From IMG/VR virus record IMGVR_UViG_3300038379_000173, positions 1 to 64,000 of that record: 64,000 nucleotides of DNA; one strand, given 5' to 3'. Below the pieces are notes generated by a model. That model made no database searches. It was not told the DNA's origin and saw only the letters and a program-made list of their open reading frames with translations. The stretch is from a virus (Duplodnaviria > Heunggongvirae > Uroviricota > Caudoviricetes). Position numbers and translations under genes: made by a program. Of this stretch, positions 1-64,000 are shown piece by piece (the first letter of the stretch is position 1; each line of letters starts with the position of its first letter).

Positions 1-315
1 CCAGAGGGAACGTTGACCGCCTACAAGTTGTGCAACGGTATCTTGGTTACCCTCGAAATTCCGGCGGAGGCTAAGCGCACTGCTTCGCTTGTCGGGCCCA
101 AATGCCGCGCGGAATTCGCTATCGTGCGCCACGTGGACCATCCGTGGAAGGTTGCACGTAGTAGTGCTCAGCGTCCTCATAATACGCCCGAAATTGTCTA
201 CATGGAGGGCGCCACCGTTCTCCCCGACCGTTTTGATGACGATATCCGCGTAGAGTGTACGCATGGGGTACATTTCTACAGGACTAAGGAAGAAACATTG
301 GCGAGCGGATTTTAG
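1..315 (+). CDS. pentapeptide-repeat-protein paralog, C-terminal domain (5' partial at window edge)
   Basis: frame-1 ORF is open from base 1; near-identical (nt) and ~93% aa identical to 9815..10129, the C-terminus of CDS 9395..10129. Confidence 0.6.
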   Translation, partial: PEGTLTAYKLCNGILVTLEIPAEAKRTASLVGPKCRAEFAIVRHVDHPWKVARSSAQRPHNTPEIVYMEGATVLPDRFDDDIRVECTHGVHFYRTKEETLASGF

Positions 316-320
316 GTAGT

Positions 321-542
321 ATGAAATCCATATGGAATGAGCGCCTAGCACTCCACCCAGATGTTTCTACGTTAGGTATAGAGATTAATCGCTTAGTAGA
401 GGATTTATTTAATAAATACAAAGCCTATAACCCTAGGGAAATTGCTACTGAAATCATATCAATCGCTTCAATAAAGGCCGCAAAGCGCATTTGTGAGTGG
501 AGACACCCACCAGATGATTGTGTAAACCACATGGTAGGATAA
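321..542 (+). CDS. hypothetical protein (73 aa)
   Basis: ORF starts 6 nt after the upstream stop. Confidence 0.4.
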   Translation: MKSIWNERLALHPDVSTLGIEINRLVEDLFNKYKAYNPREIATEIISIASIKAAKRICEWRHPPDDCVNHMVG

Positions 543-544
543 AC

Positions 545-868
545 ATGGATTGTGAATTAAAAGTACATTGGGTCGCGGCCCTGCGTAGCAAAAAATATAC
601 CCAAGGTCGAGGTAACCTACACAAAAGAACAAACGGCGAATTGTATTACTGTTGTATTGGTGCACTGTGCGACATTATAAACCCTTCCTGGAAGTATTCT
701 CTAGATAATGTAGGCGGCTGGTGGAATGGTTCACTGTACGGTATTGATACAGACACTCTCCATTCTATTGGATTATCTGAGTCAGACCAAACAGTACTTA
801 TTGAGATGAACGACAGGAAGAGTTGTTCCTTCGAAGAAATTGCTTCATATATAGAGAATACCCTATGA
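545..868 (+). CDS. hypothetical protein, paralog family W copy 1 (W-V-A-A-L-R-S-x-K-Y...CCxGxLCDI...FEEIAxYIE)
   Basis: ATG 2 nt after upstream TAA; shares N- and C-terminal motifs with 865..1230 and 29177..29503. Confidence 0.55.
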   Translation: MDCELKVHWVAALRSKKYTQGRGNLHKRTNGELYYCCIGALCDIINPSWKYSLDNVGGWWNGSLYGIDTDTLHSIGLSESDQTVLIEMNDRKSCSFEEIASYIENTL

Positions 869-1230
869 TGAACAAGGAACTAAAAGCACGCTGGGTGGCG
901 GCCCTTCGGTCTGGTAAATACGCCCAGGGCCAAGGATATTTGCGAGTGGGAGATAACTTTTGCTGCCTGGGTGTTCTGTGCGACATTATCGATAGTAAGG
1001 GGTGGACTCCAAATACTTCTCCTTATGACGGCAGCCAGTGGCTAGTCGATTCCATTCATTGGTGGTGGTCTGATGGCGATGGGTGTGCGGCTGGAGCACT
1101 TCCCGTTAAGGTCCTAAATAGGATTAACTTGTTCGATGAGCAAGAAGAATTTGTGTTGATGGATATGAATGACAGTGGTAAAACCTTTGAAGAAATCGCC
1201 CTCTATATTGAAGGAGCCAAAAATGTTTAG
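865..1230 (+). CDS. hypothetical protein, paralog family W copy 2
   Basis: ATGA start/stop overlap with previous gene; motif ARWVAALRSGKY...CCLGVLCDI...FEEIALYIE. Confidence 0.55.
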   Translation: MMNKELKARWVAALRSGKYAQGQGYLRVGDNFCCLGVLCDIIDSKGWTPNTSPYDGSQWLVDSIHWWWSDGDGCAAGALPVKVLNRINLFDEQEEFVLMDMNDSGKTFEEIALYIEGAKNV

Positions 1231-1465
1231 CGACAACGATACTTTTTATGACGACTATGGGGCATATGATTATGATGACGAACATTGCTTCTCGATGATG
1301 TTTGCGGACCCAGGCGGCCAAAGTGCCCTTAGGGCGGCCAGCCCAACTAATCCGCGCATTCATCCGTGCCCAACTTGTGGGGCGCAAGACCGGCTAACCC
1401 CCAAGGATGTTGCGTTGGGCTATCAATGTGATGATTGTGCGGCCACGGACGAAAGGGGATGGTGA
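1223..1465 (+). CDS. hypothetical acidic protein (80 aa)
   Basis: strong RBS aaggag 6 nt upstream of ATG 1223; Cys pairs near the C-terminus. Confidence 0.5.
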   Translation: MFSDNDTFYDDYGAYDYDDEHCFSMMFADPGGQSALRAASPTNPRIHPCPTCGAQDRLTPKDVALGYQCDDCAATDERGW

Positions 1466-1469
1466 AAGA

Positions 1470-1694
1470 ATGAATTTACTCCAACAACTGGAAAAACTTT
1501 TTCTTACTGGGTATAGTATAGGCGTGGCAGATTGTACGCTCAGTGCGTTGAAGCATGGCGTACAAGGCGCGTACACTATAAGCGATACAAGAAAGACACA
1601 AGCTACCAGGGAGTTTCTCTGTAGAGAGATAGCTAAAATAGAGGATGCTATCATAGCAGAGTTTACAAAGCCACCAACGCTATGTCTAAATTAA
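1470..1694 (+). CDS. hypothetical protein (74 aa)
   Basis: ATG 1470 preceded by aaagggg/ggtgaaag; starts 4 nt after upstream TGA. Confidence 0.45.
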   Translation: MNLLQQLEKLFLTGYSIGVADCTLSALKHGVQGAYTISDTRKTQATREFLCREIAKIEDAIIAEFTKPPTLCLN

Positions 1695-1843
1695 TCGCCA
1701 TAGAACGCCCTATATTGTGTCCGTCGTGCGGGCGCCCTAGCGGCTTAAAACAAGGGCCCGCCTGGATTGTTGTGCCCCAGGGAGGGTTAGCTTGCCAACA
1801 CTGTGGGGCAGTTGTTATTTTGCCTCTTAAAATCACTTGGTAG
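1682..1843 (+). CDS. small Zn-ribbon protein (53 aa; CPSCG...CQHCG)
   Basis: short ORF absent from the track (<60 aa); two CxxC pairs. Confidence 0.3.
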   Translation: MSKLIAIERPILCPSCGRPSGLKQGPAWIVVPQGGLACQHCGAVVILPLKITW

Positions 1844-2075
1844 CGACATCCTAGGCGAATTGCTACGTCATAGCTGGCTTCGGCTGGAAATACATATTGT
1901 GTCCCCAAGGGGTTAACGGTAGGCTACCATCGCCAAACTATACTACCCAATGATATGATTAGCAATGTGGGCGGCGGCCGTGGGTCCGTTATTCAAGTAA
2001 TGAGAGGTTCGAGACCTCTGCCGCTCATTCATTACAAATGATTCCACGGTGTGGAACACGGAGTGTGAGTAAAAA

Positions 2076-2264
2076 ATGAAAACGCCAGAACAAATAGCCG
2101 CCGCCATTAAAGCTCAGGCGGAACTTTGCCTCATCGCAAACATTCCTCATTTTGCCCCATACGACGGTCGTTGTTATTCATGCGGCGGCCAAATCTACCA
2201 TGTAGTAGATGGTAAAACATTCATTACTGGATGTCCATTGTGCCATAGGAGTTACTGTGACTGA
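2076..2264 (+). CDS. small Cys-rich protein (CYSCGG...CPLCH)
   Basis: ORF with Zn-ribbon-like Cys pairs; several hairpins lie upstream at 1950..2060. Confidence 0.45.
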   Translation: MKTPEQIAAAIKAQAELCLIANIPHFAPYDGRCYSCGGQIYHVVDGKTFITGCPLCHRSYCD

Positions 2265-2502
2265 AGATGCGCACTTTGATAAACTCCCCAGCTTGCTAAG
2301 AGACTTTGCCGACTATGTTCAAAGTAGCCCCGATAGGGTCGCTAGATGGCGGGTTATGTCTCCCCTCTCTGTTGAATATCGCCTAGCTCTCTCTGATGCG
2401 TGCAGGGGGATTGCTAAGTTAGTTGAGGCTATCCAGAAAGATGATAGTGGGGACTCATACGACACCTTTGAAAAACTCATGGCCTCTATGGGAGAAAGTT
2501 AA
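2257..2502 (+). CDS. hypothetical protein (possible GTG start)
   Basis: aggag sits 5 nt upstream of GTG 2257 inside the track ORF 2209..2502. Confidence 0.35.
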   Translation: MTEDAHFDKLPSLLRDFADYVQSSPDRVARWRVMSPLSVEYRLALSDACRGIAKLVEAIQKDDSGDSYDTFEKLMASMGES

Positions 2503-2529
2503 AATGATTCCTCGTAGGAACGGAGAGGA

Positions 2530-2796
2530 ATGCGGAGCGTGCTAAAACACTTCTTATTTGTCCGCCATGATAGCGGCGCGCGAGATGTAGTGGAATTGAG
2601 TGAAGCCGCGGCGACTATGGTCCGGGAACGGTATGTTTCACTTAAAGGAAACTGGCCGCTCGAAACTGTCCACGGCGACCTAGTACATATCAATTTCTCA
2701 AAAGTCACGCTCTATAGAGTTGTTACTCAAAATACCACCAAGAAGTCGCCAAATCCATTTAACGATGATGAAGTTTATGATGACGTAATGCACTGA
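2530..2796 (+). CDS. hypothetical protein (88 aa)
   Basis: RBS ggagagga before ATG. Confidence 0.5.
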   Translation: MRSVLKHFLFVRHDSGARDVVELSEAAATMVRERYVSLKGNWPLETVHGDLVHINFSKVTLYRVVTQNTTKKSPNPFNDDEVYDDVMH

Positions 2797-2983
2797 GGAT
2801 AGAATGAAAACGAAGAAGGGCCGCCGCATTCCCAATCAACCTATCTATATAGCGCCTGATGGAATAATTAGGTTCATGCCTAACAAAATAGTGAAGATGG
2901 ATAGTAGACCTCATTAGTGATTGGCGTGATGGCGACTATGTGTCGTTTAAACTGCCACACAATACATCTAGTGATGGTTATGC

Positions 2984-3181
2984 ATGGTGATGCGCGAATT
3001 ACTTAGTTCCTTCAGATGTCCCGATTGTGATTCAAGCGACATCGACATTAGTAGAGAGAACTACCATCCAGACGGAGCAGACATTGTGGATTGCGAAGGG
3101 TGTGGACATACCTTCCAAGTGTCGTACAAAATAGATACCGTGAAGAGAATTAAGACTCCAAGGGATACCGAAGATGTTTAA
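2984..3181 (+). CDS. small Zn-ribbon protein (CPDC...CEGCGH)
   Basis: ORF with two CxxC pairs. Confidence 0.45.
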   Translation: MVMRELLSSFRCPDCDSSDIDISRENYHPDGADIVDCEGCGHTFQVSYKIDTVKRIKTPRDTEDV

Positions 3182-3566
3182 TATCATAATGCGCATGGGC
3201 TCTTACGAAGACGCTATGGCGGGGGTTATGATGTGGGAGTCCGACATAGATTTTGACACATCCCAAGAAGCTCTCAACGACTTTGTGGATTTTCTTCTTG
3301 AATTTTACATAGAAGACAACTGCGACCCATTCATGGAGCATTCTGAAGAAGATATTATGGAGTGGCTCCATAGTCTGCCTATGCGCGCTTGTCACACTTT
3401 TTTTATGACAGCCCCAGAAACTTGGAATCCATTCGGACGACTAGATATACAAAATACTCTAGTTTTCATTGATAATGACGCTCTAGAGGATTTTACGCCC
3501 ATTGATATAGTGCGCGCAATGCAAGCAAAAGCAATAGTGGCGGGAATGGAAGGTAAGGATGAGTAA
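3174..3566 (+). CDS. hypothetical acidic protein (130 aa)
   Basis: ORF overlapping the upstream stop; highly acidic composition. Confidence 0.5.
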   Translation: MFNIIMRMGSYEDAMAGVMMWESDIDFDTSQEALNDFVDFLLEFYIEDNCDPFMEHSEEDIMEWLHSLPMRACHTFFMTAPETWNPFGRLDIQNTLVFIDNDALEDFTPIDIVRAMQAKAIVAGMEGKDE

Positions 3567-3810
3567 GGAAATTAAACTCTATAGTTGGCGCGCCAATGAC
3601 AATTTAGGAGAAAAGGCCGAAGCTATCGTAGCAGGGATGAGAGAACCGCGTATTGACTCAATGGATTTGCTTGCCGCGGTTTGGCATGAAGCTAAAAAAC
3701 AAGGTGTCAAATTATCGTTGAGGCGACTTGGTGCCAATTGGGCGACCGAAGCAGAATATACTCACGATGAAATTGAGGTCTGCTTAGAATACAATATAAG
3801 TTGCCTTTGA
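3559..3810 (+). CDS. hypothetical protein (83 aa)
   Basis: RBS ggaagg/aagga before ATG; ATGA overlap with upstream gene. Confidence 0.5.
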   Translation: MSKEIKLYSWRANDNLGEKAEAIVAGMREPRIDSMDLLAAVWHEAKKQGVKLSLRRLGANWATEAEYTHDEIEVCLEYNISCL

Positions 3811-3947
3811 GTGGCTTCATGGCAAATGCGTTGGCTATAACAGAACAAGGCGCAGTTGATAAATTCTACAGACATTTTGCCAGAAGTAAACGTCTCTCTC
3901 GTCCTTGGTGTAAGATAAACCGCCCCATGGGACGACATTAAAAGAGG

Positions 3948-4193
3948 ATGGCCGCACATATTATGAATTCAGCAGATATCGCAGTGAGAAGTAGGTTGGC
4001 CGCCCGACTCCAAGAAGTTATGGCGGTATATCCAGAAGTGTCTCTTGCGCGCCTCATAGTGAATTGTGCCGTGAAGCGCTATAAAACAAGCGAACCTACC
4101 TATGCGGTAACAGCTAATCTGACAGATGAAATGCTCTTAGAATACTTTGACAGTCTGCTTGAGAGCAAACCACTAGTGCGAGTCACCCTATGA
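3948..4193 (+). CDS. hypothetical protein (81 aa)
   Basis: RBS aaaagagg before ATG. Confidence 0.5.
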   Translation: MAAHIMNSADIAVRSRLAARLQEVMAVYPEVSLARLIVNCAVKRYKTSEPTYAVTANLTDEMLLEYFDSLLESKPLVRVTL

Positions 4194-4339
4194 ATTATAT
4201 TTGGTGGAACCTCTTCTCGTGGGTATGTTTGGCCGGTGCCATTATTCTGGCGCTCCAAGGTATTGATGGGTGGGGTTGGTTTTTGTTTGTAGCACTCATA
4301 ACGTGCGTGGCTCCCTCTGCAACTACGAAGAGTAGTTAG
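4190..4339 (+). CDS. small membrane protein (49 aa)
   Basis: ATGA overlap with upstream stop; hydrophobic, Trp-rich; not in the track (<60 aa). Confidence 0.35.
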   Translation: MNYIWWNLFSWVCLAGAIILALQGIDGWGWFLFVALITCVAPSATTKSS

Positions 4340-4367
4340 CTGTAGCTAACCATGTGGAGATTAAAGT

Positions 4368-4562
4368 ATGAAATACTGTGAATGTCAACATTGTGAACGT
4401 TTCCGCGCCAATATGCCCGAGCCGCGACTTCTAAAGGAATGCGCTGAGGCAATGGAGCGTCAATATTCTGCGTCGGAAGATAGCCGGAGGGGAAGGATTA
4501 AGCGCGGGCTTACCAAACAGGGTAATGTGCAAGCGCCAAAAACTCCCACAAGGAGTTACTAG
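4368..4562 (+). CDS. hypothetical protein (64 aa)
   Basis: RBS ggag before ATG. Confidence 0.45.
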   Translation: MKYCECQHCERFRANMPEPRLLKECAEAMERQYSASEDSRRGRIKRGLTKQGNVQAPKTPTRSY

Positions 4563-5401
4563 TGGAATTCCGCAAAATAAAATGCACATATCCCTTTGAC
4601 CCGATTAACGGGGGCCGCTTCATCATGCCGGCCAACACAATTTGTGCGGTATTAGATGTGGCGTTAACACCTAATACGGACAGTGGAGCTAGTGACTATA
4701 CAGTCATCACTCAAAATAATAAGTTTGGGAAAGTGGGTGGGGTTATACTCCCAGACACCTTTGTCAAGGTAACCCCGACCGAAAAAGTTCTTGCCACAAA
4801 ATATAAAGGCTATGACGTGGGCACCCTGTATTACGAGTTAGACAATGCGCTAAATCCTTCGCATCTCTTGATGTTTATTGATGGACGCTTTATTGAAGGA
4901 CCGATTATGTGCACAGATACTCCAGGGGATATAAAGGAAGTAAAGCAGACTCCAGAGTCGCCATCTGAACCAGTTAAACCAACGGTAAAAGAAATGACTA
5001 TGAAACCTATTAATCTAGACGATATCCACCACAATGGAAAATCTATCAAGGATGGTTTTGCCGGGAAAGCCAAAGAGACTACCGAAGAGGTTGTTAAGTT
5101 GCTTGGCGAAGTAGTTGCGGCAGATACTACTATGGAGCTAGAATGTGTGAAGGTTAACTTGCTTAACCGTATACAGGAGAGGGCTAAACTTATCAGTGTA
5201 GCCCAAGATGTTATGCGTAAGTCATCTTCTGTGAGTCTTTCTGAGTCGGCGGCCGATGATGTTAGGGGAAAAATAATCCCAACCCACGCGTACACACCCC
5301 CAGTCGTTGTATGTAAGGGGTATAATGGCCTGGAAGTACTTGTAGCATTTGCATTTGGGGCTATACTTATTCTAACAGCACTCTTTATGGGTTTGCTGTA
5401 A
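4562..5401 (+). CDS. hypothetical protein with C-terminal transmembrane anchor (279 aa)
   Basis: GTG start with aaggag 7 nt upstream; C-terminus VAFAFGAILILTALFMGLL is hydrophobic. Confidence 0.55.
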   Translation: MEFRKIKCTYPFDPINGGRFIMPANTICAVLDVALTPNTDSGASDYTVITQNNKFGKVGGVILPDTFVKVTPTEKVLATKYKGYDVGTLYYELDNALNPSHLLMFIDGRFIEGPIMCTDTPGDIKEVKQTPESPSEPVKPTVKEMTMKPINLDDIHHNGKSIKDGFAGKAKETTEEVVKLLGEVVAADTTMELECVKVNLLNRIQERAKLISVAQDVMRKSSSVSLSESAADDVRGKIIPTHAYTPPVVVCKGYNGLEVLVAFAFGAILILTALFMGLL

Positions 5402-5405
5402 TCCT

Positions 5406-5840
5406 ATGATTTATTTGATAAAGCGCGACGACGACATCTTATTATTCGATGGACCGTCCAACTCATCTGACGTTCTAAAAGAAGCTCTAGATGCATATGA
5501 CTTAGCTAGTTCTAATTTAGAGAATGAAAGGTATGAATATAACCGTAAGATAGACGAGGAATTTGCAGCCGCCCATCCTTTTCCTAAGGAAAAAGAAGTG
5601 TGTCTTAATTGGTTCCAAAGGGTTTTTAGTACAGACGCAACAATACTAAAAAATATCCAATTTACAAAAGACCTCAATGAATACTATGAGCAGCGAAGCA
5701 AGTTTTTCCGCGCTAAAAACGCTGCTAATCCCTTTGTATACACGCTACCAACTCCAAAGTGGTCAGATTTTGTGCCCGAAGGTTTCAAGCAACTGGAGCA
5801 CGAAGAAGTTGAAGTAGAGGGCGCGTGGCCATGCGAATAA
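5406..5840 (+). CDS. hypothetical protein (144 aa)
   Basis: ORF begins 5 nt after upstream stop. Confidence 0.5.
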   Translation: MIYLIKRDDDILLFDGPSNSSDVLKEALDAYDLASSNLENERYEYNRKIDEEFAAAHPFPKEKEVCLNWFQRVFSTDATILKNIQFTKDLNEYYEQRSKFFRAKNAANPFVYTLPTPKWSDFVPEGFKQLEHEEVEVEGAWPCE

Positions 5841-6211
5841 GTCGGAAACATGGCATTATGGGCGGTATAGCTTGTGTCGACGGCACACGAATACCAATCA
5901 CAATGGTTTGCGAGCGTACTGTAGACTATATTAGAGACGACGTTGAATCGGGTAGGACACTTAAACACTCGTTAGAATTGGCCGCTAAAGATTTTAGTGA
6001 CGACTTTGATATAACCCCCGAATTAACTGCCAAAGATATGGCAGATTGCCTGTGGGTTCATTTCGGCGGAGACCTAGAGACAACTACACAAGAGTTTCAG
6101 TCTACTGTGTTTTGTAACAAATATTGTTACCTAGCAAACAAAAAAAGAATCTGTAAATTAGAATTGAACCACAGCGGTGCTCATTATGATGGGCATTTAG
6201 GATGGTGGTAA
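5825..6211 (+). CDS. DUF433-like protein (motif GGIACVDGTRIPI)
   Basis: motif resembles the conserved G-x-P-x-I-x-GTRIPV core of DUF433; start uncertain (5825, 5831 or 5858). Confidence 0.45.
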   Translation: MAMRISRKHGIMGGIACVDGTRIPITMVCERTVDYIRDDVESGRTLKHSLELAAKDFSDDFDITPELTAKDMADCLWVHFGGDLETTTQEFQSTVFCNKYCYLANKKRICKLELNHSGAHYDGHLGWW

Positions 6212-6283
6212 TGTTGTCTCTCGAATTTTCCCATATGAAAATCAATTTGTGAAAATGATTCGCGATAGCGAACATGGTAATGT

Positions 6284-6826
6284 GTGACAAACATGTGGTT
6301 TACGTCTGACACCCATTTCGGCCACTCCAACATCATCACCCTCAGTGCAAGGCCATTCTCCTCCATTGAGGAAATGAATGAGGGATTAATCTCCCGTTGG
6401 AATGAGTGCGTTAAAACGTCAGACGTTGTCTATCACTTGGGTGACTTCTCATTTCGACCGGCTTCACAGTTTCGTAGGAAACTCAACGGCCGCATCTGCC
6501 TCATAAGGGGCAATCACGATAAGGATAAGTTACTAAAGGACGCCGGCTTTGAATGGATTAAGGACGCATATAATGCGCGCGGCGACACAGAGCGTTCAAT
6601 TGGCGCGCGCTTTTGGTTGTCGCACTATCCGCATAGGGCATGGCCGCAAAGTCACAAAGGTTCCTTCCATCTCCATGGCCATTCGCACGGAAATATGCCA
6701 CGGTTGGGCCGCTCGATGGATGTTGGGGTGGACGTAGAAGGGCGCTATCGCCCCTGGCATATCGACGAAGTAATAGATGTATTGAAGGATGCCACAACAA
6801 CAGAACATCATCCGAAGGAAATGTAA
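6284..6826 (+). CDS. calcineurin-like metallophosphoesterase
   Basis: motifs SDTHFGH, GDFSFR, GNHD, GHSHG; start at GTG 6284 or ATG 6293. Confidence 0.8.
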   Translation: MTNMWFTSDTHFGHSNIITLSARPFSSIEEMNEGLISRWNECVKTSDVVYHLGDFSFRPASQFRRKLNGRICLIRGNHDKDKLLKDAGFEWIKDAYNARGDTERSIGARFWLSHYPHRAWPQSHKGSFHLHGHSHGNMPRLGRSMDVGVDVEGRYRPWHIDEVIDVLKDATTTEHHPKEM

Positions 6827-6961
6827 AAAAAGTCGAGACGAGTAGCTTACTACTTCAAATTATTTAGGCGTAACTCTTCAGATGACACACTACGTGGCCT
6901 ATACCAATATTCTTTTATTTATCCCAATACATCAAAGTGGTTACCGTCTACTATCCCGCTG

Positions 6962-7213
6962 TTGTGTTGTAGCGTATATCATTGCTTAATGAGCATTACT
7001 CAATTAACTTCGTTTGCTTATCATTTTGATGAAAAGACCGTTGAGCTTTGGCTGGTAAAAGCCGATATCACAAAACAACAAATAACTACTGATAAAGTAG
7101 CAGTAAGGTCCATTAGACTATTGCGGCAATTGCCTATACCACGAAAGCTCCCAAAGACCAAGAGTGGTTGGCGCACACAGTTGAAACATTGGGAATTAAG
7201 GGCGGATTTTTAA
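6962..7213 (+). CDS. hypothetical protein (83 aa)
   Basis: ORF only; weak support. Confidence 0.3.
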   Translation: MCCSVYHCLMSITQLTSFAYHFDEKTVELWLVKADITKQQITTDKVAVRSIRLLRQLPIPRKLPKTKSGWRTQLKHWELRADF

Positions 7214-7224
7214 GTTGCGCAGCT

Positions 7225-7950
7225 ATGGACGAACATTCACTTTCCGCCGACGTTATATTAGAAGTTATCCATGGTTCAAGGGCCTATGGTACCCACCATC
7301 CTGATAGCGATGTAGACTACAAAGGGGTAGTGTTGCCAACAACCCCTGCCATTTATTTTGGATTTGGACACTTCGAACAGAAAGATAAATGGGCCGACGG
7401 CGTTGACCGTGTATGGTACGATTTGCGCAAGTTTTGCCGACTGGCCCTGATGTGTAACCCTAACATCATTGAGGTCCTTTGGGTGCCGCCAGAATGTATT
7501 AAGGTGTGCACCGATATTGGCCACGAACTCATAGAAATGCGCCAGAGTTTTCTTTCCAAAAGAATCTTTAGGTCATTTGCCGGGTATGCTTATGACCAGG
7601 GAAAGAAATTGGCGGCAAAGGTAGAAAGAGGCGAACAGCCAAACTGGAAACATGCTATGCATCTAGTGCGCCTTTCTAGGATGGCGAACGAGATAGCAAG
7701 TAATGGTTCCATTATAGTACGGCGGCCGGACGCAGAAGAATTGAAAGAAATACGCGCCGGCCGTTGGAGTTACGACAAAATTATGGCGCATGTCGAGTTC
7801 CTAAAGGAATCCACGCACGTCCTTGAGAGTAGTAGTCCGCTACCAGTCCACCCTAATGATAGGGGCGTTGAGGAGTGGGTGGTTGGAGTGATACAACGGA
7901 GATTGCTTGGCGATGATATATATCGAAATTATGGATGCGTTAAAGAATGA
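7225..7950 (+). CDS. pol-beta-superfamily nucleotidyltransferase
   Basis: G-S-x9-D-S-D-V-D motif (GSRAYGTHHPDSDVDY) near the N-terminus; track ORF starts at TTG 7168, ATG at 7225. Confidence 0.7.
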   Translation: MDEHSLSADVILEVIHGSRAYGTHHPDSDVDYKGVVLPTTPAIYFGFGHFEQKDKWADGVDRVWYDLRKFCRLALMCNPNIIEVLWVPPECIKVCTDIGHELIEMRQSFLSKRIFRSFAGYAYDQGKKLAAKVERGEQPNWKHAMHLVRLSRMANEIASNGSIIVRRPDAEELKEIRAGRWSYDKIMAHVEFLKESTHVLESSSPLPVHPNDRGVEEWVVGVIQRRLLGDDIYRNYGCVKE

Positions 7951-8245
7951 GCCACGGCCAGGCGGATTGAGTAAGTTGATGAGGATACTAAACTCAACAC
8001 TCTTAGCTGGCCATTTTAATGCAGTTGATAAGGTATTAAAGATTGCTGACCCGCGCGAACTATCGGTGCGCGCCTCTATAGCACTTCTAACTGTCACATT
8101 GTCTGGGACCGACCAAGGATTACCATCTCGCCTGGGTTTTTTTCAACGCACTCTCGAACACTTTGAATCTATCGGTGAAAACGATATCAGGGGGCTATTG
8201 GGCGGCCTAGGCCCACTACCAGCTAAATATACGGAGATACAATGA
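7907..8245 (+). CDS. hypothetical protein
   Basis: ORF overlapping the nucleotidyltransferase 3' end; start uncertain. Confidence 0.4.
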   Translation: MAMIYIEIMDALKNEPRPGGLSKLMRILNSTLLAGHFNAVDKVLKIADPRELSVRASIALLTVTLSGTDQGLPSRLGFFQRTLEHFESIGENDIRGLLGGLGPLPAKYTEIQ

Positions 8246-8544
8246 CACTAATAGAAAAACTTCATGCGTTGTGGCCAGAAACATACAAAGGGTCAAAAAC
8301 TCTTCGTGGTTTCGAAATCTACCTGTCAAAAACAGGAAATATAATAAGGGTAATAGTCTCGCAAATGTATGAATTTGTTGATTGTTCTTTTAAAATTCTC
8401 AAAGGGCTGGCCGACATTTTTGGCACAGAATCAATCGACGTGGAAGGTTACAGTACGAGTGGCTGCGAGACGTGCGATTTTGGCTCGTCTTACATCAAAA
8501 CCTTCATAATTGAAAAAGCCACTAAACACACAGATGAGATATGA
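8242..8544 (+). CDS. hypothetical protein (100 aa)
   Basis: ATGA overlap with upstream gene. Confidence 0.5.
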   Translation: MTLIEKLHALWPETYKGSKTLRGFEIYLSKTGNIIRVIVSQMYEFVDCSFKILKGLADIFGTESIDVEGYSTSGCETCDFGSSYIKTFIIEKATKHTDEI

Positions 8545-8723
8545 CTAAGAAACATTTCGTTGAAATCGCACGTATTATCAACGGTGTCACCCCGCACGAA
8601 TATGGAACGTGTGATGGTCGTCGTGTTGCCATAGAGATAGCTGAACGTCTTGCTACATTTTTCTCAACACTCAACACCCATTTTGACCGCGCCGTCTTTA
8701 TGGCCGCGGCTATCCCGGAGTAA
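8541..8723 (+). CDS. hypothetical protein (60 aa)
   Basis: ATGA overlap with upstream gene. Confidence 0.45.
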   Translation: MTKKHFVEIARIINGVTPHEYGTCDGRRVAIEIAERLATFFSTLNTHFDRAVFMAAAIPE

Positions 8724-8725
8724 AA

Positions 8726-9391
8726 GTGCTCGATAGAGATACAGTTATAAAAAGAGCTGCCGATAACCTAACACGCATTTGTAATCTATCAAATGCCATA
8801 GAAGAAGTAATATCATCAAAAGACCACGTATTGGTGGGCTCAGCGGTATATAAAGCCCTTTGGGGAATAAACAAAAATATCCGTCACATATGCACCAACT
8901 ACGATTTTTTAGTCTGGGACCGTCCGGATGTCACAAAAGTAATGGCGGCATTTACCAGTGTGGGACTGACTCCGCAAGGTATAAGTAGCTCTTATGGCGG
9001 AAGTGCATTACAAATTACTCTCGCTGGCGAATTAACTGTCGATGTCGTATATGCCCCAGCTATGTCTTGGGACTGTCTCAATGAATTTACAATCCGAACA
9101 CCTCTAACGCACCAGGCCGTCTTCTTTTCAGAAGTGTCCTATCGACGTGGAGTATCTGCAAGTTTGTCCCTACAAGGCCCTGGGATTGACGATGCAATGG
9201 CCGGACAATTTAGAATCAATCCCACTGGGGATTTTAAACCCTCCGTACAATATCCGACAGTAGAAAGCTATGCTGCAGCAATAGCCGCGCGCACTGGATT
9301 TAAATGGTTAGACAGCACACCAGAAAAACACAAGTGTCGTTGTGATATTGTCACTTTGATGGGCCGCGGATGTAAATGTGGCGGGATATAA
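8726..9391 (+). CDS. hypothetical protein (221 aa)
   Basis: GTG start with ggag upstream. Confidence 0.5.
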   Translation: MLDRDTVIKRAADNLTRICNLSNAIEEVISSKDHVLVGSAVYKALWGINKNIRHICTNYDFLVWDRPDVTKVMAAFTSVGLTPQGISSSYGGSALQITLAGELTVDVVYAPAMSWDCLNEFTIRTPLTHQAVFFSEVSYRRGVSASLSLQGPGIDDAMAGQFRINPTGDFKPSVQYPTVESYAAAIAARTGFKWLDSTPEKHKCRCDIVTLMGRGCKCGGI

Positions 9392-9394
9392 AAT

Positions 9395-10129
9395 ATGAAC
9401 GACTTCGAAAAACTCATTGCGGCCCTCCCGGCCCACCGTTTGTATGTCGATACTGACGGCGCCCAAGGCGCTCGAATTGAGATGGTGGGCGCAAACCTCT
9501 GGGGCGCAAATCTCAGGGGCGCAGACCTCAGGGGCGTATACCTCAGTGGCGCAAACCTCTGGGGCGCAAACCTCGAGGGCGCAAACCTCAGGGGCGCAAA
9601 CCTCAGGGGCGCAAACCTCTGGGGCGCAAACCTCTGGGGCGCAAACCTCGAGGGCGCAAACCTCAGGGGCGCAAACCTCTGGGGCGCAAAGCTCGAGGGC
9701 GCAGACCTCAGGGCTGCAAATCTCGTGGGCGCAAACCTCGGGGACGCATACCTCGGGGGCGCAAATCTCGACGGCGCAGACCTTTCTAACGCCACTCTCC
9801 CAGACTTTCAATTGCCAGAGGGAACGTTGACCGCCTACAAGTTGTGCAACGGTATCTTGGTTACCCTCGAAATTCCGGCAGAAGCACGCCGCACTGCTTC
9901 GCTTGTCGGGCCCAAATGCCGCGCGGAATTCGCTATCGTGCGCCACGTGGACCATCCGTGGAAGGTTGCACGTAGTAGTGCTCAGCGTCCTCATAATACG
10001 CCCGAGATTGTCTACACGGAGGGCTCTACCGTTTTCCCGGATTTGTTTAATGACGACATTCGCGTAGAGTGTACGCACGGCGTACATTTCTACAGGACTA
10101 AGGAAGAAGCATTGGCGAGCGGGTTTTGA
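9395..10129 (+). CDS. pentapeptide-repeat protein with ~100-aa C-terminal domain
   Basis: about 20 consecutive GANL(W/R/E) pentapeptides; the C-terminal domain is duplicated at 1..315. Confidence 0.85.
   Translation: MNDFEKLIAALPAHRLYVDTDGAQGARIEMVGANLWGANLRGADLRGVYLSGANLWGANLEGANLRGANLRGANLWGANLWGANLEGANLRGANLWGAKLEGADLRAANLVGANLGDAYLGGANLDGADLSNATLPDFQLPEGTLTAYKLCNGILVTLEIPAEARRTASLVGPKCRAEFAIVRHVDHPWKVARSSAQRPHNTPEIVYTEGSTVFPDLFNDDIRVECTHGVHFYRTKEEALASGF
9488..9786 (+). repeat. 15-bp tandem repeat array (ggcgcaaacctcNNN, ~20 units) inside the pentapeptide-repeat CDS
   Basis: visible periodicity encoding G-A-N-L-x; also explains spurious long antisense ORFs 9268..9795 and 9308..10201. Confidence 0.85.
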
Positions 10130-10130
10130 T

Positions 10131-11261
10131 ATGAAATTACAGCCACTAAATGTCCTTTTAGACGGTAAATTAGATGGTCCGCTAGACCCTATTAGTGTCA
10201 TCCGTCACTTTCATCCATCTCTCCCGCTCGTTGGCCTAAAATACCATAAAACAGAATCCCCAAAATTCCATCCCATCGTGCGCCAATGTCGCGGAACTGT
10301 GTTGGAGTTACCAACCTTTCGTATAGTTGCCCGCCCTTTCAACCGCTTCTTTAATCTCCACAAGGATGTTGACGGCCAGGAAGGCTTCACTTGGAATCAC
10401 TTTACAGCCGAAACGAAGGAAGATGGCACACTTATCATCGCATTCAATTACGAAGGAAGATGGTTAATTAAAACAGGGGGTAGTTGGGCTCTCGGCAATA
10501 TTACCGCAAATGCGCCAACGTGGCAGCAGGCATTTTTTGATATCCTGCCGGTAGCTAATTTTTCTGTTTTAGACCCAGCCTATACTTATATGTTCGAATT
10601 GTGTACGCCATACAACAAAGTAGTAGTAAAATACGACCAACCCAAAGTCTTTCTTCTTGGTGCTATAAATACCTCGTCTGGCTGGGAATTAGACCATTCC
10701 GTGCTGGATTATATTGCTAGCCGCCTTGGATGTGCGCGACCTACAGTTTTTAGTTGCTCAGGCAATAGTGATTTGAAACGCCTAGTTGATAGTCTCTCTA
10801 AAGGCGATGTCAAGGAAGGTTTCGTACTACGCGATATAGCGTGCAGACGTATCAAAGTAAAAACGGCAGAATATCAAGCCCTACACCATCTAAAGGACAA
10901 CGGCAACATACTGCTGCCGCGGCGCTTGGCCGCCCTTGTGCTCTCTTCGAGGGAAAAAGAAACTCTCGCCGTATTCCCTGAAATGGCCGGGGCTCTGTCA
11001 AAGGTATCCGCAGACCTATATAATGCTATGGCGGACGTAGAGAACCTTTGGTGGGCCCACCGACAATTAAGCCGCAAGGATTTTGCGATAGAAATAAAGG
11101 ATACCCCATTTACGTGGGTGCTCTTTGGTCTCTATACAAATCCACCGAGTGATGTTCGCAGCACAATCTATGCAGCATTTGCGAATAACGTCGAGAAGGT
11201 GGCCCAAAAATTGTGGGGCGGCCAGGTGTTTCAGTTTGATTGTGCAGCGGCAGATGAATAG
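10131..11261 (+). CDS. rnlA: T4 Rnl1-type RNA ligase
   Basis: 376 aa (T4 Rnl1 is 374 aa); nucleotidyltransferase motif I K-E-D-G-T (ETKEDGTLI) matches T4 Rnl1 KEDGSL. Confidence 0.8.
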   Translation: MKLQPLNVLLDGKLDGPLDPISVIRHFHPSLPLVGLKYHKTESPKFHPIVRQCRGTVLELPTFRIVARPFNRFFNLHKDVDGQEGFTWNHFTAETKEDGTLIIAFNYEGRWLIKTGGSWALGNITANAPTWQQAFFDILPVANFSVLDPAYTYMFELCTPYNKVVVKYDQPKVFLLGAINTSSGWELDHSVLDYIASRLGCARPTVFSCSGNSDLKRLVDSLSKGDVKEGFVLRDIACRRIKVKTAEYQALHHLKDNGNILLPRRLAALVLSSREKETLAVFPEMAGALSKVSADLYNAMADVENLWWAHRQLSRKDFAIEIKDTPFTWVLFGLYTNPPSDVRSTIYAAFANNVEKVAQKLWGGQVFQFDCAAADE

Positions 11262-11442
11262 GACAAAAGACTGGATAATCATCATTTTATTCATTATCTT
11301 TATTTTACCGGGCAGCTTGATTTCTAAAATAAGACATCAAAATGGTAAATATGATGACGTAGACAACGCAATTACTTTCTGGATATTTTTTTTGAGTGCA
11401 ATCATGGTATGTTATATTTGGATATACGCCTCTGTGGTTTAA
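11256..11442 (+). CDS. small membrane protein (62 aa)
   Basis: ATG overlaps the Rnl1 stop; strongly hydrophobic (WIIIILFIIFILPG...). Confidence 0.45.
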
Positions 11443-11553
11443 GAAGTAGTATGAAACTTTGTATCTCGAGTAATGCGAAGTTAATATTACTTCATAGGAA
11501 AACGTCGCTTCAGAAAGCGAAGATTGCTGGCACGAACCCAGCCTGGGGCATTT

Positions 11554-11659
11554 GGACATGTAGCTCATAGAGTGTGGTTAAGATGCGCACTTAATCCTAC
11601 GCGGATAGAGCACCGAGTATTTAATTCGGAGGATGTAGGTTCGACTCCTACCGTGTCCG
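11554..11659 (+). tRNA. tRNA-like gene, anticodon TTT (Lys), with ~31-nt insertion in the D-loop
   Basis: acceptor GGACATG/CGTGTCC (one G-U); U8; D-stem GCTC/GAGC; anticodon stem CCGAG/TTCGG; loop TATTTAA; 5-nt variable loop; perfect T-arm GTAGG-TTCGACT-CCTAC; discriminator G; total 106 nt. Confidence 0.5.
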
Positions 11660-11668
11660 TATGGAGGA

Positions 11669-11959
11669 ATGATGAATACTGTAGAAATTCTTCGTAATGT
11701 AGATGATATCTTAAGCGATGAAACAAAATGGTGTAAGCATGAGATGATAAACAGCAACGGCGCGTGTTGTTTGTTAGGCGCACTAGAATTAGCAAGCCCT
11801 GATGATTGGCCCACCGAAGCAAGGTTATTGTTGTCTCAAGTAGTTCAAAAAAGAGGACACAATATGGTTATAACGTTTAATGACGCATACAGTACGTCTT
11901 TCAAAGACATCAAAGAGGTAATCCAAGAAGCCATAGATATGGCATCAAGAGACGTATGA
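11669..11959 (+). CDS. hypothetical protein, paralog family X copy 1 (KWCK...CCLLGAL...FND...FKDIKEVI)
   Basis: RBS ggagg before ATG; related to 39592..39915 and 11956..12313. Confidence 0.55.
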   Translation: MMNTVEILRNVDDILSDETKWCKHEMINSNGACCLLGALELASPDDWPTEARLLLSQVVQKRGHNMVITFNDAYSTSFKDIKEVIQEAIDMASRDV

Positions 11960-12313
11960 CAGCCCAGGAAATATTCGACAAAGTCGCAACACATCTTTTA
12001 ACACAAAACCGTAAGACACGTGATTCTCTTGGTTGCCTCTACAGAGGCCCAAGGAACAAAATGCGCCGTTGGTTGTCTCATCCCAGATGACATTTATAGT
12101 GTGGCCATGGAAGGATGGGGTGTGCATGAACTAATAATAGGATGGCCGGCTCTTTCTTGGTTTAAAAAACACGAAGACCTACTTGCTTCTCTCCAATACG
12201 TCCACGATGGTATGACAGAAGATAAATGGCCAGCGGCGCTTCGTGATGTAGTACAACAATACGGTTTGTCGCCTCTAATCCTTGAGAGCTTTAAAAATGT
12301 TGCGCCCTTGTAA
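11956..12313 (+). CDS. paralog family X copy 3, split across two frames (apparent +1 frameshift at the A4 run ~12056..12059)
   Basis: ATGA-coupled ATG 11956 opens frame a to 12090; frame b (12020..12313) continues with KCAVGCLIPDD..., aligning to CCLLGAL of copy 1; joining requires skipping one A. Confidence 0.4.
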
Positions 12314-12932
12314 ATTTTGTGGAACAGAAGCCGGCCACTGCGCATGGCGTGACGAACTTTGCCCCAAACACTATCACACCCGCGTGGTAGTTAAGTTCAA
12401 CGGCGGCAAAGGTGCTTTGTTATGCAATAGTTGCCATGTGATTGTAGCTGATTATCTATCAAGTGAAGAACTAAAAGGTCACACTTATCTCATTAGATGT
12501 GAGAAACATATTGCGCCTCACAAGTATATCATGAAGTGGTGGACCCGCGAAGAAGTAGCCGCTGACCCTACATTCACTTATGTGTTTGGAGATAACGCGA
12601 AAGATGCGAAAAGTGGTTATACTCCTCACGCCACACAAGCCGTCATACGTGGATTACCAAACGCTATCGGAATAGCGACCAAGAAAGACCGCGGCTCCAA
12701 CATTAATTCGTTCTTCAATGAAGAAGACTATGATGAATTTGCCGCGCATCTTAATGCGGCGGCAGACAAAATACGGGCCGCCAGGCGCCCCCTGGCACTT
12801 CCTTATGACGGTATTGGAACTGGGGCAGCGATGCTCTATGAGACTTCACCAAAGTGTTTTGCACTACTAAACTTAACACTCCGGGAGCTTCTGTATGAGT
12901 GCTCAGCCAATAATCGTCCTGCCGGCAATTGA
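12297..12932 (+). CDS. hypothetical protein: N-terminal Zn-ribbon (CKFCG...CPKHYH...CNSCH) plus conserved C-terminal domain (VFGDN...IRGLPNAIGIATKK...GIGTG)
   Basis: ORF; track start is TTG 12282, ATG at 12297. Confidence 0.5.
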   Translation: MLRPCKFCGTEAGHCAWRDELCPKHYHTRVVVKFNGGKGALLCNSCHVIVADYLSSEELKGHTYLIRCEKHIAPHKYIMKWWTREEVAADPTFTYVFGDNAKDAKSGYTPHATQAVIRGLPNAIGIATKKDRGSNINSFFNEEDYDEFAAHLNAAADKIRAARRPLALPYDGIGTGAAMLYETSPKCFALLNLTLRELLYECSANNRPAGN

Positions 12933-13121
12933 TGCAGATAAAGGGCTGTTAGAGTTAGCAAATAAGGAGCGCGGCCAACCGCTATGGTTTACTCTCATTC
13001 CAGAAGAGATGTTAGACTCTCAGAGAAACTATTGGGCGCCGTGGATTGCTCTGACTGACTCTAGATGCCTCCCAGATATAGTAGATGTGAACCCCGAAGG
13101 GCTTCTATTCATAGGTTACAT

Positions 13122-13448
13122 GTGAGCGATGAAATATTGCGGCGGGCCCACAGGAATTTTGTTTCTGGCGCTCTAGACCCTCTTGAATATTATCAATTGA
13201 GATTACGTTATGGCCTGAGAGACCCAAAAGTTACGCCTGTGGTTGGTGATATTGTGTTAGTATACGGTGAAACTAAAGTTTTCTGGAAAAGAAAAGTGAC
13301 GCATGTAGATAAAGATGGTATTTATTGGGTTTTCACAGAAGCGTGTGATGAAGAATATCTAAGTTACTCTTCTTGTTCAGGAAGTAAATTACCACAAAGT
13401 TTGTGGTACTCAGAATTCTGTTATCCTCTTGTCTATGGTGATGAATGA
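13122..13448 (+). CDS. hypothetical protein
   Basis: GTG start inferred from the upstream in-frame stop; weak RBS. Confidence 0.35.
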   Translation: MSDEILRRAHRNFVSGALDPLEYYQLRLRYGLRDPKVTPVVGDIVLVYGETKVFWKRKVTHVDKDGIYWVFTEACDEEYLSYSSCSGSKLPQSLWYSEFCYPLVYGDE

Positions 13449-13870
13449 GGGGCTATGTCGCCATTGGACTATTCTGTCCTTCCAAAGACGTTAATATTGG
13501 CGGCACAATGCGCGCAGCTTACTGTTACGGGGCCGGCTTAGTCGTAATCCAAGGAGTATATAAGCGTTACAGCACCGATACTGTTGCCGCCCACCGACAT
13601 ATTCCAACAGTACTCTGCACTGACATCCTAACCAACATCCCCTATGATTGTGTGCCTGTCGCCGTAGAGATAGTAGAAGGAGCGCGACCTTTGCCATCCT
13701 ACACACACCCACAAAGAGCCTTTTATATCTTTGGCCCTGAAGGCGGCTCGTTACCAGAGAGAATTTTGAAAGGTTGCCGCGATGTTGTTTCTATTCCAAC
13801 GCGCGCCTGTATGAATTTGGCGGCCACAGTAAATGTTGTATTGTATGACAGGGCGGCTAAAGGTCAATGA
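13445..13870 (+). CDS. SpoU-family (SPOUT) RNA 2'-O-methyltransferase, minimal TrmH/TrmL-like
   Basis: 141 aa; motifs IFGPEGGSLPE and CMNLAATVNVVLYDR typical of SPOUT methyltransferases. Confidence 0.7.
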   Translation: MRGYVAIGLFCPSKDVNIGGTMRAAYCYGAGLVVIQGVYKRYSTDTVAAHRHIPTVLCTDILTNIPYDCVPVAVEIVEGARPLPSYTHPQRAFYIFGPEGGSLPERILKGCRDVVSIPTRACMNLAATVNVVLYDRAAKGQ

Positions 13871-14058
13871 GACTAATTAGATTTGTCTTTGTGCCGTTGC
13901 ACATCCTAATAAGATGTGTGCGCACAGTGCCGTTAGCACTCGCGGCTTTGTTAGCCGTTGCTTACGAAGTTTGGGGCAGCACAACATTTGCTTTGACTGC
14001 CATTAGTGTTATTACTATCGCACTCCTAACGCGCTTTTTACTACACGGGAGTTTATGA
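13867..14058 (+). CDS. small membrane protein (63 aa)
   Basis: ATGA overlap; two hydrophobic helices. Confidence 0.45.
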   Translation: MRLIRFVFVPLHILIRCVRTVPLALAALLAVAYEVWGSTTFALTAISVITIALLTRFLLHGSL

Positions 14059-14429
14059 TGTATTGCTTTAAGTTTCTTAATCACTCCATGTGGAGCCCAA
14101 ATAATAACACTCTGTTTCACCAGGATAAGTGGGCACCAAAAATCTCTGGAAAGTTAATACCATGCAAGAGAGGTTATCATGTTCTTCGTACTAGAGATTT
14201 GAGTCAATGGGTCTATATATACCCAGCATATGACTTATGGCTCGTTGAGGTTCCACCCAAAGGACACGTTAAGACTTCAGATAAAATGGTCGTTAGAACT
14301 CTCAAACCTGTAAGAAAGATAAAACTAAACCGTGATTATTATGGTTGCATTGAATTCCGCAGTTGGCCAACAACGCAAGGCGGATGGCGCAAGAAGCTAT
14401 CCTCATGGGGATTGCGGGCGGCGTTCTAA
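14055..14429 (+). CDS. hypothetical protein, paralog family Y copy 1 (PCxxGYHVxRxRxLSxW)
   Basis: ATGA overlap; shares motif with 15840..16238. Confidence 0.55.
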   Translation: MMYCFKFLNHSMWSPNNNTLFHQDKWAPKISGKLIPCKRGYHVLRTRDLSQWVYIYPAYDLWLVEVPPKGHVKTSDKMVVRTLKPVRKIKLNRDYYGCIEFRSWPTTQGGWRKKLSSWGLRAAF

Positions 14430-14438
14430 GGGGTGAAT

Positions 14439-14591
14439 ATGTTTTGGCGCATAACTGTATTATTTCTCTGTATTGTTTTTGCCATAATCACTACACTAAT
14501 CGGGGATATATTTAGTAGTATGATTTTTGGCGCCAACATTGGATTGTTATTGGTCTACATAGCCATGGAAGATTTTGGATGGTGCCCATGA
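14439..14591 (+). CDS. small membrane protein (50 aa)
   Basis: hydrophobic ORF not in the track; its end overlaps the start of the next gene. Confidence 0.35.
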   Translation: MFWRITVLFLCIVFAIITTLIGDIFSSMIFGANIGLLLVYIAMEDFGWCP

Positions 14592-15328
14592 CTAAACTAA
14601 CTTTCGGAAAAGGCAACGTCAAACTGGCCGCTCATATCGCCACTTTTAGTTTGCCGGCCGGCAAAACGTGTCCAGGTGCCCATCAATGCCATAGTTATGT
14701 AGTGAAGCGCGATGGTGCAAGACGCGTAGTAGATGGGCCGCAGACAACCTTTAGGTGCTATGCCGCTTCACAGGAAGCACTATACACTAGTGTCTATGAT
14801 AGTAGGGCCGCCAACTTAAAAGTCCTGAGGGAGGCACTTGGGAATGGTAATGCTGTCGAATTGATTCACAAATCATTGCCACCCGCCTCTCATATCCGCG
14901 TACATGTCTCTGGAGATTTTTTCTCACCTGAGTATTTTAGGGCCTGGATGAAGGTCGCGAAGCTTAATCCATCCAAGGTCTTTTATGCCTATACTAAGTC
15001 CATCAAAATATGGTTGCGTAACCGCCGCCATGTGCCACCAAACTTTATTCTTACGGCATCGCTGGGTGGCCGCTGGGACCATTTGGTTATCAAGCATGGG
15101 CTGAGAACTGTCAAAGTTGTGTGGGCGGAAAAGGAAGCTAAAGTTCTCAATCTGCCAATAGACAAAGACGACTCTAAAGCGTTACGTCCCGATGGGAATT
15201 TTGCACTCTTACTCCATGGAACGCAACCAGTTGGTTCAGCCGCTGGGGTTGCCTGGGGAAAACTAAGAAAGAAAAAACTAAGAAAGACGGGCAAGATGGG
15301 TTATAGCAGGAGGTTGCCCACCCTATGA
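14579..15328 (+). CDS. hypothetical protein (249 aa) with N-terminal Cys/His cluster (CPGAHQCH)
   Basis: ORF; basic C-terminus. Confidence 0.55.
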   Translation: MVPMTKLTFGKGNVKLAAHIATFSLPAGKTCPGAHQCHSYVVKRDGARRVVDGPQTTFRCYAASQEALYTSVYDSRAANLKVLREALGNGNAVELIHKSLPPASHIRVHVSGDFFSPEYFRAWMKVAKLNPSKVFYAYTKSIKIWLRNRRHVPPNFILTASLGGRWDHLVIKHGLRTVKVVWAEKEAKVLNLPIDKDDSKALRPDGNFALLLHGTQPVGSAAGVAWGKLRKKKLRKTGKMGYSRRLPTL

Positions 15329-15504
15329 TAGGTATTGCGATAGTATCACTGATATTCACGGTTCTCTTTTGGATTCTCTGTGTTATGAATTGGGAAGAAC
15401 CTAACCCCTCCATTTTCTTTGGTATCCTTTGGGGTGCGTTAGCTAACGTTTGTTTCGTAATAACTGTTTTGTCGGTTTGTAAATTCATATGGAAGTTACT
15501 ATGA
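15325..15504 (+). CDS. small membrane protein (59 aa)
   Basis: ATGA overlap with upstream stop; two hydrophobic segments; not in the track. Confidence 0.4.
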   Translation: MIGIAIVSLIFTVLFWILCVMNWEEPNPSIFFGILWGALANVCFVITVLSVCKFIWKLL

Positions 15505-15815
15505 GGACTGGGATGATTAGTATTTTTCACTGGCCGCCGGCCAAAGTTTCAATCGGAATTAAGGTAGACCATCTGGGCGCCGCATATTTGTCCATCGCAG
15601 CGTGCCGGCCGCCTGATGTTTTTACTAAAGCGCGCGCCACAGATGAAAATCTTTCCAAAAAACTCCTAGGGCCGGCTCGCGATGCCGTTAGGAGTCTCAA
15701 AAGGCGGCGCTCTATGAAAGATATTCTAGAGGTTGTTTGTCGTGGGGTAGGTGCAACGGTGCAGCCGAAAAAGACAACATACCTACGACGTTCGCCGCTA
15801 AGGCAAACGCACTAA
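15489..15815 (+). CDS. hypothetical protein (108 aa)
   Basis: ORF only. Confidence 0.4.
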   Translation: MEVTMRTGMISIFHWPPAKVSIGIKVDHLGAAYLSIAACRPPDVFTKARATDENLSKKLLGPARDAVRSLKRRRSMKDILEVVCRGVGATVQPKKTTYLRRSPLRQTH

Positions 15816-15839
15816 TAATCCTAACTGAGACAACAATTA

Positions 15840-16238
15840 ATGAGTAATTATTACCTCAAACTCCTCACATCCAAGCACACTGGAGGATGGTCGCGTTATA
15901 AATATCCAAAGAGTGGACAGAAAACCCCTCTTGTTGAAGGACCATTGGTGCCATGTCAGAATGGTTATCACGTAATTCGTCCTCGTAATCTATCTCTGTG
16001 GATAGAACAAAACGTATTTAGTGATATATACCTAGTTAAAGCTATAGGTGAAACGTGCGACGCGGGACATAAAACAGTCGCTAGGCAACTTAAAGTTATA
16101 AAACGTCTTTGTTCTGTGGTAGAGTACAAGGAAATGAAGTACCATTGGCTTATAGCTGATGGACCAAAGACATATGGCGAGTGCGTAAGAGATTTTTTTG
16201 CACCACGCGGGCTAACTATTAACTTACCCCGTTATTAA
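15840..16238 (+). CDS. hypothetical protein, paralog family Y copy 2
   Basis: motif PCQNGYHVIRPRNLSLW matches PCKRGYHVLRTRDLSQW of 14055..14429. Confidence 0.55.
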   Translation: MSNYYLKLLTSKHTGGWSRYKYPKSGQKTPLVEGPLVPCQNGYHVIRPRNLSLWIEQNVFSDIYLVKAIGETCDAGHKTVARQLKVIKRLCSVVEYKEMKYHWLIADGPKTYGECVRDFFAPRGLTINLPRY

Positions 16239-16280
16239 TGATTCGGAACGAAGTGATGAACACGGTAGTGTGAGAACAAA

Positions 16281-18374
16281 ATGAAATTGCAAGTGCCCGA
16301 CACCCCAGTGGTACGCTCAGGACCCTTTAAGGAAACCTCCTTCGGTTTTGGTGACCAACGAGTCATCATGGACATTCTTCGCCGCAGGATGTACCCAAAT
16401 CCTATAAAGGCTATCTGCCAGGAAGTGATGTGTAATGCGCGGGATGCTAATAGAGAGGCTGGGAGGGGCGAAGAACCGATTGTTGTGCGTATACCAACCG
16501 AACTTGCGCCAACCTATGAAGTCTCGGACCACGGACTAGGCATAACCCCCGAGAGAATGGAGGGCGTTTTCGTTCTTTATGGCGCCAGTACAAAGCGCGC
16601 TGACAACATCCAAACCGGCGGCTTTGGATTGGGCGCAAAAACTCCGTTTGCCTACTCAGACTCCTTCACTATTAGGACAACCAGTGATGAATCTGATGGT
16701 GTTAGGCGGACAAGACTCTATAGTGCCTATATTGATGAAACTCAGCTAGGCAAATTGGCTGAGATGTCAGTTGCAGTTACCCCGGACATGCCAACCGGCA
16801 CAACAATAAGTGTGGCAGTTAAACCAATTGACTTTCGCGCGTTCCTTACCTACTCCATTAGAGCCTCCAGGTGGTGGACACATAAACCATCCATACTACA
16901 CGCTAAAGTTACATGGCCAAATAGTTCTCCTGTCGTATGTGGCACTGACTGGTTCATTTCAAATGATGGTGATAGCGGAGTTTTGGTCGACGAAATTGAA
17001 TATCCACTCAATTGGGACTATACAGACAAAAGAAACGTTTTCCACTATATCTCATTGTTTATTAAATGCGGCGCAGCCGAAGTAAGCGTAAATGCTAATC
17101 GCGAAGAATTAGACTATAACGCAACCACAGTAGAATTCCTCAGAACTCGTATTGATGGAGTAATTGAGGAAATAAAAGAGAAGATAAATAAGGAAGTAGA
17201 AAGTGCGCCAAACCTCCTAGAGGCCATTTACACTTGGGAGAGCAAATCCGCCGCATTGGGCAACCTCTTCTATGGAATTACGCCAACGTGGCGTGGCAAA
17301 AAACTCTTTCGTACTATAGACTTTGGTCTCTGTCCACTATTATCAACAACTGATAAACTAGCAGACCATTTGTCGTTCACTAACGTGGAACGCGCAGTAG
17401 TAATGTATGGCAAACCAATTCGCTCATATCATAATAGGGCTTATATATCTGTCAAAACAAGGTGTCTTTGCATTGAAAATGATACTGGTAAGCCGCTAGA
17501 TAAGCGTATGCTGGTAAGCAGTTTTACGGCCGACGCTACCCTCGATTACATTTGGGTTGTAACGTTTAACAGTCAACACGGCCGCGATTGGCTTGAGAAT
17601 ACCTATTCGTGGAGCGACCTAGCTCCAATCAAACTCTCCACTCTCCCAATTCTCCCACTCCCAGTCCCGGATGGAGATGAGGAGAAGGAGGAGGAAAAGT
17701 TAGTAAGAAGGACACGTCCAAAGGGTTACAAAATCATTCCTGTCAAGCGTATCCAGGATGATGGGACAATAGTTAATGACGAAAATAAAAAAGTCGTTGA
17801 CCAGACTGGCGGCGTGTATGTATTAAAGCGCGACAACTATCTCTGGATGGTGAATGGAAAGAAAGTGCGCGCCGAAACAGTAGTAGAGGCCGCCAAGTGG
17901 CTCGGAGTCATTCCATACGTAATTTTAAATAGACACCACGAAAAAATATCTGTAAATTGGGTAAGTCTAGATTGCGCTCTCGAAAAACGCTTTAAAGAAA
18001 TACAGGACAGTGATGATTATAAAGCGTATATGACGTATGGAGAAGATGCTCATGTTGCAACCCTTTTTGGTAAGGTAACCATTAATGCTTTAAGTGCACA
18101 TAAATGGAGAGTAAGTAATTCATTCACCGAATGGCTAAACAAAACTCGTTTAGTGTTAGAAGGTCAGAAAAAACGAAACAGTTTGCACAAATATTGGACA
18201 ATGCTTTATAACACACCGCTTCTGACACCAGAAAACAAGGGTGTAGAGTTATTAGAAGAAGTTCATAAAGAATTTCCGCTTTTTATGTTCTTGACTAGGT
18301 CGTATCGTTTAGATTTTGATACGGCAACCAATGACCTAATTTCGTATTTTGAATTGAAAGGAACACCAGTATGA
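16281..18374 (+). CDS. rIIA: rIIA-like protein with N-terminal GHKL-type ATPase fold
   Basis: 697 aa; N box EVMCNARDA, G1 box DHGLGI, G2 box GGFGLGAK; followed by a translationally coupled rIIB-sized gene. Confidence 0.6.
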   Translation: MKLQVPDTPVVRSGPFKETSFGFGDQRVIMDILRRRMYPNPIKAICQEVMCNARDANREAGRGEEPIVVRIPTELAPTYEVSDHGLGITPERMEGVFVLYGASTKRADNIQTGGFGLGAKTPFAYSDSFTIRTTSDESDGVRRTRLYSAYIDETQLGKLAEMSVAVTPDMPTGTTISVAVKPIDFRAFLTYSIRASRWWTHKPSILHAKVTWPNSSPVVCGTDWFISNDGDSGVLVDEIEYPLNWDYTDKRNVFHYISLFIKCGAAEVSVNANREELDYNATTVEFLRTRIDGVIEEIKEKINKEVESAPNLLEAIYTWESKSAALGNLFYGITPTWRGKKLFRTIDFGLCPLLSTTDKLADHLSFTNVERAVVMYGKPIRSYHNRAYISVKTRCLCIENDTGKPLDKRMLVSSFTADATLDYIWVVTFNSQHGRDWLENTYSWSDLAPIKLSTLPILPLPVPDGDEEKEEEKLVRRTRPKGYKIIPVKRIQDDGTIVNDENKKVVDQTGGVYVLKRDNYLWMVNGKKVRAETVVEAAKWLGVIPYVILNRHHEKISVNWVSLDCALEKRFKEIQDSDDYKAYMTYGEDAHVATLFGKVTINALSAHKWRVSNSFTEWLNKTRLVLEGQKKRNSLHKYWTMLYNTPLLTPENKGVELLEEVHKEFPLFMFLTRSYRLDFDTATNDLISYFELKGTPV

Positions 18375-19432
18375 CAACAGTAGTTAATTTTCTCTTCACT
18401 CCTCAAAGTGCCATTATCATTACAGATGATGGGCGCGCACATACGGCTCTAAAAACTTCCGCGGACTTCCAACGTATTACTGGGCTGCTCCTGGCCGGCA
18501 AGAAGCAAGAAGCTCTAGAAATGCTGGATAAGTCAACGGCAATCAAAAAAGTATCTAAGGGTCATTTTAATATTGTGGATGGTAATGTAGTAATAGATGG
18601 TGAAGTGCTGCCGCCCGCCTTGTCTAACAAACTCATCGCCCTGCTGGAAAGCGGCCAAGATACAAGCCGCCTTGAGTCCTTCTGGGACAACTTGTCACTT
18701 AATCCTTCTGAGCAGTCCAAGGCAGACCTCTTTAAATTCCTCGAGGCTAACAAATTCCCACTGACTAAAGATGGGTGTTTTTTGGCGTACAAAAAGGTAC
18801 GTGACGATTGGAAAGATTGTCATACTGGCTCGTTTGATAACTCTCCTGGGAAGGTCGTAAGTGTGGATAGGGCTAATGTAGACCCAGATAGTTCGCGCAC
18901 TTGTTCGTATGGCCTACACGTTGCCGCCCACGAGTATGCAAAAGGATTTAGCTCCGGCCGCCTACTGGAAGTTAAGGTAAACCCAGCGGATGTAGTTTCA
19001 GTGCCGCCCGACCACTCTCAGCAAAAGATTCGGACATGTAAATATGTTGTGCTGCGCGAAGTTCCAGAAGACCAACCAGAATGCTCAACTGAGATTTTCG
19101 ATGGCGACGAAGGGGCTGCCCCGATTGTCGAGGCGCTAGGCGTCGTAAAGGTCCATGTGGATGGAGAGGGTCGACTCCGCATCCCCGGGAAGTTTGTAAG
19201 GTCTATTGGATGTGGGGTTGGACACACCGTAAAAGTTGTGGCGTCTAATGATGTTGTGACAGTTGAGAATATCGAAACGCCCTACGCATCACAAGATGCA
19301 GAATTGGCCACCTACAAAGTTCAGGATGATAACTCAGTGCGCCTCAGTGCATCGGTGCTAGACCAAGCTGGATTTGGTAGGCGCTCCGTTATTAACGTTG
19401 AGAAGGTAGACGGAGTCCTATGTCTTTCGTAA
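18371..19432 (+). CDS. rIIB: rIIB-like protein
   Basis: 353 aa, ATGA-coupled to the rIIA-like gene; call rests on size and synteny, weak on sequence. Confidence 0.45.
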   Translation: MTTVVNFLFTPQSAIIITDDGRAHTALKTSADFQRITGLLLAGKKQEALEMLDKSTAIKKVSKGHFNIVDGNVVIDGEVLPPALSNKLIALLESGQDTSRLESFWDNLSLNPSEQSKADLFKFLEANKFPLTKDGCFLAYKKVRDDWKDCHTGSFDNSPGKVVSVDRANVDPDSSRTCSYGLHVAAHEYAKGFSSGRLLEVKVNPADVVSVPPDHSQQKIRTCKYVVLREVPEDQPECSTEIFDGDEGAAPIVEALGVVKVHVDGEGRLRIPGKFVRSIGCGVGHTVKVVASNDVVTVENIETPYASQDAELATYKVQDDNSVRLSASVLDQAGFGRRSVINVEKVDGVLCLS

Positions 19433-19608
19433 ATTGCCCTAATCACGGTCCGGATGGTAAACAACGCGGTATTTTATACACGCAGCGCCAAAATTGTCTT
19501 CTTTGTGCTAAGACTCCCGAACATCCCAATAAATGCTCCTGTGGCGAAGAATGGGACGAGGAAGATAGCACAAAAGTCTGTTGGAGATGCGACGGAAATA
19601 GAGAATGA
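19420..19608 (+). CDS. small Cys-rich protein (62 aa)
   Basis: ORF with CPNHG...CLLC...CSCG...CWRCDG. Confidence 0.4.
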   Translation: MSFVNCPNHGPDGKQRGILYTQRQNCLLCAKTPEHPNKCSCGEEWDEEDSTKVCWRCDGNRE

Positions 19609-19614
19609 TTTGCA

Positions 19615-19700
19615 CAGGGCTGGCCCGGCCCTGGCGCACGGGCGCGAAGCTGAGCGGGGTCCCCACGGGGTCGAAGCGCGAGCAGGGCGGCCAACACATA
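19615..19700 (+). terminator. GC-rich cluster of stable hairpins (terminator or regulatory RNA)
   Basis: cagggc-tggcccg-gccctg (19615..19633), gcgc-acgg-gcgc (19634..19645), ggggtccccacgggg; GC far above the local average; lies between two + genes. Confidence 0.4.
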
Positions 19701-19713
19701 GGATGTATAAAAA

Positions 19714-20937
19714 ATGACCATCACTCGCCTCATTAAAACAGACGCAGATGCTAACAATAATAAGTTTTGGGAAGCCGTCCTAGACCCCAATGGCGATAAA
19801 GTAATGTGCCGCTGGGGTAGGGTTGGCGCAAACGGTCAGCGCAAAACATTCAACGGCGGCCAACATTACATTGATAGGAAGGTCAAAGAAAAAACTTCCG
19901 AAGGATATGTTATCGCACAGGTTGTTGGAGGCGGCGAAACTATCACATGTGATACTAGTGCCATCAAAACTATTGCACGTCAGCAAATTGTAGCAGACAA
20001 AGAAACAGTCGCCCTTGTAGATGAATTGGTTGCGTGGAACATCCATAATATAACACAAAAATCTACGATGACAGTAAGTGTCTCATCTGGTACTATCTGT
20101 CTGCCGTCCGGTCTAGGTGTGCTGACACAGTCCGCAATAGATGAGGCCCGTAGACTCCTAAACACCATCGGCAGTAGTTCCAGGACAAATGACCCGGCTG
20201 GACACAAAACTGTTATCAACAAATACCTTTCCCTCGTTCCACAGATTGTTCCGAGAAAGCGCGGCTGGATTAATACCATTTTTTCTACACCCGAAGAAAT
20301 TGCCGCTCAAGAACATCTTTTAGATTCGCTCCAGGCAACTATTCAGACCCTTACACCGACTCAATCTTCTAAGGTCTTTGATGTTACGCTGAACAAACTC
20401 CAAGATGGGAATGAAGTTGGTCGCATTACAAGATTGTATGACGCAACGCGTCAAAACATACACCAGTCGTGTAGTCTACGACCAATCAATATCTATAAAA
20501 TAACTATGGGTGCAATGCGAGAGCGATATAACAAGTGCCAAGTTGGTAACCCAATGGAGTTATGGCATGGAACTGGAGTTGGCAACCTATTATCTATTTT
20601 GAAATGCGGCCTCATAATCCCATCTCATGCTTCGCATGGCCGTAACTTTGGCAATGGAATATATTTAACTGACCAATCTACAAAGGCACTTAATTATGCT
20701 GCTGGTTATTGGGATGGTAGGAGAGAGAAGCGATGTTTTATGTTTTTGGCAAACGTAAAAATGGGCCGGCCGTATACACCAGGGCCATATGACAGGAGTA
20801 ACTTCCCTCGGAGCGGCTATGACAGTGTATATGCCAAGGCTGGCTTCTCTGGGATTTTGAACAACGAAATGATTGTGTACGATACAGACCGAGTCGATTT
20901 AACATTCATTGTTGAATTTTCTGAAAGGGCATTATGA
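19714..20937 (+). CDS. PARP-like ADP-ribosyltransferase (N-terminal WGR domain + PARP catalytic domain)
   Basis: WGR: FWEAVLDPNGDKVMCRWGRVGANGQ; catalytic: ELWHGTGVGNLLSILKCGL (H-G-T), GNGIYLTDQSTKALNYA (Tyr), NNEMIVYDTDRVDL (Glu) align to PARP1 LLWHGSR / GIYFAD / YNEYIVYD. Confidence 0.85.
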   Translation: MTITRLIKTDADANNNKFWEAVLDPNGDKVMCRWGRVGANGQRKTFNGGQHYIDRKVKEKTSEGYVIAQVVGGGETITCDTSAIKTIARQQIVADKETVALVDELVAWNIHNITQKSTMTVSVSSGTICLPSGLGVLTQSAIDEARRLLNTIGSSSRTNDPAGHKTVINKYLSLVPQIVPRKRGWINTIFSTPEEIAAQEHLLDSLQATIQTLTPTQSSKVFDVTLNKLQDGNEVGRITRLYDATRQNIHQSCSLRPINIYKITMGAMRERYNKCQVGNPMELWHGTGVGNLLSILKCGLIIPSHASHGRNFGNGIYLTDQSTKALNYAAGYWDGRREKRCFMFLANVKMGRPYTPGPYDRSNFPRSGYDSVYAKAGFSGILNNEMIVYDTDRVDLTFIVEFSERAL

Positions 20938-21683
20938 TTACTATTGACGATATCGCTGATTCTATTGAGACAATTGTGGACGACTTGACATATTCAGGCG
21001 AGATGTTTAGTGCATTCGATATCACACGTTTAGTGCGTATCGCACTACCTACAACTAAGGTAATGCATAAAACTGTCCGTGACATTTTGCGTCGCGAAAT
21101 TAATTTCACTTCCACGGGATATACTGAACAAACCTATCATGGAGATAGTTTTTCAACCCAAGTGTGGGTACCGCCAGGTGGCGATGTAAATAACTACAAT
21201 CCCGATGGGCACAAACCCTCCGTACCTGCGGTCATAAAATTTATGGCACCAAAAGTGCCCACAACTTATACTGCAACAAACGCAGTGACAATAAATGTAT
21301 CAAACGCAACATTAAAACAGAAGCGTAGCGGCCCAAAGGCTCACTTTAAAGACCAAAAGGACGGTAAGGTATACTGGACTGCAACTCCCAACGCATCAGG
21401 TAAATTGGTAATCACAAAGGATATGATTTTAACTCTCCTTGGTGCATCAATTACTTCACCACTACCATTGGGTACTCTTTGGATTGCTCCGCGCGCACAT
21501 AACCAAGATGGCCTAGTAGTGCTGACCAAGCAGCCAGCCAATCCAGCTTGGTCTATGGGAAGGGCTATCAAGCGCTGTAATATCACAGTGCCAAAGAAAG
21601 CATTGGCCAAAGCTCGTCTAACTACCCCAATGAAGGTCACGGTAACTGATGGAGTCATTGTCATTACCTCCGCTAATGCTTAG
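20934..21683 (+). CDS. hypothetical protein (249 aa), translationally coupled to the PARP-like gene
   Basis: ATGA overlap; Thr/Val-rich. Confidence 0.55.
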   Translation: MITIDDIADSIETIVDDLTYSGEMFSAFDITRLVRIALPTTKVMHKTVRDILRREINFTSTGYTEQTYHGDSFSTQVWVPPGGDVNNYNPDGHKPSVPAVIKFMAPKVPTTYTATNAVTINVSNATLKQKRSGPKAHFKDQKDGKVYWTATPNASGKLVITKDMILTLLGASITSPLPLGTLWIAPRAHNQDGLVVLTKQPANPAWSMGRAIKRCNITVPKKALAKARLTTPMKVTVTDGVIVITSANA

Positions 21684-21966
21684 GCGTGACTCTTTAACCT
21701 CCACCTACTATTTATACACGGCCACATCTGAATGGCGACAAATTTCAAATGTGGCCGCTGAATCTATCATAGAGTATGAGAGAGCGACGATTGCGGCCAA
21801 CGCATTATTCAATGCCGTTCAAGGACTCGAAGTAACAAAAGAAGCCGCCGAATTGTATGTAGAGGAGTTTAAAAAACTATGCGCGCAGCGCATAGAAGCA
21901 TACAAGGAAGTATGTCGGCAACGAAACGCCATATGGATTGCCTATAGTGGAATGGGACTAAATTAA
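21649..21966 (+). CDS. hypothetical protein
   Basis: ORF; start uncertain (21649 or ~21676). Confidence 0.4.
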   Translation: MESLSLPPLMLRRDSLTSTYYLYTATSEWRQISNVAAESIIEYERATIAANALFNAVQGLEVTKEAAELYVEEFKKLCAQRIEAYKEVCRQRNAIWIAYSGMGLN

Positions 21967-22338
21967 ATGATTCATACATCGTGCACAACGTGTGGACTAA
22001 AAGGCACTTATCTTGACCTTGATGACGAAAAAGACCTAAAGAGAGTGAAAGAAGTAGAGACACTCTTGGTAATGGTCAATGGATTATATTATGACTTTAT
22101 CTGCGCCCACGCAGCAGATGGCTATTGTATTGCTTGTGGACAACAAGCCATCCTCTACGAGGATAAGAGATGTAATGGTCCACTTTGGATATGTGCAGAG
22201 TGTATTAATCAACGGTGTGTCCATCGTGGAAGTTGCTATAAAGATGGATGTATGAGTTTGGAAGAGTTTGCCGAAGAATGTCAGATAGTGAACGAGCTTG
22301 AAGCGGATGAACAAGAGAATTGGAAGTGCGGAGAGTAA
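21967..22338 (+). CDS. Cys-rich hypothetical protein (123 aa)
   Basis: several CxxC pairs (CTTCG, CIACG, CAEC). Confidence 0.5.
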   Translation: MIHTSCTTCGLKGTYLDLDDEKDLKRVKEVETLLVMVNGLYYDFICAHAADGYCIACGQQAILYEDKRCNGPLWICAECINQRCVHRGSCYKDGCMSLEEFAEECQIVNELEADEQENWKCGE

Positions 22339-22612
22339 TAAACTACATAACTTGTGGTTTATTTCGATAGACAATTTGGCCGCTGCTGACGAATTCTCCA
22401 CATGGCTCAGCGAACGCTCTAAGTCTTTTGATTGCTCATCGTCCTTTCAAGAGTGGTTAATAGCCCACAAGACCTTTCCGCTCTCCCTCTATATAGGTGG
22501 AGTAATCTACAGAGTATTTTCTCGTGAAGAGGCCGCTATTTGGGCCGCTGGCTTCGAAGCCGCACTCTCGCTGATTAAATCCTCACGACAGACAGACAAT
22601 GATATTTTTTAG
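22298..22612 (+). CDS. hypothetical protein
   Basis: ORF overlapping the previous gene by 41 nt; start uncertain. Confidence 0.35.
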   Translation: MKRMNKRIGSAESNKLHNLWFISIDNLAAADEFSTWLSERSKSFDCSSSFQEWLIAHKTFPLSLYIGGVIYRVFSREEAAIWAAGFEAALSLIKSSRQTDNDIF

Positions 22613-22636
22613 CCCCTCTCTACGGATTTCTTAGGT

Positions 22637-22843
22637 ATGTTCAAAAAAGACTCAGACGATGACGATGTGGACGACAAGGCGGAGCGACGCGGACGTTTTG
22701 CACGACGAAAAAATAGCCGCCCAAAGAATGAATATGACACCCCGCTAAAGTTCACTAAAGGTCGTGCGCGAACGAAAATATCTAAGTTGCACTGGGATGA
22801 CTATGAGGATGTTGAAGATATTCTGGATGATGAGGAAGGATAA
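22637..22843 (+). CDS. small highly charged protein (acidic termini, basic core)
   Basis: DSDDDDVDD...DDYEDVEDILDDEEG. Confidence 0.45.
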   Translation: MFKKDSDDDDVDDKAERRGRFARRKNSRPKNEYDTPLKFTKGRARTKISKLHWDDYEDVEDILDDEEG

Positions 22844-22989
22844 TGGACAAGCCAATCATATCTTTTAGACTCCTATGTTTAATTGCCTTGGGCATAGCGC
22901 CAATTTTGGCTCTCTTCGACAATCCATATTCAATGGCATTCCTCGGAATGTCTTTTATATTTGCAGTAGTATCAACAATTCAGGATTAA
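22843..22989 (+). CDS. small membrane protein (48 aa)
   Basis: taATGg overlap with upstream stop; hydrophobic; not in the track. Confidence 0.35.
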   Translation: MDKPIISFRLLCLIALGIAPILALFDNPYSMAFLGMSFIFAVVSTIQD

Positions 22990-23029
22990 TCTAACGTGCG
23001 ACAAATGTGATTCTGTAAGTATTTTTTGG

Positions 23030-23058
23030 TTGACAACAAATAGGCCCAGTCCTATATA
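23030..23058 (+). promoter_or_regulatory. sigma70-type promoter TTGACA-N17-TATATA
   Basis: consensus -35, 17-nt spacer, near-consensus -10, 20 nt upstream of ATG 23079 (RBS taagg). Confidence 0.6.
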
Positions 23059-23078
23059 AGAGTATGCGGTGATAAGGC

Positions 23079-23381
23079 ATGGTACACCAAGATAAATGCA
23101 AAGAAAAGCTGATATTGCCCCTTGAGGCTCTGGACGAAGAATTGCGTGAGGATATTAAGAAGTGCGCCAAGGGCTGCTACCAACTAAGATTGGTCCAAGG
23201 CAATGCGTGTTGGCTCGGGAATGATTTGCAAGGCAAAGCAAAAACTTGGGCCAACAAATACAATGTTTCGCGCTATAGATTAATGAACCGTATTGTTAAT
23301 GTAATAAGCCACAAATACGTTCCAATCTTAATCTCTAATTTTGCTGATTGGCGCGCACACCTAGTATTTGAAATAAAATGA
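23079..23381 (+). CDS. hypothetical protein, paralog family Z copy 1
   Basis: motif LQGKAKTWANKYNVSRYRLMNRI matches the next gene. Confidence 0.55.
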   Translation: MVHQDKCKEKLILPLEALDEELREDIKKCAKGCYQLRLVQGNACWLGNDLQGKAKTWANKYNVSRYRLMNRIVNVISHKYVPILISNFADWRAHLVFEIK

Positions 23382-23683
23382 CATACTATATCAGAACTCT
23401 CTTGGATATCCCCGAAGAAATTCGCGCTGCTATACTAGAATGTCCAAAAGGGGAATATCAAAGCAATCTCCTAAACGGCACTGAAACATGGAGTGGGAGT
23501 AGTCTAAAGGGCAAGGCCAAAAAATGGCTGACGCGCTATTCCGCCTCTCGAAATAACCTTATAAAGCGCATCAATATGGCGATTGAACCATGTGGATATG
23601 AAGCTTATACTCTCCTAATACTTGATGAAACCTCTAGAAGATACAAAAGGACCCTGGTCATTGAACGCCCCTCTGACATTTAA
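23378..23683 (+). CDS. hypothetical protein, paralog family Z copy 2
   Basis: ATGA overlap; motif LKGKAKKWLTRYSASRNNLIKRI. Confidence 0.55.
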   Translation: MTYYIRTLLDIPEEIRAAILECPKGEYQSNLLNGTETWSGSSLKGKAKKWLTRYSASRNNLIKRINMAIEPCGYEAYTLLILDETSRRYKRTLVIERPSDI

Positions 23684-24605
23684 CGACTTCGTCGGCAACG
23701 CCCACGTTGTTGAAAAACTCAAATTACTCACCGAACGTGCGGCCAATGATAGTTTTGCTCGCATCCCAGATATGGCTTTCCTTGGGCCGCCAGGTCATGG
23801 CAAGAATTTTTGTGCCAAAATCCTGGCAGACAAACTAAAGAGAGGCTTTGTAGAGATTAATTCAACCACGGTGCGCGACCCATTTGTATTCCGCCAATTC
23901 ATTGTTAATGGTGAATACATTTCCAGTGGAGTAATTATCCATTTAGATGAATGCCACCAACTGCCGCGACGTATCCAAGACAATTTGCTAAGTGCTCTAG
24001 AGCACCCACGCCAACTCCACACCGCACATAAGGACCAATTGTTCAAGGATTCTTTGCCAGAAAATCTCTCGTTTATTTTCTCAACTACTCACGCTGGAAA
24101 TTTGCGAAAGCCTCTCCTGTCTCGCCTTGAGACAATAGAATTCCTCGAGTATACCGAAGACAACCTCATGGAGATGGCGGCTAAGTATCTACACAGACAA
24201 TATGGGTTGGCTCTAGACGCCATTGAGCCTAAGGCGCTAGCTGAATTAGCGAAACGGAGTCGTTCAGGCCGCCAAACTATTAGGTTCTGTGATAACTTAA
24301 TGCGCCTTAAGGAACTAAACGGTTGGGATAAAATAACACATGATGCGGCCGTCCAATGCTTTAAAATCATTGGAGTAGATGCAACTGGACTGACGCGAGT
24401 TGACAGAAAGATGCTAGCATATATGGCAAAAGCAGGGTCACACGTCGGTCTAGAAACACTGGAGGCCGTGCTTGATATTTCGAAGAAGGAAATATTGAGC
24501 AACATTGAGCCGTTTTTATTACGCAAGGGCCTCATGGTTCGCCACACCAGCGGGCGTCTTATAACACCACTTGGCAAGGCCCTAATGGAGGCGGCAAATG
24601 ACTAG
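23622..24605 (+). CDS. ruvB: RuvB-like AAA+ ATPase (Holliday-junction helicase family)
   Basis: Walker A FLGPPGHGKN, Walker B IIHLDECH, RuvB-like winged-helix C-terminus (TRVDRKMLAYMAK...GLETLEAV...IEPFLLRKGLMVRHTSGRLITPLG). Confidence 0.75.
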   Translation: MMKPLEDTKGPWSLNAPLTFNDFVGNAHVVEKLKLLTERAANDSFARIPDMAFLGPPGHGKNFCAKILADKLKRGFVEINSTTVRDPFVFRQFIVNGEYISSGVIIHLDECHQLPRRIQDNLLSALEHPRQLHTAHKDQLFKDSLPENLSFIFSTTHAGNLRKPLLSRLETIEFLEYTEDNLMEMAAKYLHRQYGLALDAIEPKALAELAKRSRSGRQTIRFCDNLMRLKELNGWDKITHDAAVQCFKIIGVDATGLTRVDRKMLAYMAKAGSHVGLETLEAVLDISKKEILSNIEPFLLRKGLMVRHTSGRLITPLGKALMEAAND

Positions 24606-25335
24606 CGAGAATGATTCACTAAAGGCAAATACAGTATCCGCAAAAAAACCTGACATAACAGAGTGGATGCGCGAGAATAATAGAATGTTTGTGCATATAG
24701 CCGGCAAGTGTTCTACATCGACCAAAGAATTTGGTGCAGATGAAGTGGATGTACACACACACGAGGAAGTGTTAGCTCAACGCGATTTGTGTCAAGAAGC
24801 TCGCTTGCATGCATTGCATGCACTTGAATCATTTGATTATGAGAACTTTCCAATAGAAAAATTAGGTAATTATGTTTATACTGTCGCACTTAATGCTACT
24901 CGTGAGTATGTCATGGACAATCAAAATAATATAAGGGTGCCCGGCTCAGCACGTAAGGAAAAACAAAAACTTAATGAGTTGTCAAACAAGGAACTCATTC
25001 AACTACCAAAATCTATCAATCTGCCGGTATATAATGATAGTGATAGACACGATAGTCCTGGATATATGAGTCTATCAGGTTTGATAGTAGACCCTGCGCC
25101 AACTCCTGATGTTGTGGTGGATGAGAAGGAACAAATTAGTATACTAATGGAAGAACTTGAAAGTCTGCGGCCTGAAGAACAAAAAGTATTGAAGGCAAGA
25201 TGGTTTAACGGTAGCACCCTCGATGATATTGCACTCCGTGAAGGTGTTAGTCGGCAAAGAGTTCATAGTTTACAGAGTAAAGCGATGGAGAAATTACGCA
25301 AGAAAGTCCTGACTCGACTAAGTGAGGAAGAGTAA
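24598..25335 (+). CDS. sigma-70 family RNA polymerase sigma factor
   Basis: C-terminal region 4.2 HTH (STLDDIALREGVSRQRVHSLQSKAMEKLR); region-2-like segment. Confidence 0.65.
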   Translation: MTSENDSLKANTVSAKKPDITEWMRENNRMFVHIAGKCSTSTKEFGADEVDVHTHEEVLAQRDLCQEARLHALHALESFDYENFPIEKLGNYVYTVALNATREYVMDNQNNIRVPGSARKEKQKLNELSNKELIQLPKSINLPVYNDSDRHDSPGYMSLSGLIVDPAPTPDVVVDEKEQISILMEELESLRPEEQKVLKARWFNGSTLDDIALREGVSRQRVHSLQSKAMEKLRKKVLTRLSEEE

Positions 25336-25745
25336 TGAAAGAAGTAATTGAAAAAAAACCAGGCCGCCGTCGGCATAATCCACTTACTCGTTGGAGTAAT
25401 AGCAAGCACAAAGGTTCCCTGTGGAGTATTCGGCGTGAGACAGTAAAGAGGCGCAACCAGCCCGACCGCATAGAGAATGTTGAATATTATGTGCCGCACG
25501 GATTGCTATACGACCCGAATATAACGGGCGGCCCTGAGCCTTTTGATACATTTAAATTAGATTGGAAGGAAGAATTGCAGCATTATGCAGTTAATAATGA
25601 AGCAAAGCTGCGGGTTCAGCCACTCCCAAATGGTGAATATGTCTATAGGGTTTACAAGGAAGGGGAGTCGAAAGATGACCCAGACCACGTATTAGTTGAA
25701 GTTGTTTCACAAACAAAAATGTTGTTAAAGAAAAGGAAGAAGTAA
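25335..25745 (+). CDS. hypothetical basic protein (136 aa)
   Basis: ATGA overlap. Confidence 0.5.
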   Translation: MKEVIEKKPGRRRHNPLTRWSNSKHKGSLWSIRRETVKRRNQPDRIENVEYYVPHGLLYDPNITGGPEPFDTFKLDWKEELQHYAVNNEAKLRVQPLPNGEYVYRVYKEGESKDDPDHVLVEVVSQTKMLLKKRKK

Positions 25746-25746
25746 T

Positions 25747-26127
25747 ATGGACATTCTATGGGTTGTTGCACAAAACGCATTACCGTTAGTTTTAGCTGTC
25801 CTTGGTATCCTTGGGGTTTTTCTTGCACACAAATTATTGGGGCGCCTAGGTATTCAGCGCTCCGAGGCCATTGATAAATTAATTGATAAGGCTGTGAACG
25901 TCGGTATTAATGCCGCAGAAGTTGCGGCTCGCAAACATCTCACTGCTAAAGCCGAGGCTCTAACATCTGAAAATAAGATGGCTAAGGCTGTAGAGGTGGT
26001 GATGGGTGAATTGAAACAAGCCGGCCTGACAAAGGTAGCCCAAGATTTGGTTGTAGCGCGCATTGAGTCCGCCCTGGAAGCTGGGGGCCATGAGCCTGGA
26101 GTGCCTAGCGACCCAAAAGACTCATAG
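25747..26127 (+). CDS. membrane-anchored hypothetical protein (126 aa)
   Basis: N-terminal TM helix ILWVVAQNALPLVLAVLGILGVFLA. Confidence 0.5.
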   Translation: MDILWVVAQNALPLVLAVLGILGVFLAHKLLGRLGIQRSEAIDKLIDKAVNVGINAAEVAARKHLTAKAEALTSENKMAKAVEVVMGELKQAGLTKVAQDLVVARIESALEAGGHEPGVPSDPKDS

Positions 26128-26159
26128 AACAAGCTCTATCTCGTCTTGATGTCGTAGAG

Positions 26160-26432
26160 ATGACCAAGGCCATCCAATTGATGGCCGCGCAGAAGCTTAA
26201 TTTGCGCAATGAGCTTGATAATGATATGTTTAATCACATCAGCTACGTGTGCAATCAATGTCTGCAAATCTCTAAACGAGAGGGGTTGGGCAGTGATAGT
26301 CTCGTGTCGATGGGCAAGATGTTATGGAGGCTCTTTAGGGTCTTTCAAGCTTACAATGAGAAAAAGTGCGAGGTTACTCTCTCGCGCATCATTGGGGTTG
26401 TAGAGGAATTTAAAGGAGTTTTTGGGGCATGA
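26160..26432 (+). CDS. hypothetical protein (90 aa)
   Basis: ORF only. Confidence 0.45.
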   Translation: MTKAIQLMAAQKLNLRNELDNDMFNHISYVCNQCLQISKREGLGSDSLVSMGKMLWRLFRVFQAYNEKKCEVTLSRIIGVVEEFKGVFGA

Positions 26433-26593
26433 AAAGACTATAGACCAAGCCGGTTGGAATGGCTTTCCAAGTCTTCTTAAAACGCAAAGGGTGTACTCAG
26501 AAAAAGGAATATATCCACGAAGGACAGGCGAAACGCGAAGCTTTCAAAAGGAACATGAGAGCTTATCGTTGTGATAATTGTGACAATTGGCAC

Positions 26594-26637
26594 CTAGCAA
26601 AAAGCTAGCAAAAAGCTAGCAAAAAGCTAGAAAAAAT
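26594..26637 (+). repeat. 11-bp direct tandem repeat (ctagcaaaaag x3 plus a degenerate fourth unit)
   Basis: seen directly; helical-turn spacing of A-tracts; every unit contains TAG. Confidence 0.8.
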
Positions 26638-26666
26638 ACATCTTACTCTATTGGAGAAATGAAACT

Positions 26667-26876
26667 GTGAAACTTATAGTTGAAAAGCGTGGCGGCAATA
26701 TCTATCTTTACCGCTCAAATGGAGTAGGGGTGGCCGCCCTTGATAAAGACCCCGATACGGTCGAATGCGCAGTTCCTGAAAGGGGTGAGGTTGTTTGTTT
26801 GAACAATGAGCCCGAAAGGTGTTATTTTGTCCTAAACCACTTCGAGGAGGCCCACAATGGCTTACAAGCCCGTTGA
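26667..26876 (+). CDS. hypothetical protein (GTG start)
   Basis: ggaga 9 nt upstream of GTG. Confidence 0.4.
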   Translation: MKLIVEKRGGNIYLYRSNGVGVAALDKDPDTVECAVPERGEVVCLNNEPERCYFVLNHFEEAHNGLQAR

Positions 26877-27069
26877 TTTATCCAAAGGTGTTGATTTGAG
26901 TGCTATAGATGAGCGGGAAGAGGCTATAAGAAATGCTATACCACAACTAGCCGTTTCAATTCTGATGTCACTTGTCAATGGCCGTGGTAATGATGTTATG
27001 GTCAACCAAACAGTAGATGTGGCCTTTAAACTAGCGCGCGAACTCCTAGAGCGTAGCCTACGTAAATGA
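26857..27069 (+). CDS. hypothetical protein (70 aa)
   Basis: strong RBS gaggagg before ATG. Confidence 0.5.
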   Translation: MAYKPVDLSKGVDLSAIDEREEAIRNAIPQLAVSILMSLVNGRGNDVMVNQTVDVAFKLARELLERSLRK

Positions 27070-27533
27070 GGTGTTTAACTCTCATGTTGGTGGCGGCGCT
27101 AAGTGGCTGCGGTATACTGCGACCCGGTTGGGTGCGCGAAGATTCATATGACATTGATGATTCTAAGATTACCACCAAGGATTTTGACGGCCCACTCGGC
27201 GGCCACTTTGATTCAGATGGCAATTGGGTTCCGAACAAAACTGAGATAGTCACAAGCTATAAGCTCCCAGATATTTCGGCAGGCTTTTTACTTGACGTGA
27301 AACAATGGGTAGTGACACCTACCATTCAAATAGAGTTATTGGAAGTGGACACTCACATCCCGTATGTGCGCACGTTGAAATTCGACTTTGGGGTTGGTTA
27401 TCAAAGGGCTTATGGCTACGTTGGCAAACTTCTGACTAACATCTTCGAAATCTCAATAGGCGCCGTTTTCGGCTGGAACTTTGAGGACAGAGAATTCTTC
27501 TATGGGCCAGCCTTCACCATCATTAAGTTTTGA
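27066..27533 (+). CDS. lipoprotein
   Basis: signal peptide with lipobox: MRCLTLMLVAALSGC. Confidence 0.6.
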   Translation: MRCLTLMLVAALSGCGILRPGWVREDSYDIDDSKITTKDFDGPLGGHFDSDGNWVPNKTEIVTSYKLPDISAGFLLDVKQWVVTPTIQIELLEVDTHIPYVRTLKFDFGVGYQRAYGYVGKLLTNIFEISIGAVFGWNFEDREFFYGPAFTIIKF

Positions 27534-27542
27534 GTAGCTGAT

Positions 27543-27701
27543 ATGACCAAGAAAGCTATGATGAAGAAAATCGCGCAGTTGGAAAAGCACATAAAGGAAT
27601 TGGAAGCTAAGGAGTCTCCTACTCCTATTGCGTATGTGTCTCCGCCTCAAACGATAAACCCAAGGTGGGGTTTAGGACCTCGGCCGCTCTATTATGATTA
27701 G
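27543..27701 (+). CDS. small hypothetical protein (52 aa)
   Basis: ORF not in the track. Confidence 0.3.
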   Translation: MTKKAMMKKIAQLEKHIKELEAKESPTPIAYVSPPQTINPRWGLGPRPLYYD

Positions 27702-27803
27702 GTTACTTTACATACTCGTTGTGTGCTTTATTGGCTACGGGCCGCCTACTAAGGCTAAAATCTCACGTACTGAGTCGGTAGAGAAAAAAGCAAAGGTGAA
27801 CAA

Positions 27804-28061
27804 ATGAATCAAAAGAACGAATTTTTTACATCCGTAGTAGCAGCAGTCTGGCATGTTTTCTTTCTCGCTTTGTTTTTAAGCGGGATAGTAATCTTTCTGC
27901 CTGATTTTGCCACATCTGGCAGTGTCTTTAGCGGAGTCGTCGGATTAATGTCAAGTGTTTTTGCATTACGTCTTGTTTATACAGGATGTCCTATGTGTTG
28001 GCACTATAAAGTTGTTAGGGAAAATAATGACCGACAAAATCAAAACCCGCGGCCCAACTGA
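27804..28061 (+). CDS. membrane protein (85 aa)
   Basis: RBS aaaggtg before ATG; two TM segments. Confidence 0.5.
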   Translation: MNQKNEFFTSVVAAVWHVFFLALFLSGIVIFLPDFATSGSVFSGVVGLMSSVFALRLVYTGCPMCWHYKVVRENNDRQNQNPRPN

Positions 28062-28281
28062 CGAATATCGCGGGGGCTGGGAGCGAATTTGGGGCGCCGA
28101 TAGGCGTAAGGCTGACTGTGATAGCCTACCTCCATTCGGAGCCGATGCTGCCGATGTAGAATGTCCTTTGCCAGTAAGACGGGGCCGGCCAGTTGAAATA
28201 ACAGACGAAATAATAGAGACTCTTAAATCTTTGCCGCAACCACCAGATGGTGACGATTATTTTGAGGAGAAATATAAATGA
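28027..28281 (+). CDS. hypothetical protein
   Basis: internal ATG of track ORF 27955..28281. Confidence 0.4.
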   Translation: MTDKIKTRGPTDEYRGGWERIWGADRRKADCDSLPPFGADAADVECPLPVRRGRPVEITDEIIETLKSLPQPPDGDDYFEEKYK

Positions 28282-29180
28282 AACATTACGGAGAATTATC
28301 AATAAAACAAATGGCCGCACTTGGCGGCTGCGGCCTATTGGTCTTCCTCGGGAGTATATGTGGTCTGCGCTCATATAAAACCATCGAGCCTGGCACCGTT
28401 GGGTTGGTCACACGTTTTGGCGGTCTCACAGGCAGCGTGCTTACCGAAGGGTTTAATTTAAAGTTGCCCATTGATTCAGTGGACATCATGGATGTAAAGA
28501 TTAATCAACATTCCGGGTTAGGAATGCACGCCTCTTCCAAGGACATGCAGATTGTGACTACGTCGGTGTTAGTAAACTATAAATTAAACATCGAGCGCAT
28601 CATAGATATACGGCGACATATCGGGAAGGATGAAAAAGTTATTGAGGAAGGAGTGCTACAACCTCAACTCAATGAGAGCGTAAAGGCAGTGTGCGCCAAA
28701 TACAAGGCCGACCAATTGCTGGCCCAGCGCGCAAAGGTGCGCGAGGAAATGAACGAAGCGTTCCAGGCCAAGCTGGATGGAATACTAAAGGGCGCCTTCG
28801 TGGTAGTCGAATTTGCTATCACAGACTTTACGTTCTCCAATGCATTTAATCAAGCTATTGAGGCTAAAGTTGAGGCAGAGCAAACTGCTTTGCGCAAAGT
28901 AAATGAATTGGAGCAATCCAAGGCGGATGCAGAAAAGAAAATGGCGGTAGCGCGTGGTGAAGCCGAAAGTGCAAAGATTACCGCGGCGGCCAACGCAGAG
29001 GTAATCAAAATGAGAGCTAAAGCCGAAGCAGACGCTCTCTCTATTCAAAACCAAGTTCTAAAGTCCAATTTGGAATGGTTGGAGATGGAGCGACTGAGAC
29101 GCTGGGACGGTAAGCTACCTCTTGTAGTGGGTAGTGATAAGGTCTTTATGGATATTGGTAAGTTAGGAGGCGGCAAATGA
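28278..29180 (+). CDS. SPFH/Band-7 (prohibitin/HflK-like) membrane protein
   Basis: N-terminal TM helix followed by an SPFH-like core and a long Ala/Glu/Lys coiled-coil tail (AEQTALRKVNELEQSKADAEKKMAVARGEAESAK). Confidence 0.75.
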   Translation: MKHYGELSIKQMAALGGCGLLVFLGSICGLRSYKTIEPGTVGLVTRFGGLTGSVLTEGFNLKLPIDSVDIMDVKINQHSGLGMHASSKDMQIVTTSVLVNYKLNIERIIDIRRHIGKDEKVIEEGVLQPQLNESVKAVCAKYKADQLLAQRAKVREEMNEAFQAKLDGILKGAFVVVEFAITDFTFSNAFNQAIEAKVEAEQTALRKVNELEQSKADAEKKMAVARGEAESAKITAAANAEVIKMRAKAEADALSIQNQVLKSNLEWLEMERLRRWDGKLPLVVGSDKVFMDIGKLGGGK

Positions 29181-29503
29181 ACGAGAATATTAAACGCAAG
29201 TGGGTAAAGGCTTTGAGGTCTGAGAAATATAAACAATGGCAAGGCCAACTAAGAGACGTTAAAGGCTATTGTTGCTTGGGTGTTCTATGCGATATTGCAC
29301 CGAAAAAGGTAGGTCGTTGGTGTGCTGATGACGACAAAATCTTTATGTCTTCTGATAAAGATTCTTCAATTGAATTTCCAACTAAAGCTGTTAAAAAATG
29401 GGCTGGGTTGACGATGCGCCAATGCAAGCAACTTTCACATCTTAATGACAATAACCGTTGGTCATTCGAACAAATCGCTGACCATATAGAGCGGAAATAT
29501 TAA
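29177..29503 (+). CDS. hypothetical protein, paralog family W copy 3
   Basis: KWVKALRSEKYKQWQGQL...CCLGVLCDI...FEQIADHIE. Confidence 0.55.
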   Translation: MNENIKRKWVKALRSEKYKQWQGQLRDVKGYCCLGVLCDIAPKKVGRWCADDDKIFMSSDKDSSIEFPTKAVKKWAGLTMRQCKQLSHLNDNNRWSFEQIADHIERKY

Positions 29504-29805
29504 TGGATAACACTCTATTACTTCTCGTTTTGATTTCTGCGGCCACATTTGGAACCATTTACGTTTCCAGTTGGCTAGGTATGGCTAACTATTCTAATGA
29601 CATTGTCGTAGAGCGCCGACTATCTACCAACCGCGACATGCAAGTAGTGGGTCGCGCCTTTCCCCTCATTGTTGGGGCGGCCATGATTTGTGTGAGTGCA
29701 ACGATTTGGGGTGGAGAAAACAGCGCCGGCCTCATTCTTGTCCTCCTACCTCTCTTTGGTTTGGTGGCATGGAAAACAATAGTTGGGGTTAGTAGTAATG
29801 AGTAA
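29503..29805 (+). CDS. membrane protein (100 aa, three TM segments)
   Basis: ORF; hydrophobic. Confidence 0.5.
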   Translation: MDNTLLLLVLISAATFGTIYVSSWLGMANYSNDIVVERRLSTNRDMQVVGRAFPLIVGAAMICVSATIWGGENSAGLILVLLPLFGLVAWKTIVGVSSNE

Positions 29806-29971
29806 TGAGCATAGAGTTCAAACTCGTCGCATAGAACCTCCACAAATAGAACCTTTTGTGAGCGAAAAATTGCCTGTTGAGCGTTGGCTTGTTCATTTGA
29901 ACATAATAATGGGCGTTGGTATTTGCATTGCGGGTATATATACAGTATTCTATCTACTCTTTTTGAGATAA
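29798..29971 (+). CDS. small membrane protein
   Basis: ORF; C-terminal TM. Confidence 0.35.
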   Translation: MSNEHRVQTRRIEPPQIEPFVSEKLPVERWLVHLNIIMGVGICIAGIYTVFYLLFLR

Positions 29972-29984
29972 GGATTGTAGACTA

Positions 29985-30308
29985 ATGAGTCTGGAATTTA
30001 TTATGTTAAGTGACGACCTTCCTAGTTTTAGGATGCCTACTATAGCAGAGCATGTTATACCTTCTGGTTGCCCAACACCTCCAAGCAACCTAGAATCGCT
30101 ACCTCCGCGACCTGGTGAATTTCAATGGAAGCTCCCGTTTGGGACTTATCTTGCTAAGCATTACAACGGAGACGTGTGCGTACTAGAAGTAACCGATAGT
30201 GGATATTATGTAGCTGGTAGCGATGAAACGTTTGACGACAGTGATTTTTACGAGGTTGAGCGATTGGCCGCCACTGGCGAAGTAATAAAACTTCCAATTG
30301 AAGGTTAA
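29985..30308 (+). CDS. hypothetical protein (107 aa)
   Basis: ORF. Confidence 0.5.
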   Translation: MSLEFIMLSDDLPSFRMPTIAEHVIPSGCPTPPSNLESLPPRPGEFQWKLPFGTYLAKHYNGDVCVLEVTDSGYYVAGSDETFDDSDFYEVERLAATGEVIKLPIEG

Positions 30309-30858
30309 ATGGTTCCAATAACATACTACGACAACTTTGTCCTAGAGCCCAATAAAGTCCTGGCCGCCCTTCAAAAAGACCTCGCATGGGAGCGCCATGG
30401 AGACACGCCGCGCTGCGAATATTACATCAATGATTACGGCGCGCCATATACATATGGGAGGGGCTTGGGGGCAGCGCACATATAAACCTGGTCCATCCCA
30501 TCCTCTGGTGGATGAAATAAGGGTCGCGGCCGAGGAGTCGCTTCATTATACCTTCGACACTTGCTTCCTTAATCGCTATTTGAATCAAAGAGATAGTTTA
30601 GGATGGCATGCCGACAACGAGCCCGAAATGGACAATGAAAGGCCCATCCTAACAGTTTCACTTGGGGCCGAGCGCGAAATTTGGTTCCGTCCTTTAAATA
30701 ACCTGAGTGACGTTACTAAGGTCCTATTGCGGAATAGCTCCTTGTGTGTCATGGCGCCTGGTATGCAACAAACTCACCAACATCGTATACCAAAAGCATC
30801 CTTTATATGTGGAGAGAGAATTTCATTGACGTTCAGGGGGTATGTGCGTGGAAGATGA
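30309..30858 (+). pseudogene. alkB: AlkB-like 2OG-Fe(II) dioxygenase split across two frames (30309..30485 and 30397..30858); +1 frameshift in G-run ~30456..30470
   Basis: N-part MVPITYYDNFVLEPNK...YGAPYTYG ends at TAA 30483; C-part carries LGWHADNEPEMDNERPILTVSLGAEREIWFRP and a second His (HQHRIP); could be a sequencing indel or a real frameshift. Confidence 0.55.
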
Positions 30859-30984
30859 CAATCGTGAGATGTGGTATGTGGCGCTAATCATCTTGGTGGT
30901 TGGTGCGCTAGTTGGAGCCGCAACGTGCTCAATACCACGGCCCGACAGCATCATCAATGAACACAAAGAAAGGTCGAAGACTAA

Positions 30985-31320
30985 ATGACTGAATGGCAGA
31001 AAATTGGCACCATTGGCGTGGATGCGGGTATGTGTTGGATTGGCGACCCATGCTACATCATTGGGAAAGATGCTACAGAGTCGTGGGATACGTGGCGCGA
31101 CTTTCTAAGAGACCTCGGCCGCCCATACAAGGGTTTTAAATCATTTCCCTACAAAATGGGCCACGAGGGACGCGGTGTAGTTGTTGATTCTGGCTTCGGA
31201 GATGGTGTTTATCCAGTTATGGCGCGATTTGATTCTGGCTGTCGTGTAGCCGAAGTTCGTGTGATTTTCATAAGGGAAGATGAAGATAAAGAAAATTGCG
31301 ATGATGACTACGACCCATAG
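30985..31320 (+). CDS. hypothetical protein (111 aa)
   Basis: ORF. Confidence 0.5.
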   Translation: MTEWQKIGTIGVDAGMCWIGDPCYIIGKDATESWDTWRDFLRDLGRPYKGFKSFPYKMGHEGRGVVVDSGFGDGVYPVMARFDSGCRVAEVRVIFIREDEDKENCDDDYDP

Positions 31321-31406
31321 ATTGACAAGCCGCCAGACGAAAAACTCTTAAAGGCCATCGGAGAAGCCGACCAAGCAGCTGAAGGTGCTCATCCTGAGGT
31401 CACTCC

Positions 31407-31790
31407 ATGGACTTAATTCCACACAACAGTTGGTTCTCAATAGAGGAGTTGGACCTACAGTCTATTGGATTGACATTAGGACAAGCTAAGCCGGCGGCCC
31501 ATAGTTTAGCTAAACGTGGATTGCTAGATGAAAAAGTAATAAAAAGTGCGCGACTTATTCTTACAGAAAAAGGCTTTCTTGAAACCATTATGGGTCTCTC
31601 AGAGTTACACATCATGGATGTATTATTTGAACGCGAAGAAAGAGAAAAGGATAAACCTCCAGAGGAGCAGGTTTGGATGAGTCCAGATGAGGTTATTGAC
31701 GAGGTGGTCAGAAGAAGGCAAGTTAAACTTCGTGAATGGCTTGACAAAGCTGCCGATGACACTCATCCTGAGGCTACACAATGGACATAG
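31407..31790 (+). CDS. hypothetical protein (127 aa)
   Basis: ORF. Confidence 0.5.
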   Translation: MDLIPHNSWFSIEELDLQSIGLTLGQAKPAAHSLAKRGLLDEKVIKSARLILTEKGFLETIMGLSELHIMDVLFEREEREKDKPPEEQVWMSPDEVIDEVVRRRQVKLREWLDKAADDTHPEATQWT

Positions 31791-32020
31791 TTTTATTGAA
31801 TGAAGCCAACGACATACGACATTCATTTCAAATTTGGTTAGATGACAACGGTGATGACTCAATTTTAGATGACCTGATAGTTGATAAGGCTATTGATGAA
31901 TTAGAAAAGGCATTCTGTGCGGTTTTAGGCTGCGTGCCGACCCAAGACCATTGCGGCCGGCCCGAACATGATTTTTGTATGTGGTGCCGCAAACCGACAC
32001 CTGGCCTAGCGACACGATGA
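31781..32020 (+). CDS. hypothetical Cys-containing protein (79 aa)
   Basis: ORF. Confidence 0.4.
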   Translation: MDIVLLNEANDIRHSFQIWLDDNGDDSILDDLIVDKAIDELEKAFCAVLGCVPTQDHCGRPEHDFCMWCRKPTPGLATR

Positions 32021-32529
32021 CTAAAATTCGTAACGTGATAGACCACTATGCATACTGGCGCACAGAAGCTATTAAGGCTGAACTAAATACACGCCGCCAT
32101 CCGTTTGGGATATTAATCTCAAACCTTCAAAATGATTTTAATATTGGCACTGTAATACGCTCGGCCAACGCCTTTCTGGCGCGCGAAGTAATTATTTGCG
32201 GCAGGAAAAAGTATGACCGCCGCGGCACTGTAGGAACCCACCATTATGAGAATTTACGCTGGGTGAAGGAAGAAGATGTGGCCGCCCTGGGCTACCATTA
32301 CAATCTCGTGGCCATTGACAATGTGGATGGAGCCGAACCTATTGAGACCTTCAAATGGCCGACGAACCCTCTCATGCTGTTCGGACAAGAACAGGGCGGG
32401 CTGCCTTCTTCTTTGTTGTCTATTGCCGCCCACAAGGTTTACATCCGCCAATATGGCTCTGTGCGCTCATTAAACGTCGGGAGTGCGGCCTCCATTGCAA
32501 TGTATGATTGGTGTGTGAAGAACGGATGA
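32017..32529 (+). CDS. SpoU-family (SPOUT) RNA 2'-O-methyltransferase, TrmL-like
   Basis: ATGA-coupled start; motifs LFGQEQGGLP and RSLNVGSAASIAMYD. Confidence 0.7.
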   Translation: MTKIRNVIDHYAYWRTEAIKAELNTRRHPFGILISNLQNDFNIGTVIRSANAFLAREVIICGRKKYDRRGTVGTHHYENLRWVKEEDVAALGYHYNLVAIDNVDGAEPIETFKWPTNPLMLFGQEQGGLPSSLLSIAAHKVYIRQYGSVRSLNVGSAASIAMYDWCVKNG

Positions 32530-33026
32530 GCAGGAAGAGGGTAGGTAATAGTCGTTGTAAGTGGGCACGCGGCCCAAAGATTGTGCCTGATGCACAAAAT
32601 CGTTTGCCTATTGGCTGGGGTACCAAGTACAGAAGTTATGACGAGCGATGTAGGCAGTGGTTGCTGCGGCCCAACAAAGAAAGGGCCGCCTGTCCACTCC
32701 CACGCTTCGAACAACCGCCAGTAATTACTTACCTTCCTATAGAAGGTTTATGTAGCAGGTTTATATTAGACGGGTTGTCTTTATTTTGGTCGAATGGACA
32801 CGCCTATATAGGCAAGCGGGAAATTGAGAGATTTAGGCCCCGCAAAGGCTTCTGGTATAAAGAAGCATTCGGTACATTCTACATTGGACAGACCGTCCAA
32901 GAAGCACTAACGTGGTTCGAAACCCAAAGTTTTGGGATTATCAATTTTATACTTGGAATGTTAGCTTACAATGATTTTCGTAGACAAATTCAAAAGTTTC
33001 TACAAGAAATCGGTGAAACGGAATGA
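32526..33026 (+). CDS. hypothetical protein
   Basis: internal ATG of track ORF 32508..33026. Confidence 0.4.
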   Translation: MSRKRVGNSRCKWARGPKIVPDAQNRLPIGWGTKYRSYDERCRQWLLRPNKERAACPLPRFEQPPVITYLPIEGLCSRFILDGLSLFWSNGHAYIGKREIERFRPRKGFWYKEAFGTFYIGQTVQEALTWFETQSFGIINFILGMLAYNDFRRQIQKFLQEIGETE

Positions 33027-33406
33027 GTGAGATAAATCGCGAAGACACGATTAAGTTGCTACGCGCCGCTCTCTCTGGGTCGGAGTCGTCTAGCGTCCTA
33101 GAGATTCTAAGTAAGGCTGCGACGTGCAATGGTTCGACTGAAGCAACTCTATTGGTGTTAGAAACCCTATCATGCCAGCCAACCATAGAGATGCAAGAGG
33201 CTCTCTGGGAAGTTATAGAGGATTGTTTGGTATTTAAACATTACGACTGTATGCTTCCTGCTATAAAAGCCGCGAAGTTTTTGGTTGAACCTTGGCGCAA
33301 AAACATCAAGGAGTTGTTAGCGGCCTACATTACAGATGTCTATGATAACTATGACGATTTAGACGAAAAAACAAAGGCCGCGGCCAAGGCGTTCTTGGAG
33401 GAATAA
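33023..33406 (+). CDS. hypothetical protein (127 aa)
   Basis: ATGA overlap. Confidence 0.45.
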   Translation: MSEINREDTIKLLRAALSGSESSSVLEILSKAATCNGSTEATLLVLETLSCQPTIEMQEALWEVIEDCLVFKHYDCMLPAIKAAKFLVEPWRKNIKELLAAYITDVYDNYDDLDEKTKAAAKAFLEE

Positions 33407-33699
33407 TGGGTGAGCTAATGGGCGAGCTAACGAGCGAACAAGATATTGATTGGTCAAAGGTTCATGGATTGCGTTATGGTATTGTGGAGTGGATGGACCC
33501 ACATGGTCGCAATTTCTTTTCAATCGAAACTATCTATGTAGATGACAAAGGTAGAGTTATTACTCATTCGATGGGATATAATGCGGCGGCTGATTCAATT
33601 GAGGAGTTAATAGAGGATTTACGAATAATGTTGAAAGATATTGAAAATAATCCCAATCCTGTAGCGAGGACAGAATATGAGCCGGAGGATAATCAGTAA
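33406..33699 (+). CDS. hypothetical protein (97 aa)
   Basis: taATGg overlap. Confidence 0.45.
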   Translation: MGELMGELTSEQDIDWSKVHGLRYGIVEWMDPHGRNFFSIETIYVDDKGRVITHSMGYNAAADSIEELIEDLRIMLKDIENNPNPVARTEYEPEDNQ

Positions 33700-33887
33700 T
33701 GGATAGCCATATCCTTGAGTTGGAAAGAAAATTCGCTGCGTCAAACTCCATTGAGGATGGTATCAAACTCGGCATTGCTAGAGCGCGGATAACCCCCCCC
33801 TACCCCGGCACCGGCACCGAGGCCCCGGCGCTCGAGGCCGCGTTCAAAAAAATCGTTAATAGAGATATTGGCAAAAGATTTCTGTAA
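33699..33887 (+). CDS. hypothetical protein (62 aa)
   Basis: ORF; contains a GC-rich Pro/Gly-rich stretch. Confidence 0.4.
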   Translation: MDSHILELERKFAASNSIEDGIKLGIARARITPPYPGTGTEAPALEAAFKKIVNRDIGKRFL

Positions 33888-34002
33888 TAATTGGATTGAT
33901 ATAGGAAAAAACCAACATATACTAAATCTTCCAAACGGATGTATTTATGTTGGTTTGAGATATGAGAATTATGCTGTTTTTATTCCTGGAGTAAACGTAT
34001 CA

Positions 34003-34179
34003 TGAAAACTTGGGCTGAAAATATGGCTGAATACTGGAAAGTAACACGCGAAGAATATCACGATGCATATAAAAAGGCTTGCGAGACTCTTAAAGAAGAA
34101 GATATAAAATATGCAAACTTTAAGGCAGATGAGTTGATTAGAATAGCAAAGACTAGATTCGACGAATATGACAATTGAA
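34003..34179 (+). CDS. small hypothetical protein (58 aa) in an AT-rich island
   Basis: ORF not in the track. Confidence 0.3.
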
Positions 34180-34292
34180 GACGATTGTTTTCTACGATTA
34201 GAAAGGTTTTGTTCTCTAGATTGCTTACAAAACAAAAATGAAGCTACTGAAATACAACTTCTGGTATTGAGAATACAAATTTTGGAATTGGA

Positions 34293-34589
34293 GTGTCGTG
34301 TCTCGTCATGGATGAACAATTAAGAACACTAGAGCGTGCCGCCGCCCAAGGAGACACTGAGGCCCAACAGCAATTGGAGAGGCAAGGAGCCAGGTGTGGC
34401 TCACCGTGGGATGAATATGTAGGGAAGAACATTTATTGTCACTTTTCAGATAAAAGAGATTCCAGTGGAGTATTGCGTTGGGTTAAACGTGCTGGTTATC
34501 ACTATGTTGGTCGTGTAGATAGTATACAAAGTAATAAAATTCGTATTGTTAATTTAACACTAGCATTGCTAATAGAAGTAACACCATGA
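34293..34589 (+). CDS. hypothetical protein (98 aa)
   Basis: ORF. Confidence 0.4.
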   Translation: MSCLVMDEQLRTLERAAAQGDTEAQQQLERQGARCGSPWDEYVGKNIYCHFSDKRDSSGVLRWVKRAGYHYVGRVDSIQSNKIRIVNLTLALLIEVTP

Positions 34590-35251
34590 AAATAGTCGCA
34601 ACCTCAGACACTCACGGCCAACTTGGGAAAGTCAAGCTGCCGCCAGGCGATGTATTGGTCGTCGCTGGGGACATCCTAAGGAACTTTACACTAGACCGTC
34701 ACATAGATTCACAAATACAGTTGAAGCATTTAAAGTGCGACTTTGTGCCGTGGCTTATAATGTGCCGCAAAATTTACAGCACCATCCTGGTCATCCCTGG
34801 CAATCACGACAGGTGTTTTGAACATCTAGAGAATGAGTGTAGGCGGCTTGTTGAAGAAGTTGATAGAACATTCCTATTGATTGACCGCACTATCGATATT
34901 GATGGAGTAAAATTTTACGGTAGCCCTTGGACGCCTTGGTTTTACGGTGATGTTTGGTCGTTCAATATACCAGAAAAAGAGGGCGCGGCCAAAGCAATTT
35001 GGGAAAAGATACCCGCAGATACTGACGTTGTGATAACGCATGGGCCGCCTTATGGTATCAGGGATTATTGTGATAGACACGCTGGGTGTTCAGTGTTGGG
35101 CTCTAGGATTTTAGAAATAAAGCCGCGCGCCCATATATTTGGACACATCCACGAAGGTGCGGGACAGTCGTTAATAGACAGTACCCTATATGTTAATGCA
35201 GCATTCATGGATAAAGGTAGCGGGCCGCAAGTTTCTGAGGTTACCAAATGA
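34586..35251 (+). CDS. calcineurin-like metallophosphoesterase (second copy)
   Basis: motifs SDTHGQ, GDIL, PGNHD, GPPYG, GHIHEG. Confidence 0.8.
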   Translation: MKIVATSDTHGQLGKVKLPPGDVLVVAGDILRNFTLDRHIDSQIQLKHLKCDFVPWLIMCRKIYSTILVIPGNHDRCFEHLENECRRLVEEVDRTFLLIDRTIDIDGVKFYGSPWTPWFYGDVWSFNIPEKEGAAKAIWEKIPADTDVVITHGPPYGIRDYCDRHAGCSVLGSRILEIKPRAHIFGHIHEGAGQSLIDSTLYVNAAFMDKGSGPQVSEVTK

Positions 35252-35583
35252 AACTAATTGATGAGATACGTACAATCCGTGAGAAACATACGAAAGATTT
35301 GTCAACAATTAAATCCGATGCACTGAAATGTTTTCTATCTAATACTCCAAGACATATCAAGCATCTAAAAGAAGTCGCGGCTACAACACATAGCTGTATT
35401 TATATTATTCCCGAATTTTATCTGGATGAAAATCTTATGAAGTGCTGGGCGAAAGATACACCGGAAACTTCATTTTATTACTGTCACCACGCCAAGGAAT
35501 ATTTTGAGTCGGAAGGATTTGAGTGTGTAATAGAAAAAGACACTTTAGCAAAATGGCGACTACAAATAAAGTTGCCGCTCTGA
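35248..35583 (+). CDS. hypothetical protein (111 aa)
   Basis: ATGA overlap. Confidence 0.5.
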   Translation: MKLIDEIRTIREKHTKDLSTIKSDALKCFLSNTPRHIKHLKEVAATTHSCIYIIPEFYLDENLMKCWAKDTPETSFYYCHHAKEYFESEGFECVIEKDTLAKWRLQIKLPL

Positions 35584-35601
35584 AGAAATGACACATTAAC
35601 C

Positions 35602-35856
35602 ATGGAAAGATTTCGTCATACACAAATATTTATGGGTAATGGTCGCCATAGTGAAGCTCAATGTGAAGAGATGATAGCACGTTTGGACGAAGCATTTGAG
35701 ATAATAAGTGGGGCTCAACAAGGCGAAGTGTTACGTGGCACCAAAGAATTTGACGACTATATTGAATATCTGAAGGGAGTTACTCTAGACATTGCCACTT
35801 CCCTTGGGATTAAAATAGTAGTGGTAGGAGAATTACAATGGAACGAAAAGCAATAG
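35602..35856 (+). CDS. hypothetical protein (84 aa)
   Basis: ORF. Confidence 0.45.
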   Translation: MERFRHTQIFMGNGRHSEAQCEEMIARLDEAFEIISGAQQGEVLRGTKEFDDYIEYLKGVTLDIATSLGIKIVVVGELQWNEKQ

Positions 35857-35859
35857 CGC

Positions 35860-36036
35860 ATGCCAATCTTTGAAGGTCCCATCCAACAGGATGATTTTGC
35901 CGCCCAACAACGTGCACTTAACGACAAAGTAATGCGCTTGCAATGGCGGCGGCTTGAAGAAACTTTGGAATTAGAAAAACAACTGAGTGTTGAAGCAGAA
36001 GAGATTGAAGAAAGCGGCCAAGATGTCGAAAAATAA
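35860..36036 (+). CDS. small hypothetical protein (58 aa)
   Basis: ORF not in the track. Confidence 0.35.
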   Translation: MPIFEGPIQQDDFAAQQRALNDKVMRLQWRRLEETLELEKQLSVEAEEIEESGQDVEK

Positions 36037-36090
36037 AAATGGTTATCATAATTCCGACCGCAGGGCGGAACGCGGTAGCGTGATATAAAC

Positions 36091-36459
36091 ATGAAACCGT
36101 TCATACACGCTCACATTAGTGCCAAGAAATTTGGCGGCAAACCATCTGACTACCAATCCATCCATGACTTTATCGATAGCACCAAGGCCCACCATGCTGA
36201 CGTACGCCATCGCGCCCTGCTACATTCATCGTGGGGCTGCTTTTTAGTTGAGAAGGTTTTTGGCATCACGATGGTTAATTCAGACGGCCGCGAATTCTCA
36301 ACAAGGGATATAGCCGAGCAACACATCCTAGATGACCTTGGCTCCATTCCTTCGGTGTCCCATTGGTTGAACAACATGGCATTCCAACCCTGGATGGGCG
36401 GCCATGTGAGAAGTAAGGCTCGGCAATATCAGACACTTCCAAGGAAGGATAAAGTATGA
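36091..36459 (+). CDS. hypothetical protein (122 aa)
   Basis: ORF. Confidence 0.5.
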   Translation: MKPFIHAHISAKKFGGKPSDYQSIHDFIDSTKAHHADVRHRALLHSSWGCFLVEKVFGITMVNSDGREFSTRDIAEQHILDDLGSIPSVSHWLNNMAFQPWMGGHVRSKARQYQTLPRKDKV

Positions 36460-36839
36460 ATTTACTAGGTGATTTACAAACCACGCTGGATGAGTTAAAT
36501 GTCCTGAAGGAAACACTCTACTCGAAAATTCGCCAAGAGGGTCGCCGTGCCCTTGAGGAGGGATTTGCGAAGGTTTTTAAGCAACATCCTGAAATACTAA
36601 GTATTACATGGATGCAATTCACTCCTTATTTTAACGATGGGGATGCGTGCACGTTCTCAGTGAATGAACCTGACTTTGAAATAGAAGGGGAGAAGAGTTC
36701 CGAACTTGAGGACTTTTTGTGTGACCTTAGTTACCAAATATTAGACGCAAAGAAAGTTCTTGAGTGGGTATTTGGCGACCACATTAGAGTTACTGTGACC
36801 CCCGAAGGAATAACAACCGACTATTGTCATCACGAGTAA
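36456..36839 (+). CDS. hypothetical protein (127 aa)
   Basis: ATGA overlap. Confidence 0.5.
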   Translation: MNLLGDLQTTLDELNVLKETLYSKIRQEGRRALEEGFAKVFKQHPEILSITWMQFTPYFNDGDACTFSVNEPDFEIEGEKSSELEDFLCDLSYQILDAKKVLEWVFGDHIRVTVTPEGITTDYCHHE

Positions 36840-36841
36840 GT

Positions 36842-37087
36842 ATGATTATGTCTGAAGATGTAGTAGAGATTGACTATACAAATTGGAAGGGTAGCCGCGG
36901 CCAACGGACTATACGTCCTATCTCAATAATATTTAACAACTCTTTATGGCATCCTGAGCCGCAGTGGTTATTGCGCGCTTTAGATATTAAAAAGGACGCC
37001 ATAAGATATTTTGCCCTGAAGGACGTGCATGGTTGGAAAAAATCGGCCCCATCCCAACAAGATAGCCCCACTCTGGGTCATTCTTAG
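36842..37087 (+). CDS. hypothetical protein
   Basis: ATG 3 nt after upstream stop. Confidence 0.4.
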   Translation: MIMSEDVVEIDYTNWKGSRGQRTIRPISIIFNNSLWHPEPQWLLRALDIKKDAIRYFALKDVHGWKKSAPSQQDSPTLGHS

Positions 37088-37370
37088 AGTTGACAGTATT
37101 GTTCCAGCGACAGACTGGACCGTTGAAATTAATGGATTTGTTGTTGGGTCTAATTTTCTATCCACAGGCCCAATTGTCCTCCCTGGTATACGTAAACCAT
37201 TAGAAGAAATAGGTCAGGGTGAAATATTGCGCCTAACTTGGTATGTGTCGAAGAACAAAGTGCGGCCAGACCCAGACGCTACGCTTGCCTTTGCTGACAA
37301 AGGACTTAAGTATGAAAAAGAGGGGGCGGCCGGCTGGGAATTACTCTTTGAGGAGATGGGAGAGGTATGA
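37029..37370 (+). CDS. hypothetical protein
   Basis: ORF overlapping its neighbour; start uncertain. Confidence 0.35.
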   Translation: MVGKNRPHPNKIAPLWVILRVDSIVPATDWTVEINGFVVGSNFLSTGPIVLPGIRKPLEEIGQGEILRLTWYVSKNKVRPDPDATLAFADKGLKYEKEGAAGWELLFEEMGEV

Positions 37371-37654
37371 CTAGAGGAATGTTTTTCAAAAAAGCTATAC
37401 AACTGACTCATGATGCCCTAGAGGCAAATAAAAAAAGAGAGGTAGACAGAACGCGCGAAAAAGCACAACTCGAAATACCCAAAATATACGAAGGAATAAA
37501 TAAGGCTGCGGCCAGAGGAGAAACTAATCTTGCTTGGGGTGTAGGAGATGAGCACAATGAATTTTTTGATGTTATTCATCAAGAACTTCAAGCGGAAGGT
37601 TTTGGAACCTACAGTAAAGGAGAATGTATCTATATCTCATGGAGAGATTGGTAG
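37367..37654 (+). CDS. hypothetical protein (95 aa)
   Basis: ATGA overlap. Confidence 0.5.
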   Translation: MTRGMFFKKAIQLTHDALEANKKREVDRTREKAQLEIPKIYEGINKAAARGETNLAWGVGDEHNEFFDVIHQELQAEGFGTYSKGECIYISWRDW

Positions 37655-38124
37655 TGCTTAAACTTCTCTTCCTAGACATTGATGGCGTTCTAAACACCCA
37701 TGACTTTGACGAGATAGCTAACTCCAATACCATCGAGAGAGATAAAGTAGCACTACTAAACCAAGTATTAGACCGCACTGGATGTCATTTGGTTATTAGT
37801 AGTGCTTGGCGCTACACCATTCTAAATGGCGCACAAACTCTCCTCGGCTTTGAATATATGCTGCGCTCTCACTCCATTCATTGTTGCGGGAAGGTTCATG
37901 GTCATACATGTAGCGACGAAGCAATTGATGGAAGTTTGGTACGCGAAGCCCAAATACTCAATTATCTGAATGTACGGACAACGTTTGGACAAAAATTTGC
38001 AGTGGTGGATGATTTACCGCTTCGACTCCCAAAGGATGTGTTTGTACAAACAGACGCAGAGTGTGGACTAACACAATCAAATGTTGATAGACTCATAGAA
38101 ATACTAGGGGAACATGACAGTTAA
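37639..38124 (+). CDS. HAD-superfamily phosphatase (T4 Pnkp-phosphatase-like DxDGT motif)
   Basis: motif I LLFLDIDGVLN, motif II VISSAW, motif IV VVDD. Confidence 0.6.
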   Translation: MERLVVLKLLFLDIDGVLNTHDFDEIANSNTIERDKVALLNQVLDRTGCHLVISSAWRYTILNGAQTLLGFEYMLRSHSIHCCGKVHGHTCSDEAIDGSLVREAQILNYLNVRTTFGQKFAVVDDLPLRLPKDVFVQTDAECGLTQSNVDRLIEILGEHDS

Positions 38125-38425
38125 AGAAGCTGAGAAAAAATTAGAGAGAGTAAAAAGACAATTCAAAGTTTTAGAACACAAGCTATGGCAAGCTAAGTTT
38201 AATATAACAAAGGCTGAGGAAAACCTAAAGAAAACTGTATGGGTAAAAAAAGTCCGTAAATCAAAATGTATCAAGTGTAAAAGAATGTTAGCACGTGACA
38301 AATCAGCCATGACAGATGGAAGATACGAAAAGACACACACTGGCTTTATATGTAGCAGGTGTGTTTATATACCAACGCCATGTAGTAGACATGGTAACCT
38401 CTATTGTGCTTGTGAAGACAGATAG
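38114..38425 (+). CDS. hypothetical Lys-rich protein with C-terminal Cys cluster
   Basis: ORF. Confidence 0.5.
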   Translation: MTVKEAEKKLERVKRQFKVLEHKLWQAKFNITKAEENLKKTVWVKKVRKSKCIKCKRMLARDKSAMTDGRYEKTHTGFICSRCVYIPTPCSRHGNLYCACEDR

Positions 38426-38433
38426 GAGATATA

Positions 38434-38715
38434 ATGAAAAAGCGTCCATTCTTAAATATCCAAGTGTCGCGCGCTGGCACTTCTTCCAAAGACCCAGATG
38501 TGACTATCCATTGGGATGGGCCGGCCCCAACAACTCAAAAGCGCGACAAGATATATAACGCCATCCATGCTCTATTAGCTGCCCTTGGTCCAGTGCCGCG
38601 CGGCAACTGGGAAGTAACAGTGCGGGCTGAAGATATTGATGGTTATTTTAAAAGGACACCCAAGGATGTTGGGGGTATATTAAAGGAAGAAGAAAAGGAG
38701 GGTCAACCAAATTAA
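38434..38715 (+). CDS. hypothetical protein (93 aa)
   Basis: ORF followed by a terminator. Confidence 0.5.
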   Translation: MKKRPFLNIQVSRAGTSSKDPDVTIHWDGPAPTTQKRDKIYNAIHALLAALGPVPRGNWEVTVRAEDIDGYFKRTPKDVGGILKEEEKEGQPN

Positions 38716-38717
38716 AA

Positions 38718-38749
38718 GGCAACGTTAGTTGCCGCCAAATTATTATTTT
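38718..38749 (+). terminator. rho-independent terminator
   Basis: ggcaac-gtta-gttgcc hairpin followed by gccaaattattatttt. Confidence 0.7.
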
Positions 38750-39119
38750 GGGGGTGAATTAGCTTCGATTAGTATTGCCAAAATATCCGTGCAGGTCGTG
38801 GTGGAGTAGGCCACGTTAAACCGCTCCAAAGTTTAAATGCCAAGACTACGGTCAAAGCAAGCCGGTTCGCCGGCATCCGCGGCTATCGCGTTGTTCGCAG
38901 CGCGCCTGTCGCACTCGTCGCCTAACGAGCAATTAGGTAAAGGCTCCGGGCCTCCTCTCGGAAGTTCCTATGAGGAGTCTAAGTAATAGGTACTAATACA
39001 TAGACTATTTGCTCAATAGAAATTGAGATAGGTTGGTTGAACCGACAAAACAACCCAAGCTTGTGGATGAATGGATATAGCGGAATATTGAGACGCGGGT
39101 GCAAGTCCCGCCACCTCCA
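38750..39119 (+). ncRNA. ssrA: probable tmRNA (ssrA), CCA not encoded
   Basis: 5' GGGGGTG pairs with 3' CACCTCC including a G3-U wobble; discriminator A; T-arm GCGGG-TGCAAGT-CCCGC; 3' end GACGCGGGTGCAAGTCCCGCCACCTCCA closely resembles the E. coli ssrA 3' end; 5' GGGGGTGAATTAGCTTCGA resembles tmRNA 5'; internal frame ends ...SAPVALVA-TAA at 38923..38925; about 370 nt with no protein ORF. Confidence 0.6.
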
Positions 39120-39133
39120 TCGAAAGGGGTTTT

Positions 39134-39580
39134 ATGCGTGCCAAATCGCTTCGGCTTCATACATTCCCAGAAGATGAGAATGTATTGCGGACTAAGTGTC
39201 GTGAAGTAACAGTTGCGGACATCGATACAATACAGAAAGTCGCCCCAGAAATGTATCATTTGGGCCGCTCGCTCGCCGCGGCAGCTATAGCTGCCCCCCA
39301 AGTGGGGCTTGACTTAGCTTTCTTCGTTCACTGCGGATTGCGCTCTGAAGTAGTGATAAATCCCCGCTATAGGGTTTTGTCATACGCCTCAAGCGTGGTG
39401 GCCCCAGAGGGATGTTTGAGTTTCCCAGACAAAGTCCAAGACGTTGCACGTTGGAATTGTATAGCAGTAGATTACTTGACGTCGCGCTGGACTGTAGTAG
39501 AGAAACATCTCTATGATTTTGAAGCAAGAGTTTTTCAGCACGAGGTTGACCACCTCGAAGGTAAATTGTTCATTGATTGA
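39134..39580 (+). CDS. def: peptide deformylase
   Basis: three PDF motifs: G-L-AAPQVG, EGCLSFP, QHEVDHLEG. Confidence 0.85.
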   Translation: MRAKSLRLHTFPEDENVLRTKCREVTVADIDTIQKVAPEMYHLGRSLAAAAIAAPQVGLDLAFFVHCGLRSEVVINPRYRVLSYASSVVAPEGCLSFPDKVQDVARWNCIAVDYLTSRWTVVEKHLYDFEARVFQHEVDHLEGKLFID

Positions 39581-39591
39581 AGGAGCCTAAC

Positions 39592-39915
39592 ATGGCTGTT
39601 GACGCACGAAAACTACTACGTACAGCAGACGAAATCCTCTCACATCCGAATAAGTGGTGTAAGGGAAGTGGACGTACAGAAGGTGGGAGAGTTTGCCTCT
39701 TCGGGGCTTTAGCAGAAGCCGCGGCAAAATTAAATTTGGATGACGACATGAAAATGTTAGATGCGGCTCACGCGATGCTGCTTAACTTTATACCTGAAGC
39801 AACAGATGAAGATGCCGAATATGGTATTAGTTATGGTATAAGTGAATTTAACGACGCCCCCAAAACAACATTCAAGGATGTCAAGAAATTAATCAAACGG
39901 ACCCTCAAGGGTTAA
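39592..39915 (+). CDS. hypothetical protein, paralog family X copy 2
   Basis: RBS aaggag before ATG 39592; motifs KWCKG...CLFGAL...FNDA...FKDVKKLI. Confidence 0.5.
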   Translation: MAVDARKLLRTADEILSHPNKWCKGSGRTEGGRVCLFGALAEAAAKLNLDDDMKMLDAAHAMLLNFIPEATDEDAEYGISYGISEFNDAPKTTFKDVKKLIKRTLKG

Positions 39916-39925
39916 GGAGTTTAAG

Positions 39926-40363
39926 ATGGATAGCGGCCAAACATTTGTTGTTGATGAACAAGCGGTTCAAGATATTGCAAAGGTTTTCAAGCGCAACCCA
40001 GACAAATTGCGCGACAAAATCTTGGGACATACATTTATCATTCCAAAGTCTCTTTCTGGTGTTCCCAACATAGATGCGGTTTTGGTTCGTGGCGCTCGCA
40101 TTATCAACGGTAATATTCAGCGTGGTCGGCCGGCCAAATTCCCGCGCTTTGTTGTGGCCCGCCTTTTGGGCGAGATGGATGACCCCTCAATTGAGGACTA
40201 CGAAACAAAAATAACAGACACAAAATTTGTTGCACAAAGTACACCAACAGCACCATCTAATGTAATATCACAAGAAGTTTTGGCGGCCAAGGTTGCTAAA
40301 GAGGATGCCGAAAGGGAAGCTAAAGCACTACGTATTCTAAGTACTCTTCCAACTGAAGGTTAA
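39926..40363 (+). CDS. hypothetical protein (145 aa)
   Basis: ORF. Confidence 0.5.
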   Translation: MDSGQTFVVDEQAVQDIAKVFKRNPDKLRDKILGHTFIIPKSLSGVPNIDAVLVRGARIINGNIQRGRPAKFPRFVVARLLGEMDDPSIEDYETKITDTKFVAQSTPTAPSNVISQEVLAAKVAKEDAEREAKALRILSTLPTEG

Positions 40364-40442
40364 CTTGACGACTTTAGGGGCGCCCCGTGTATTATTATGC
40401 GGGCCGCCAACTTCTCTGACCCCGCGCGGCTATGGGTTTTTC

Positions 40443-41147
40443 ATGCAACGTAAAAAAGGTAAACATGGTGGACGTTCTAAGATTCTTTTTAAACCGCGAA
40501 GTGAGGGTCAACGACGATACGTCGAATCTATAGAAAATAATACAGTAACTTTATGTGCGGGATATGCTGGGACTGGCAAGACACTCTGTGCAATTGCTAC
40601 TGCTATCGGACTTTGTCAAAATCCGACAACACCATATAGGCGTATTATTTTAGTTAGGCCCGCGGTTGAAGCTTGCGGTGAGCGTATTGGTTATTTGCCA
40701 GGCGGCATTAATGACAAAATGCGCCCACTTGTCCAACCTATCATTGACGCTATGCGTGTGCTTACAGACGATGAGTCGTTTATCAATGAATTGATTGACG
40801 GCCATAGTATTCATGGGCCTGGTATGGAAATAGTCCCCATGGCTTTTATGCGCGGCCGGACATTTTCCAATGCCATTGTGCTATTGGATGAAGCACAAAA
40901 TGCCTCACCGGCGCAGATTAAACTTTTCCTAACGCGCATTGGGGAAAACTGCAAGGTTATTATCGAAGGCGACCCGACTCAATCGGACATCTATGATGAT
41001 AGAGATAAAACAGGGTTGATGGATGCGATAAGGCGCATTGGAAGCTTGGACGACGTTGGAGTTGTGACCCTAGAGGTCTCAGATATACAACGCAACCCAA
41101 TCCTAGAGAGTATTTTGAAACGCTATGGGGATGTGAAGGGTACGTAG
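40443..41147 (+). CDS. phoH: PhoH-family ATPase
   Basis: Walker A GYAGTGKT, LLDEAQN, GDPTQSD; internal ATG 40443 gives the PhoH-typical size (track ORF starts 40365). Confidence 0.8.
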   Translation: MQRKKGKHGGRSKILFKPRSEGQRRYVESIENNTVTLCAGYAGTGKTLCAIATAIGLCQNPTTPYRRIILVRPAVEACGERIGYLPGGINDKMRPLVQPIIDAMRVLTDDESFINELIDGHSIHGPGMEIVPMAFMRGRTFSNAIVLLDEAQNASPAQIKLFLTRIGENCKVIIEGDPTQSDIYDDRDKTGLMDAIRRIGSLDDVGVVTLEVSDIQRNPILESILKRYGDVKGT

Positions 41148-41666
41148 TTGGCGTCAGTCCACAAAGAGTGTAAAGAGACCGTTCATCTAACACCGCCAAA
41201 AATTATTGCACTCGTAACAAAACATTTTGGTGGTCAAATATCACTGGACCCAGCCACTGAACCTAATAATCCAACTGGAGCCGCCACATTCTACACAGAA
41301 AAAGATAACTGCTTAATTTTACCCTGGCTGCCCAACACTTTTGTTAATCCGCCCTATGGGCGCGATTTACCACTTTGGGTCGAGAAAATAGCAACCGAAG
41401 TTGCACTCGGACATCCTACAATAGCTCTATTGCCCGCCGGCAGTGGGCGGCCAGGAACTAAATATTGGCAGAAATATGTGCTAAATAGCAATCTGCGCGC
41501 CATTTGCTATACACGTGGCCCCATAGCATTTCTAAATGCTGCTGGAGTACCACAAAAGAATAATACATACCCGAGTTATTTTTTCGGCTACAATGTAGAT
41601 TTTAACCGTTTTCTAGAGTGTTTTGGCACCCTGGGTAAAGTTCTCAGGGTTACAGTGGAGAATTGA
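41148..41666 (+). CDS. dam: phage-type DNA N6-adenine methyltransferase (Dam)
   Basis: FGGQISLDPATEPNN and NPPYGRD motifs; TTG start. Confidence 0.55.
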   Translation: MASVHKECKETVHLTPPKIIALVTKHFGGQISLDPATEPNNPTGAATFYTEKDNCLILPWLPNTFVNPPYGRDLPLWVEKIATEVALGHPTIALLPAGSGRPGTKYWQKYVLNSNLRAICYTRGPIAFLNAAGVPQKNNTYPSYFFGYNVDFNRFLECFGTLGKVLRVTVEN

Positions 41667-41667
41667 A

Positions 41668-41832
41668 ATGAATGATTGGCTGCCAGAAGATGCACGTGAA
41701 GCGTTAGATGGTGAACACACACACCCAAATTATGTGGCATATTTAGCGCCAGATGGTTCAACCTATTCTTATATTGCTAGTGACAAAGAAATCGCTTGGT
41801 ATAAAAAGGCTTTCCAATGGACTTTGAAATAG
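41668..41832 (+). CDS. small hypothetical protein
   Basis: RBS ggagaa before ATG. Confidence 0.4.
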   Translation: MNDWLPEDAREALDGEHTHPNYVAYLAPDGSTYSYIASDKEIAWYKKAFQWTLK

Positions 41833-42077
41833 TACGTGAACCAATTCGTTGGGTGCAAAAGTTTGTTAATGCTTCCACTGGCTTTATAGATAGCTTAGTA
41901 GTCGGCGTACAATCCATCCTCTTGGCGCCCGTTGTTTTTATCCAACAATTAGCGCGCCATGAAATTGTCTTGTTGGTTCCAAAGGATACCCAACAGCCAA
42001 CCCAAGTAATCTCACCAGATGATGGTGAAGACTGGAAGCGTCAACATGATGAATTGTATGGAGGTAACAGTGGCTAA
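41817..42077 (+). CDS. hypothetical protein (86 aa)
   Basis: ORF. Confidence 0.4.
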   Translation: MDFEIVREPIRWVQKFVNASTGFIDSLVVGVQSILLAPVVFIQQLARHEIVLLVPKDTQQPTQVISPDDGEDWKRQHDELYGGNSG

Positions 42078-42738
42078 AATACGATGTGTTGTGTTCGACT
42101 TAGCCGGGACACTTGTGGTGGACAGCGGCCAAGTGGCTTCCTGCCTCCTCACTGCGACACAAAGTGACTTGGCGCGTGACTCTATCGGCCGCATTGGGTT
42201 GGATGACATTGAGCGCTTCATGGGTGAGTCTAAGATGGATACAATAAAGAAGGTGTTCCAGCCGACATTTGTTGCAATAGAGAATATATTTAACGGCCTC
42301 ATGGCTTCTAAGTATATGAAAAAAGTTGAACTTTACGATGGCGTAGTAGAGACACTGGAAGTTCTGAGGAACTCAAAGTATGAAGTGGTGTGTAATACTG
42401 GATTTCCTGAGGTTGTAGCGAAAGTCATTATTGAAAACTCTCAACTTAAAGACCTTATTACATTTGTTGTAACCCCCGATGATGTAGGAGGACGCGGCAG
42501 GCCGCAGGCCGACATGCTTTTCTATATCAAAGACAGATTATATTTTCCATCTACCACTTGGATAGCTAAAGTTGGCGACACAAATGCGGATGTTGAAGAG
42601 GGTCGCAATGCGCGCGTTGGACTTAATATCTGGAAAGATAATGGTACTCGCACTAAACCAGCAGGCGACGATTATCATACTATCTCTAAAATAGAAGAAA
42701 TAATTCCACTTTTGGAAAAACACAATGGCAAACAGTGA
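42058..42738 (+). CDS. HAD-superfamily hydrolase (motif I D-x-A-G-T, phosphonatase-like variant)
   Basis: motif I RCVVFDLAGTLV near the N-terminus; ATG 42058 inside track ORF 42019..42738. Confidence 0.6.
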   Translation: MEVTVAKIRCVVFDLAGTLVVDSGQVASCLLTATQSDLARDSIGRIGLDDIERFMGESKMDTIKKVFQPTFVAIENIFNGLMASKYMKKVELYDGVVETLEVLRNSKYEVVCNTGFPEVVAKVIIENSQLKDLITFVVTPDDVGGRGRPQADMLFYIKDRLYFPSTTWIAKVGDTNADVEEGRNARVGLNIWKDNGTRTKPAGDDYHTISKIEEIIPLLEKHNGKQ

Positions 42739-42788
42739 ATATGTAAAATTACGCCAGTTAGTGAAGGTTATCCTATGGGAACTAGGAT

Positions 42789-43124
42789 ATGACTTGCGCG
42801 ACTGTAAAGAATGTGCTGGTGATGGCCAGCGTAACAATTTACAATGTTTCTTCTGTGCTGGAGCCGGCTCAACAATTGTGGAGACACACAAACTTCATGA
42901 TTAATGAAAACGATATTGATAGGGCTGTTGGTAAACTAGAAAACAGAATAGAAGAACAATTTTACGAGATAAATCGCAAACTTGACGCACTTTTACGAAA
43001 GTTTAATTTAGAGATTGCAGATTGTTACGATTGTACTAGCGGTAGAGTTAAAATAGACGACCATCCTTGGTATACTGATTGTAAGACATGTAGTGGTTCA
43101 TCTATTGTGGTTAGAGAAATATGA
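42789..43124 (+). CDS. Cys-rich hypothetical protein
   Basis: CKECAGDG...CFFCAGAG and CYDCTSG...CKTCSG pairs. Confidence 0.4.
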   Translation: MTCATVKNVLVMASVTIYNVSSVLEPAQQLWRHTNFMINENDIDRAVGKLENRIEEQFYEINRKLDALLRKFNLEIADCYDCTSGRVKIDDHPWYTDCKTCSGSSIVVREI

Positions 43125-43714
43125 ACGAATATTTGGAATGGCTGGCCGCCGATGGTTGGATGGCGTGTCAGCGTTGTCCGCGATTGGCTGGCAATCGCAC
43201 ACAAGTTGTGCCAGGGTATGGACAAACAGTCCGACCCATCCTTTACCTATTAGGTGAAGCTCCAGGAACAACAGAAGACAAAGTGGGCCGCCCTTTTAGC
43301 GGGCGAGCCGGCTTAGATGTCCTAAATGGATTGCTTAAAATAGCCGGCGTGACGCGCGAAGAAATTTTCATCGCCAATACGTGTTTGTGCCGGCCGCCGG
43401 CAAATGCAAAACCGACACCAACTGAGGTTTACAATTGCCTGCCACGTCTCACACAGGAAATAAAAATGCTAGCGCCCCACGTTATCGTATCTATGGGCGC
43501 CACACCACTTTTCGCACTTACTAAACAAAGTGCACTGGCAAAAAACCGCGGCTGGAAAAAAACCGCCTTACATCCTAAGGTTTTTATTACCTACCATCCG
43601 GCTTCCGTTTTTTATGGTACACACGCGGAGATGGCAGCAAAGCGTGCCGCCATGGAAGAAGATTGGGCCAAAATAGGGCAGGCTGCCAAGGAACTTAGAA
43701 ATGAAACCGCTTAG
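43121..43714 (+). CDS. family-4 uracil-DNA glycosylase
   Basis: GEAPGTTEDKVGRPFSGRAG motif; conserved Cys; HP motif near the C-terminus (ITYHPASV). Confidence 0.75.
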   Translation: MNEYLEWLAADGWMACQRCPRLAGNRTQVVPGYGQTVRPILYLLGEAPGTTEDKVGRPFSGRAGLDVLNGLLKIAGVTREEIFIANTCLCRPPANAKPTPTEVYNCLPRLTQEIKMLAPHVIVSMGATPLFALTKQSALAKNRGWKKTALHPKVFITYHPASVFYGTHAEMAAKRAAMEEDWAKIGQAAKELRNETA

Positions 43715-43997
43715 CTATCAACAACCAATAACTTCTGCTCACTATCCGCCAAAATTACCCCCGAAGGGCGACGTTGTGCGCCTGGGGCGTGAAAGTCAAA
43801 TCGTGACTCACTTACCTACAAACTCCAGGGGAGATGTAGTAGTTGCTTGGGAGGGAGTTGTGGAGTATGACAAGAGAAGAAAGGTGACCAAAGGGGTATG
43901 TTCAGTCTTCCATTGGGCAGATAAAAAGCGTCTAGCGGCTCGGTTAGCAGAAACAATTTTTGCTGTAGACGCCGATGATGCGATGGATGTAGGATAA
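43701..43997 (+). CDS. hypothetical protein (98 aa)
   Basis: ORF. Confidence 0.45.
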   Translation: MKPLSYQQPITSAHYPPKLPPKGDVVRLGRESQIVTHLPTNSRGDVVVAWEGVVEYDKRRKVTKGVCSVFHWADKKRLAARLAETIFAVDADDAMDVG

Positions 43998-44251
43998 TGA
44001 CTAAGGATGAATTTTGGCGTAACCTTTGTTCGATTGTTGATTCTACTAGAATATCTTCGATAGATTTAGAGATGTTAAGTTTGTACCGTCTTAATGTGCT
44101 ATTGCGCACACAACATAACTACAATACGGCACCAAATTCTTTAGATGAAGTTTTGGAATTGATTGACGTAATGGGTTGTTTGCGCATTCTAACTGCTTCG
44201 GATATTTATGTAAAACGCATGGAAGCAAAGTCGCTATGGACGAACGATTAA
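43997..44251 (+). CDS. hypothetical protein (84 aa)
   Basis: ATGA overlap. Confidence 0.4.
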   Translation: MTKDEFWRNLCSIVDSTRISSIDLEMLSLYRLNVLLRTQHNYNTAPNSLDEVLELIDVMGCLRILTASDIYVKRMEAKSLWTND

Positions 44252-44736
44252 AACGTTTGGCCGCGGCTCATGCTGCAAATCCTTACGACATTGAATTACA
44301 TGCTCAATTAATACGCAATGCTTATAGGGCCGGACTAATTCCACGCGAGAATGTTGGATTAGCCTCCCTCATTAGGGTTCCAGTGATAGTTCAAGTTTTT
44401 CCCGATATAGTAAAATCGACTTATATGATTTGGGAAAATGAAAAACTCATCAACTACACAATACAGGATACGCTTAAAATCATACAGCGACCTCTGTTCG
44501 AACATAAACTACGTCTAATTCTCCTAAAGAATTTTTGTGAGTGCGCAGTCAAATACGTTTGTGTGTTCTCGATTAGGTATAATGTAGGTCTTATAGAAAA
44601 AATGGTTTCTATCCGAAAGATTGTTAATTTTGCGTGTCATTTAGATAGACATGCAAAAGTGAAAGTTTCGGAGAATGCGTTACGTTCAGAATGGGCCGCG
44701 GCTTGCGCCCCTTTGCTTCTTGGAGAATTTGCATGA
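44236..44736 (+). CDS. hypothetical protein
   Basis: internal ATG of track ORF 44176..44736. Confidence 0.4.
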   Translation: MDERLKRLAAAHAANPYDIELHAQLIRNAYRAGLIPRENVGLASLIRVPVIVQVFPDIVKSTYMIWENEKLINYTIQDTLKIIQRPLFEHKLRLILLKNFCECAVKYVCVFSIRYNVGLIEKMVSIRKIVNFACHLDRHAKVKVSENALRSEWAAACAPLLLGEFA

Positions 44737-44939
44737 TTCTATCATGGGACAAATATTTCGAAGATGGGGCGAGTGTATTTAACTCATTAAAATTCTACTA
44801 TGTGGTTACTGAAAAATACATGTGGCCAGATTTGATTGGCGTCAATGGATGTTTACACGAAGACGCAACGGACCTTGAAATAGCATGGATGGATTTGGTC
44901 ACACCATTTCGCCATTATTACAGACAGAGAGACCCATGA
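44733..44939 (+). CDS. hypothetical protein
   Basis: ATGA overlap. Confidence 0.4.
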   Translation: MILSWDKYFEDGASVFNSLKFYYVVTEKYMWPDLIGVNGCLHEDATDLEIAWMDLVTPFRHYYRQRDP

Positions 44940-45451
44940 TAATTGCTCTAACTGGTCACCGGCCCGATAAACTTAACAATGAGTGGGATGGCCGCGGCCC
45001 ATGTAGCGATTATTTGCGTTACTGTCTCGCTCCGTATGCCGAAAAAGCCTCAGTGGGGATTAGCGGGATGGCGCTCGGAGCCGATTTGTTGTGGGCCGAA
45101 GAGGTGATTAAGGCTGGGAAAGAACTTTGGGCCGCAATCCCGTTTGAAGGACAAGCGCAAACGTGGTCACACAAACATCGCAAACGTTATAGAGACATAA
45201 TTGACAAGGCTGACTGTTTCGTTTTGGCGAAAACTCCTAATAAGGCCGCCTATCAAGTTCGTAATCAATGGATGGTCGATAGGTGCGATTTGTTAGTAGC
45301 CATTTAGGATGGCTCTAATGGCGGCACTGCGAATTGTGTGAGATATGCTGAGAAAGTGGGGCGGCAAATTCAACAGATACATCCTTCGGGATGGTTAACG
45401 TGGCGACCCGAAAGAAAGTCAGGGGGAGAATTAGGGAATGAAAGTCTATAG
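44936..45451 (+). CDS. SLOG/YpsA-like (DprA-related Rossmann) protein interrupted by an in-frame TAG at 45305..45307
   Basis: N-part MIIALTGHRPDK...GMALGADLLWAEE ends at TAG; the same frame continues DGSNGGTANCVRYAEKVGRQIQQI (the expected GGT...A...GK motif) to TAG 45449..45451. Confidence 0.55.
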
Positions 45452-45656
45452 ATGTCCCAAAGGACACAAGGACAACTTGCAAGTTCACTCTGTTTTAACG
45501 CGCTGTACGTTCCTATCAGATGACTCAGGATATCCAATCCCCGGCACTTTAGAATTAGAAGAGATAGATAGTAATTATCGATACTGTTGGTTTTACACAT
45601 GCGGTGTATGTAAGGAGTTTGTAGATGCTACCGAAGTGTCCGAACCCACTATGTAA
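45438..45656 (+). CDS. small Cys-containing protein (72 aa)
   Basis: RBS gggggag before ATG. Confidence 0.45.
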   Translation: MKVYRCPKGHKDNLQVHSVLTRCTFLSDDSGYPIPGTLELEEIDSNYRYCWFYTCGVCKEFVDATEVSEPTM

Positions 45657-45822
45657 CAGCACCACAATTTGTAAGTTAGTTCAAGGTAACATCATTGTAG
45701 AAAAAGACCTAGAAGGTAATGTCGTTGATTTGGAAATAGTTTCATATATCAACGAAGAAGGTGAGATGTGGTGTGGAAAATGCTGCGATGACATCCCAAG
45801 AGAGAATAATACAGATAGGTGA
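45625..45822 (+). CDS. small Cys-rich protein (65 aa)
   Basis: ORF; CPNPLC...CGKCC. Confidence 0.4.
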   Translation: MLPKCPNPLCNSTTICKLVQGNIIVEKDLEGNVVDLEIVSYINEEGEMWCGKCCDDIPRENNTDR

Positions 45823-45973
45823 CTTGTTAGATTTATTCTTTAGAGAACAACGCACATACGAATATGACCTATGTGGCAAAAGTTGGTTTGAGTTTTCCGA
45901 ACATTTAACCCCGAAGGCCATCAAAACTCTTCGCACTATACATAAACTTCTCTATGGTTATGAATTGAGGTAA
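45788..45973 (+). CDS. hypothetical protein
   Basis: internal ATG of track ORF 45761..45973. Confidence 0.35.
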   Translation: MTSQERIIQIGDLLDLFFREQRTYEYDLCGKSWFEFSEHLTPKAIKTLRTIHKLLYGYELR

Positions 45974-45974
45974 T

Positions 45975-46490
45975 ATGTTACGCGCCCTTTGCATTGTCAT
46001 TGTATTCTTCCTAATCTCGTGCGGCGCGCCTTCGCCGAGTGTCAAGGCGCCAATCACCTTTGAGGTGCGACCAGCTAATTTTGTATTCCATAGCATATAT
46101 AAAGGCGCGGCATTGCATTTTCATCGTGACACACAGGGATGGCAACGCGTCCTGCTCCAGGAAGCTGCTTCGAAACACATCGATGTGTTCTGTAATGATT
46201 GGGACATTAAGCGTATAAAACCTGTTGACATCTATTGTTTTGATGTTCGTAATGTCCCATGTGGTGTGTTACGGGGTAAGTTTACCGGCTGCCACTATGG
46301 GAACGCTAAAACTAGCGCAGTAATACACGTAACATACGGTAAGGAACTTACTCTTCCGGCTCTATATCATGAATTGGTCCACGACATCCTACCGGGATTT
46401 GACCGCGACCATACGGATAAGCGTTGGTATCTCTGGGACGCTCGTTGTATAGACATTCATAACAAGATTCTAGAAGAACGATTAAAATAG
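45975..46490 (+). CDS. lipoprotein (171 aa)
   Basis: signal peptide plus lipobox: MLRALCIVIVFFLISC. Confidence 0.55.
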   Translation: MLRALCIVIVFFLISCGAPSPSVKAPITFEVRPANFVFHSIYKGAALHFHRDTQGWQRVLLQEAASKHIDVFCNDWDIKRIKPVDIYCFDVRNVPCGVLRGKFTGCHYGNAKTSAVIHVTYGKELTLPALYHELVHDILPGFDRDHTDKRWYLWDARCIDIHNKILEERLK

Positions 46491-46493
46491 AAA

Positions 46494-46515
46494 GGCGCCG
46501 GACAAAGCCGGCGCC
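46494..46515. terminator. bidirectional terminator hairpin between convergent genes
   Basis: ggcgccgg-acaaag-ccggcgcc; a U-run follows on the minus strand (tttctattt). Confidence 0.6.
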
Positions 46516-46542
46516 AATTCGGACCCCCTAAACTAGGCTAAT

Positions 46543-47331
46543 TTAGAGGCTTACACCCCACTTTGAAGCAAGGTGGGTCTTTACACTGTCCTCTTCGGAA
46601 GCACTAAGAATACGCGAGAAGACAAGTACCTCGTGGATGTCACCAGTGAGTTTGGTGTCGAATGTGCTACGCGCAACTGCGCCAAGGACTGTGTAGTTGC
46701 CGGCGAGACCAATTGAAGAAGAAGCATTGGCACTCTCGTTGGCTCCATTGTATTTAACTGAGTGGTAAGTAGCCGCTTCAATCTTTGCACTGTAAAGACC
46801 AACTTCGTTGTCTACTACGGTTGTGGTCGCTAGAGCTTGCACAGGGGTGCCACCACCACGCAATATGCAAACTGGAACACTAGCCGAATTACCAACTGTC
46901 GCATAAACACTTGAAGAAGTACTTTGTCCTTGAGACCAGAACGTATGATTACTACTTACGCCACTAATGGACCCAACAAGGAAAATGTGGGCTGGACGGC
47001 TAGCGAGTAAAGCTGCTGCATGTTGCAGACGCTCAGTGGCCGCGCCATTAAACCTTATGGCTGGCTTGCCATTAGCGACATTAGCGACGAAAAGTGGACC
47101 AATCGCAACGGGTGTCATGTCGAATGCGCTAGCAGACTTATCTGCCCATTCAGTTACACGATTGCTACCATCTAGGGTAAGTGTTGATGCGTCCGCGGCA
47201 TCGTGCCACATTACTAGGCCGCTTACGCTCTCTGGCGTGAATCCTTCATCAGTTACCGACAAATTGAGAACTAGAGAAGTTCCCGCGATTTGAATTGATA
47301 GAGGCTGGTTCAATAGTATACTCATGTTCAC
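46543..47331 (-). CDS. putative structural/lectin-like protein, paralog A (262 aa)
   Basis: ~40% identical to the adjacent 47362..48150; shared motifs DGSNRVTEW.DKS, GNVANG.PA.RFN, GDIHEV.V...L..EED. Confidence 0.55.
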   Translation of the reverse strand: MNMSILLNQPLSIQIAGTSLVLNLSVTDEGFTPESVSGLVMWHDAADASTLTLDGSNRVTEWADKSASAFDMTPVAIGPLFVANVANGKPAIRFNGAATERLQHAAALLASRPAHIFLVGSISGVSSNHTFWSQGQSTSSSVYATVGNSASVPVCILRGGGTPVQALATTTVVDNEVGLYSAKIEAATYHSVKYNGANESANASSSIGLAGNYTVLGAVARSTFDTKLTGDIHEVLVFSRILSASEEDSVKTHLASKWGVSL

Positions 47332-47361
47332 TCCTATGTGGTTGTTCTATAGTTAATACAC

Positions 47362-48150
47362 CTAGAGTCCAAGTCCCCATTTGTCAGACAAATAATCAAC
47401 TACCTGGTCTTCTTCACCACTTGCGAGAATTACATTGTAAACTATGACTTCATGTATATCGCCATCTAATTTATTATCGAAGCCACTACGGGCGTTGCTT
47501 CCGATGACTAAGTGTGTACCCGTTATTGCTATTGCCGCGCTAGCTAATCCTCCAGCGACAGAGTCATACTCAATAAGGAATTGATTTCCTTGATGAAAGC
47601 GACCCATATAAATACCTATGTTGCCACTTCCGATTGTAGTGGAGACTGTCGCGTCTATGGGCATTCCACCACCACGTAGCGTAGCTCGTGGCACACCAGT
47701 AATACTCCAGATATTACAGTAGATACTTGTTGATGATGTATTTCCTTGTGAGAAAAATGTATAGGAGTTAGCCAAACTATCATGAGAAGCAACAACAAAT
47801 ATCGTCGCTGGGCGACCTGGTATTAAAGCCGGTGTCCGCTGTAAACGCTCTGAGGCGTTAAAACGCAGTGCAGGCCGCCCATTTGCGACATTACCAACAT
47901 ATTGCGGCCCAGTGGCAGCAGGCGTCACGTGATAAAGAGATGGTGATTTATCGCGCCATTCTGTTACTCTATTTGAGCCGTCAAGAGTGACAGTCGCTTC
48001 ATCAGAGCCATCTAGCCATAATATTGTTCCGGAAAGTGTCGCTGGAGTAAAAACAAATGGATATGTAGCAGTAGATGGCCTAATGCTAAATGGGCCAACG
48101 AAATCTCCTGCGCCCAAAAGTACAGACGGTTTAATGAATTTACTAGCCAC
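47362..48150 (-). CDS. putative structural/lectin-like protein, paralog B (262 aa)
   Basis: tandem paralog of 46543..47331. Confidence 0.55.
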   Translation of the reverse strand: MASKFIKPSVLLGAGDFVGPFSIRPSTATYPFVFTPATLSGTILWLDGSDEATVTLDGSNRVTEWRDKSPSLYHVTPAATGPQYVGNVANGRPALRFNASERLQRTPALIPGRPATIFVVASHDSLANSYTFFSQGNTSSTSIYCNIWSITGVPRATLRGGGMPIDATVSTTIGSGNIGIYMGRFHQGNQFLIEYDSVAGGLASAAIAITGTHLVIGSNARSGFDNKLDGDIHEVIVYNVILASGEEDQVVDYLSDKWGLGL

Positions 48151-48464
48151 TAATTGACTTTCTTATACTTACGTGTTACCCTTTTGACATCACCTAGGCC
48201 CTTTGTTACTTCTTGCACTATATCATCTAATTCTGCGGCTACACCACAGTCTTTGGTGCGCTTTGCAATTTTGCGTGCAACCTCTTTGCGTATCTCTACT
48301 GGAAGGTCTTTTTTTGCGTCTTCAACCCCTTCGATAGTCGACACTAGTAATTTTTCATTATTATCAGCGCGCGCAGCTTCTTCTTTAGCTTTGCGCCATT
48401 CAAAATATGCTTTGGCCGCTCCGGCTAATGTTGTGAGCAATAAAATGGCAGTTTCAATATTCAT
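48150..48464 (-). CDS. membrane-anchored protein (104 aa, N-terminal TM)
   Basis: MNIETAILLLTTLAGAAKAYF, then a charged helical tail. Confidence 0.45.
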   Translation of the reverse strand: MNIETAILLLTTLAGAAKAYFEWRKAKEEAARADNNEKLLVSTIEGVEDAKKDLPVEIRKEVARKIAKRTKDCGVAAELDDIVQEVTKGLGDVKRVTRKYKKVN

Positions 48465-48524
48465 TGTAGCCCCTGGGGAATAATACCCTGTAGGTGTGTC
48501 GTTTGGCGCATATGTTAAATCTGC

Positions 48525-48553
48525 TTGATTAGAGGATTTTACAACTCTATATT
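48525..48553 (+). promoter_or_regulatory. sigma70-type promoter TTGATT-N17-TATATT
   Basis: 17-nt spacer; 13 nt upstream of RBS agagga and ATG 48567; in a divergent intergenic region. Confidence 0.5.
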
Positions 48554-48566
48554 TATAGAGGACACT

Positions 48567-48734
48567 ATGGATGACTACACGCTCAAGTCAGACAAACCGC
48601 ATAGTAAATATTGGGAGAAGATTATAGAGATGGCTAGAAACAATCCTGAGTATAAAAGAAAATATGGGCGCAGGAAGCTTAGACGTAAAACTAATGAAAA
48701 ACTTCGCCACCTAAAGGATTTACATGACATTTGA
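48567..48734 (+). CDS. small basic protein (55 aa)
   Basis: ATG downstream of the promoter; track lists TTG 48525. Confidence 0.4.
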   Translation: MDDYTLKSDKPHSKYWEKIIEMARNNPEYKRKYGRRKLRRKTNEKLRHLKDLHDI

Positions 48735-49017
48735 GGACTACTATAATGACGTTTATTTGCCGCGCCACTCTGCTGGAATTAACCGCGCACTCCATGTTGT
48801 TGGCACGCTTTGTTCCTTTGGAGTGTTTATTGGCGGCCTTGCTACTCTATCTCTAGGACTAACACTCTTGTCATTTCTTGTACCGTATCCTTTTGCATGG
48901 TTTGGTCACTTTTTAGAGGGCAACAAGCCAGTCGCTTGGAACGGTCCGTTGCGTGCGCGATTAGCAGATTGGCGTATGACTTATGAAACGATAAAGGCTA
49001 TTGTATGGCGCAAGTAA
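48724..49017 (+). CDS. membrane protein (two TM; DUF962/Mpo1-like?)
   Basis: YY..Y.P.H...N...H..G then two TM helices; family assignment tentative. Confidence 0.45.
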   Translation: MTFEDYYNDVYLPRHSAGINRALHVVGTLCSFGVFIGGLATLSLGLTLLSFLVPYPFAWFGHFLEGNKPVAWNGPLRARLADWRMTYETIKAIVWRK

Positions 49018-49460
49018 CTCTTTGCGATTTTTGCGGTGAAAAAGCTACTGTGCTCGAACTAAATATTTATTCTGAATTGTCGCAGAAAAACACTGTAGTG
49101 ACTATCAAAGAAACGGCCATCGACCTTTGTGCATCTTGCTTCGAATTGGTACGCGAATCACATGGAATAGGGGCTATGCCGGCAAAGTTAAATCAAACAA
49201 AACCCAATACTACCAAAGTACCATCAAAAGAATTGGCCGCTGATGAGATGGTTTACGTGCCATCCGCTGTAGATATCCGTAAGGGCAGTACGGGTTATAA
49301 ACAGTTGAGTGAGAAGGTTTCTGCTATACGGCCATGCACCCATCCGTTTAAAGGATTTGAAAATAATAGATTCGTATGTAGGTCGGCCCCTGCTGGAATG
49401 CATGGGGAGTTGGCCTCTTTCAAAGGATGTGGAGCAGTCTTAGAGGAGAACGAAGTGTGA
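49005..49460 (+). CDS. hypothetical protein with N-terminal Zn-ribbon (CDFCG...CASC)
   Basis: ORF. Confidence 0.5.
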   Translation: MAQVTLCDFCGEKATVLELNIYSELSQKNTVVTIKETAIDLCASCFELVRESHGIGAMPAKLNQTKPNTTKVPSKELAADEMVYVPSAVDIRKGSTGYKQLSEKVSAIRPCTHPFKGFENNRFVCRSAPAGMHGELASFKGCGAVLEENEV

Positions 49461-49720
49461 TGGATGAAGAAGAGTCGGAGAGTGACTATACTTCAGTTTT
49501 AACTGATGATGAAAAAAACTTCATACAGAAATATATGAAGCAATTAGCAACGCTTATCAATCAAATAAGGGAGCCAATGGACCCGCGTATAGAAGGACTA
49601 TTGGTTATTTCTGGCCAACTTCTTGAACAACAACTAGAGATGGACCTACGTTTCCAATATACAGATGATAGTGATGGTAAGATTCCGTCATCGGATGACC
49701 TAAAGGATTGGTTTAAATGA
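49460..49720 (+). CDS. hypothetical acidic protein
   Basis: internal ATG of track ORF 49427..49720. Confidence 0.4.
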   Translation: MDEEESESDYTSVLTDDEKNFIQKYMKQLATLINQIREPMDPRIEGLLVISGQLLEQQLEMDLRFQYTDDSDGKIPSSDDLKDWFK

Positions 49721-49959
49721 GCACACACTTTGTACCATCTAGGGATAAGCGCGCAATACGCCTAGAACAATTTGAAAAACTTCTAGAAGAGAAATTGAAG
49801 GAGTTGGGGATTGCAAAAAAATACTGCAAACTTCTATCAGATTTCCTGCGCCCTTGGCTCAAACTTCCAGAGGCACCATCTAAAGGTGCAACCATTATGA
49901 CAGAGGCTGCTGCGACTAATAAAGATGGTAAATATATTAAGCCGCCGGAGAGCGTATGA
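49717..49959 (+). CDS. hypothetical protein (80 aa)
   Basis: ATGA overlap. Confidence 0.45.
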   Translation: MSTHFVPSRDKRAIRLEQFEKLLEEKLKELGIAKKYCKLLSDFLRPWLKLPEAPSKGATIMTEAAATNKDGKYIKPPESV

Positions 49960-50219
49960 ATATTAAATTAGACGACAATGATGTCGTGCGGCTTGAGCGA
50001 ATAATTCTTAAAGAAGAGAATGCACAATTGCGTTTTTCGCTAGCCCAACATGAATGCCTAGAGGAGCGGAGTGAACTATTCCGGCTTATAGCCGCAAAAT
50101 ACTCAATTGATGTTACCAAACACCAAATGTCTGTTAATTTGTCAGAGCGCACAATTACTTTAATGCCGCGTGAAATGCCGCCCGCTCCTCTATGTCCTGG
50201 CAACCCTCAACCCGCGTAG
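49956..50219 (+). CDS. hypothetical protein (87 aa)
   Basis: ATGA overlap. Confidence 0.45.
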   Translation: MNIKLDDNDVVRLERIILKEENAQLRFSLAQHECLEERSELFRLIAAKYSIDVTKHQMSVNLSERTITLMPREMPPAPLCPGNPQPA

Positions 50220-50512
50220 GAAATAACGACGAGACTTGTGCGTATGATGATTGCAGAGAGCGCAATACTGACACTTCTTTATATGTAGTGGAGGGGTTTG
50301 AGTGTGTGCGATATTTATGTGCGCAACACTTTGCGGAGATTGCGCGACTTTTTAGATTGATTGAAAAATGTCATAGGTGTGAAAGAAATAAAGCGGCCGA
50401 GAATGACCGCTTTTTACTTTCCTTTTTTAGTTTAAAGTTCAACGGTCGCGTCTGGGAATGTTGCGATAGCCATCGGCTAGCCTACGACTCCCTTGTTATT
50501 CCGCTTTATTGA
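50192..50512 (+). CDS. hypothetical Cys-rich protein
   Basis: ORF. Confidence 0.35.
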   Translation: MSWQPSTRVGNNDETCAYDDCRERNTDTSLYVVEGFECVRYLCAQHFAEIARLFRLIEKCHRCERNKAAENDRFLLSFFSLKFNGRVWECCDSHRLAYDSLVIPLY

Positions 50513-50937
50513 TTACCAGCGACGTTTGGTACCCGCGTAATTGTTTTGCCAGTATAAGAAGCAGCGCGTGCTGCGGCTTTTGTAATTGGCGTGCGCTCAT
50601 CAAATTGATAGTAGTATGCTGTAACTTCTACGCTCCCAGATGTTTTCATCTGTCCATATAGACCACTGCCGATACCTAAATCAACCGGGCCTTGGCCGGG
50701 TTTGTCCCAAATGAGAGTGCCGGAAGCCCCAAGAGCGATTTGAGGGCAAAGTTTAGAAGTGCGTTGTTCATAAAAGTTAATAGCACGCGTGTCTGTTTCT
50801 AGGTTGGCCGCCAATAAATTTGTAATAGCATATTGATAGCCACTAGCTGGTGCTAAAATCTCAGTAAAGCCGTTCGGAGCGACTCCGCTTACTATAACAG
50901 TTATGCGTTTTTCATTAAACCTTAAGTGAGGCGTCAT
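50506..50937 (-). CDS. Gly/Ser/Thr-rich protein, last gene of the tandem array (143 aa)
   Basis: ATGA-coupled to the upstream gene. Confidence 0.5.
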   Translation of the reverse strand: MTPHLRFNEKRITVIVSGVAPNGFTEILAPASGYQYAITNLLAANLETDTRAINFYEQRTSKLCPQIALGASGTLIWDKPGQGPVDLGIGSGLYGQMKTSGSVEVTAYYYQFDERTPITKAAARAASYTGKTITRVPNVAGNQ

Positions 50938-51389
50938 TAGGCCGCCGGGTCAATGCTGCCTGAGTTTACAGCGCGAGTTATTAATGTGTCGCCGATAGAT
51001 TGGCGGCCTACTAAACGATTTCCAGTATGGACCCAGCCTTCTTGGGCGTTGTCATTCTGAAGGGTATCAGCTACCACAGCAATTGTAGCATTCCCGGATG
51101 TATCAGCAAATACAGTACGCGAAGCACCGACTTCGGAAGCAATGCGTGCGGTAGTAAAGCGCGCCTGGAAAGCACCACCCCAGACAACTTCATCAAAATA
51201 ACTTGTAGTGCCGTTATCACGCACTATACTGCCGCTTCCAAGCGGACGAACTAAATCATGACGATGTGAAGTGACAGTTGTTACTGTGTCATCTTCCGAA
51301 GCAGTAGCAGTAATACGAGCAGAGCGCTGCCGATAAGAAACATTGTCCTTTGCTACCACTGAAATACCAGAAGCGTTTAATGAACCCAT
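50937..51389 (-). CDS. MGSLN-family protein 3 (150 aa)
   Basis: starts MGSLNAS; RBS aggag; part of the tandem paralog array. Confidence 0.55.
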   Translation of the reverse strand: MGSLNASGISVVAKDNVSYRQRSARITATASEDDTVTTVTSHRHDLVRPLGSGSIVRDNGTTSYFDEVVWGGAFQARFTTARIASEVGASRTVFADTSGNATIAVVADTLQNDNAQEGWVHTGNRLVGRQSIGDTLITRAVNSGSIDPAA

Positions 51390-51397
51390 GGGAACTC

Positions 51398-51949
51398 CTA
51401 GATAATATTGTAAGTGGCCTCAGGTAGCGAGTCCATATCGGTTGTGCCAGCCGAAGCCCCAACCGCAAGGCCAGTAGCATTAAAAATGGTCCAGTCAGCA
51501 AAACCGCTTGTGCGACCACGGTCAGAATCAATAAAAAATACCTTGCGCTCTTGGACTGTGCGTAGAGCGTCATGTGTTGCGTCTGCTTGTAAGTGCGAGA
51601 CAGATGAATGAATACCCATGGCACGGGTCACTTGATGTGAAAGATAGCCTGAGGCATTAACGTATTTTATTTTGTCTAATCCCTCTATACCAGAGCCGGC
51701 CGCGCTCAGTTGTAATTCAACGCGATTACGCGGCATACCACTAACAAAAGTGCGCCCATCGTTATCATACTCGAGTGAAACGCCAAAAGGCTCAGCGTAA
51801 TTACCACGGTCAACTGTCCCACTATTAGACAGCTTCACAATTTCTGTATCTGTGGCAGTATTCGTACGCCGCAGATAATTCCCATAGTGAGAAATTCTTA
51901 GCACGTTACCAGATTGTGTTATAACACTACCATTATTCAGGCTACCCAT
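51398..51949 (-). CDS. MGSLN-family protein 2 (183 aa)
   Basis: starts MGSLNNGS; RBS aggtgg. Confidence 0.55.
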   Translation of the reverse strand: MGSLNNGSVITQSGNVLRISHYGNYLRRTNTATDTEIVKLSNSGTVDRGNYAEPFGVSLEYDNDGRTFVSGMPRNRVELQLSAAGSGIEGLDKIKYVNASGYLSHQVTRAMGIHSSVSHLQADATHDALRTVQERKVFFIDSDRGRTSGFADWTIFNATGLAVGASAGTTDMDSLPEATYNII

Positions 51950-52380
51950 TATCCACCTGCGAATGAAGTGTTAGCTGTCCGAGTAGTAACGTCCGAAGCT
52001 GTATCACTATTCAAAATACGTGCGCCGGCGTGAGCGTGATGATTTGTTGTGATATCTAATAGACCAATTTCAGGATGAGCACCAGAGGCTAGTGACACTG
52101 TATCTGTTAGACGCCTAATTGTAAAATCTTCAGCAGAATCAGTAACTTTCACCCCACGACTCATAATATACGTACTTTGGACTAGGCCAGTCGGAGGAGT
52201 TATAATAAGTGTGGAAGTTCTAAATTGCCCTTCGACCAACCCACCATCTATTGTAAGGTCAGATGATTGAGCGAAATGTGCAACATCTCCACTTGCTATA
52301 GTTATATTGCGGCCCAGTGACCTTGTGGTCAAATTCCTCTTAGGTTGAACGTTTACATCCGAGGAATTAAGAGAGCCCAT
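51949..52380 (-). CDS. MGSLN-family protein 1 (143 aa)
   Basis: starts MGSLNSS. Confidence 0.55.
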   Translation of the reverse strand: MGSLNSSDVNVQPKRNLTTRSLGRNITIASGDVAHFAQSSDLTIDGGLVEGQFRTSTLIITPPTGLVQSTYIMSRGVKVTDSAEDFTIRRLTDTVSLASGAHPEIGLLDITTNHHAHAGARILNSDTASDVTTRTANTSFAGG

Positions 52381-52382
52381 TT

Positions 52383-52811
52383 TTAAGCCTCGAGATAGGT
52401 AATTCCAACTCGACCTTGGAGTGCCCTGTTGGTATCAAGGGCTGTACCGACAGTATAGCGCATTGTGAGTGTGCTACCGCTAGCAAGCACGCGCGCGTTG
52501 CCCTGGTCCTCACTCCAAGTAAACATGTGGCCTTGTAGGCTATCAAGAGTGCCAGAGGCAAGTAAGCCAGTGTTGGACCACAGTGCAACGTCAGGACCGG
52601 CGGCTTCTGCTGTATCAATTTCGAAGCTCACGAAATCAAGTGATGCGCGGCGAGCAAGAAAATGTGTGCCGATACCGTTAGCGGTACTTAATAGTACTTG
52701 GTTGTTAATTGTCCCAGAGAGGGATGTGGCGTTACCAAGAAAAACATCGCGCCCTAAAACTGTTGGGCGACCTTGAAGTTCCTTGACGCGTTTTTTATAT
52801 TCACGGCCCAT
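52383..52811 (-). CDS. Gly/Ser/Thr/Leu-rich protein, first gene of the tandem array (142 aa)
   Basis: starts MGREYKK; composition similar to the downstream paralogs. Confidence 0.5.
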   Translation of the reverse strand: MGREYKKRVKELQGRPTVLGRDVFLGNATSLSGTINNQVLLSTANGIGTHFLARRASLDFVSFEIDTAEAAGPDVALWSNTGLLASGTLDSLQGHMFTWSEDQGNARVLASGSTLTMRYTVGTALDTNRALQGRVGITYLEA

Positions 52812-52893
52812 GGTAATTCCTCCGATGTGGCGTTAATCGTCATAGAATAATACACCACGAAGGAAAAAAAGAAAGGTCTATATAGATACTTCC

Positions 52894-53406
52894 TTACCAT
52901 CCCAAAATAATTTCTACACCGCGCCTAAGTGCAACTAGAAGAAGGGCCGCCTCATCCATTCCAACTGGAATTGACAATTTGGTTAATTCCTCACCCTTGC
53001 CTTTTTGGGCCGCTACGCTCATGAAATAGCCGGGCCGCTCCTTGTATTCCTGATATTTAAACTCAATGGATTTATTACCACCACCTGGAGTTTCGTGATA
53101 GAGTTTAAGTGGATAGGACGGTTTGTGTTCTTGAAGGTAGGCTAAAAACTTTGAAATGTCTGGTAAGCCTAACTTCACACATACCTTGTTATCCCAGTCG
53201 TACGGTCGCTCGCTATCCATTGGAGCGATTTGTTTTGCACATTCCAAAAACATGCAATCGCGGCTGCTACTAATAGAAAACTGGGCCGCACTCCCGGTAT
53301 TTTTTTGGTTGGCTTTGTAGATAGACAAATTGCGCGTGCGCTTTTTGAAAATCTTTTTGCCTGCCGATTTTTCTTTTTGCTCAACTTTTTCTTCTTGCTC
53401 AGACAT
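52894..53406 (-). CDS. hypothetical Lys-rich protein (170 aa)
   Basis: ORF. Confidence 0.5.
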   Translation of the reverse strand: MSEQEEKVEQKEKSAGKKIFKKRTRNLSIYKANQKNTGSAAQFSISSSRDCMFLECAKQIAPMDSERPYDWDNKVCVKLGLPDISKFLAYLQEHKPSYPLKLYHETPGGGNKSIEFKYQEYKERPGYFMSVAAQKGKGEELTKLSIPVGMDEAALLLVALRRGVEIILGW

Positions 53407-53408
53407 TT

Positions 53409-53684
53409 TTAAACCTCGATTTTACGTGTGCATTTACAATAAGATAGGATTGGTTGCGGAACGTCTTGTTGTGGTAGCCTACTGTTGTAGAGGGGATTTT
53501 GCTTAGATGGACTTGGTGTGTAATAAACAGTTCCTTGGCCCCAACACATGCCACAGTTTTTTTTGGCAACCATAACAAATTGAGGGTCGGAACGCATTAC
53601 TTTGTCGGGGTCTAACCCAACAGCAGCAGCAGAATCTCTGATACCCTGGATGGCTTCCGATTGATTTGTAAAAATATCGCTCAT
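53409..53684 (-). CDS. hypothetical Cys-containing protein (91 aa)
   Basis: ORF. Confidence 0.45.
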   Translation of the reverse strand: MSDIFTNQSEAIQGIRDSAAAVGLDPDKVMRSDPQFVMVAKKNCGMCWGQGTVYYTPSPSKQNPLYNSRLPQQDVPQPILSYCKCTRKIEV

Positions 53685-54334
53685 TTGTTTAGAGCCTTAA
53701 TAAGAGTGCTCGCCTCATCCTTTGTTAGTTCATCCGCCGAAGACTTCTTAGATTTGATAAGTGCCAAAGCGGCTTTTTCATTAATCTTCTTGCGTTCCGA
53801 CAAATTCTTAATGGCGTTTAGTTGAGCATCCGTCACACTCTCATCTTCGGGCTGCCCAATTTCCTCGCGTGTGGCCTTAGAGATATTGAACGCTTGACGA
53901 AAGGCTCTTGAGGCCGCCTTTGATTCTGCGACTGCTACAAGGTGATGACTGTAGGGTGCTTTATGTGCAGTTGGCGTCGCGTCGGCCACTCCACTAAATT
54001 GTGTGCCATCTTTGAATATCACAACGACTTTAACGGCAGCTATTGGATTATCCCTGGAGGGCGTATTGATAATCTCTGCACTGTAGATTTGAATACCACC
54101 GCGGTGTTTGTGGGCAATTCGTTGTAAGCCGCGCAGTAGAGGATACTCAGAGTCACCTTCCTTCCATCTCTCTTCGGATGTCAACTCGGCATAGTAGTCT
54201 TTGTCGGCATCAAATGGATTGGTGGTATACAATATACCTATTGAGGTAGTTGGAGATGGTAATTCCCCATAAGTTGTTTGGGGAAACAATGGTTTCATCC
54301 ATTGTTGTGGGTCGCCTGCGGTTGTCTCAATCAT
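53681..54334 (-). CDS. hypothetical protein (217 aa) with helical C-terminus
   Basis: ATGA overlaps. Confidence 0.5.
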   Translation of the reverse strand: MIETTAGDPQQWMKPLFPQTTYGELPSPTTSIGILYTTNPFDADKDYYAELTSEERWKEGDSEYPLLRGLQRIAHKHRGGIQIYSAEIINTPSRDNPIAAVKVVVIFKDGTQFSGVADATPTAHKAPYSHHLVAVAESKAASRAFRQAFNISKATREEIGQPEDESVTDAQLNAIKNLSERKKINEKAALALIKSKKSSADELTKDEASTLIKALNK

Positions 54335-54935
54335 ATAATGTCTCCGGTGCTCCTTGAGTTAAATAATACTCGACTTTACCATCCATCATTTCAACGGCAT
54401 GAACGATGTAAGCCTCGACGAATTGAGGAATGACAGGGGATGACCAGGCGCGGCGGCCATGGTGACTTAGAATAATATGGAGGAGGTTATTAGCCAACGC
54501 TGTGTTTATTCGAAGGGCCGGGTCAGCAAATTCATTCCACTTATCAATAGCCTTAGAAATATAAATTGTTCCCATCGGAATGTGATGTAGAAGGGCTGCC
54601 TGCTCATTGTATGAAGGTTTCCCGTTCTCGTCATACGAATAACTCCACGACTTTCCAATGTCATGTAGTAGTGTGCCCGCAACAACAAGGTCTTTGTCTA
54701 CATTAAAACCCATTGCGATATAGTGGTCAGCGATTGAAGCGGCTAAGCGAGTTGCGTGGACTGTATGAAAGGCTAGTCCACCTTTATATGCATGATGCTT
54801 ACCAGTTGAGCCGGCTGCCCCATAAAAATCTGTTGCACATTGCCCACCTGGCGCAAATAGCCACAATATAAAGCCGGCTAGATTTTTCTTGGCCATGCCG
54901 GCCGTCAAATCTTCGATGATGTTATATAAGTTCAT
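54327..54935 (-). CDS. HD-domain phosphohydrolase (YhaM-like)
   Basis: HHAYKGGLAFHT, LLHDIGK, ILSHHG motifs. Confidence 0.65.
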   Translation of the reverse strand: MNLYNIIEDLTAGMAKKNLAGFILWLFAPGGQCATDFYGAAGSTGKHHAYKGGLAFHTVHATRLAASIADHYIAMGFNVDKDLVVAGTLLHDIGKSWSYSYDENGKPSYNEQAALLHHIPMGTIYISKAIDKWNEFADPALRINTALANNLLHIILSHHGRRAWSSPVIPQFVEAYIVHAVEMMDGKVEYYLTQGAPETLYD

Positions 54936-54937
54936 GT

Positions 54938-55717
54938 TTACCTAGCATTAATATAGTGGACTTTATGCCTGTCGCCATTTTTCATTACTTCCTCAATGGC
55001 ATCCACAGCGCGCTCACAGAAAATCTTAGAGTGACTAGTAGAATGGTCACGCACTCTAAGGACAGTCCAATTATTTGACAACAACGTGGCATTTTTCCGC
55101 TCATCCTTATCTTGGACGCGTGCTAAATCATCTTCCCCGTAGATTGGACTAAAATGTGCTGGGCCATCCCACTCAATCGCAATGGCTTCGGATGGGATAG
55201 CGATATCAATTTCGAATGCGCCTCCTGGCGTATATTCTGTTGTACGCTGGGCCAATTTATAGCCGCGTGCAGCTAAAAGTCTTGCCACCATATTTTCATT
55301 TTTACTGCCGCGCCCCTGAGCCTTCCTATTTCCGCTCGTCATTTTACGAACTGCGAGGTCTTTTTCCTCGTCAGTCTTGCTTTGCCAAGTGCGCTTGGAA
55401 CGCTGAGCAATTTCCTCACACCGCTCTCTTTTTTCGTCCTCACTCATCCTATCCCAGTGGGCTTTTATGCCAGACGTAATGCGCTCCTTGGCTTCTTGGC
55501 TACGCGTGGTGCCAGTCGCAGGATGGTCGTGGGCCGCCAAATAATTAACCTGAGCATCAGAGCGCTCGCGCAATTTAATACCGAAGGATTTTAGAGCGCG
55601 CCGCACAGTGTTGGGGTGTGTACCAACATCACGTGCGATTTGCCACGTTGAAAGATTTTTATTGACATAATGCTCAGTCAGCCATGCGGCTGTTTTCCAA
55701 TTAATCTTGTTTGTCAT
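54938..55717 (-). CDS. HTH + Vsr/DUF559-like PD-(D/E)xK endonuclease-domain protein
   Basis: N-terminal HTH LSTWQIARDVGTHPNTVRRAL; C-terminal GGAFEIDIAIPSEAIAIEWDGPAHF (Vsr-like FVDG..H); ATG 55717 preferred over TTG 55744. Confidence 0.55.
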   Translation of the reverse strand: MTNKINWKTAAWLTEHYVNKNLSTWQIARDVGTHPNTVRRALKSFGIKLRERSDAQVNYLAAHDHPATGTTRSQEAKERITSGIKAHWDRMSEDEKRERCEEIAQRSKRTWQSKTDEEKDLAVRKMTSGNRKAQGRGSKNENMVARLLAARGYKLAQRTTEYTPGGAFEIDIAIPSEAIAIEWDGPAHFSPIYGEDDLARVQDKDERKNATLLSNNWTVLRVRDHSTSHSKIFCERAVDAIEEVMKNGDRHKVHYINAR

Positions 55718-55874
55718 TGTCTTTAAAAATTCGATGTGGGGCAAGACGCCGAAGTTCTGCTAAAATCTCTTCCGCACTCCTACCGTATTTCTTCTCCAAA
55801 AACTCAATGCCATAGTCAGTATATTCTGCTAAAAAGGCCCGCTCACGCTGCTTATTACCCTCTGGGATTATCAC
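55701..55874 (-). CDS. small hypothetical protein (57 aa)
   Basis: GTG with perfect RBS aggagg 6 nt upstream; not in the track (<60 aa). Confidence 0.4.
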   Translation of the reverse strand: MIIPEGNKQRERAFLAEYTDYGIEFLEKKYGRSAEEILAELRRLAPHRIFKDNDKQD

Positions 55875-56137
55875 TGAGACCTCCTGCGATTTTTAAGCTC
55901 CTCTTGGAGTTGACTCCAAAGAGTTTCTAATTCCCTGCGTAATTCGTCACGGCGCGCTTTTTGTTTCTCGCGTGCTTCGTTATCCGCAATTGAGACTTTT
56001 GGCATCGAGACCATTTCTTCGCGAATAGCGTTGTAACGACGGTAATAAGGCGCCAGGAAACTAGCGTCCTTAACTTCTTCGTCACTCTGAAAATTAAACT
56101 GGCGACGCAAACGTTTCATTGAAGCACCATTATCCAA
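55871..56137 (-). CDS. hypothetical charged helical protein (88 aa)
   Basis: ORF. Confidence 0.45.
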   Translation of the reverse strand: MDNGASMKRLRRQFNFQSDEEVKDASFLAPYYRRYNAIREEMVSMPKVSIADNEAREKQKARRDELRRELETLWSQLQEELKNRRRSQ

Positions 56138-56332
56138 CGCTTCTATGAACGCCTTCCGTTCCTCGTCATTTAAACTGCGACCGCAGTCAGGTTTGGAGCC
56201 TCAGCGGCGCCTTGGTTTCTTTTCAGTCATTATTGTCAAACAAGCTCAAGATTTCAAAGATTACACCAAAAATAAACAAGTAAACAAGAAATTCTAGCAA
56301 ACATGACATCAGCCATAACATAACTGTGGACA

Positions 56333-57298
56333 TTAGCCGCCCAAGCGCTTAAGGTCCGCACGCACCATTTCAGCTACTAACTCACTAAAGAAATAGAGCG
56401 GCTGCCACCCCAACGTCTCACGAATTTTGGTAGCATCCCCACAAAGCAAATCGACTTCAGCCGGCCGCATATAAGCCGTGTCACTTTGGACGTAACGCTC
56501 CCAATCATTAATACCCACAAAATGGAAAGCTTCGCGGCAAAAATCTGCCACACTATGAGTTTTACCAGTTGCAATAACAAAATCGTCCGGGGAAGAGTGT
56601 TGGAGAATGCGCCAGATTGCCTCCACTGAATCTTTGGCGTGCCCCCAGTCGCGTTTAGCCGCCAAATTCCCTAGGGTGAGTTTATCAGCTAGACCGAGCT
56701 TAATGCGTGCTACTCCATCTGTGATTTTGCGTGTAACAAATTCCAAACCCCTACGCGGGCCTTCTGAATTAAATAATATACCATTGGCAGCAAACATTCC
56801 GTAGGACTCGCGATAATTTCGTGTAATCCAATAGCCATATAGCTTGGCCGCCGCATAAGGGCTACGGGGATAGAAAGGTGTGGACTCGCGCTGTGGTGTC
56901 TCTTGCACCTTCCCATACATTTCGCTGGAAGAAGCTTGATAAAACCGCGTCGTTGGTGATATTTGTCGGAGAGCCTCAAGACAATTTGTAACTCCAAGGC
57001 CAGTCACCATTCCGGTATGAAATGGCTCATTCCACGAAGCTTTGACAAACGACATGGCCGCTAAGTTATAGAATTCATCAGGCCGCCACTTCTCTACCAA
57101 TCTATTGATTGACCCAGAATCTATGATATCGGCTTGTTCTAAATGAAACTTCTCAGAAGTGACGTGAGATAGATTGTCAAGACCGCCGACTGCACGACGG
57201 CGAGTCGTGCCAACTACCGTATAGGACTTTTCTAGTAGAAGGTCGATTAGGTGGGAGCCAAGCTGCCCATTAGCACCTGTTACTATAGCGACGGCCAT
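56333..57298 (-). CDS. gmd: GDP-mannose 4,6-dehydratase-like SDR
   Basis: N-terminal Rossmann VTGANGQLGSHLIDLLLEKSY; 321 aa extended-SDR. Confidence 0.75.
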   Translation of the reverse strand: MAVAIVTGANGQLGSHLIDLLLEKSYTVVGTTRRRAVGGLDNLSHVTSEKFHLEQADIIDSGSINRLVEKWRPDEFYNLAAMSFVKASWNEPFHTGMVTGLGVTNCLEALRQISPTTRFYQASSSEMYGKVQETPQRESTPFYPRSPYAAAKLYGYWITRNYRESYGMFAANGILFNSEGPRRGLEFVTRKITDGVARIKLGLADKLTLGNLAAKRDWGHAKDSVEAIWRILQHSSPDDFVIATGKTHSVADFCREAFHFVGINDWERYVQSDTAYMRPAEVDLLCGDATKIRETLGWQPLYFFSELVAEMVRADLKRLGG

Positions 57299-57516
57299 GA
57301 TGCACCTCTGCTATTAATTAAGCTTTTGAATTCACTATGATGATATAGTATTTGTCGTATGTATTCTACAACCTGAACAAAGCGGACCTTGTCTTTTAAC
57401 CTGTCATATATTGCTTCATTATCTAGGTCGCAGTTTAAAAAATCGTCAAGTCGCTCAACGTGGTAGAGTAGCTCTCGAAAGCTACCCCATTCTTCATTGC
57501 TTAAAATATGATGCAT
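57283..57516 (-). CDS. hypothetical protein (77 aa)
   Basis: ORF. Confidence 0.4.
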   Translation of the reverse strand: MHHILSNEEWGSFRELLYHVERLDDFLNCDLDNEAIYDRLKDKVRFVQVVEYIRQILYHHSEFKSLINSRGASWPSL

Positions 57517-57581
57517 TTGTTACCTCATTTGTTCCGCAAAAGTTGCGCAAACATTTGCGTGTAAAACCATGTGAACATCCT

Positions 57582-57935
57582 CTATTTTTGACACGATGAT
57601 ACTTTGAGTAGCACGCAACCGTTGGGACCGGCCACAATACGATGTAGGAGCGGCGGACGCACTATGATTGGTGTGAAATATAGCATGGTAAGGTCAATTA
57701 GGTTGTAGTTGTCCCACTCGTCGGGTTGCTCTAATTGGAGAGTAGCCGCCCCTTTTATGAGACTAAGATACTCCACTACAGATTGATTGTAAGTGAGCGG
57801 TAATCGTTCATTTGGTTTGATTTGTAGTTCTTCAACTATATATTTGGGCTTAGCGACCAATACCTCAGACGTGCCCCATGACATAGTGGCGACAGCTCGC
57901 GGTAATTCATTTACTTCTTCTATTGTCATCAGCAT
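57582..57935 (-). CDS. hypothetical protein (117 aa)
   Basis: ORF. Confidence 0.45.
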   Translation of the reverse strand: MLMTIEEVNELPRAVATMSWGTSEVLVAKPKYIVEELQIKPNERLPLTYNQSVVEYLSLIKGAATLQLEQPDEWDNYNLIDLTMLYFTPIIVRPPLLHRIVAGPNGCVLLKVSSCQK

Positions 57936-58591
57936 TGCTTACCCCGCATTCTACTAATATGGTCAAAGAGAGTGCGTACGTTTAAATCCTCGAAAGAGGA
58001 TAATTCCCAGACATAACATCCAGCTTCGCGGGCGCTTTGAATCCCCTTGGGGCTATCCTCTACTACCAAACAATTCTTAGGCGGAACATACAAGAGATGG
58101 GCCGCCTTTTGATATGGAAAAGGAGATGGTTTAATAGCTTCGCCCACATCTTCGTTCGTAACAACAACGCTCATAAATTGCTTTAGATGAGCGCGTTCCA
58201 ACATCATCTCGGTTGTATAGCGAGAACAATTTGTTACTAGACCTACGGGCGCTAAAGATTCGGCATATGCGACTGTATCTGTTACGCGTGTTATTGGGTG
58301 ACAATATTTCTCTATGTATTGAACGGTCAAAAGCTGTTTCTGTTGGTTTATTGTGTCCCAGAGAGCTTTATCGTTTGATAGCCGACCTTCAGCAGCCAAT
58401 ATTTGCAGTTTGCGTTGTGTAGATAGACCGTTGAATCGTTGGGAGTGTTCTAGTTCGGTAACCTGAATACCAGCACACCAAGAAAGTGCGGCCAAAAACG
58501 CCTGTTCGTGCCACTGGGCCGCATTAACTAGCGTTCCATCTAAATCAAACAGGAAAGCTGCTGGGATTCTAGGTCTATCCAGACTGTCCAT
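57929..58591 (-). CDS. HAD-superfamily hydrolase (beta-phosphoglucomutase/phosphatase-like)
   Basis: motif I FLFDLDGTLV. Confidence 0.7.
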   Translation of the reverse strand: MDSLDRPRIPAAFLFDLDGTLVNAAQWHEQAFLAALSWCAGIQVTELEHSQRFNGLSTQRKLQILAAEGRLSNDKALWDTINQQKQLLTVQYIEKYCHPITRVTDTVAYAESLAPVGLVTNCSRYTTEMMLERAHLKQFMSVVVTNEDVGEAIKPSPFPYQKAAHLLYVPPKNCLVVEDSPKGIQSAREAGCYVWELSSFEDLNVRTLFDHISRMRGKQC

Positions 58592-58826
58592 AGGACTTTA
58601 CCTCATCTGTAACATTAGCAGCCCCAGGGGTCATTTTATTCAGGAGATTTTTGAGTTTAGACCGTTGCTCGCACAACGCTATGTCTTTAGCCATTAGAGC
58701 GGCCAACTCTTCCTTTGTATAATTCTCTGGACTACGCGCCATTAAAGTTTTGGTATTACACAAATCATACATTTTTGCGTTAACTATAGAGAGAGCATCT
58801 ACCAAATCACCAAGTAGCATTACCAT
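58575..58826 (-). CDS. hypothetical protein (83 aa)
   Basis: ORF. Confidence 0.45.
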   Translation of the reverse strand: MVMLLGDLVDALSIVNAKMYDLCNTKTLMARSPENYTKEELAALMAKDIALCEQRSKLKNLLNKMTPGAANVTDEVKSYGQSG

Positions 58827-59644
58827 TTCTCCAAATCTAGCCCATAAGCAGCTAGGGCTGCTGCGTTTTTAGCTTCACGTTGCTCTCGCGGACAATGCAA
58901 TTGGTTGCCGAAATGTATAAATGAACCCCAGTGAGAATGCACACCCCATTGAACCGGGCGATGCTTGCAAACTTTGTATGTGAGACGGTCCAACAAAATA
59001 GTAGTAGTATCACCCCAGCCACAATACTTGCGGTAAGTTTTCTCTACAAGATTCTCAACTAAAGTTTTCTCTGTAGAGAATTGTTCTTGTAATGAAGAGA
59101 CCTTCATGTCATACAAAAATGTAGTATCCTTTGCAAATTCGTGGTCTACTGCAAAAATCTGCGGCATAATTTCATGGCCATCAAATGTTAGCTCAAAGGA
59201 CTGTCCACCATGCTCCATTTGATATGGCCCCTGTGGCCCTACCGTATCACATGCGACTGGCCGCCCGCTTACCTTCCACTTTTCAAACTCAGCCCAAAAC
59301 CCCTGTTCGTTCAACAGTAGTATGTCCCCGTGCATATGCAGGATGTTTTCAATTGGCCCCATCTCGCGCTCTAAGTCCTTTATTTCCAACATTCCATGTG
59401 TGATTTGGCGCATGATGGAAGTGGAGACCAATTCGTTGAATTTCTTTCCTACTATATCTTTCAGATGCACCACGCGCGTGTATGGGTCGCTTTCAAAGCG
59501 TAAGGTGTGGTCCTTGTCGCCAGTAATAACCACTACGATGGGCGCTTCGCGCGCGGAGGTCCATTTGGTGCGCAACATATTGACTGTAAAAGTCACTTCC
59601 TTCATAGTATCGTAGGAAGTTATTAGGAAAGCTAGCTTAGGCAA
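58820..59644 (-). CDS. hypothetical protein (274 aa), possible glycosyltransferase
   Basis: position within the sugar operon only; no motif confidently recognised. Confidence 0.45.
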   Translation of the reverse strand: MPKLAFLITSYDTMKEVTFTVNMLRTKWTSAREAPIVVVITGDKDHTLRFESDPYTRVVHLKDIVGKKFNELVSTSIMRQITHGMLEIKDLEREMGPIENILHMHGDILLLNEQGFWAEFEKWKVSGRPVACDTVGPQGPYQMEHGGQSFELTFDGHEIMPQIFAVDHEFAKDTTFLYDMKVSSLQEQFSTEKTLVENLVEKTYRKYCGWGDTTTILLDRLTYKVCKHRPVQWGVHSHWGSFIHFGNQLHCPREQREAKNAAALAAYGLDLEKW

Positions 59645-60530
59645 GTGTCACCATTCTTTGTAATTTTCCATCCCAATTAAAAGCTTCAAACGATTCAGTG
59701 TCGTTTAGAGAATAAATGGCCACCTTGTAGTCGTCTGGGGTTCCCATTGGAACCATCAACTCAACTGGATATGTTCTAATATCAAATTTTAGTATTTCAT
59801 TGTAAACTGGACAGACATAAAATTCGCCATTAACCCTCTTATTTTGTTTTATCATAGAGTGCGCCGCATCAACGAAGGTCCCGCCGGTCCAAAAATAATA
59901 GATACCGACTGTAGCTCGGTCACTTATTGGCTGTTTCTCTGCAACTTCTTCAACAAAACCGCGTTGGTTCAACTTAGCATACGACCAACGAGTATCATTC
60001 TCCTTGTAAGGTTTAAAGGTCGCAATCATACCTCCGCACGAATCGTAAATTGCTTGGTTCAACATGTCTTGGATTGTACCAGTCTCCATAATCCATTGAT
60101 GGCCACCCTGGAACGCACGGACATGCACTTTATTTCGCACATTCCAAACACACAATTGGTCTGAATTCGCAATGACTAACTCGTCATAATTATCGATTAG
60201 GTCTTCTGCCATCAAGACAGTACAAGCCGCACCCTCAGTTACTTTGTCAACTACACGAACGACTGTTTTAGCCCTCAACTCTTCTGGCATCTGTGATTCC
60301 CAGAGAGGAAGATGCTCTGAGCGTAATAGAACAATATAGCGATGTGGCATAAGGGGCATGACATTATACATTACGCGCGCCAACATTGGCAGACCACCAA
60401 CATCCAAGAATGGTTTTGGCGTAGTATAGCCAGCTTCCAAGAAGCGCCGACCAGCCCCAGCCGCAGGTATAACAATATTAAGCATTTTTGTTCCAAACCC
60501 CAAAGATAACAGCGCCGCCATCTGTGCCAA
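59637..60530 (-). CDS. sugar-phosphate nucleotidyltransferase
   Basis: N-terminal IVIPAAGAGRRF...PKPFLDVGGLPM signature. Confidence 0.75.
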   Translation of the reverse strand: MAQMAALLSLGFGTKMLNIVIPAAGAGRRFLEAGYTTPKPFLDVGGLPMLARVMYNVMPLMPHRYIVLLRSEHLPLWESQMPEELRAKTVVRVVDKVTEGAACTVLMAEDLIDNYDELVIANSDQLCVWNVRNKVHVRAFQGGHQWIMETGTIQDMLNQAIYDSCGGMIATFKPYKENDTRWSYAKLNQRGFVEEVAEKQPISDRATVGIYYFWTGGTFVDAAHSMIKQNKRVNGEFYVCPVYNEILKFDIRTYPVELMVPMGTPDDYKVAIYSLNDTESFEAFNWDGKLQRMVTLA

Positions 60531-61083
60531 TTTGTGCCGCGCACTGTTTCACCCTATGATAATTCCTATCGCAATCGACAGTAAATCCCAGGGCGACTAA
60601 ATCCTCCGTAACCCATGTACTTTTGTGTCGCTGTGCCTCTACTGCCACTTCTTTTTCACCCTTAGCTTCAATTTTAGCAGCACAGCTTGTTTCGCCAAAC
60701 CCGAAAGATTCTTCACCACTCTGGTTACAAGTCCCGTGTGGCGCAAAGATAATGATGCGCCGCGCGACTTTTTGAAGACGCTTAAGTAAATCCAACCCCG
60801 CATCTTTTTCTACGTGCTCGAGAAAATCAATGAGAGTGAAAACATCGGGAGTTATACCAGATGTGGCTAACAGTCTATCGAATTCAAGAGCGTTCCCATG
60901 TATGACAACCCAATCGCCTGGCACGCGGTTCTCAATATAAGATGAAATTAACTCTATACCAACACGCTGCCGACTACGGTAGTGTGGAAAATTCTCGAAG
61001 TGTCCAGCGCCCAATTCACACACACTATACATATCCTTAGTATTGTCGGACAAGAAACTCAAGAATTTAGGCATGTTGGCCAT
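60478..61083 (-). CDS. putative SAM-dependent methyltransferase
   Basis: VCELGAGHF (motif I-like) and VFTLIDFLEHV; tentative. Confidence 0.45.
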   Translation of the reverse strand: MANMPKFLSFLSDNTKDMYSVCELGAGHFENFPHYRSRQRVGIELISSYIENRVPGDWVVIHGNALEFDRLLATSGITPDVFTLIDFLEHVEKDAGLDLLKRLQKVARRIIIFAPHGTCNQSGEESFGFGETSCAAKIEAKGEKEVAVEAQRHKSTWVTEDLVALGFTVDCDRNYHRVKQCAAQIGTDGGAVIFGVWNKNA

Positions 61084-62188
61084 TATGAAGTCTCCTAAAG
61101 TATTCTACTACTTCCTTGACTGTCTCTTCTAGAGAGATATCTGCCTTCCAACCTAACTCATTGGCTGCTAACTCAACAGATGGTAGACGCACTTGAACGT
61201 CATGTTCAAATGGTTTTTCGCTTTCCCACGCAAATGGGACTGCCGACCCGTGAACTTCTCGCCATACCATTTCGGCCAACTCTAATATGGAAGTTTTACG
61301 GGCAACAGAGATATTAAAAGCGCGGTTAATCTTTCCTCTGTGTTCCATGACCGCAGCGACGCCACGCGCAATATCCTTGCCATGCGTAAAACATCTTACT
61401 TGCTGACCATCTCCGTAGAGTCTCAGTGGATTTTGGCCGCGCAAACATTTTACGACTAGGTCAGGTAGCACATGAGACATGCGTAACTTGATATTGCCAC
61501 TTTGAACTTCAGGCTCATTCGGTGACTCTTCCTCGCCTAACCCCACAGCATTGAATGGTCGCACTATACCATAGTCTAGTCCGTATTGAGTGTGAGCGCC
61601 CTCGGCAAAATATTCAATGGCCAACTTGCTAAATCCATAGGTACTATAGGGGGGTGGAAATTGTTTAGTTTGCCACTCGTGAGAAGGCCAAATAGATTTG
61701 TGTAACGCGCTCTGGTAAACTTTATCATCTACAGAATTATCATTAGATATATATTGAAGGTGTTCTAAATGTGCGTCCGCACCTTCGTATACCATCGAGG
61801 AAGATATAACAACTACTTTCTCTAGGGCCGATTCTTTGTATGCTTTAATAGCCGCATCGAAAGTGTTGGCCGCAATCCGCTCGTTTGTTGCCAGGAGGTC
61901 ATAGGCCCTGTCATGGAAGTATTTAATGCCGCCGACCATTGCGGCCCCGGCAATCAAATATTTAACTGAATAGCGCTTTAGAACATTGAATAACTTCACC
62001 ACAGCATACATGCCAGTAAGGTCCATCTCAACAAAGCGGAAATATGGATGGTTATCGTAGTCGCGTGCAACCTTCCCATATTTTGAATAGTTATCAATTC
62101 CAATAACGCGATAATCGTTCTCAAGTAGGTGGCGGCAAATATAGCCACCAAGAAAACCCTGGGAACCCGTCACACAGACAGTTTTCAT
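61067..62188 (-). CDS. NAD-dependent sugar epimerase/dehydratase (extended SDR)
   Basis: VCVTGSQGFLGGYICRHL Rossmann; YGFSKLAIEYF (YxxxK). Confidence 0.8.
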   Translation of the reverse strand: MKTVCVTGSQGFLGGYICRHLLENDYRVIGIDNYSKYGKVARDYDNHPYFRFVEMDLTGMYAVVKLFNVLKRYSVKYLIAGAAMVGGIKYFHDRAYDLLATNERIAANTFDAAIKAYKESALEKVVVISSSMVYEGADAHLEHLQYISNDNSVDDKVYQSALHKSIWPSHEWQTKQFPPPYSTYGFSKLAIEYFAEGAHTQYGLDYGIVRPFNAVGLGEEESPNEPEVQSGNIKLRMSHVLPDLVVKCLRGQNPLRLYGDGQQVRCFTHGKDIARGVAAVMEHRGKINRAFNISVARKTSILELAEMVWREVHGSAVPFAWESEKPFEHDVQVRLPSVELAANELGWKADISLEETVKEVVEYFRRLHNGQHA

Positions 62189-62481
62189 TGGGCCACATCA
62201 CCTTTCAATTCATTCTTGGGCGGCAAATCGTAATCATATAAGCCAAGTCGTTGGGCCTCGGCTGTTAATTCGTCGGCTGCTGCTTTTAGTTTTTCGTTAT
62301 CGTCACCGAAGAACTGTTTATTCCACAAAGAGGCAAGGCCCCACACTTCCCTTTGGTCCTCTGGCGACAATTGTTCGTAGATATCATCTAAGGATGAATG
62401 TAGTGCGGCCATTCTTTCATAGAGTTTGGCACGTACCCTTAGTAGGGTTAGATACACGCCTTTGTAGTCATCTATTGTCAT
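62185..62481 (-). CDS. hypothetical protein (98 aa)
   Basis: ATGA overlap. Confidence 0.45.
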   Translation of the reverse strand: MTIDDYKGVYLTLLRVRAKLYERMAALHSSLDDIYEQLSPEDQREVWGLASLWNKQFFGDDNEKLKAAADELTAEAQRLGLYDYDLPPKNELKGDVAQ

Positions 62482-62633
62482 AGATAAATCCTAAGGAGAA
62501 TAAGGATGGTGGCAAGTAAACATACTGTGCCGTAGCACACACCGTATTGAATATAGGTCAATAGACACAAAATAGCCGCACAAAACCATGCACCATATTC
62601 AACATGGGCTAATGACTTAAACTGACGATTCAT
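62478..62633 (-). CDS. small membrane protein (51 aa)
   Basis: ATGA-coupled at both ends; hydrophobic; not in the track. Confidence 0.35.
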   Translation of the reverse strand: MNRQFKSLAHVEYGAWFCAAILCLLTYIQYGVCYGTVCLLATILILLRIYL

Positions 62634-63523
62634 TTGCGCATCCCACTTGGGACAGTAACATCATAGAGTTTGTTGTCATCGCGCACTACACGAAATATTT
62701 CGGCCGGAACATCTAAGTCACTGGCAAGTTTTGTGAACGCTGAAACTTCCTTGGGTAGACATTGGCCTGCATACCCACGCCATTGTTCATTACAATCCAA
62801 ATAGGAATTTTCAATGCAAGATTGTTTGCACACCGCGTTTTTAACTGCTGTGTAATCAGCCCCAAGACGCTCGCATACCTCATAGAAACCATTGGCAAAA
62901 ATAATTTTGGTGGCCCTATAGACATTATTAAAGTATTTGACCAATTCTGCCTCAGTGGAGGTGAGGCGAACGAAATTTTGTGGGTAATGACCATGAAGGT
63001 CGCAGATTATCTTGTATACCTGTGCGTCATAATCTACCCAATGCGGCATTGGCTCAGAACGATAAGGTAGGCCCACAACACATACTTCATGGTGCTCAGT
63101 GAAGTCGCTAAAAGCCGAACGCTCACGTAAAAATTCAGGGACGAAACAAAGGCGGAGTAGATGGCCATCGCGAAATTCATCTGAATACTTTTGGTAAGTC
63201 TCTTGATATTTATTGAAAAGCCGCTGTGTCGTGCCAGGTAAAACGGTAGACTTAATCGCAATGATTCCAAGATAGCGCGCAGCTATCAATTCGTCAACTA
63301 CACCCTCAACAATGGATGTGTCGCAACTACCATCAGCAGCCATTGGCGTAGGCACACAGATAAAACACACTCCGGTGTTGAGTACCGCCTGGATTGTAGT
63401 GCCAAGACGTAAATCGTGCCTAAAAATGCGGTGGCCGAGGCGCTCGAGACCGAGCGCCACGGCACTACCGACACAACCTTCACTGCCAATAATGCCTATG
63501 GGGACATTAATCAATTGGAACAT
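62630..63523 (-). CDS. UDP-glucose/GDP-mannose dehydrogenase-family protein (shortened)
   Basis: GIIGSEGCVGSAVALGLERLGH; CVPTPMAADGSCD; VPEFLRERSAFSDF; ATG 63523 preferred over 63598. Confidence 0.65.
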   Translation of the reverse strand: MFQLINVPIGIIGSEGCVGSAVALGLERLGHRIFRHDLRLGTTIQAVLNTGVCFICVPTPMAADGSCDTSIVEGVVDELIAARYLGIIAIKSTVLPGTTQRLFNKYQETYQKYSDEFRDGHLLRLCFVPEFLRERSAFSDFTEHHEVCVVGLPYRSEPMPHWVDYDAQVYKIICDLHGHYPQNFVRLTSTEAELVKYFNNVYRATKIIFANGFYEVCERLGADYTAVKNAVCKQSCIENSYLDCNEQWRGYAGQCLPKEVSAFTKLASDLDVPAEIFRVVRDDNKLYDVTVPSGMRK

Positions 63524-63869
63524 TAACCTCATCCAGTCTTGTTGACTGTCTCGGCACACGAATTGTAAGTACTCCATCTGCAAGAGTAGCCTTAACATCC
63601 TGTGGAGTAGCCGTTCCGATTGTCACCGACTTAGCGAAACTAAGACCTTTCTTAGAGCCCGAAACATTAAGTCTGGTAGGCGTTACAGTTACTTTTACAT
63701 CCTTCTTGGAAACCCCAGGAAGTTCCAATGTATAAACCCATTCTTTATCAGTTGGCTCAACTGATAAACCAGAAGATGCTGACAAATCCATAAAAAGAGA
63801 CGATGGCCAATCCAAAATTTGTCGGGTTGGCGCATTAAAAACATCATCCAAGAGAGACAACATTCCCAC
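63507..63869 (-). CDS. Hsp20/alpha-crystallin small heat-shock protein
   Basis: C-terminal ADGVLTIRVPRQ motif; ~120 aa; GTG 63869 or ATG 63863. Confidence 0.7.
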   Translation of the reverse strand: MGMLSLLDDVFNAPTRQILDWPSSLFMDLSASSGLSVEPTDKEWVYTLELPGVSKKDVKVTVTPTRLNVSGSKKGLSFAKSVTIGTATPQDVKATLADGVLTIRVPRQSTRLDEVNVPID

Positions 63870-63892
63870 AATACACCTTCCTTTCTGTCTTT

Positions 63893-63921
63893 AATATAGG
63901 GCGAGTGACATTAAAAGTCAA
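63893..63921 (-). promoter_or_regulatory. sigma70-type promoter TTGACT-N17-TATATT (minus strand) for the Hsp20/sugar operon
   Basis: reverse complement of 63893..63921 reads ttgact-17 nt-tatatt, ~25 nt upstream of the first start codon. Confidence 0.55.
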
Positions 63922-64000
63922 CAGGTGAGCATTTTTCATTTTGCATCATTTTTTGTGGCACAAAGACGACACACAGGGACTATTTAATGATACGTAAATC

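Follow-up and report, generated by a model that had tools for sequence, protein, structure and literature searches.

Three adjacent minus-strand genes of the window (the whole stretch of 64,000 nucleotides of phage DNA analysed here) begin with MGSLN, and by sequence comparison this pentapeptide is the most conserved tip of an N-terminal module of about 40 residues in the protein families F4, F3 and F2. The module is conserved, is restricted to the N-terminus, has been recombined between bodies and is carried by three proteins per cassette, the gene order of which is fixed. In our judgement the chance is about even that it serves in the docking or assembly of virion-surface proteins; their virion location and the docking function are inferred from the genes.

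The cassette and its protein families

The cassette comprises five genes on the minus strand. The first, g5 (family F5; 52383..52811), supported by its open reading frame and Shine-Dalgarno sequence, encodes a protein of 142 aa that starts MGREYKKRVKE; of 13 F5 orthologs, 12 start with MG. It is followed by g4 (F4; 51949..52380; 143 aa, starting MGSLNS), the fastest-evolving member, by g3 (F3; 51398..51949; 183 aa, MGSLNN), which has its own C-terminal body (ERKVFFIDSDRG..ADWTIF), by g2 (F2; 50937..51389; 150 aa, MGSLNA) and by the last gene, g1 (F1; 50506..50937; 143 aa, MTPHL), in which a C-terminal TRxPNxxGxQ motif is conserved. The coordinates and N-termini are those claimed in an earlier, sequence-only reading of five minus-strand ORFs with MGSLN starts in g4, g3 and g2. 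Every cassette start has a Shine-Dalgarno sequence or an overlap of stop and start codons (TAATG), and these overlaps point to coupled translation of the genes.

That reading had also taken the five genes for paralogs, whereas profile-profile comparison (hhalign) led to three families instead. The F4 and F2 families matched over their full length (98% probability, E 1.6e-14), the alignment of F3 with F4 and F2 was limited to residues 1-36/42 (E 4e-6 and 4e-5), and F5 and F1 were unrelated to the other cassette families (probability <2%). At the sequence level g4 and g2 are full-length paralogs, and g3 has in common with them only the first ~40 residues. No internal repeats were found within any cassette family.

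A variable copy number of the array was not supported, as each complete cassette has one copy per gene and exactly three module carriers, a number found in all 13 cassettes covered end to end (13/13). The order F5-F4-F3-F2-F1 was constant in ~20 metagenomic phage loci.

The N-terminal module

The homologous module common to F4, F3 and F2 spans 36-42 aa, as delimited with hhalign and an alignment of the modules. Residues 1-42 correspond to 52255..52380 in g4, 51824..51949 in g3 and 51264..51389 in g2 (all on the minus strand), with the AlphaFold model as additional support for the last. The pattern of the module is M-G-S-L-N-x-x-G-x-x-[IV]-x-x-[KQ]...[YF]-R-x-x-G. Among 56 homologs M1 and S3 were invariant, and G2 (93%), V11 (96%) and K14 (98%) were nearly so; G2 was substituted by A or S only, except for P in three metagenomic F4 orthologs. 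MGSLN was kept in g3 orthologs at an identity as low as 35%. The module was confined to residue 1 and did not occur elsewhere in a protein. Departures from GSLN in F3 and in F2 tended to occur together within a genome (Fisher p = 0.02, uncorrected for phylogeny). A literature search for MGSLN gave no relevant match.

Recombination of the module onto other bodies

Upstream of the terminator-like hairpin at 46494..46515 (minus strand; 8 G-C pairs, then a T run), the same strand of the window carries an operon for two lectin-like (ConA/LamG-like) proteins. Its first gene (48150..48464) encodes a 104-aa protein, hydrophobic at its N-terminus and otherwise charged and helical, for which no family match was found. 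Lectin-like protein 1 (47362..48150; 262 aa; phrog_10356, 7e-16; Laminin_G_3, 0.04) and lectin-like protein 2 (46543..47331; 260 aa from an ATG at 47325 according to the gene callers), the gene of which directly precedes the hairpin, are true paralogs, as had been claimed (46% identity, E 2e-76). Both matched PHROG 10356 'virion structural protein' (E 1.6e-17 and 7.1e-16, residues 26-261), and both were below the Pfam Laminin_G_3 cut-off (14.7 and 14.5 bits vs 27.6). Protein 1 also gave a tblastn match to gp37 of Erythrobacter phage ZS04, the product of the terminal gene of the ZS04 tail module. Like ConA/LamG-like phage structural proteins, the pair matches PHROG 10356 across the full domain and contains the typical C-terminal GDIxEVxVF...KWG motif; unlike them, it consists of the lectin-like domain alone.

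In related phages the module is found on bodies other than those of the cassette, as judged from sequence similarity. In L033:8568-9572, a protein of 334 aa, the module (residues 1-37 matching g3, E 6e-4; module HMM 1.9e-7) is joined to a full lectin-like body that is homologous to lectin-like protein 2 of the window (E 7e-14 over residues 34-259). In this lineage the F3 body is present alone, without the module. In L032:10587-12218 (543 aa) a weaker module copy precedes a large unrelated body, and in one F4 ortholog only, that of L002, a C-terminal extension matches phrog_972 'tail fiber protein proximal subunit' (3.7e-6). The pairwise scores of this extension with T4 gp34 and gp10 were non-significant, leaving the PHROG profile match alone. 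The L033 fusion bears out the tie that the sequence-only reading had drawn between the lectin-like genes and the array.

Of the roles that had been considered for MGSLN, an assembly or attachment signal is now favoured, since the module is found at residue 1 only and is joined in relatives to lectin-like and other bodies.

Composition and predicted structure

As claimed earlier, the cassette proteins are rich in Gly, Ser and Thr (G+S+T 26-34% vs a window mean of 18.7%, sd 5%); they are poor in Lys and Glu (K+E 3-8% vs 12.7% for the window), and together with the lectin-like pair they rank among the window's most G/S/T-rich and K/E-poor proteins. The term low-complexity is not strictly true of them, given a residue entropy of 3.84-4.04 bits vs a window mean of 4.06. 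At 134-199 aa their bodies are small, and no binding or enzymatic domain can be recognised in them. Unusually fast evolution was considered and discarded, as the cassette proteins diverge about as fast as the products of nearby genes.

AlphaFold gave a mean pLDDT of 43 with an alignment of 16 sequences, and with 56 sequences a mean pLDDT of 65 and a pTM of 0.28, predicting low-confidence extended beta hairpins with no globular packing; the model had no fold match. Hairpins without packing are what would be expected of subunits that fold on assembly. In the model of g2, residues 1-16 of the module are modelled as coil and residues 17-40 as a beta meander of three strands.

Genomic context and a possible intracellular role

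The phages of this clade are large (contigs up to ~180 kb) and carry rIIA and rIIB; RNA ligase 1 is also present in the phage. In all relatives the gene of a Whirly-fold protein (52894..53406 in the window, minus strand; 170 aa; Pfam PF08536, 3.3e-7) is the cassette's neighbour on the upstream side. ORFs of 478-870 aa lie directly after the cassette in the relatives, two of them (L003 and L021) with a lectin-like domain.

The five cassette proteins gave nothing significant against Pfam, PHROGs, NCBIfam and PADLOC, and their family profiles had no match in the PDB by sequence and profile searches. When 50,697 phage records were searched by DNA comparison and tblastn, the region, g4 and g2 gave no match or only noise, as did the L002 extension and the 543-aa protein of L032. 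The module family comprises only 52 clusters among 1.84 billion proteins. A scan of bacterial and archaeal genomes revealed no relative, and hence no host was assigned.

The neighbourhood of the cassette gives some weight to the idea of a non-virion complex, intracellular or envelope-associated, which would act, for example, in host takeover, exclusion or glycan handling and in which the module would be an oligomerisation element. The cassette always follows HD, MT-A70 and Whirly genes and a same-strand block of at least 10 sugar-nucleotide and glycosyltransferase genes; its surroundings consist of replication, modification and sugar-nucleotide genes, with no recognisable structural module, and in L032 a lipoprotein-like ORF lies within it. 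Nor did the Pfam and PHROG scans reveal structural-protein homology for any of the five proteins. We nevertheless consider such a complex unlikely. The translations of the five proteins contain no signal peptide or membrane segment, and their composition, in contrast to that of the window's other proteins, is typical of virion appendages. The partners in the fusions are a tail-fibre-like domain and a lectin-like body, the latter with relatives that carry a virion structural annotation. Moreover, F5 is preceded in six relatives, at a distance of 23-50 nt, by a motif that differs from the T4 late promoter at one position, which also argues against a non-virion role.

In the window this late-promoter-like motif is absent upstream of g5. 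The T4 late-promoter consensus TATAAATA occurs at 48550..48557 (minus strand), in the intergenic region between divergent genes ahead of the lectin operon. The window contains 6 copies on both strands, close to the chance expectation, so this occurrence is a hint only; with such a count, and with the sequence missing upstream of g5, it was not accepted as a late promoter.

Comparison with head-targeting signals

A module at residue 1 that is able to carry different bodies also recalls the capsid-targeting sequence (CTS) of T4, and the cassette proteins might accordingly be directed into the prohead core and then cleaved by the prohead protease. The T4 internal proteins IPI, IPII and IPIII are small and dissimilar, only the N-terminal CTS being conserved among them, and this sequence sets their destination during assembly (PMC3012670). 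Similarly, several adjacent cassette proteins have only the N-terminus in common, in a phage that has T4-like genes (rIIA, rIIB and RNA ligase 1). The resemblance does not extend further. The first 45 alignment columns contain no conserved Glu or L/I-x-E cleavage motif, and residues 17-40 are predicted to be beta strands that form part of the fold. F4 and F2 are full-length paralogs, and F4, F3 and F2 each have one-to-one orthologs in nearly all loci, unlike the members of a locus where unrelated bodies replace one another and only the leader is kept. The cassette proteins are uncharged in composition, being poor in K and E, in comparison with the charged T4 internal proteins, and the lectin-like and tail-fibre-like fused bodies suggest outward-facing functions. 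Together, these data make a head-targeting signal rather unlikely.

The N-terminal glycine and the codons of the start

MGSLNS agrees with the eukaryotic MGxxxS/T N-myristoylation pattern, and the MG plus basic cluster of F5 (MGREYKKRVK) resembles myristoyl-plus-basic motifs, from which a membrane anchor on the N-terminal Gly could be imagined. We rejected this explanation as very improbable: Gly2 is not invariant, being swapped for A, S or P in some members, and position 6 of the carriers (A, N, S, L, F, T, I, H or P) is so variable that it is not constrained to S/T. The strong Shine-Dalgarno sequences and the phage genes point to a bacterial host, with translation signals of the bacterial type, and bacteria are not known to have an N-myristoyltransferase.

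The efficiency of initiation can depend on the first codons of a gene. An origin of the identical starts in recent duplication, gene conversion or a requirement at the level of RNA or translation initiation, and not in protein function, has a negligible chance and is refuted by the codon data, since nearly every codon differs synonymously within the window and across 45 distinct gene starts of relatives and the MGSLN paralogs are otherwise only ~20% identical. The first codons had been reported exactly (ATG GGC TCT CTT AAT in g4, ATG GGT AGC CTG AAT in g3 and ATG GGT TCA TTA AAC in g2). In the 45 gene starts Ser3 is encoded by AGY in 22 and by TCN in 23, and Leu4 is written with 5 codons. The differing codons, the use of both Ser codon families and the conservation in homologs confirm that the pentapeptide is under selection at the protein level, as the sequence-only reading had held.

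A proposed docking module of virion-surface proteins

Our preferred reading remains that the module is a docking or assembly handle, the most likely role given that the same module occurs on lectin-like and other bodies in related phages. The initiator Met would presumably be removed, giving a mature N-terminus Gly-Ser-Leu-Asn, and three different bodies would be attached through the module to a shared platform, or to one another. The site would be an appendage of the virion, for instance a fibre, a decoration or a peripheral part of the baseplate, with F5 and F1 as candidate platform or connector subunits and the lectin-like proteins as putative distal binding parts.

The design is a familiar one among phages, and the protein family is previously undescribed. 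Conserved N-terminal peptides, down to 7 residues in length, join receptor-binding proteins to adaptors in K1-5, SP6 and Klebsiella phages (PMC6872550). Examples of such branched systems are the tailspikes of K1-5, K1E and SP6 on the adaptor gp37, gp63.1/gp66 of G7C and the Klebsiella groups KP32, KP34, Menlow and PhiK64-1 (Latka et al. 2019, PMC6872550). As in the window, a short N-terminal sequence (of 7 to ~70 aa in those systems) is common to adjacent proteins, and this N-terminus is conserved while the bodies differ and swap between related phages. There it docks the protein on another virion protein, a function that the genes suggest here. The systems differ in several respects: most bodies here are tiny (~100-150 aa beyond the module), the window's carriers have no large receptor-binding, beta-helix or depolymerase domain, each of the three carriers is represented by stable orthologs throughout the clade, and the phages are large and carry rII genes, in contrast to podoviruses. 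Scans of the window region turned up no T4gp10-like adaptor domain.

The T4 long-tail-fibre cluster (genes 34-37) offers another parallel, as its neighbouring genes encode segments of one appendage and gp34, gp36 and gp37 start MAEIK, MADLK and MATLK in different codons, which recalls the MGSLN starts; the domain of the L002 F4 ortholog matches the PHROG of gp34. On the other hand, T4 gp34-37 and gp9-12 have no detectable homology to the cassette proteins, and the sizes of the long-tail-fibre proteins are an order of magnitude apart from theirs. The resemblance of the T4 gp11 N-terminus (MSLLNNKAGVIS) to MGSLNNGSVIT was not supported by the module HMM and was attributed to chance.

An unlikely elaboration of the docking module is that the three modules form a heterotrimeric stem, one chain per gene, so that one appendage would display three distal bodies, which depending on the phage would be small beta bodies, a lectin or a propeller-like body. 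Such a stem would explain the constant three carriers even after body swaps, the translational coupling of the cassette genes and the co-occurring GSLN deviations in F3 and F2. To our knowledge, phage fibres are almost always homotrimers, and an obligate heterotrimeric fibre stem would be unusual, if true.

If the proteins were not structural, our finding would be that of a mere orphan paralog family. If the module is a docking handle, it would represent a new and very compact (~40-residue) attachment system, its Gly-Ser-Leu-Asn tip nearly invariant, of large environmental phages from a clade without a cultured member. The constant three carriers raise the possibility that its appendage is heterotrimeric. 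Such a handle would also provide a rule for recognizing surface or host-recognition proteins in metagenomes, namely an ORF that starts MGSL beside a Whirly gene, and might be useful for the display of foreign domains.

The cassette and its N-terminal module

Five closely packed ORFs occupy positions 50506-52811 on the minus strand of the window: g5 (52811..52383; 142 aa, N-terminus MGREYKK), g4 (52380..51949; 143 aa, MGSLNS), g3 (51949..51398; 183 aa, MGSLNN), g2 (51389..50937; 150 aa, MGSLNA) and g1 (50937..50506; 143 aa, MTPHL). TAATG overlaps are found at the g4/g3 and g2/g1 junctions and GGAG-type ribosome-binding sites at the remaining starts. When genes were called independently on a contig of 148.8 kb that encodes identical proteins, the same five were obtained. 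The first codons of g4, g3 and g2 matched those of the sequence-only reading exactly; the shared MGSLN start is real and far above chance. As that reading had noted, the five proteins and the two 262-aa lectin-like proteins (47362..48150 and 46543..47331, minus strand) are among the most Gly/Ser/Thr-rich ORFs of the window (26-34% vs. 18.7 ± 5%), and they are poor in Lys and Glu. Strictly speaking, however, they are not of low complexity as claimed, as they have a residue entropy of 3.84-4.04 bits where the window averages 4.06.

The five genes had also been taken for paralogs. Similarity by pairwise BLAST among the cassette proteins was confined to g2, g3 and g4 and ended at about residue 30, and family alignments (F5 to F1, after g5 to g1) from 24 related loci were compared profile to profile. 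F4 and F2 matched with 98% probability (E 1.6e-14, residues 1-141 against 1-146), and are full-length paralogs. The match of F3 to F4 and F2 was limited to residues 1-36 and 1-42 (E 4e-6 and 4e-5), while the F5 and F1 profiles matched no other cassette family (probability below 2%). The profile comparison replaces the five paralogs with three families, and the pentapeptide gives way to a module of about 40 residues as the conserved unit. The lectin-like pair are true paralogs (46% identity).

The consensus of the aligned F4, F3 and F2 N-termini is M-G-S-L-N-x-x-G-x-x-[IV]-x-x-[KQ]-...-[YF]-R-x-x-G-...-[ILV]-x-x-[TS]. In 56 F2/F4 sequences M1 and S3 are invariant, with G2 kept in 93%, V11 in 96% and K14 in 98%; MGSLN is retained in g3 orthologs of as low as 35% identity, and when all loci were scanned for ATG-GGN-Ser starts, each related phage had the motif on three genes in a row. 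Besides P in three metagenomic F4 orthologs, G2 is replaced only by A and S. As G, A, S and P at position 2 all permit removal of the initiator Met by methionine aminopeptidase, the mature N-terminus is probably Gly/Ala/Ser/Pro-Ser-Leu-Asn. Among 45 distinct gene starts, Ser3 is encoded by AGY in 22 and by TCN in 23, and Leu4 by five codons; this diversity rules out recent duplication and RNA-level constraints as the cause of the shared start.

In one F3 ortholog (L019:590-1072) the start is doubled, MGSNNL-MGSLTPS, with an 18-nt offset between its two in-frame ATG-GGN-AGT starts. Across 15 genomes, F3 departs from GSLN only where F2 departs too (3/0/2/10; Fisher p = 0.02, kinship ignored), and these linked departures may represent co-evolution of the modules.

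AlphaFold gave a pLDDT of 43 with 16 sequences, and of 65 (pTM 0.28) with 56. In the latter model residues 1-16 are coil, and beta hairpins or meanders at 17-40, 52-66 and 117-141 show no globular packing, a predicted pattern compatible with, and not diagnostic of, subunits that would fold only on assembly.

Exchange of the module between bodies

The decisive evidence is that, in related loci, the module is exchangeable between protein bodies. Within the cassette of L033, a 334-aa protein comprises the module and a lectin-like body separated by a short linker: residues 1-37 match g3 (E 6e-4; module HMM 1.9e-7), and residues 55-321 match residues 34-259 of the lectin-like protein at 46543-47331 (E 7e-14), the body being complete. 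Both this lineage and L024 encode the F3 body on its own, as an ORF without the module that starts MSSY[ND]YP. L032 is missing F4, and after its F2 comes a 543-aa protein whose module has diverged (MGSNQSDGSRINQ; module HMM 0.008, phmmer 5e-6 against an F4) and whose body, with propeller-like repeats, gave no significant match in the PDB. The F4 ortholog of L002 (329 aa) is extended at its C-terminus; the added part scores 3.7e-6 against phrog_972 'tail fiber protein proximal subunit', and was not significant pairwise against T4 gp34 and gp10. L019 has a lectin-like ORF directly ahead of F3. The module was never found away from residue 1, and all 13 of the 13 cassettes covered end to end have exactly three carriers, whatever their bodies. 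The proposal of interchangeable modules is borne out at the level of the clade, but does not extend to varying copy number.

Between the 543-aa carrier and F1, L032 has an inserted ORF of 174 aa (L032:12218-12742) with a lipoprotein-type signal (MHKLSIVLVACLALFGC).

Genomic context and distribution

The conserved order is a Whirly-fold gene followed by F5-F4-F3-F2-F1, with a small coiled-coil gene between them in some loci. The Whirly-fold gene directly precedes the cassette in every relative, and its product (52894-53406, minus strand; PF08536, 3.3e-7) may be the clade's single-stranded-DNA-binding protein. Cassette proteins are 27-57% identical to the window copies and the locus is not hypervariable, since its divergence rate is about that of the neighbouring genes. 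In six relatives F5 is preceded, at a distance of 23-50 nt, by T(T/C)AAATAG, which differs from the T4 late promoter TATAAATA at a single position (L003:7105; L007:5087 and 5113; L010:1232 and 1257; L011:407 and 432; L013:2007 and 2032; L002:5875); the motif is often doubled, with copies ~25 nt apart, and mostly intergenic, and is absent upstream of the window g5.

The window lectin genes form their own unit: TATAAATA is present in the divergent intergenic region, and the genes are followed by a strong terminator-like hairpin. Their domain matches PHROG 10356 'virion structural protein' at 1e-16 to 1e-17, its Laminin_G_3 scores are under the Pfam threshold, and its cultured-phage relative is gp37 of Erythrobacter phage ZS04, the last gene of the ZS04 tail module. 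In more distant relatives, ORFs of 478-870 aa forming one family directly follow the cassette, and those of L003 and L021 contain this domain. Between cassette and lectin operon, an opposite-strand block of small genes includes a 97-aa Mpo1-like protein (48724-49017, plus strand; PF06127, 9e-18).

Only 52 clusters emerged when 1.84 billion representative proteins were searched exhaustively by profile, most of 130-154 aa and matching from residue 1, the rest being fragments and one 177-aa protein matching only from residue 62. Phage records (50,697), bacterial and archaeal genomes (185,579), Pfam, PHROGs, NCBIfam, PADLOC and PDB sequences yielded no match to the cassette proteins. The carrier contigs are metagenomic, up to 178-183 kb. 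The window also encodes rIIA (33% identity at most to cultured phages), rIIB, a T4-type RNA ligase 1, a WGR-PARP protein and many sugar-nucleotide enzymes. The 407-aa WGR-PARP protein (19714-20937, plus strand; Pfam 1e-10 for WGR and 1.6e-21 for the PARP catalytic domain), a phage-borne enzyme of the poly(ADP-ribose)-polymerase-like kind, is encoded just downstream of rIIA and rIIB (16281-19432), and a 300-aa SPFH/Band 7 protein (PF01145, 3e-26) lies at 28278-29180 (plus strand).

A long same-strand block of sugar-nucleotide genes (56333-63598, minus strand, and beyond, L030:1-10000) encodes GDP-mannose 4,6-dehydratase, several epimerases, UDP-glucose dehydrogenase, a nucleotidyltransferase, a HAD hydrolase, UDP-GlcNAc 2-epimerase, a family-2 glycosyltransferase, a Trypsin_2 peptidase and HSP20. 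It could serve DNA or virion glycosylation, for which the cassette proteins, rich in Ser/Thr and encoded just downstream, would be candidate targets.

Possible role of the module

The best-supported reading, to which we give an even chance, is that a set of virion-surface proteins docks or assembles through this N-terminal module; the earlier idea of an attachment signal gains support from the domain swaps. Among known mechanisms the closest is attachment of the second and any later receptor-binding protein to an adaptor or anchor through a conserved N-terminal peptide, which is 7-11 residues long in K1-5, K1E and SP6 and as much as ~70 in Klebsiella phages (PMC6872550). The T4 long-tail-fibre proteins gp34, gp36 and gp37 (L026:4810-13623) offer a parallel, as they start MAEIK, MADLK and MATLK in different codons.

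Because the cassette lies among replication and sugar-nucleotide genes, and we infer its virion location, a non-virion complex is retained as an unlikely alternative. A second T4 parallel is provided by the internal proteins, which have only a capsid targeting sequence in common (PMC3012670); a module of this type fits less well, as it contains no cleavage motif, the orthologs of its carriers are stable and of uncharged composition, and the bodies fused to it are of an outward-facing kind. Lipidation of the MGSLN N-terminus was rejected.

This is a new protein family with a familiar phage design principle. The constant three carriers are its most intriguing unexplained regularity, and suggest a heterotrimer, a model that is testable.
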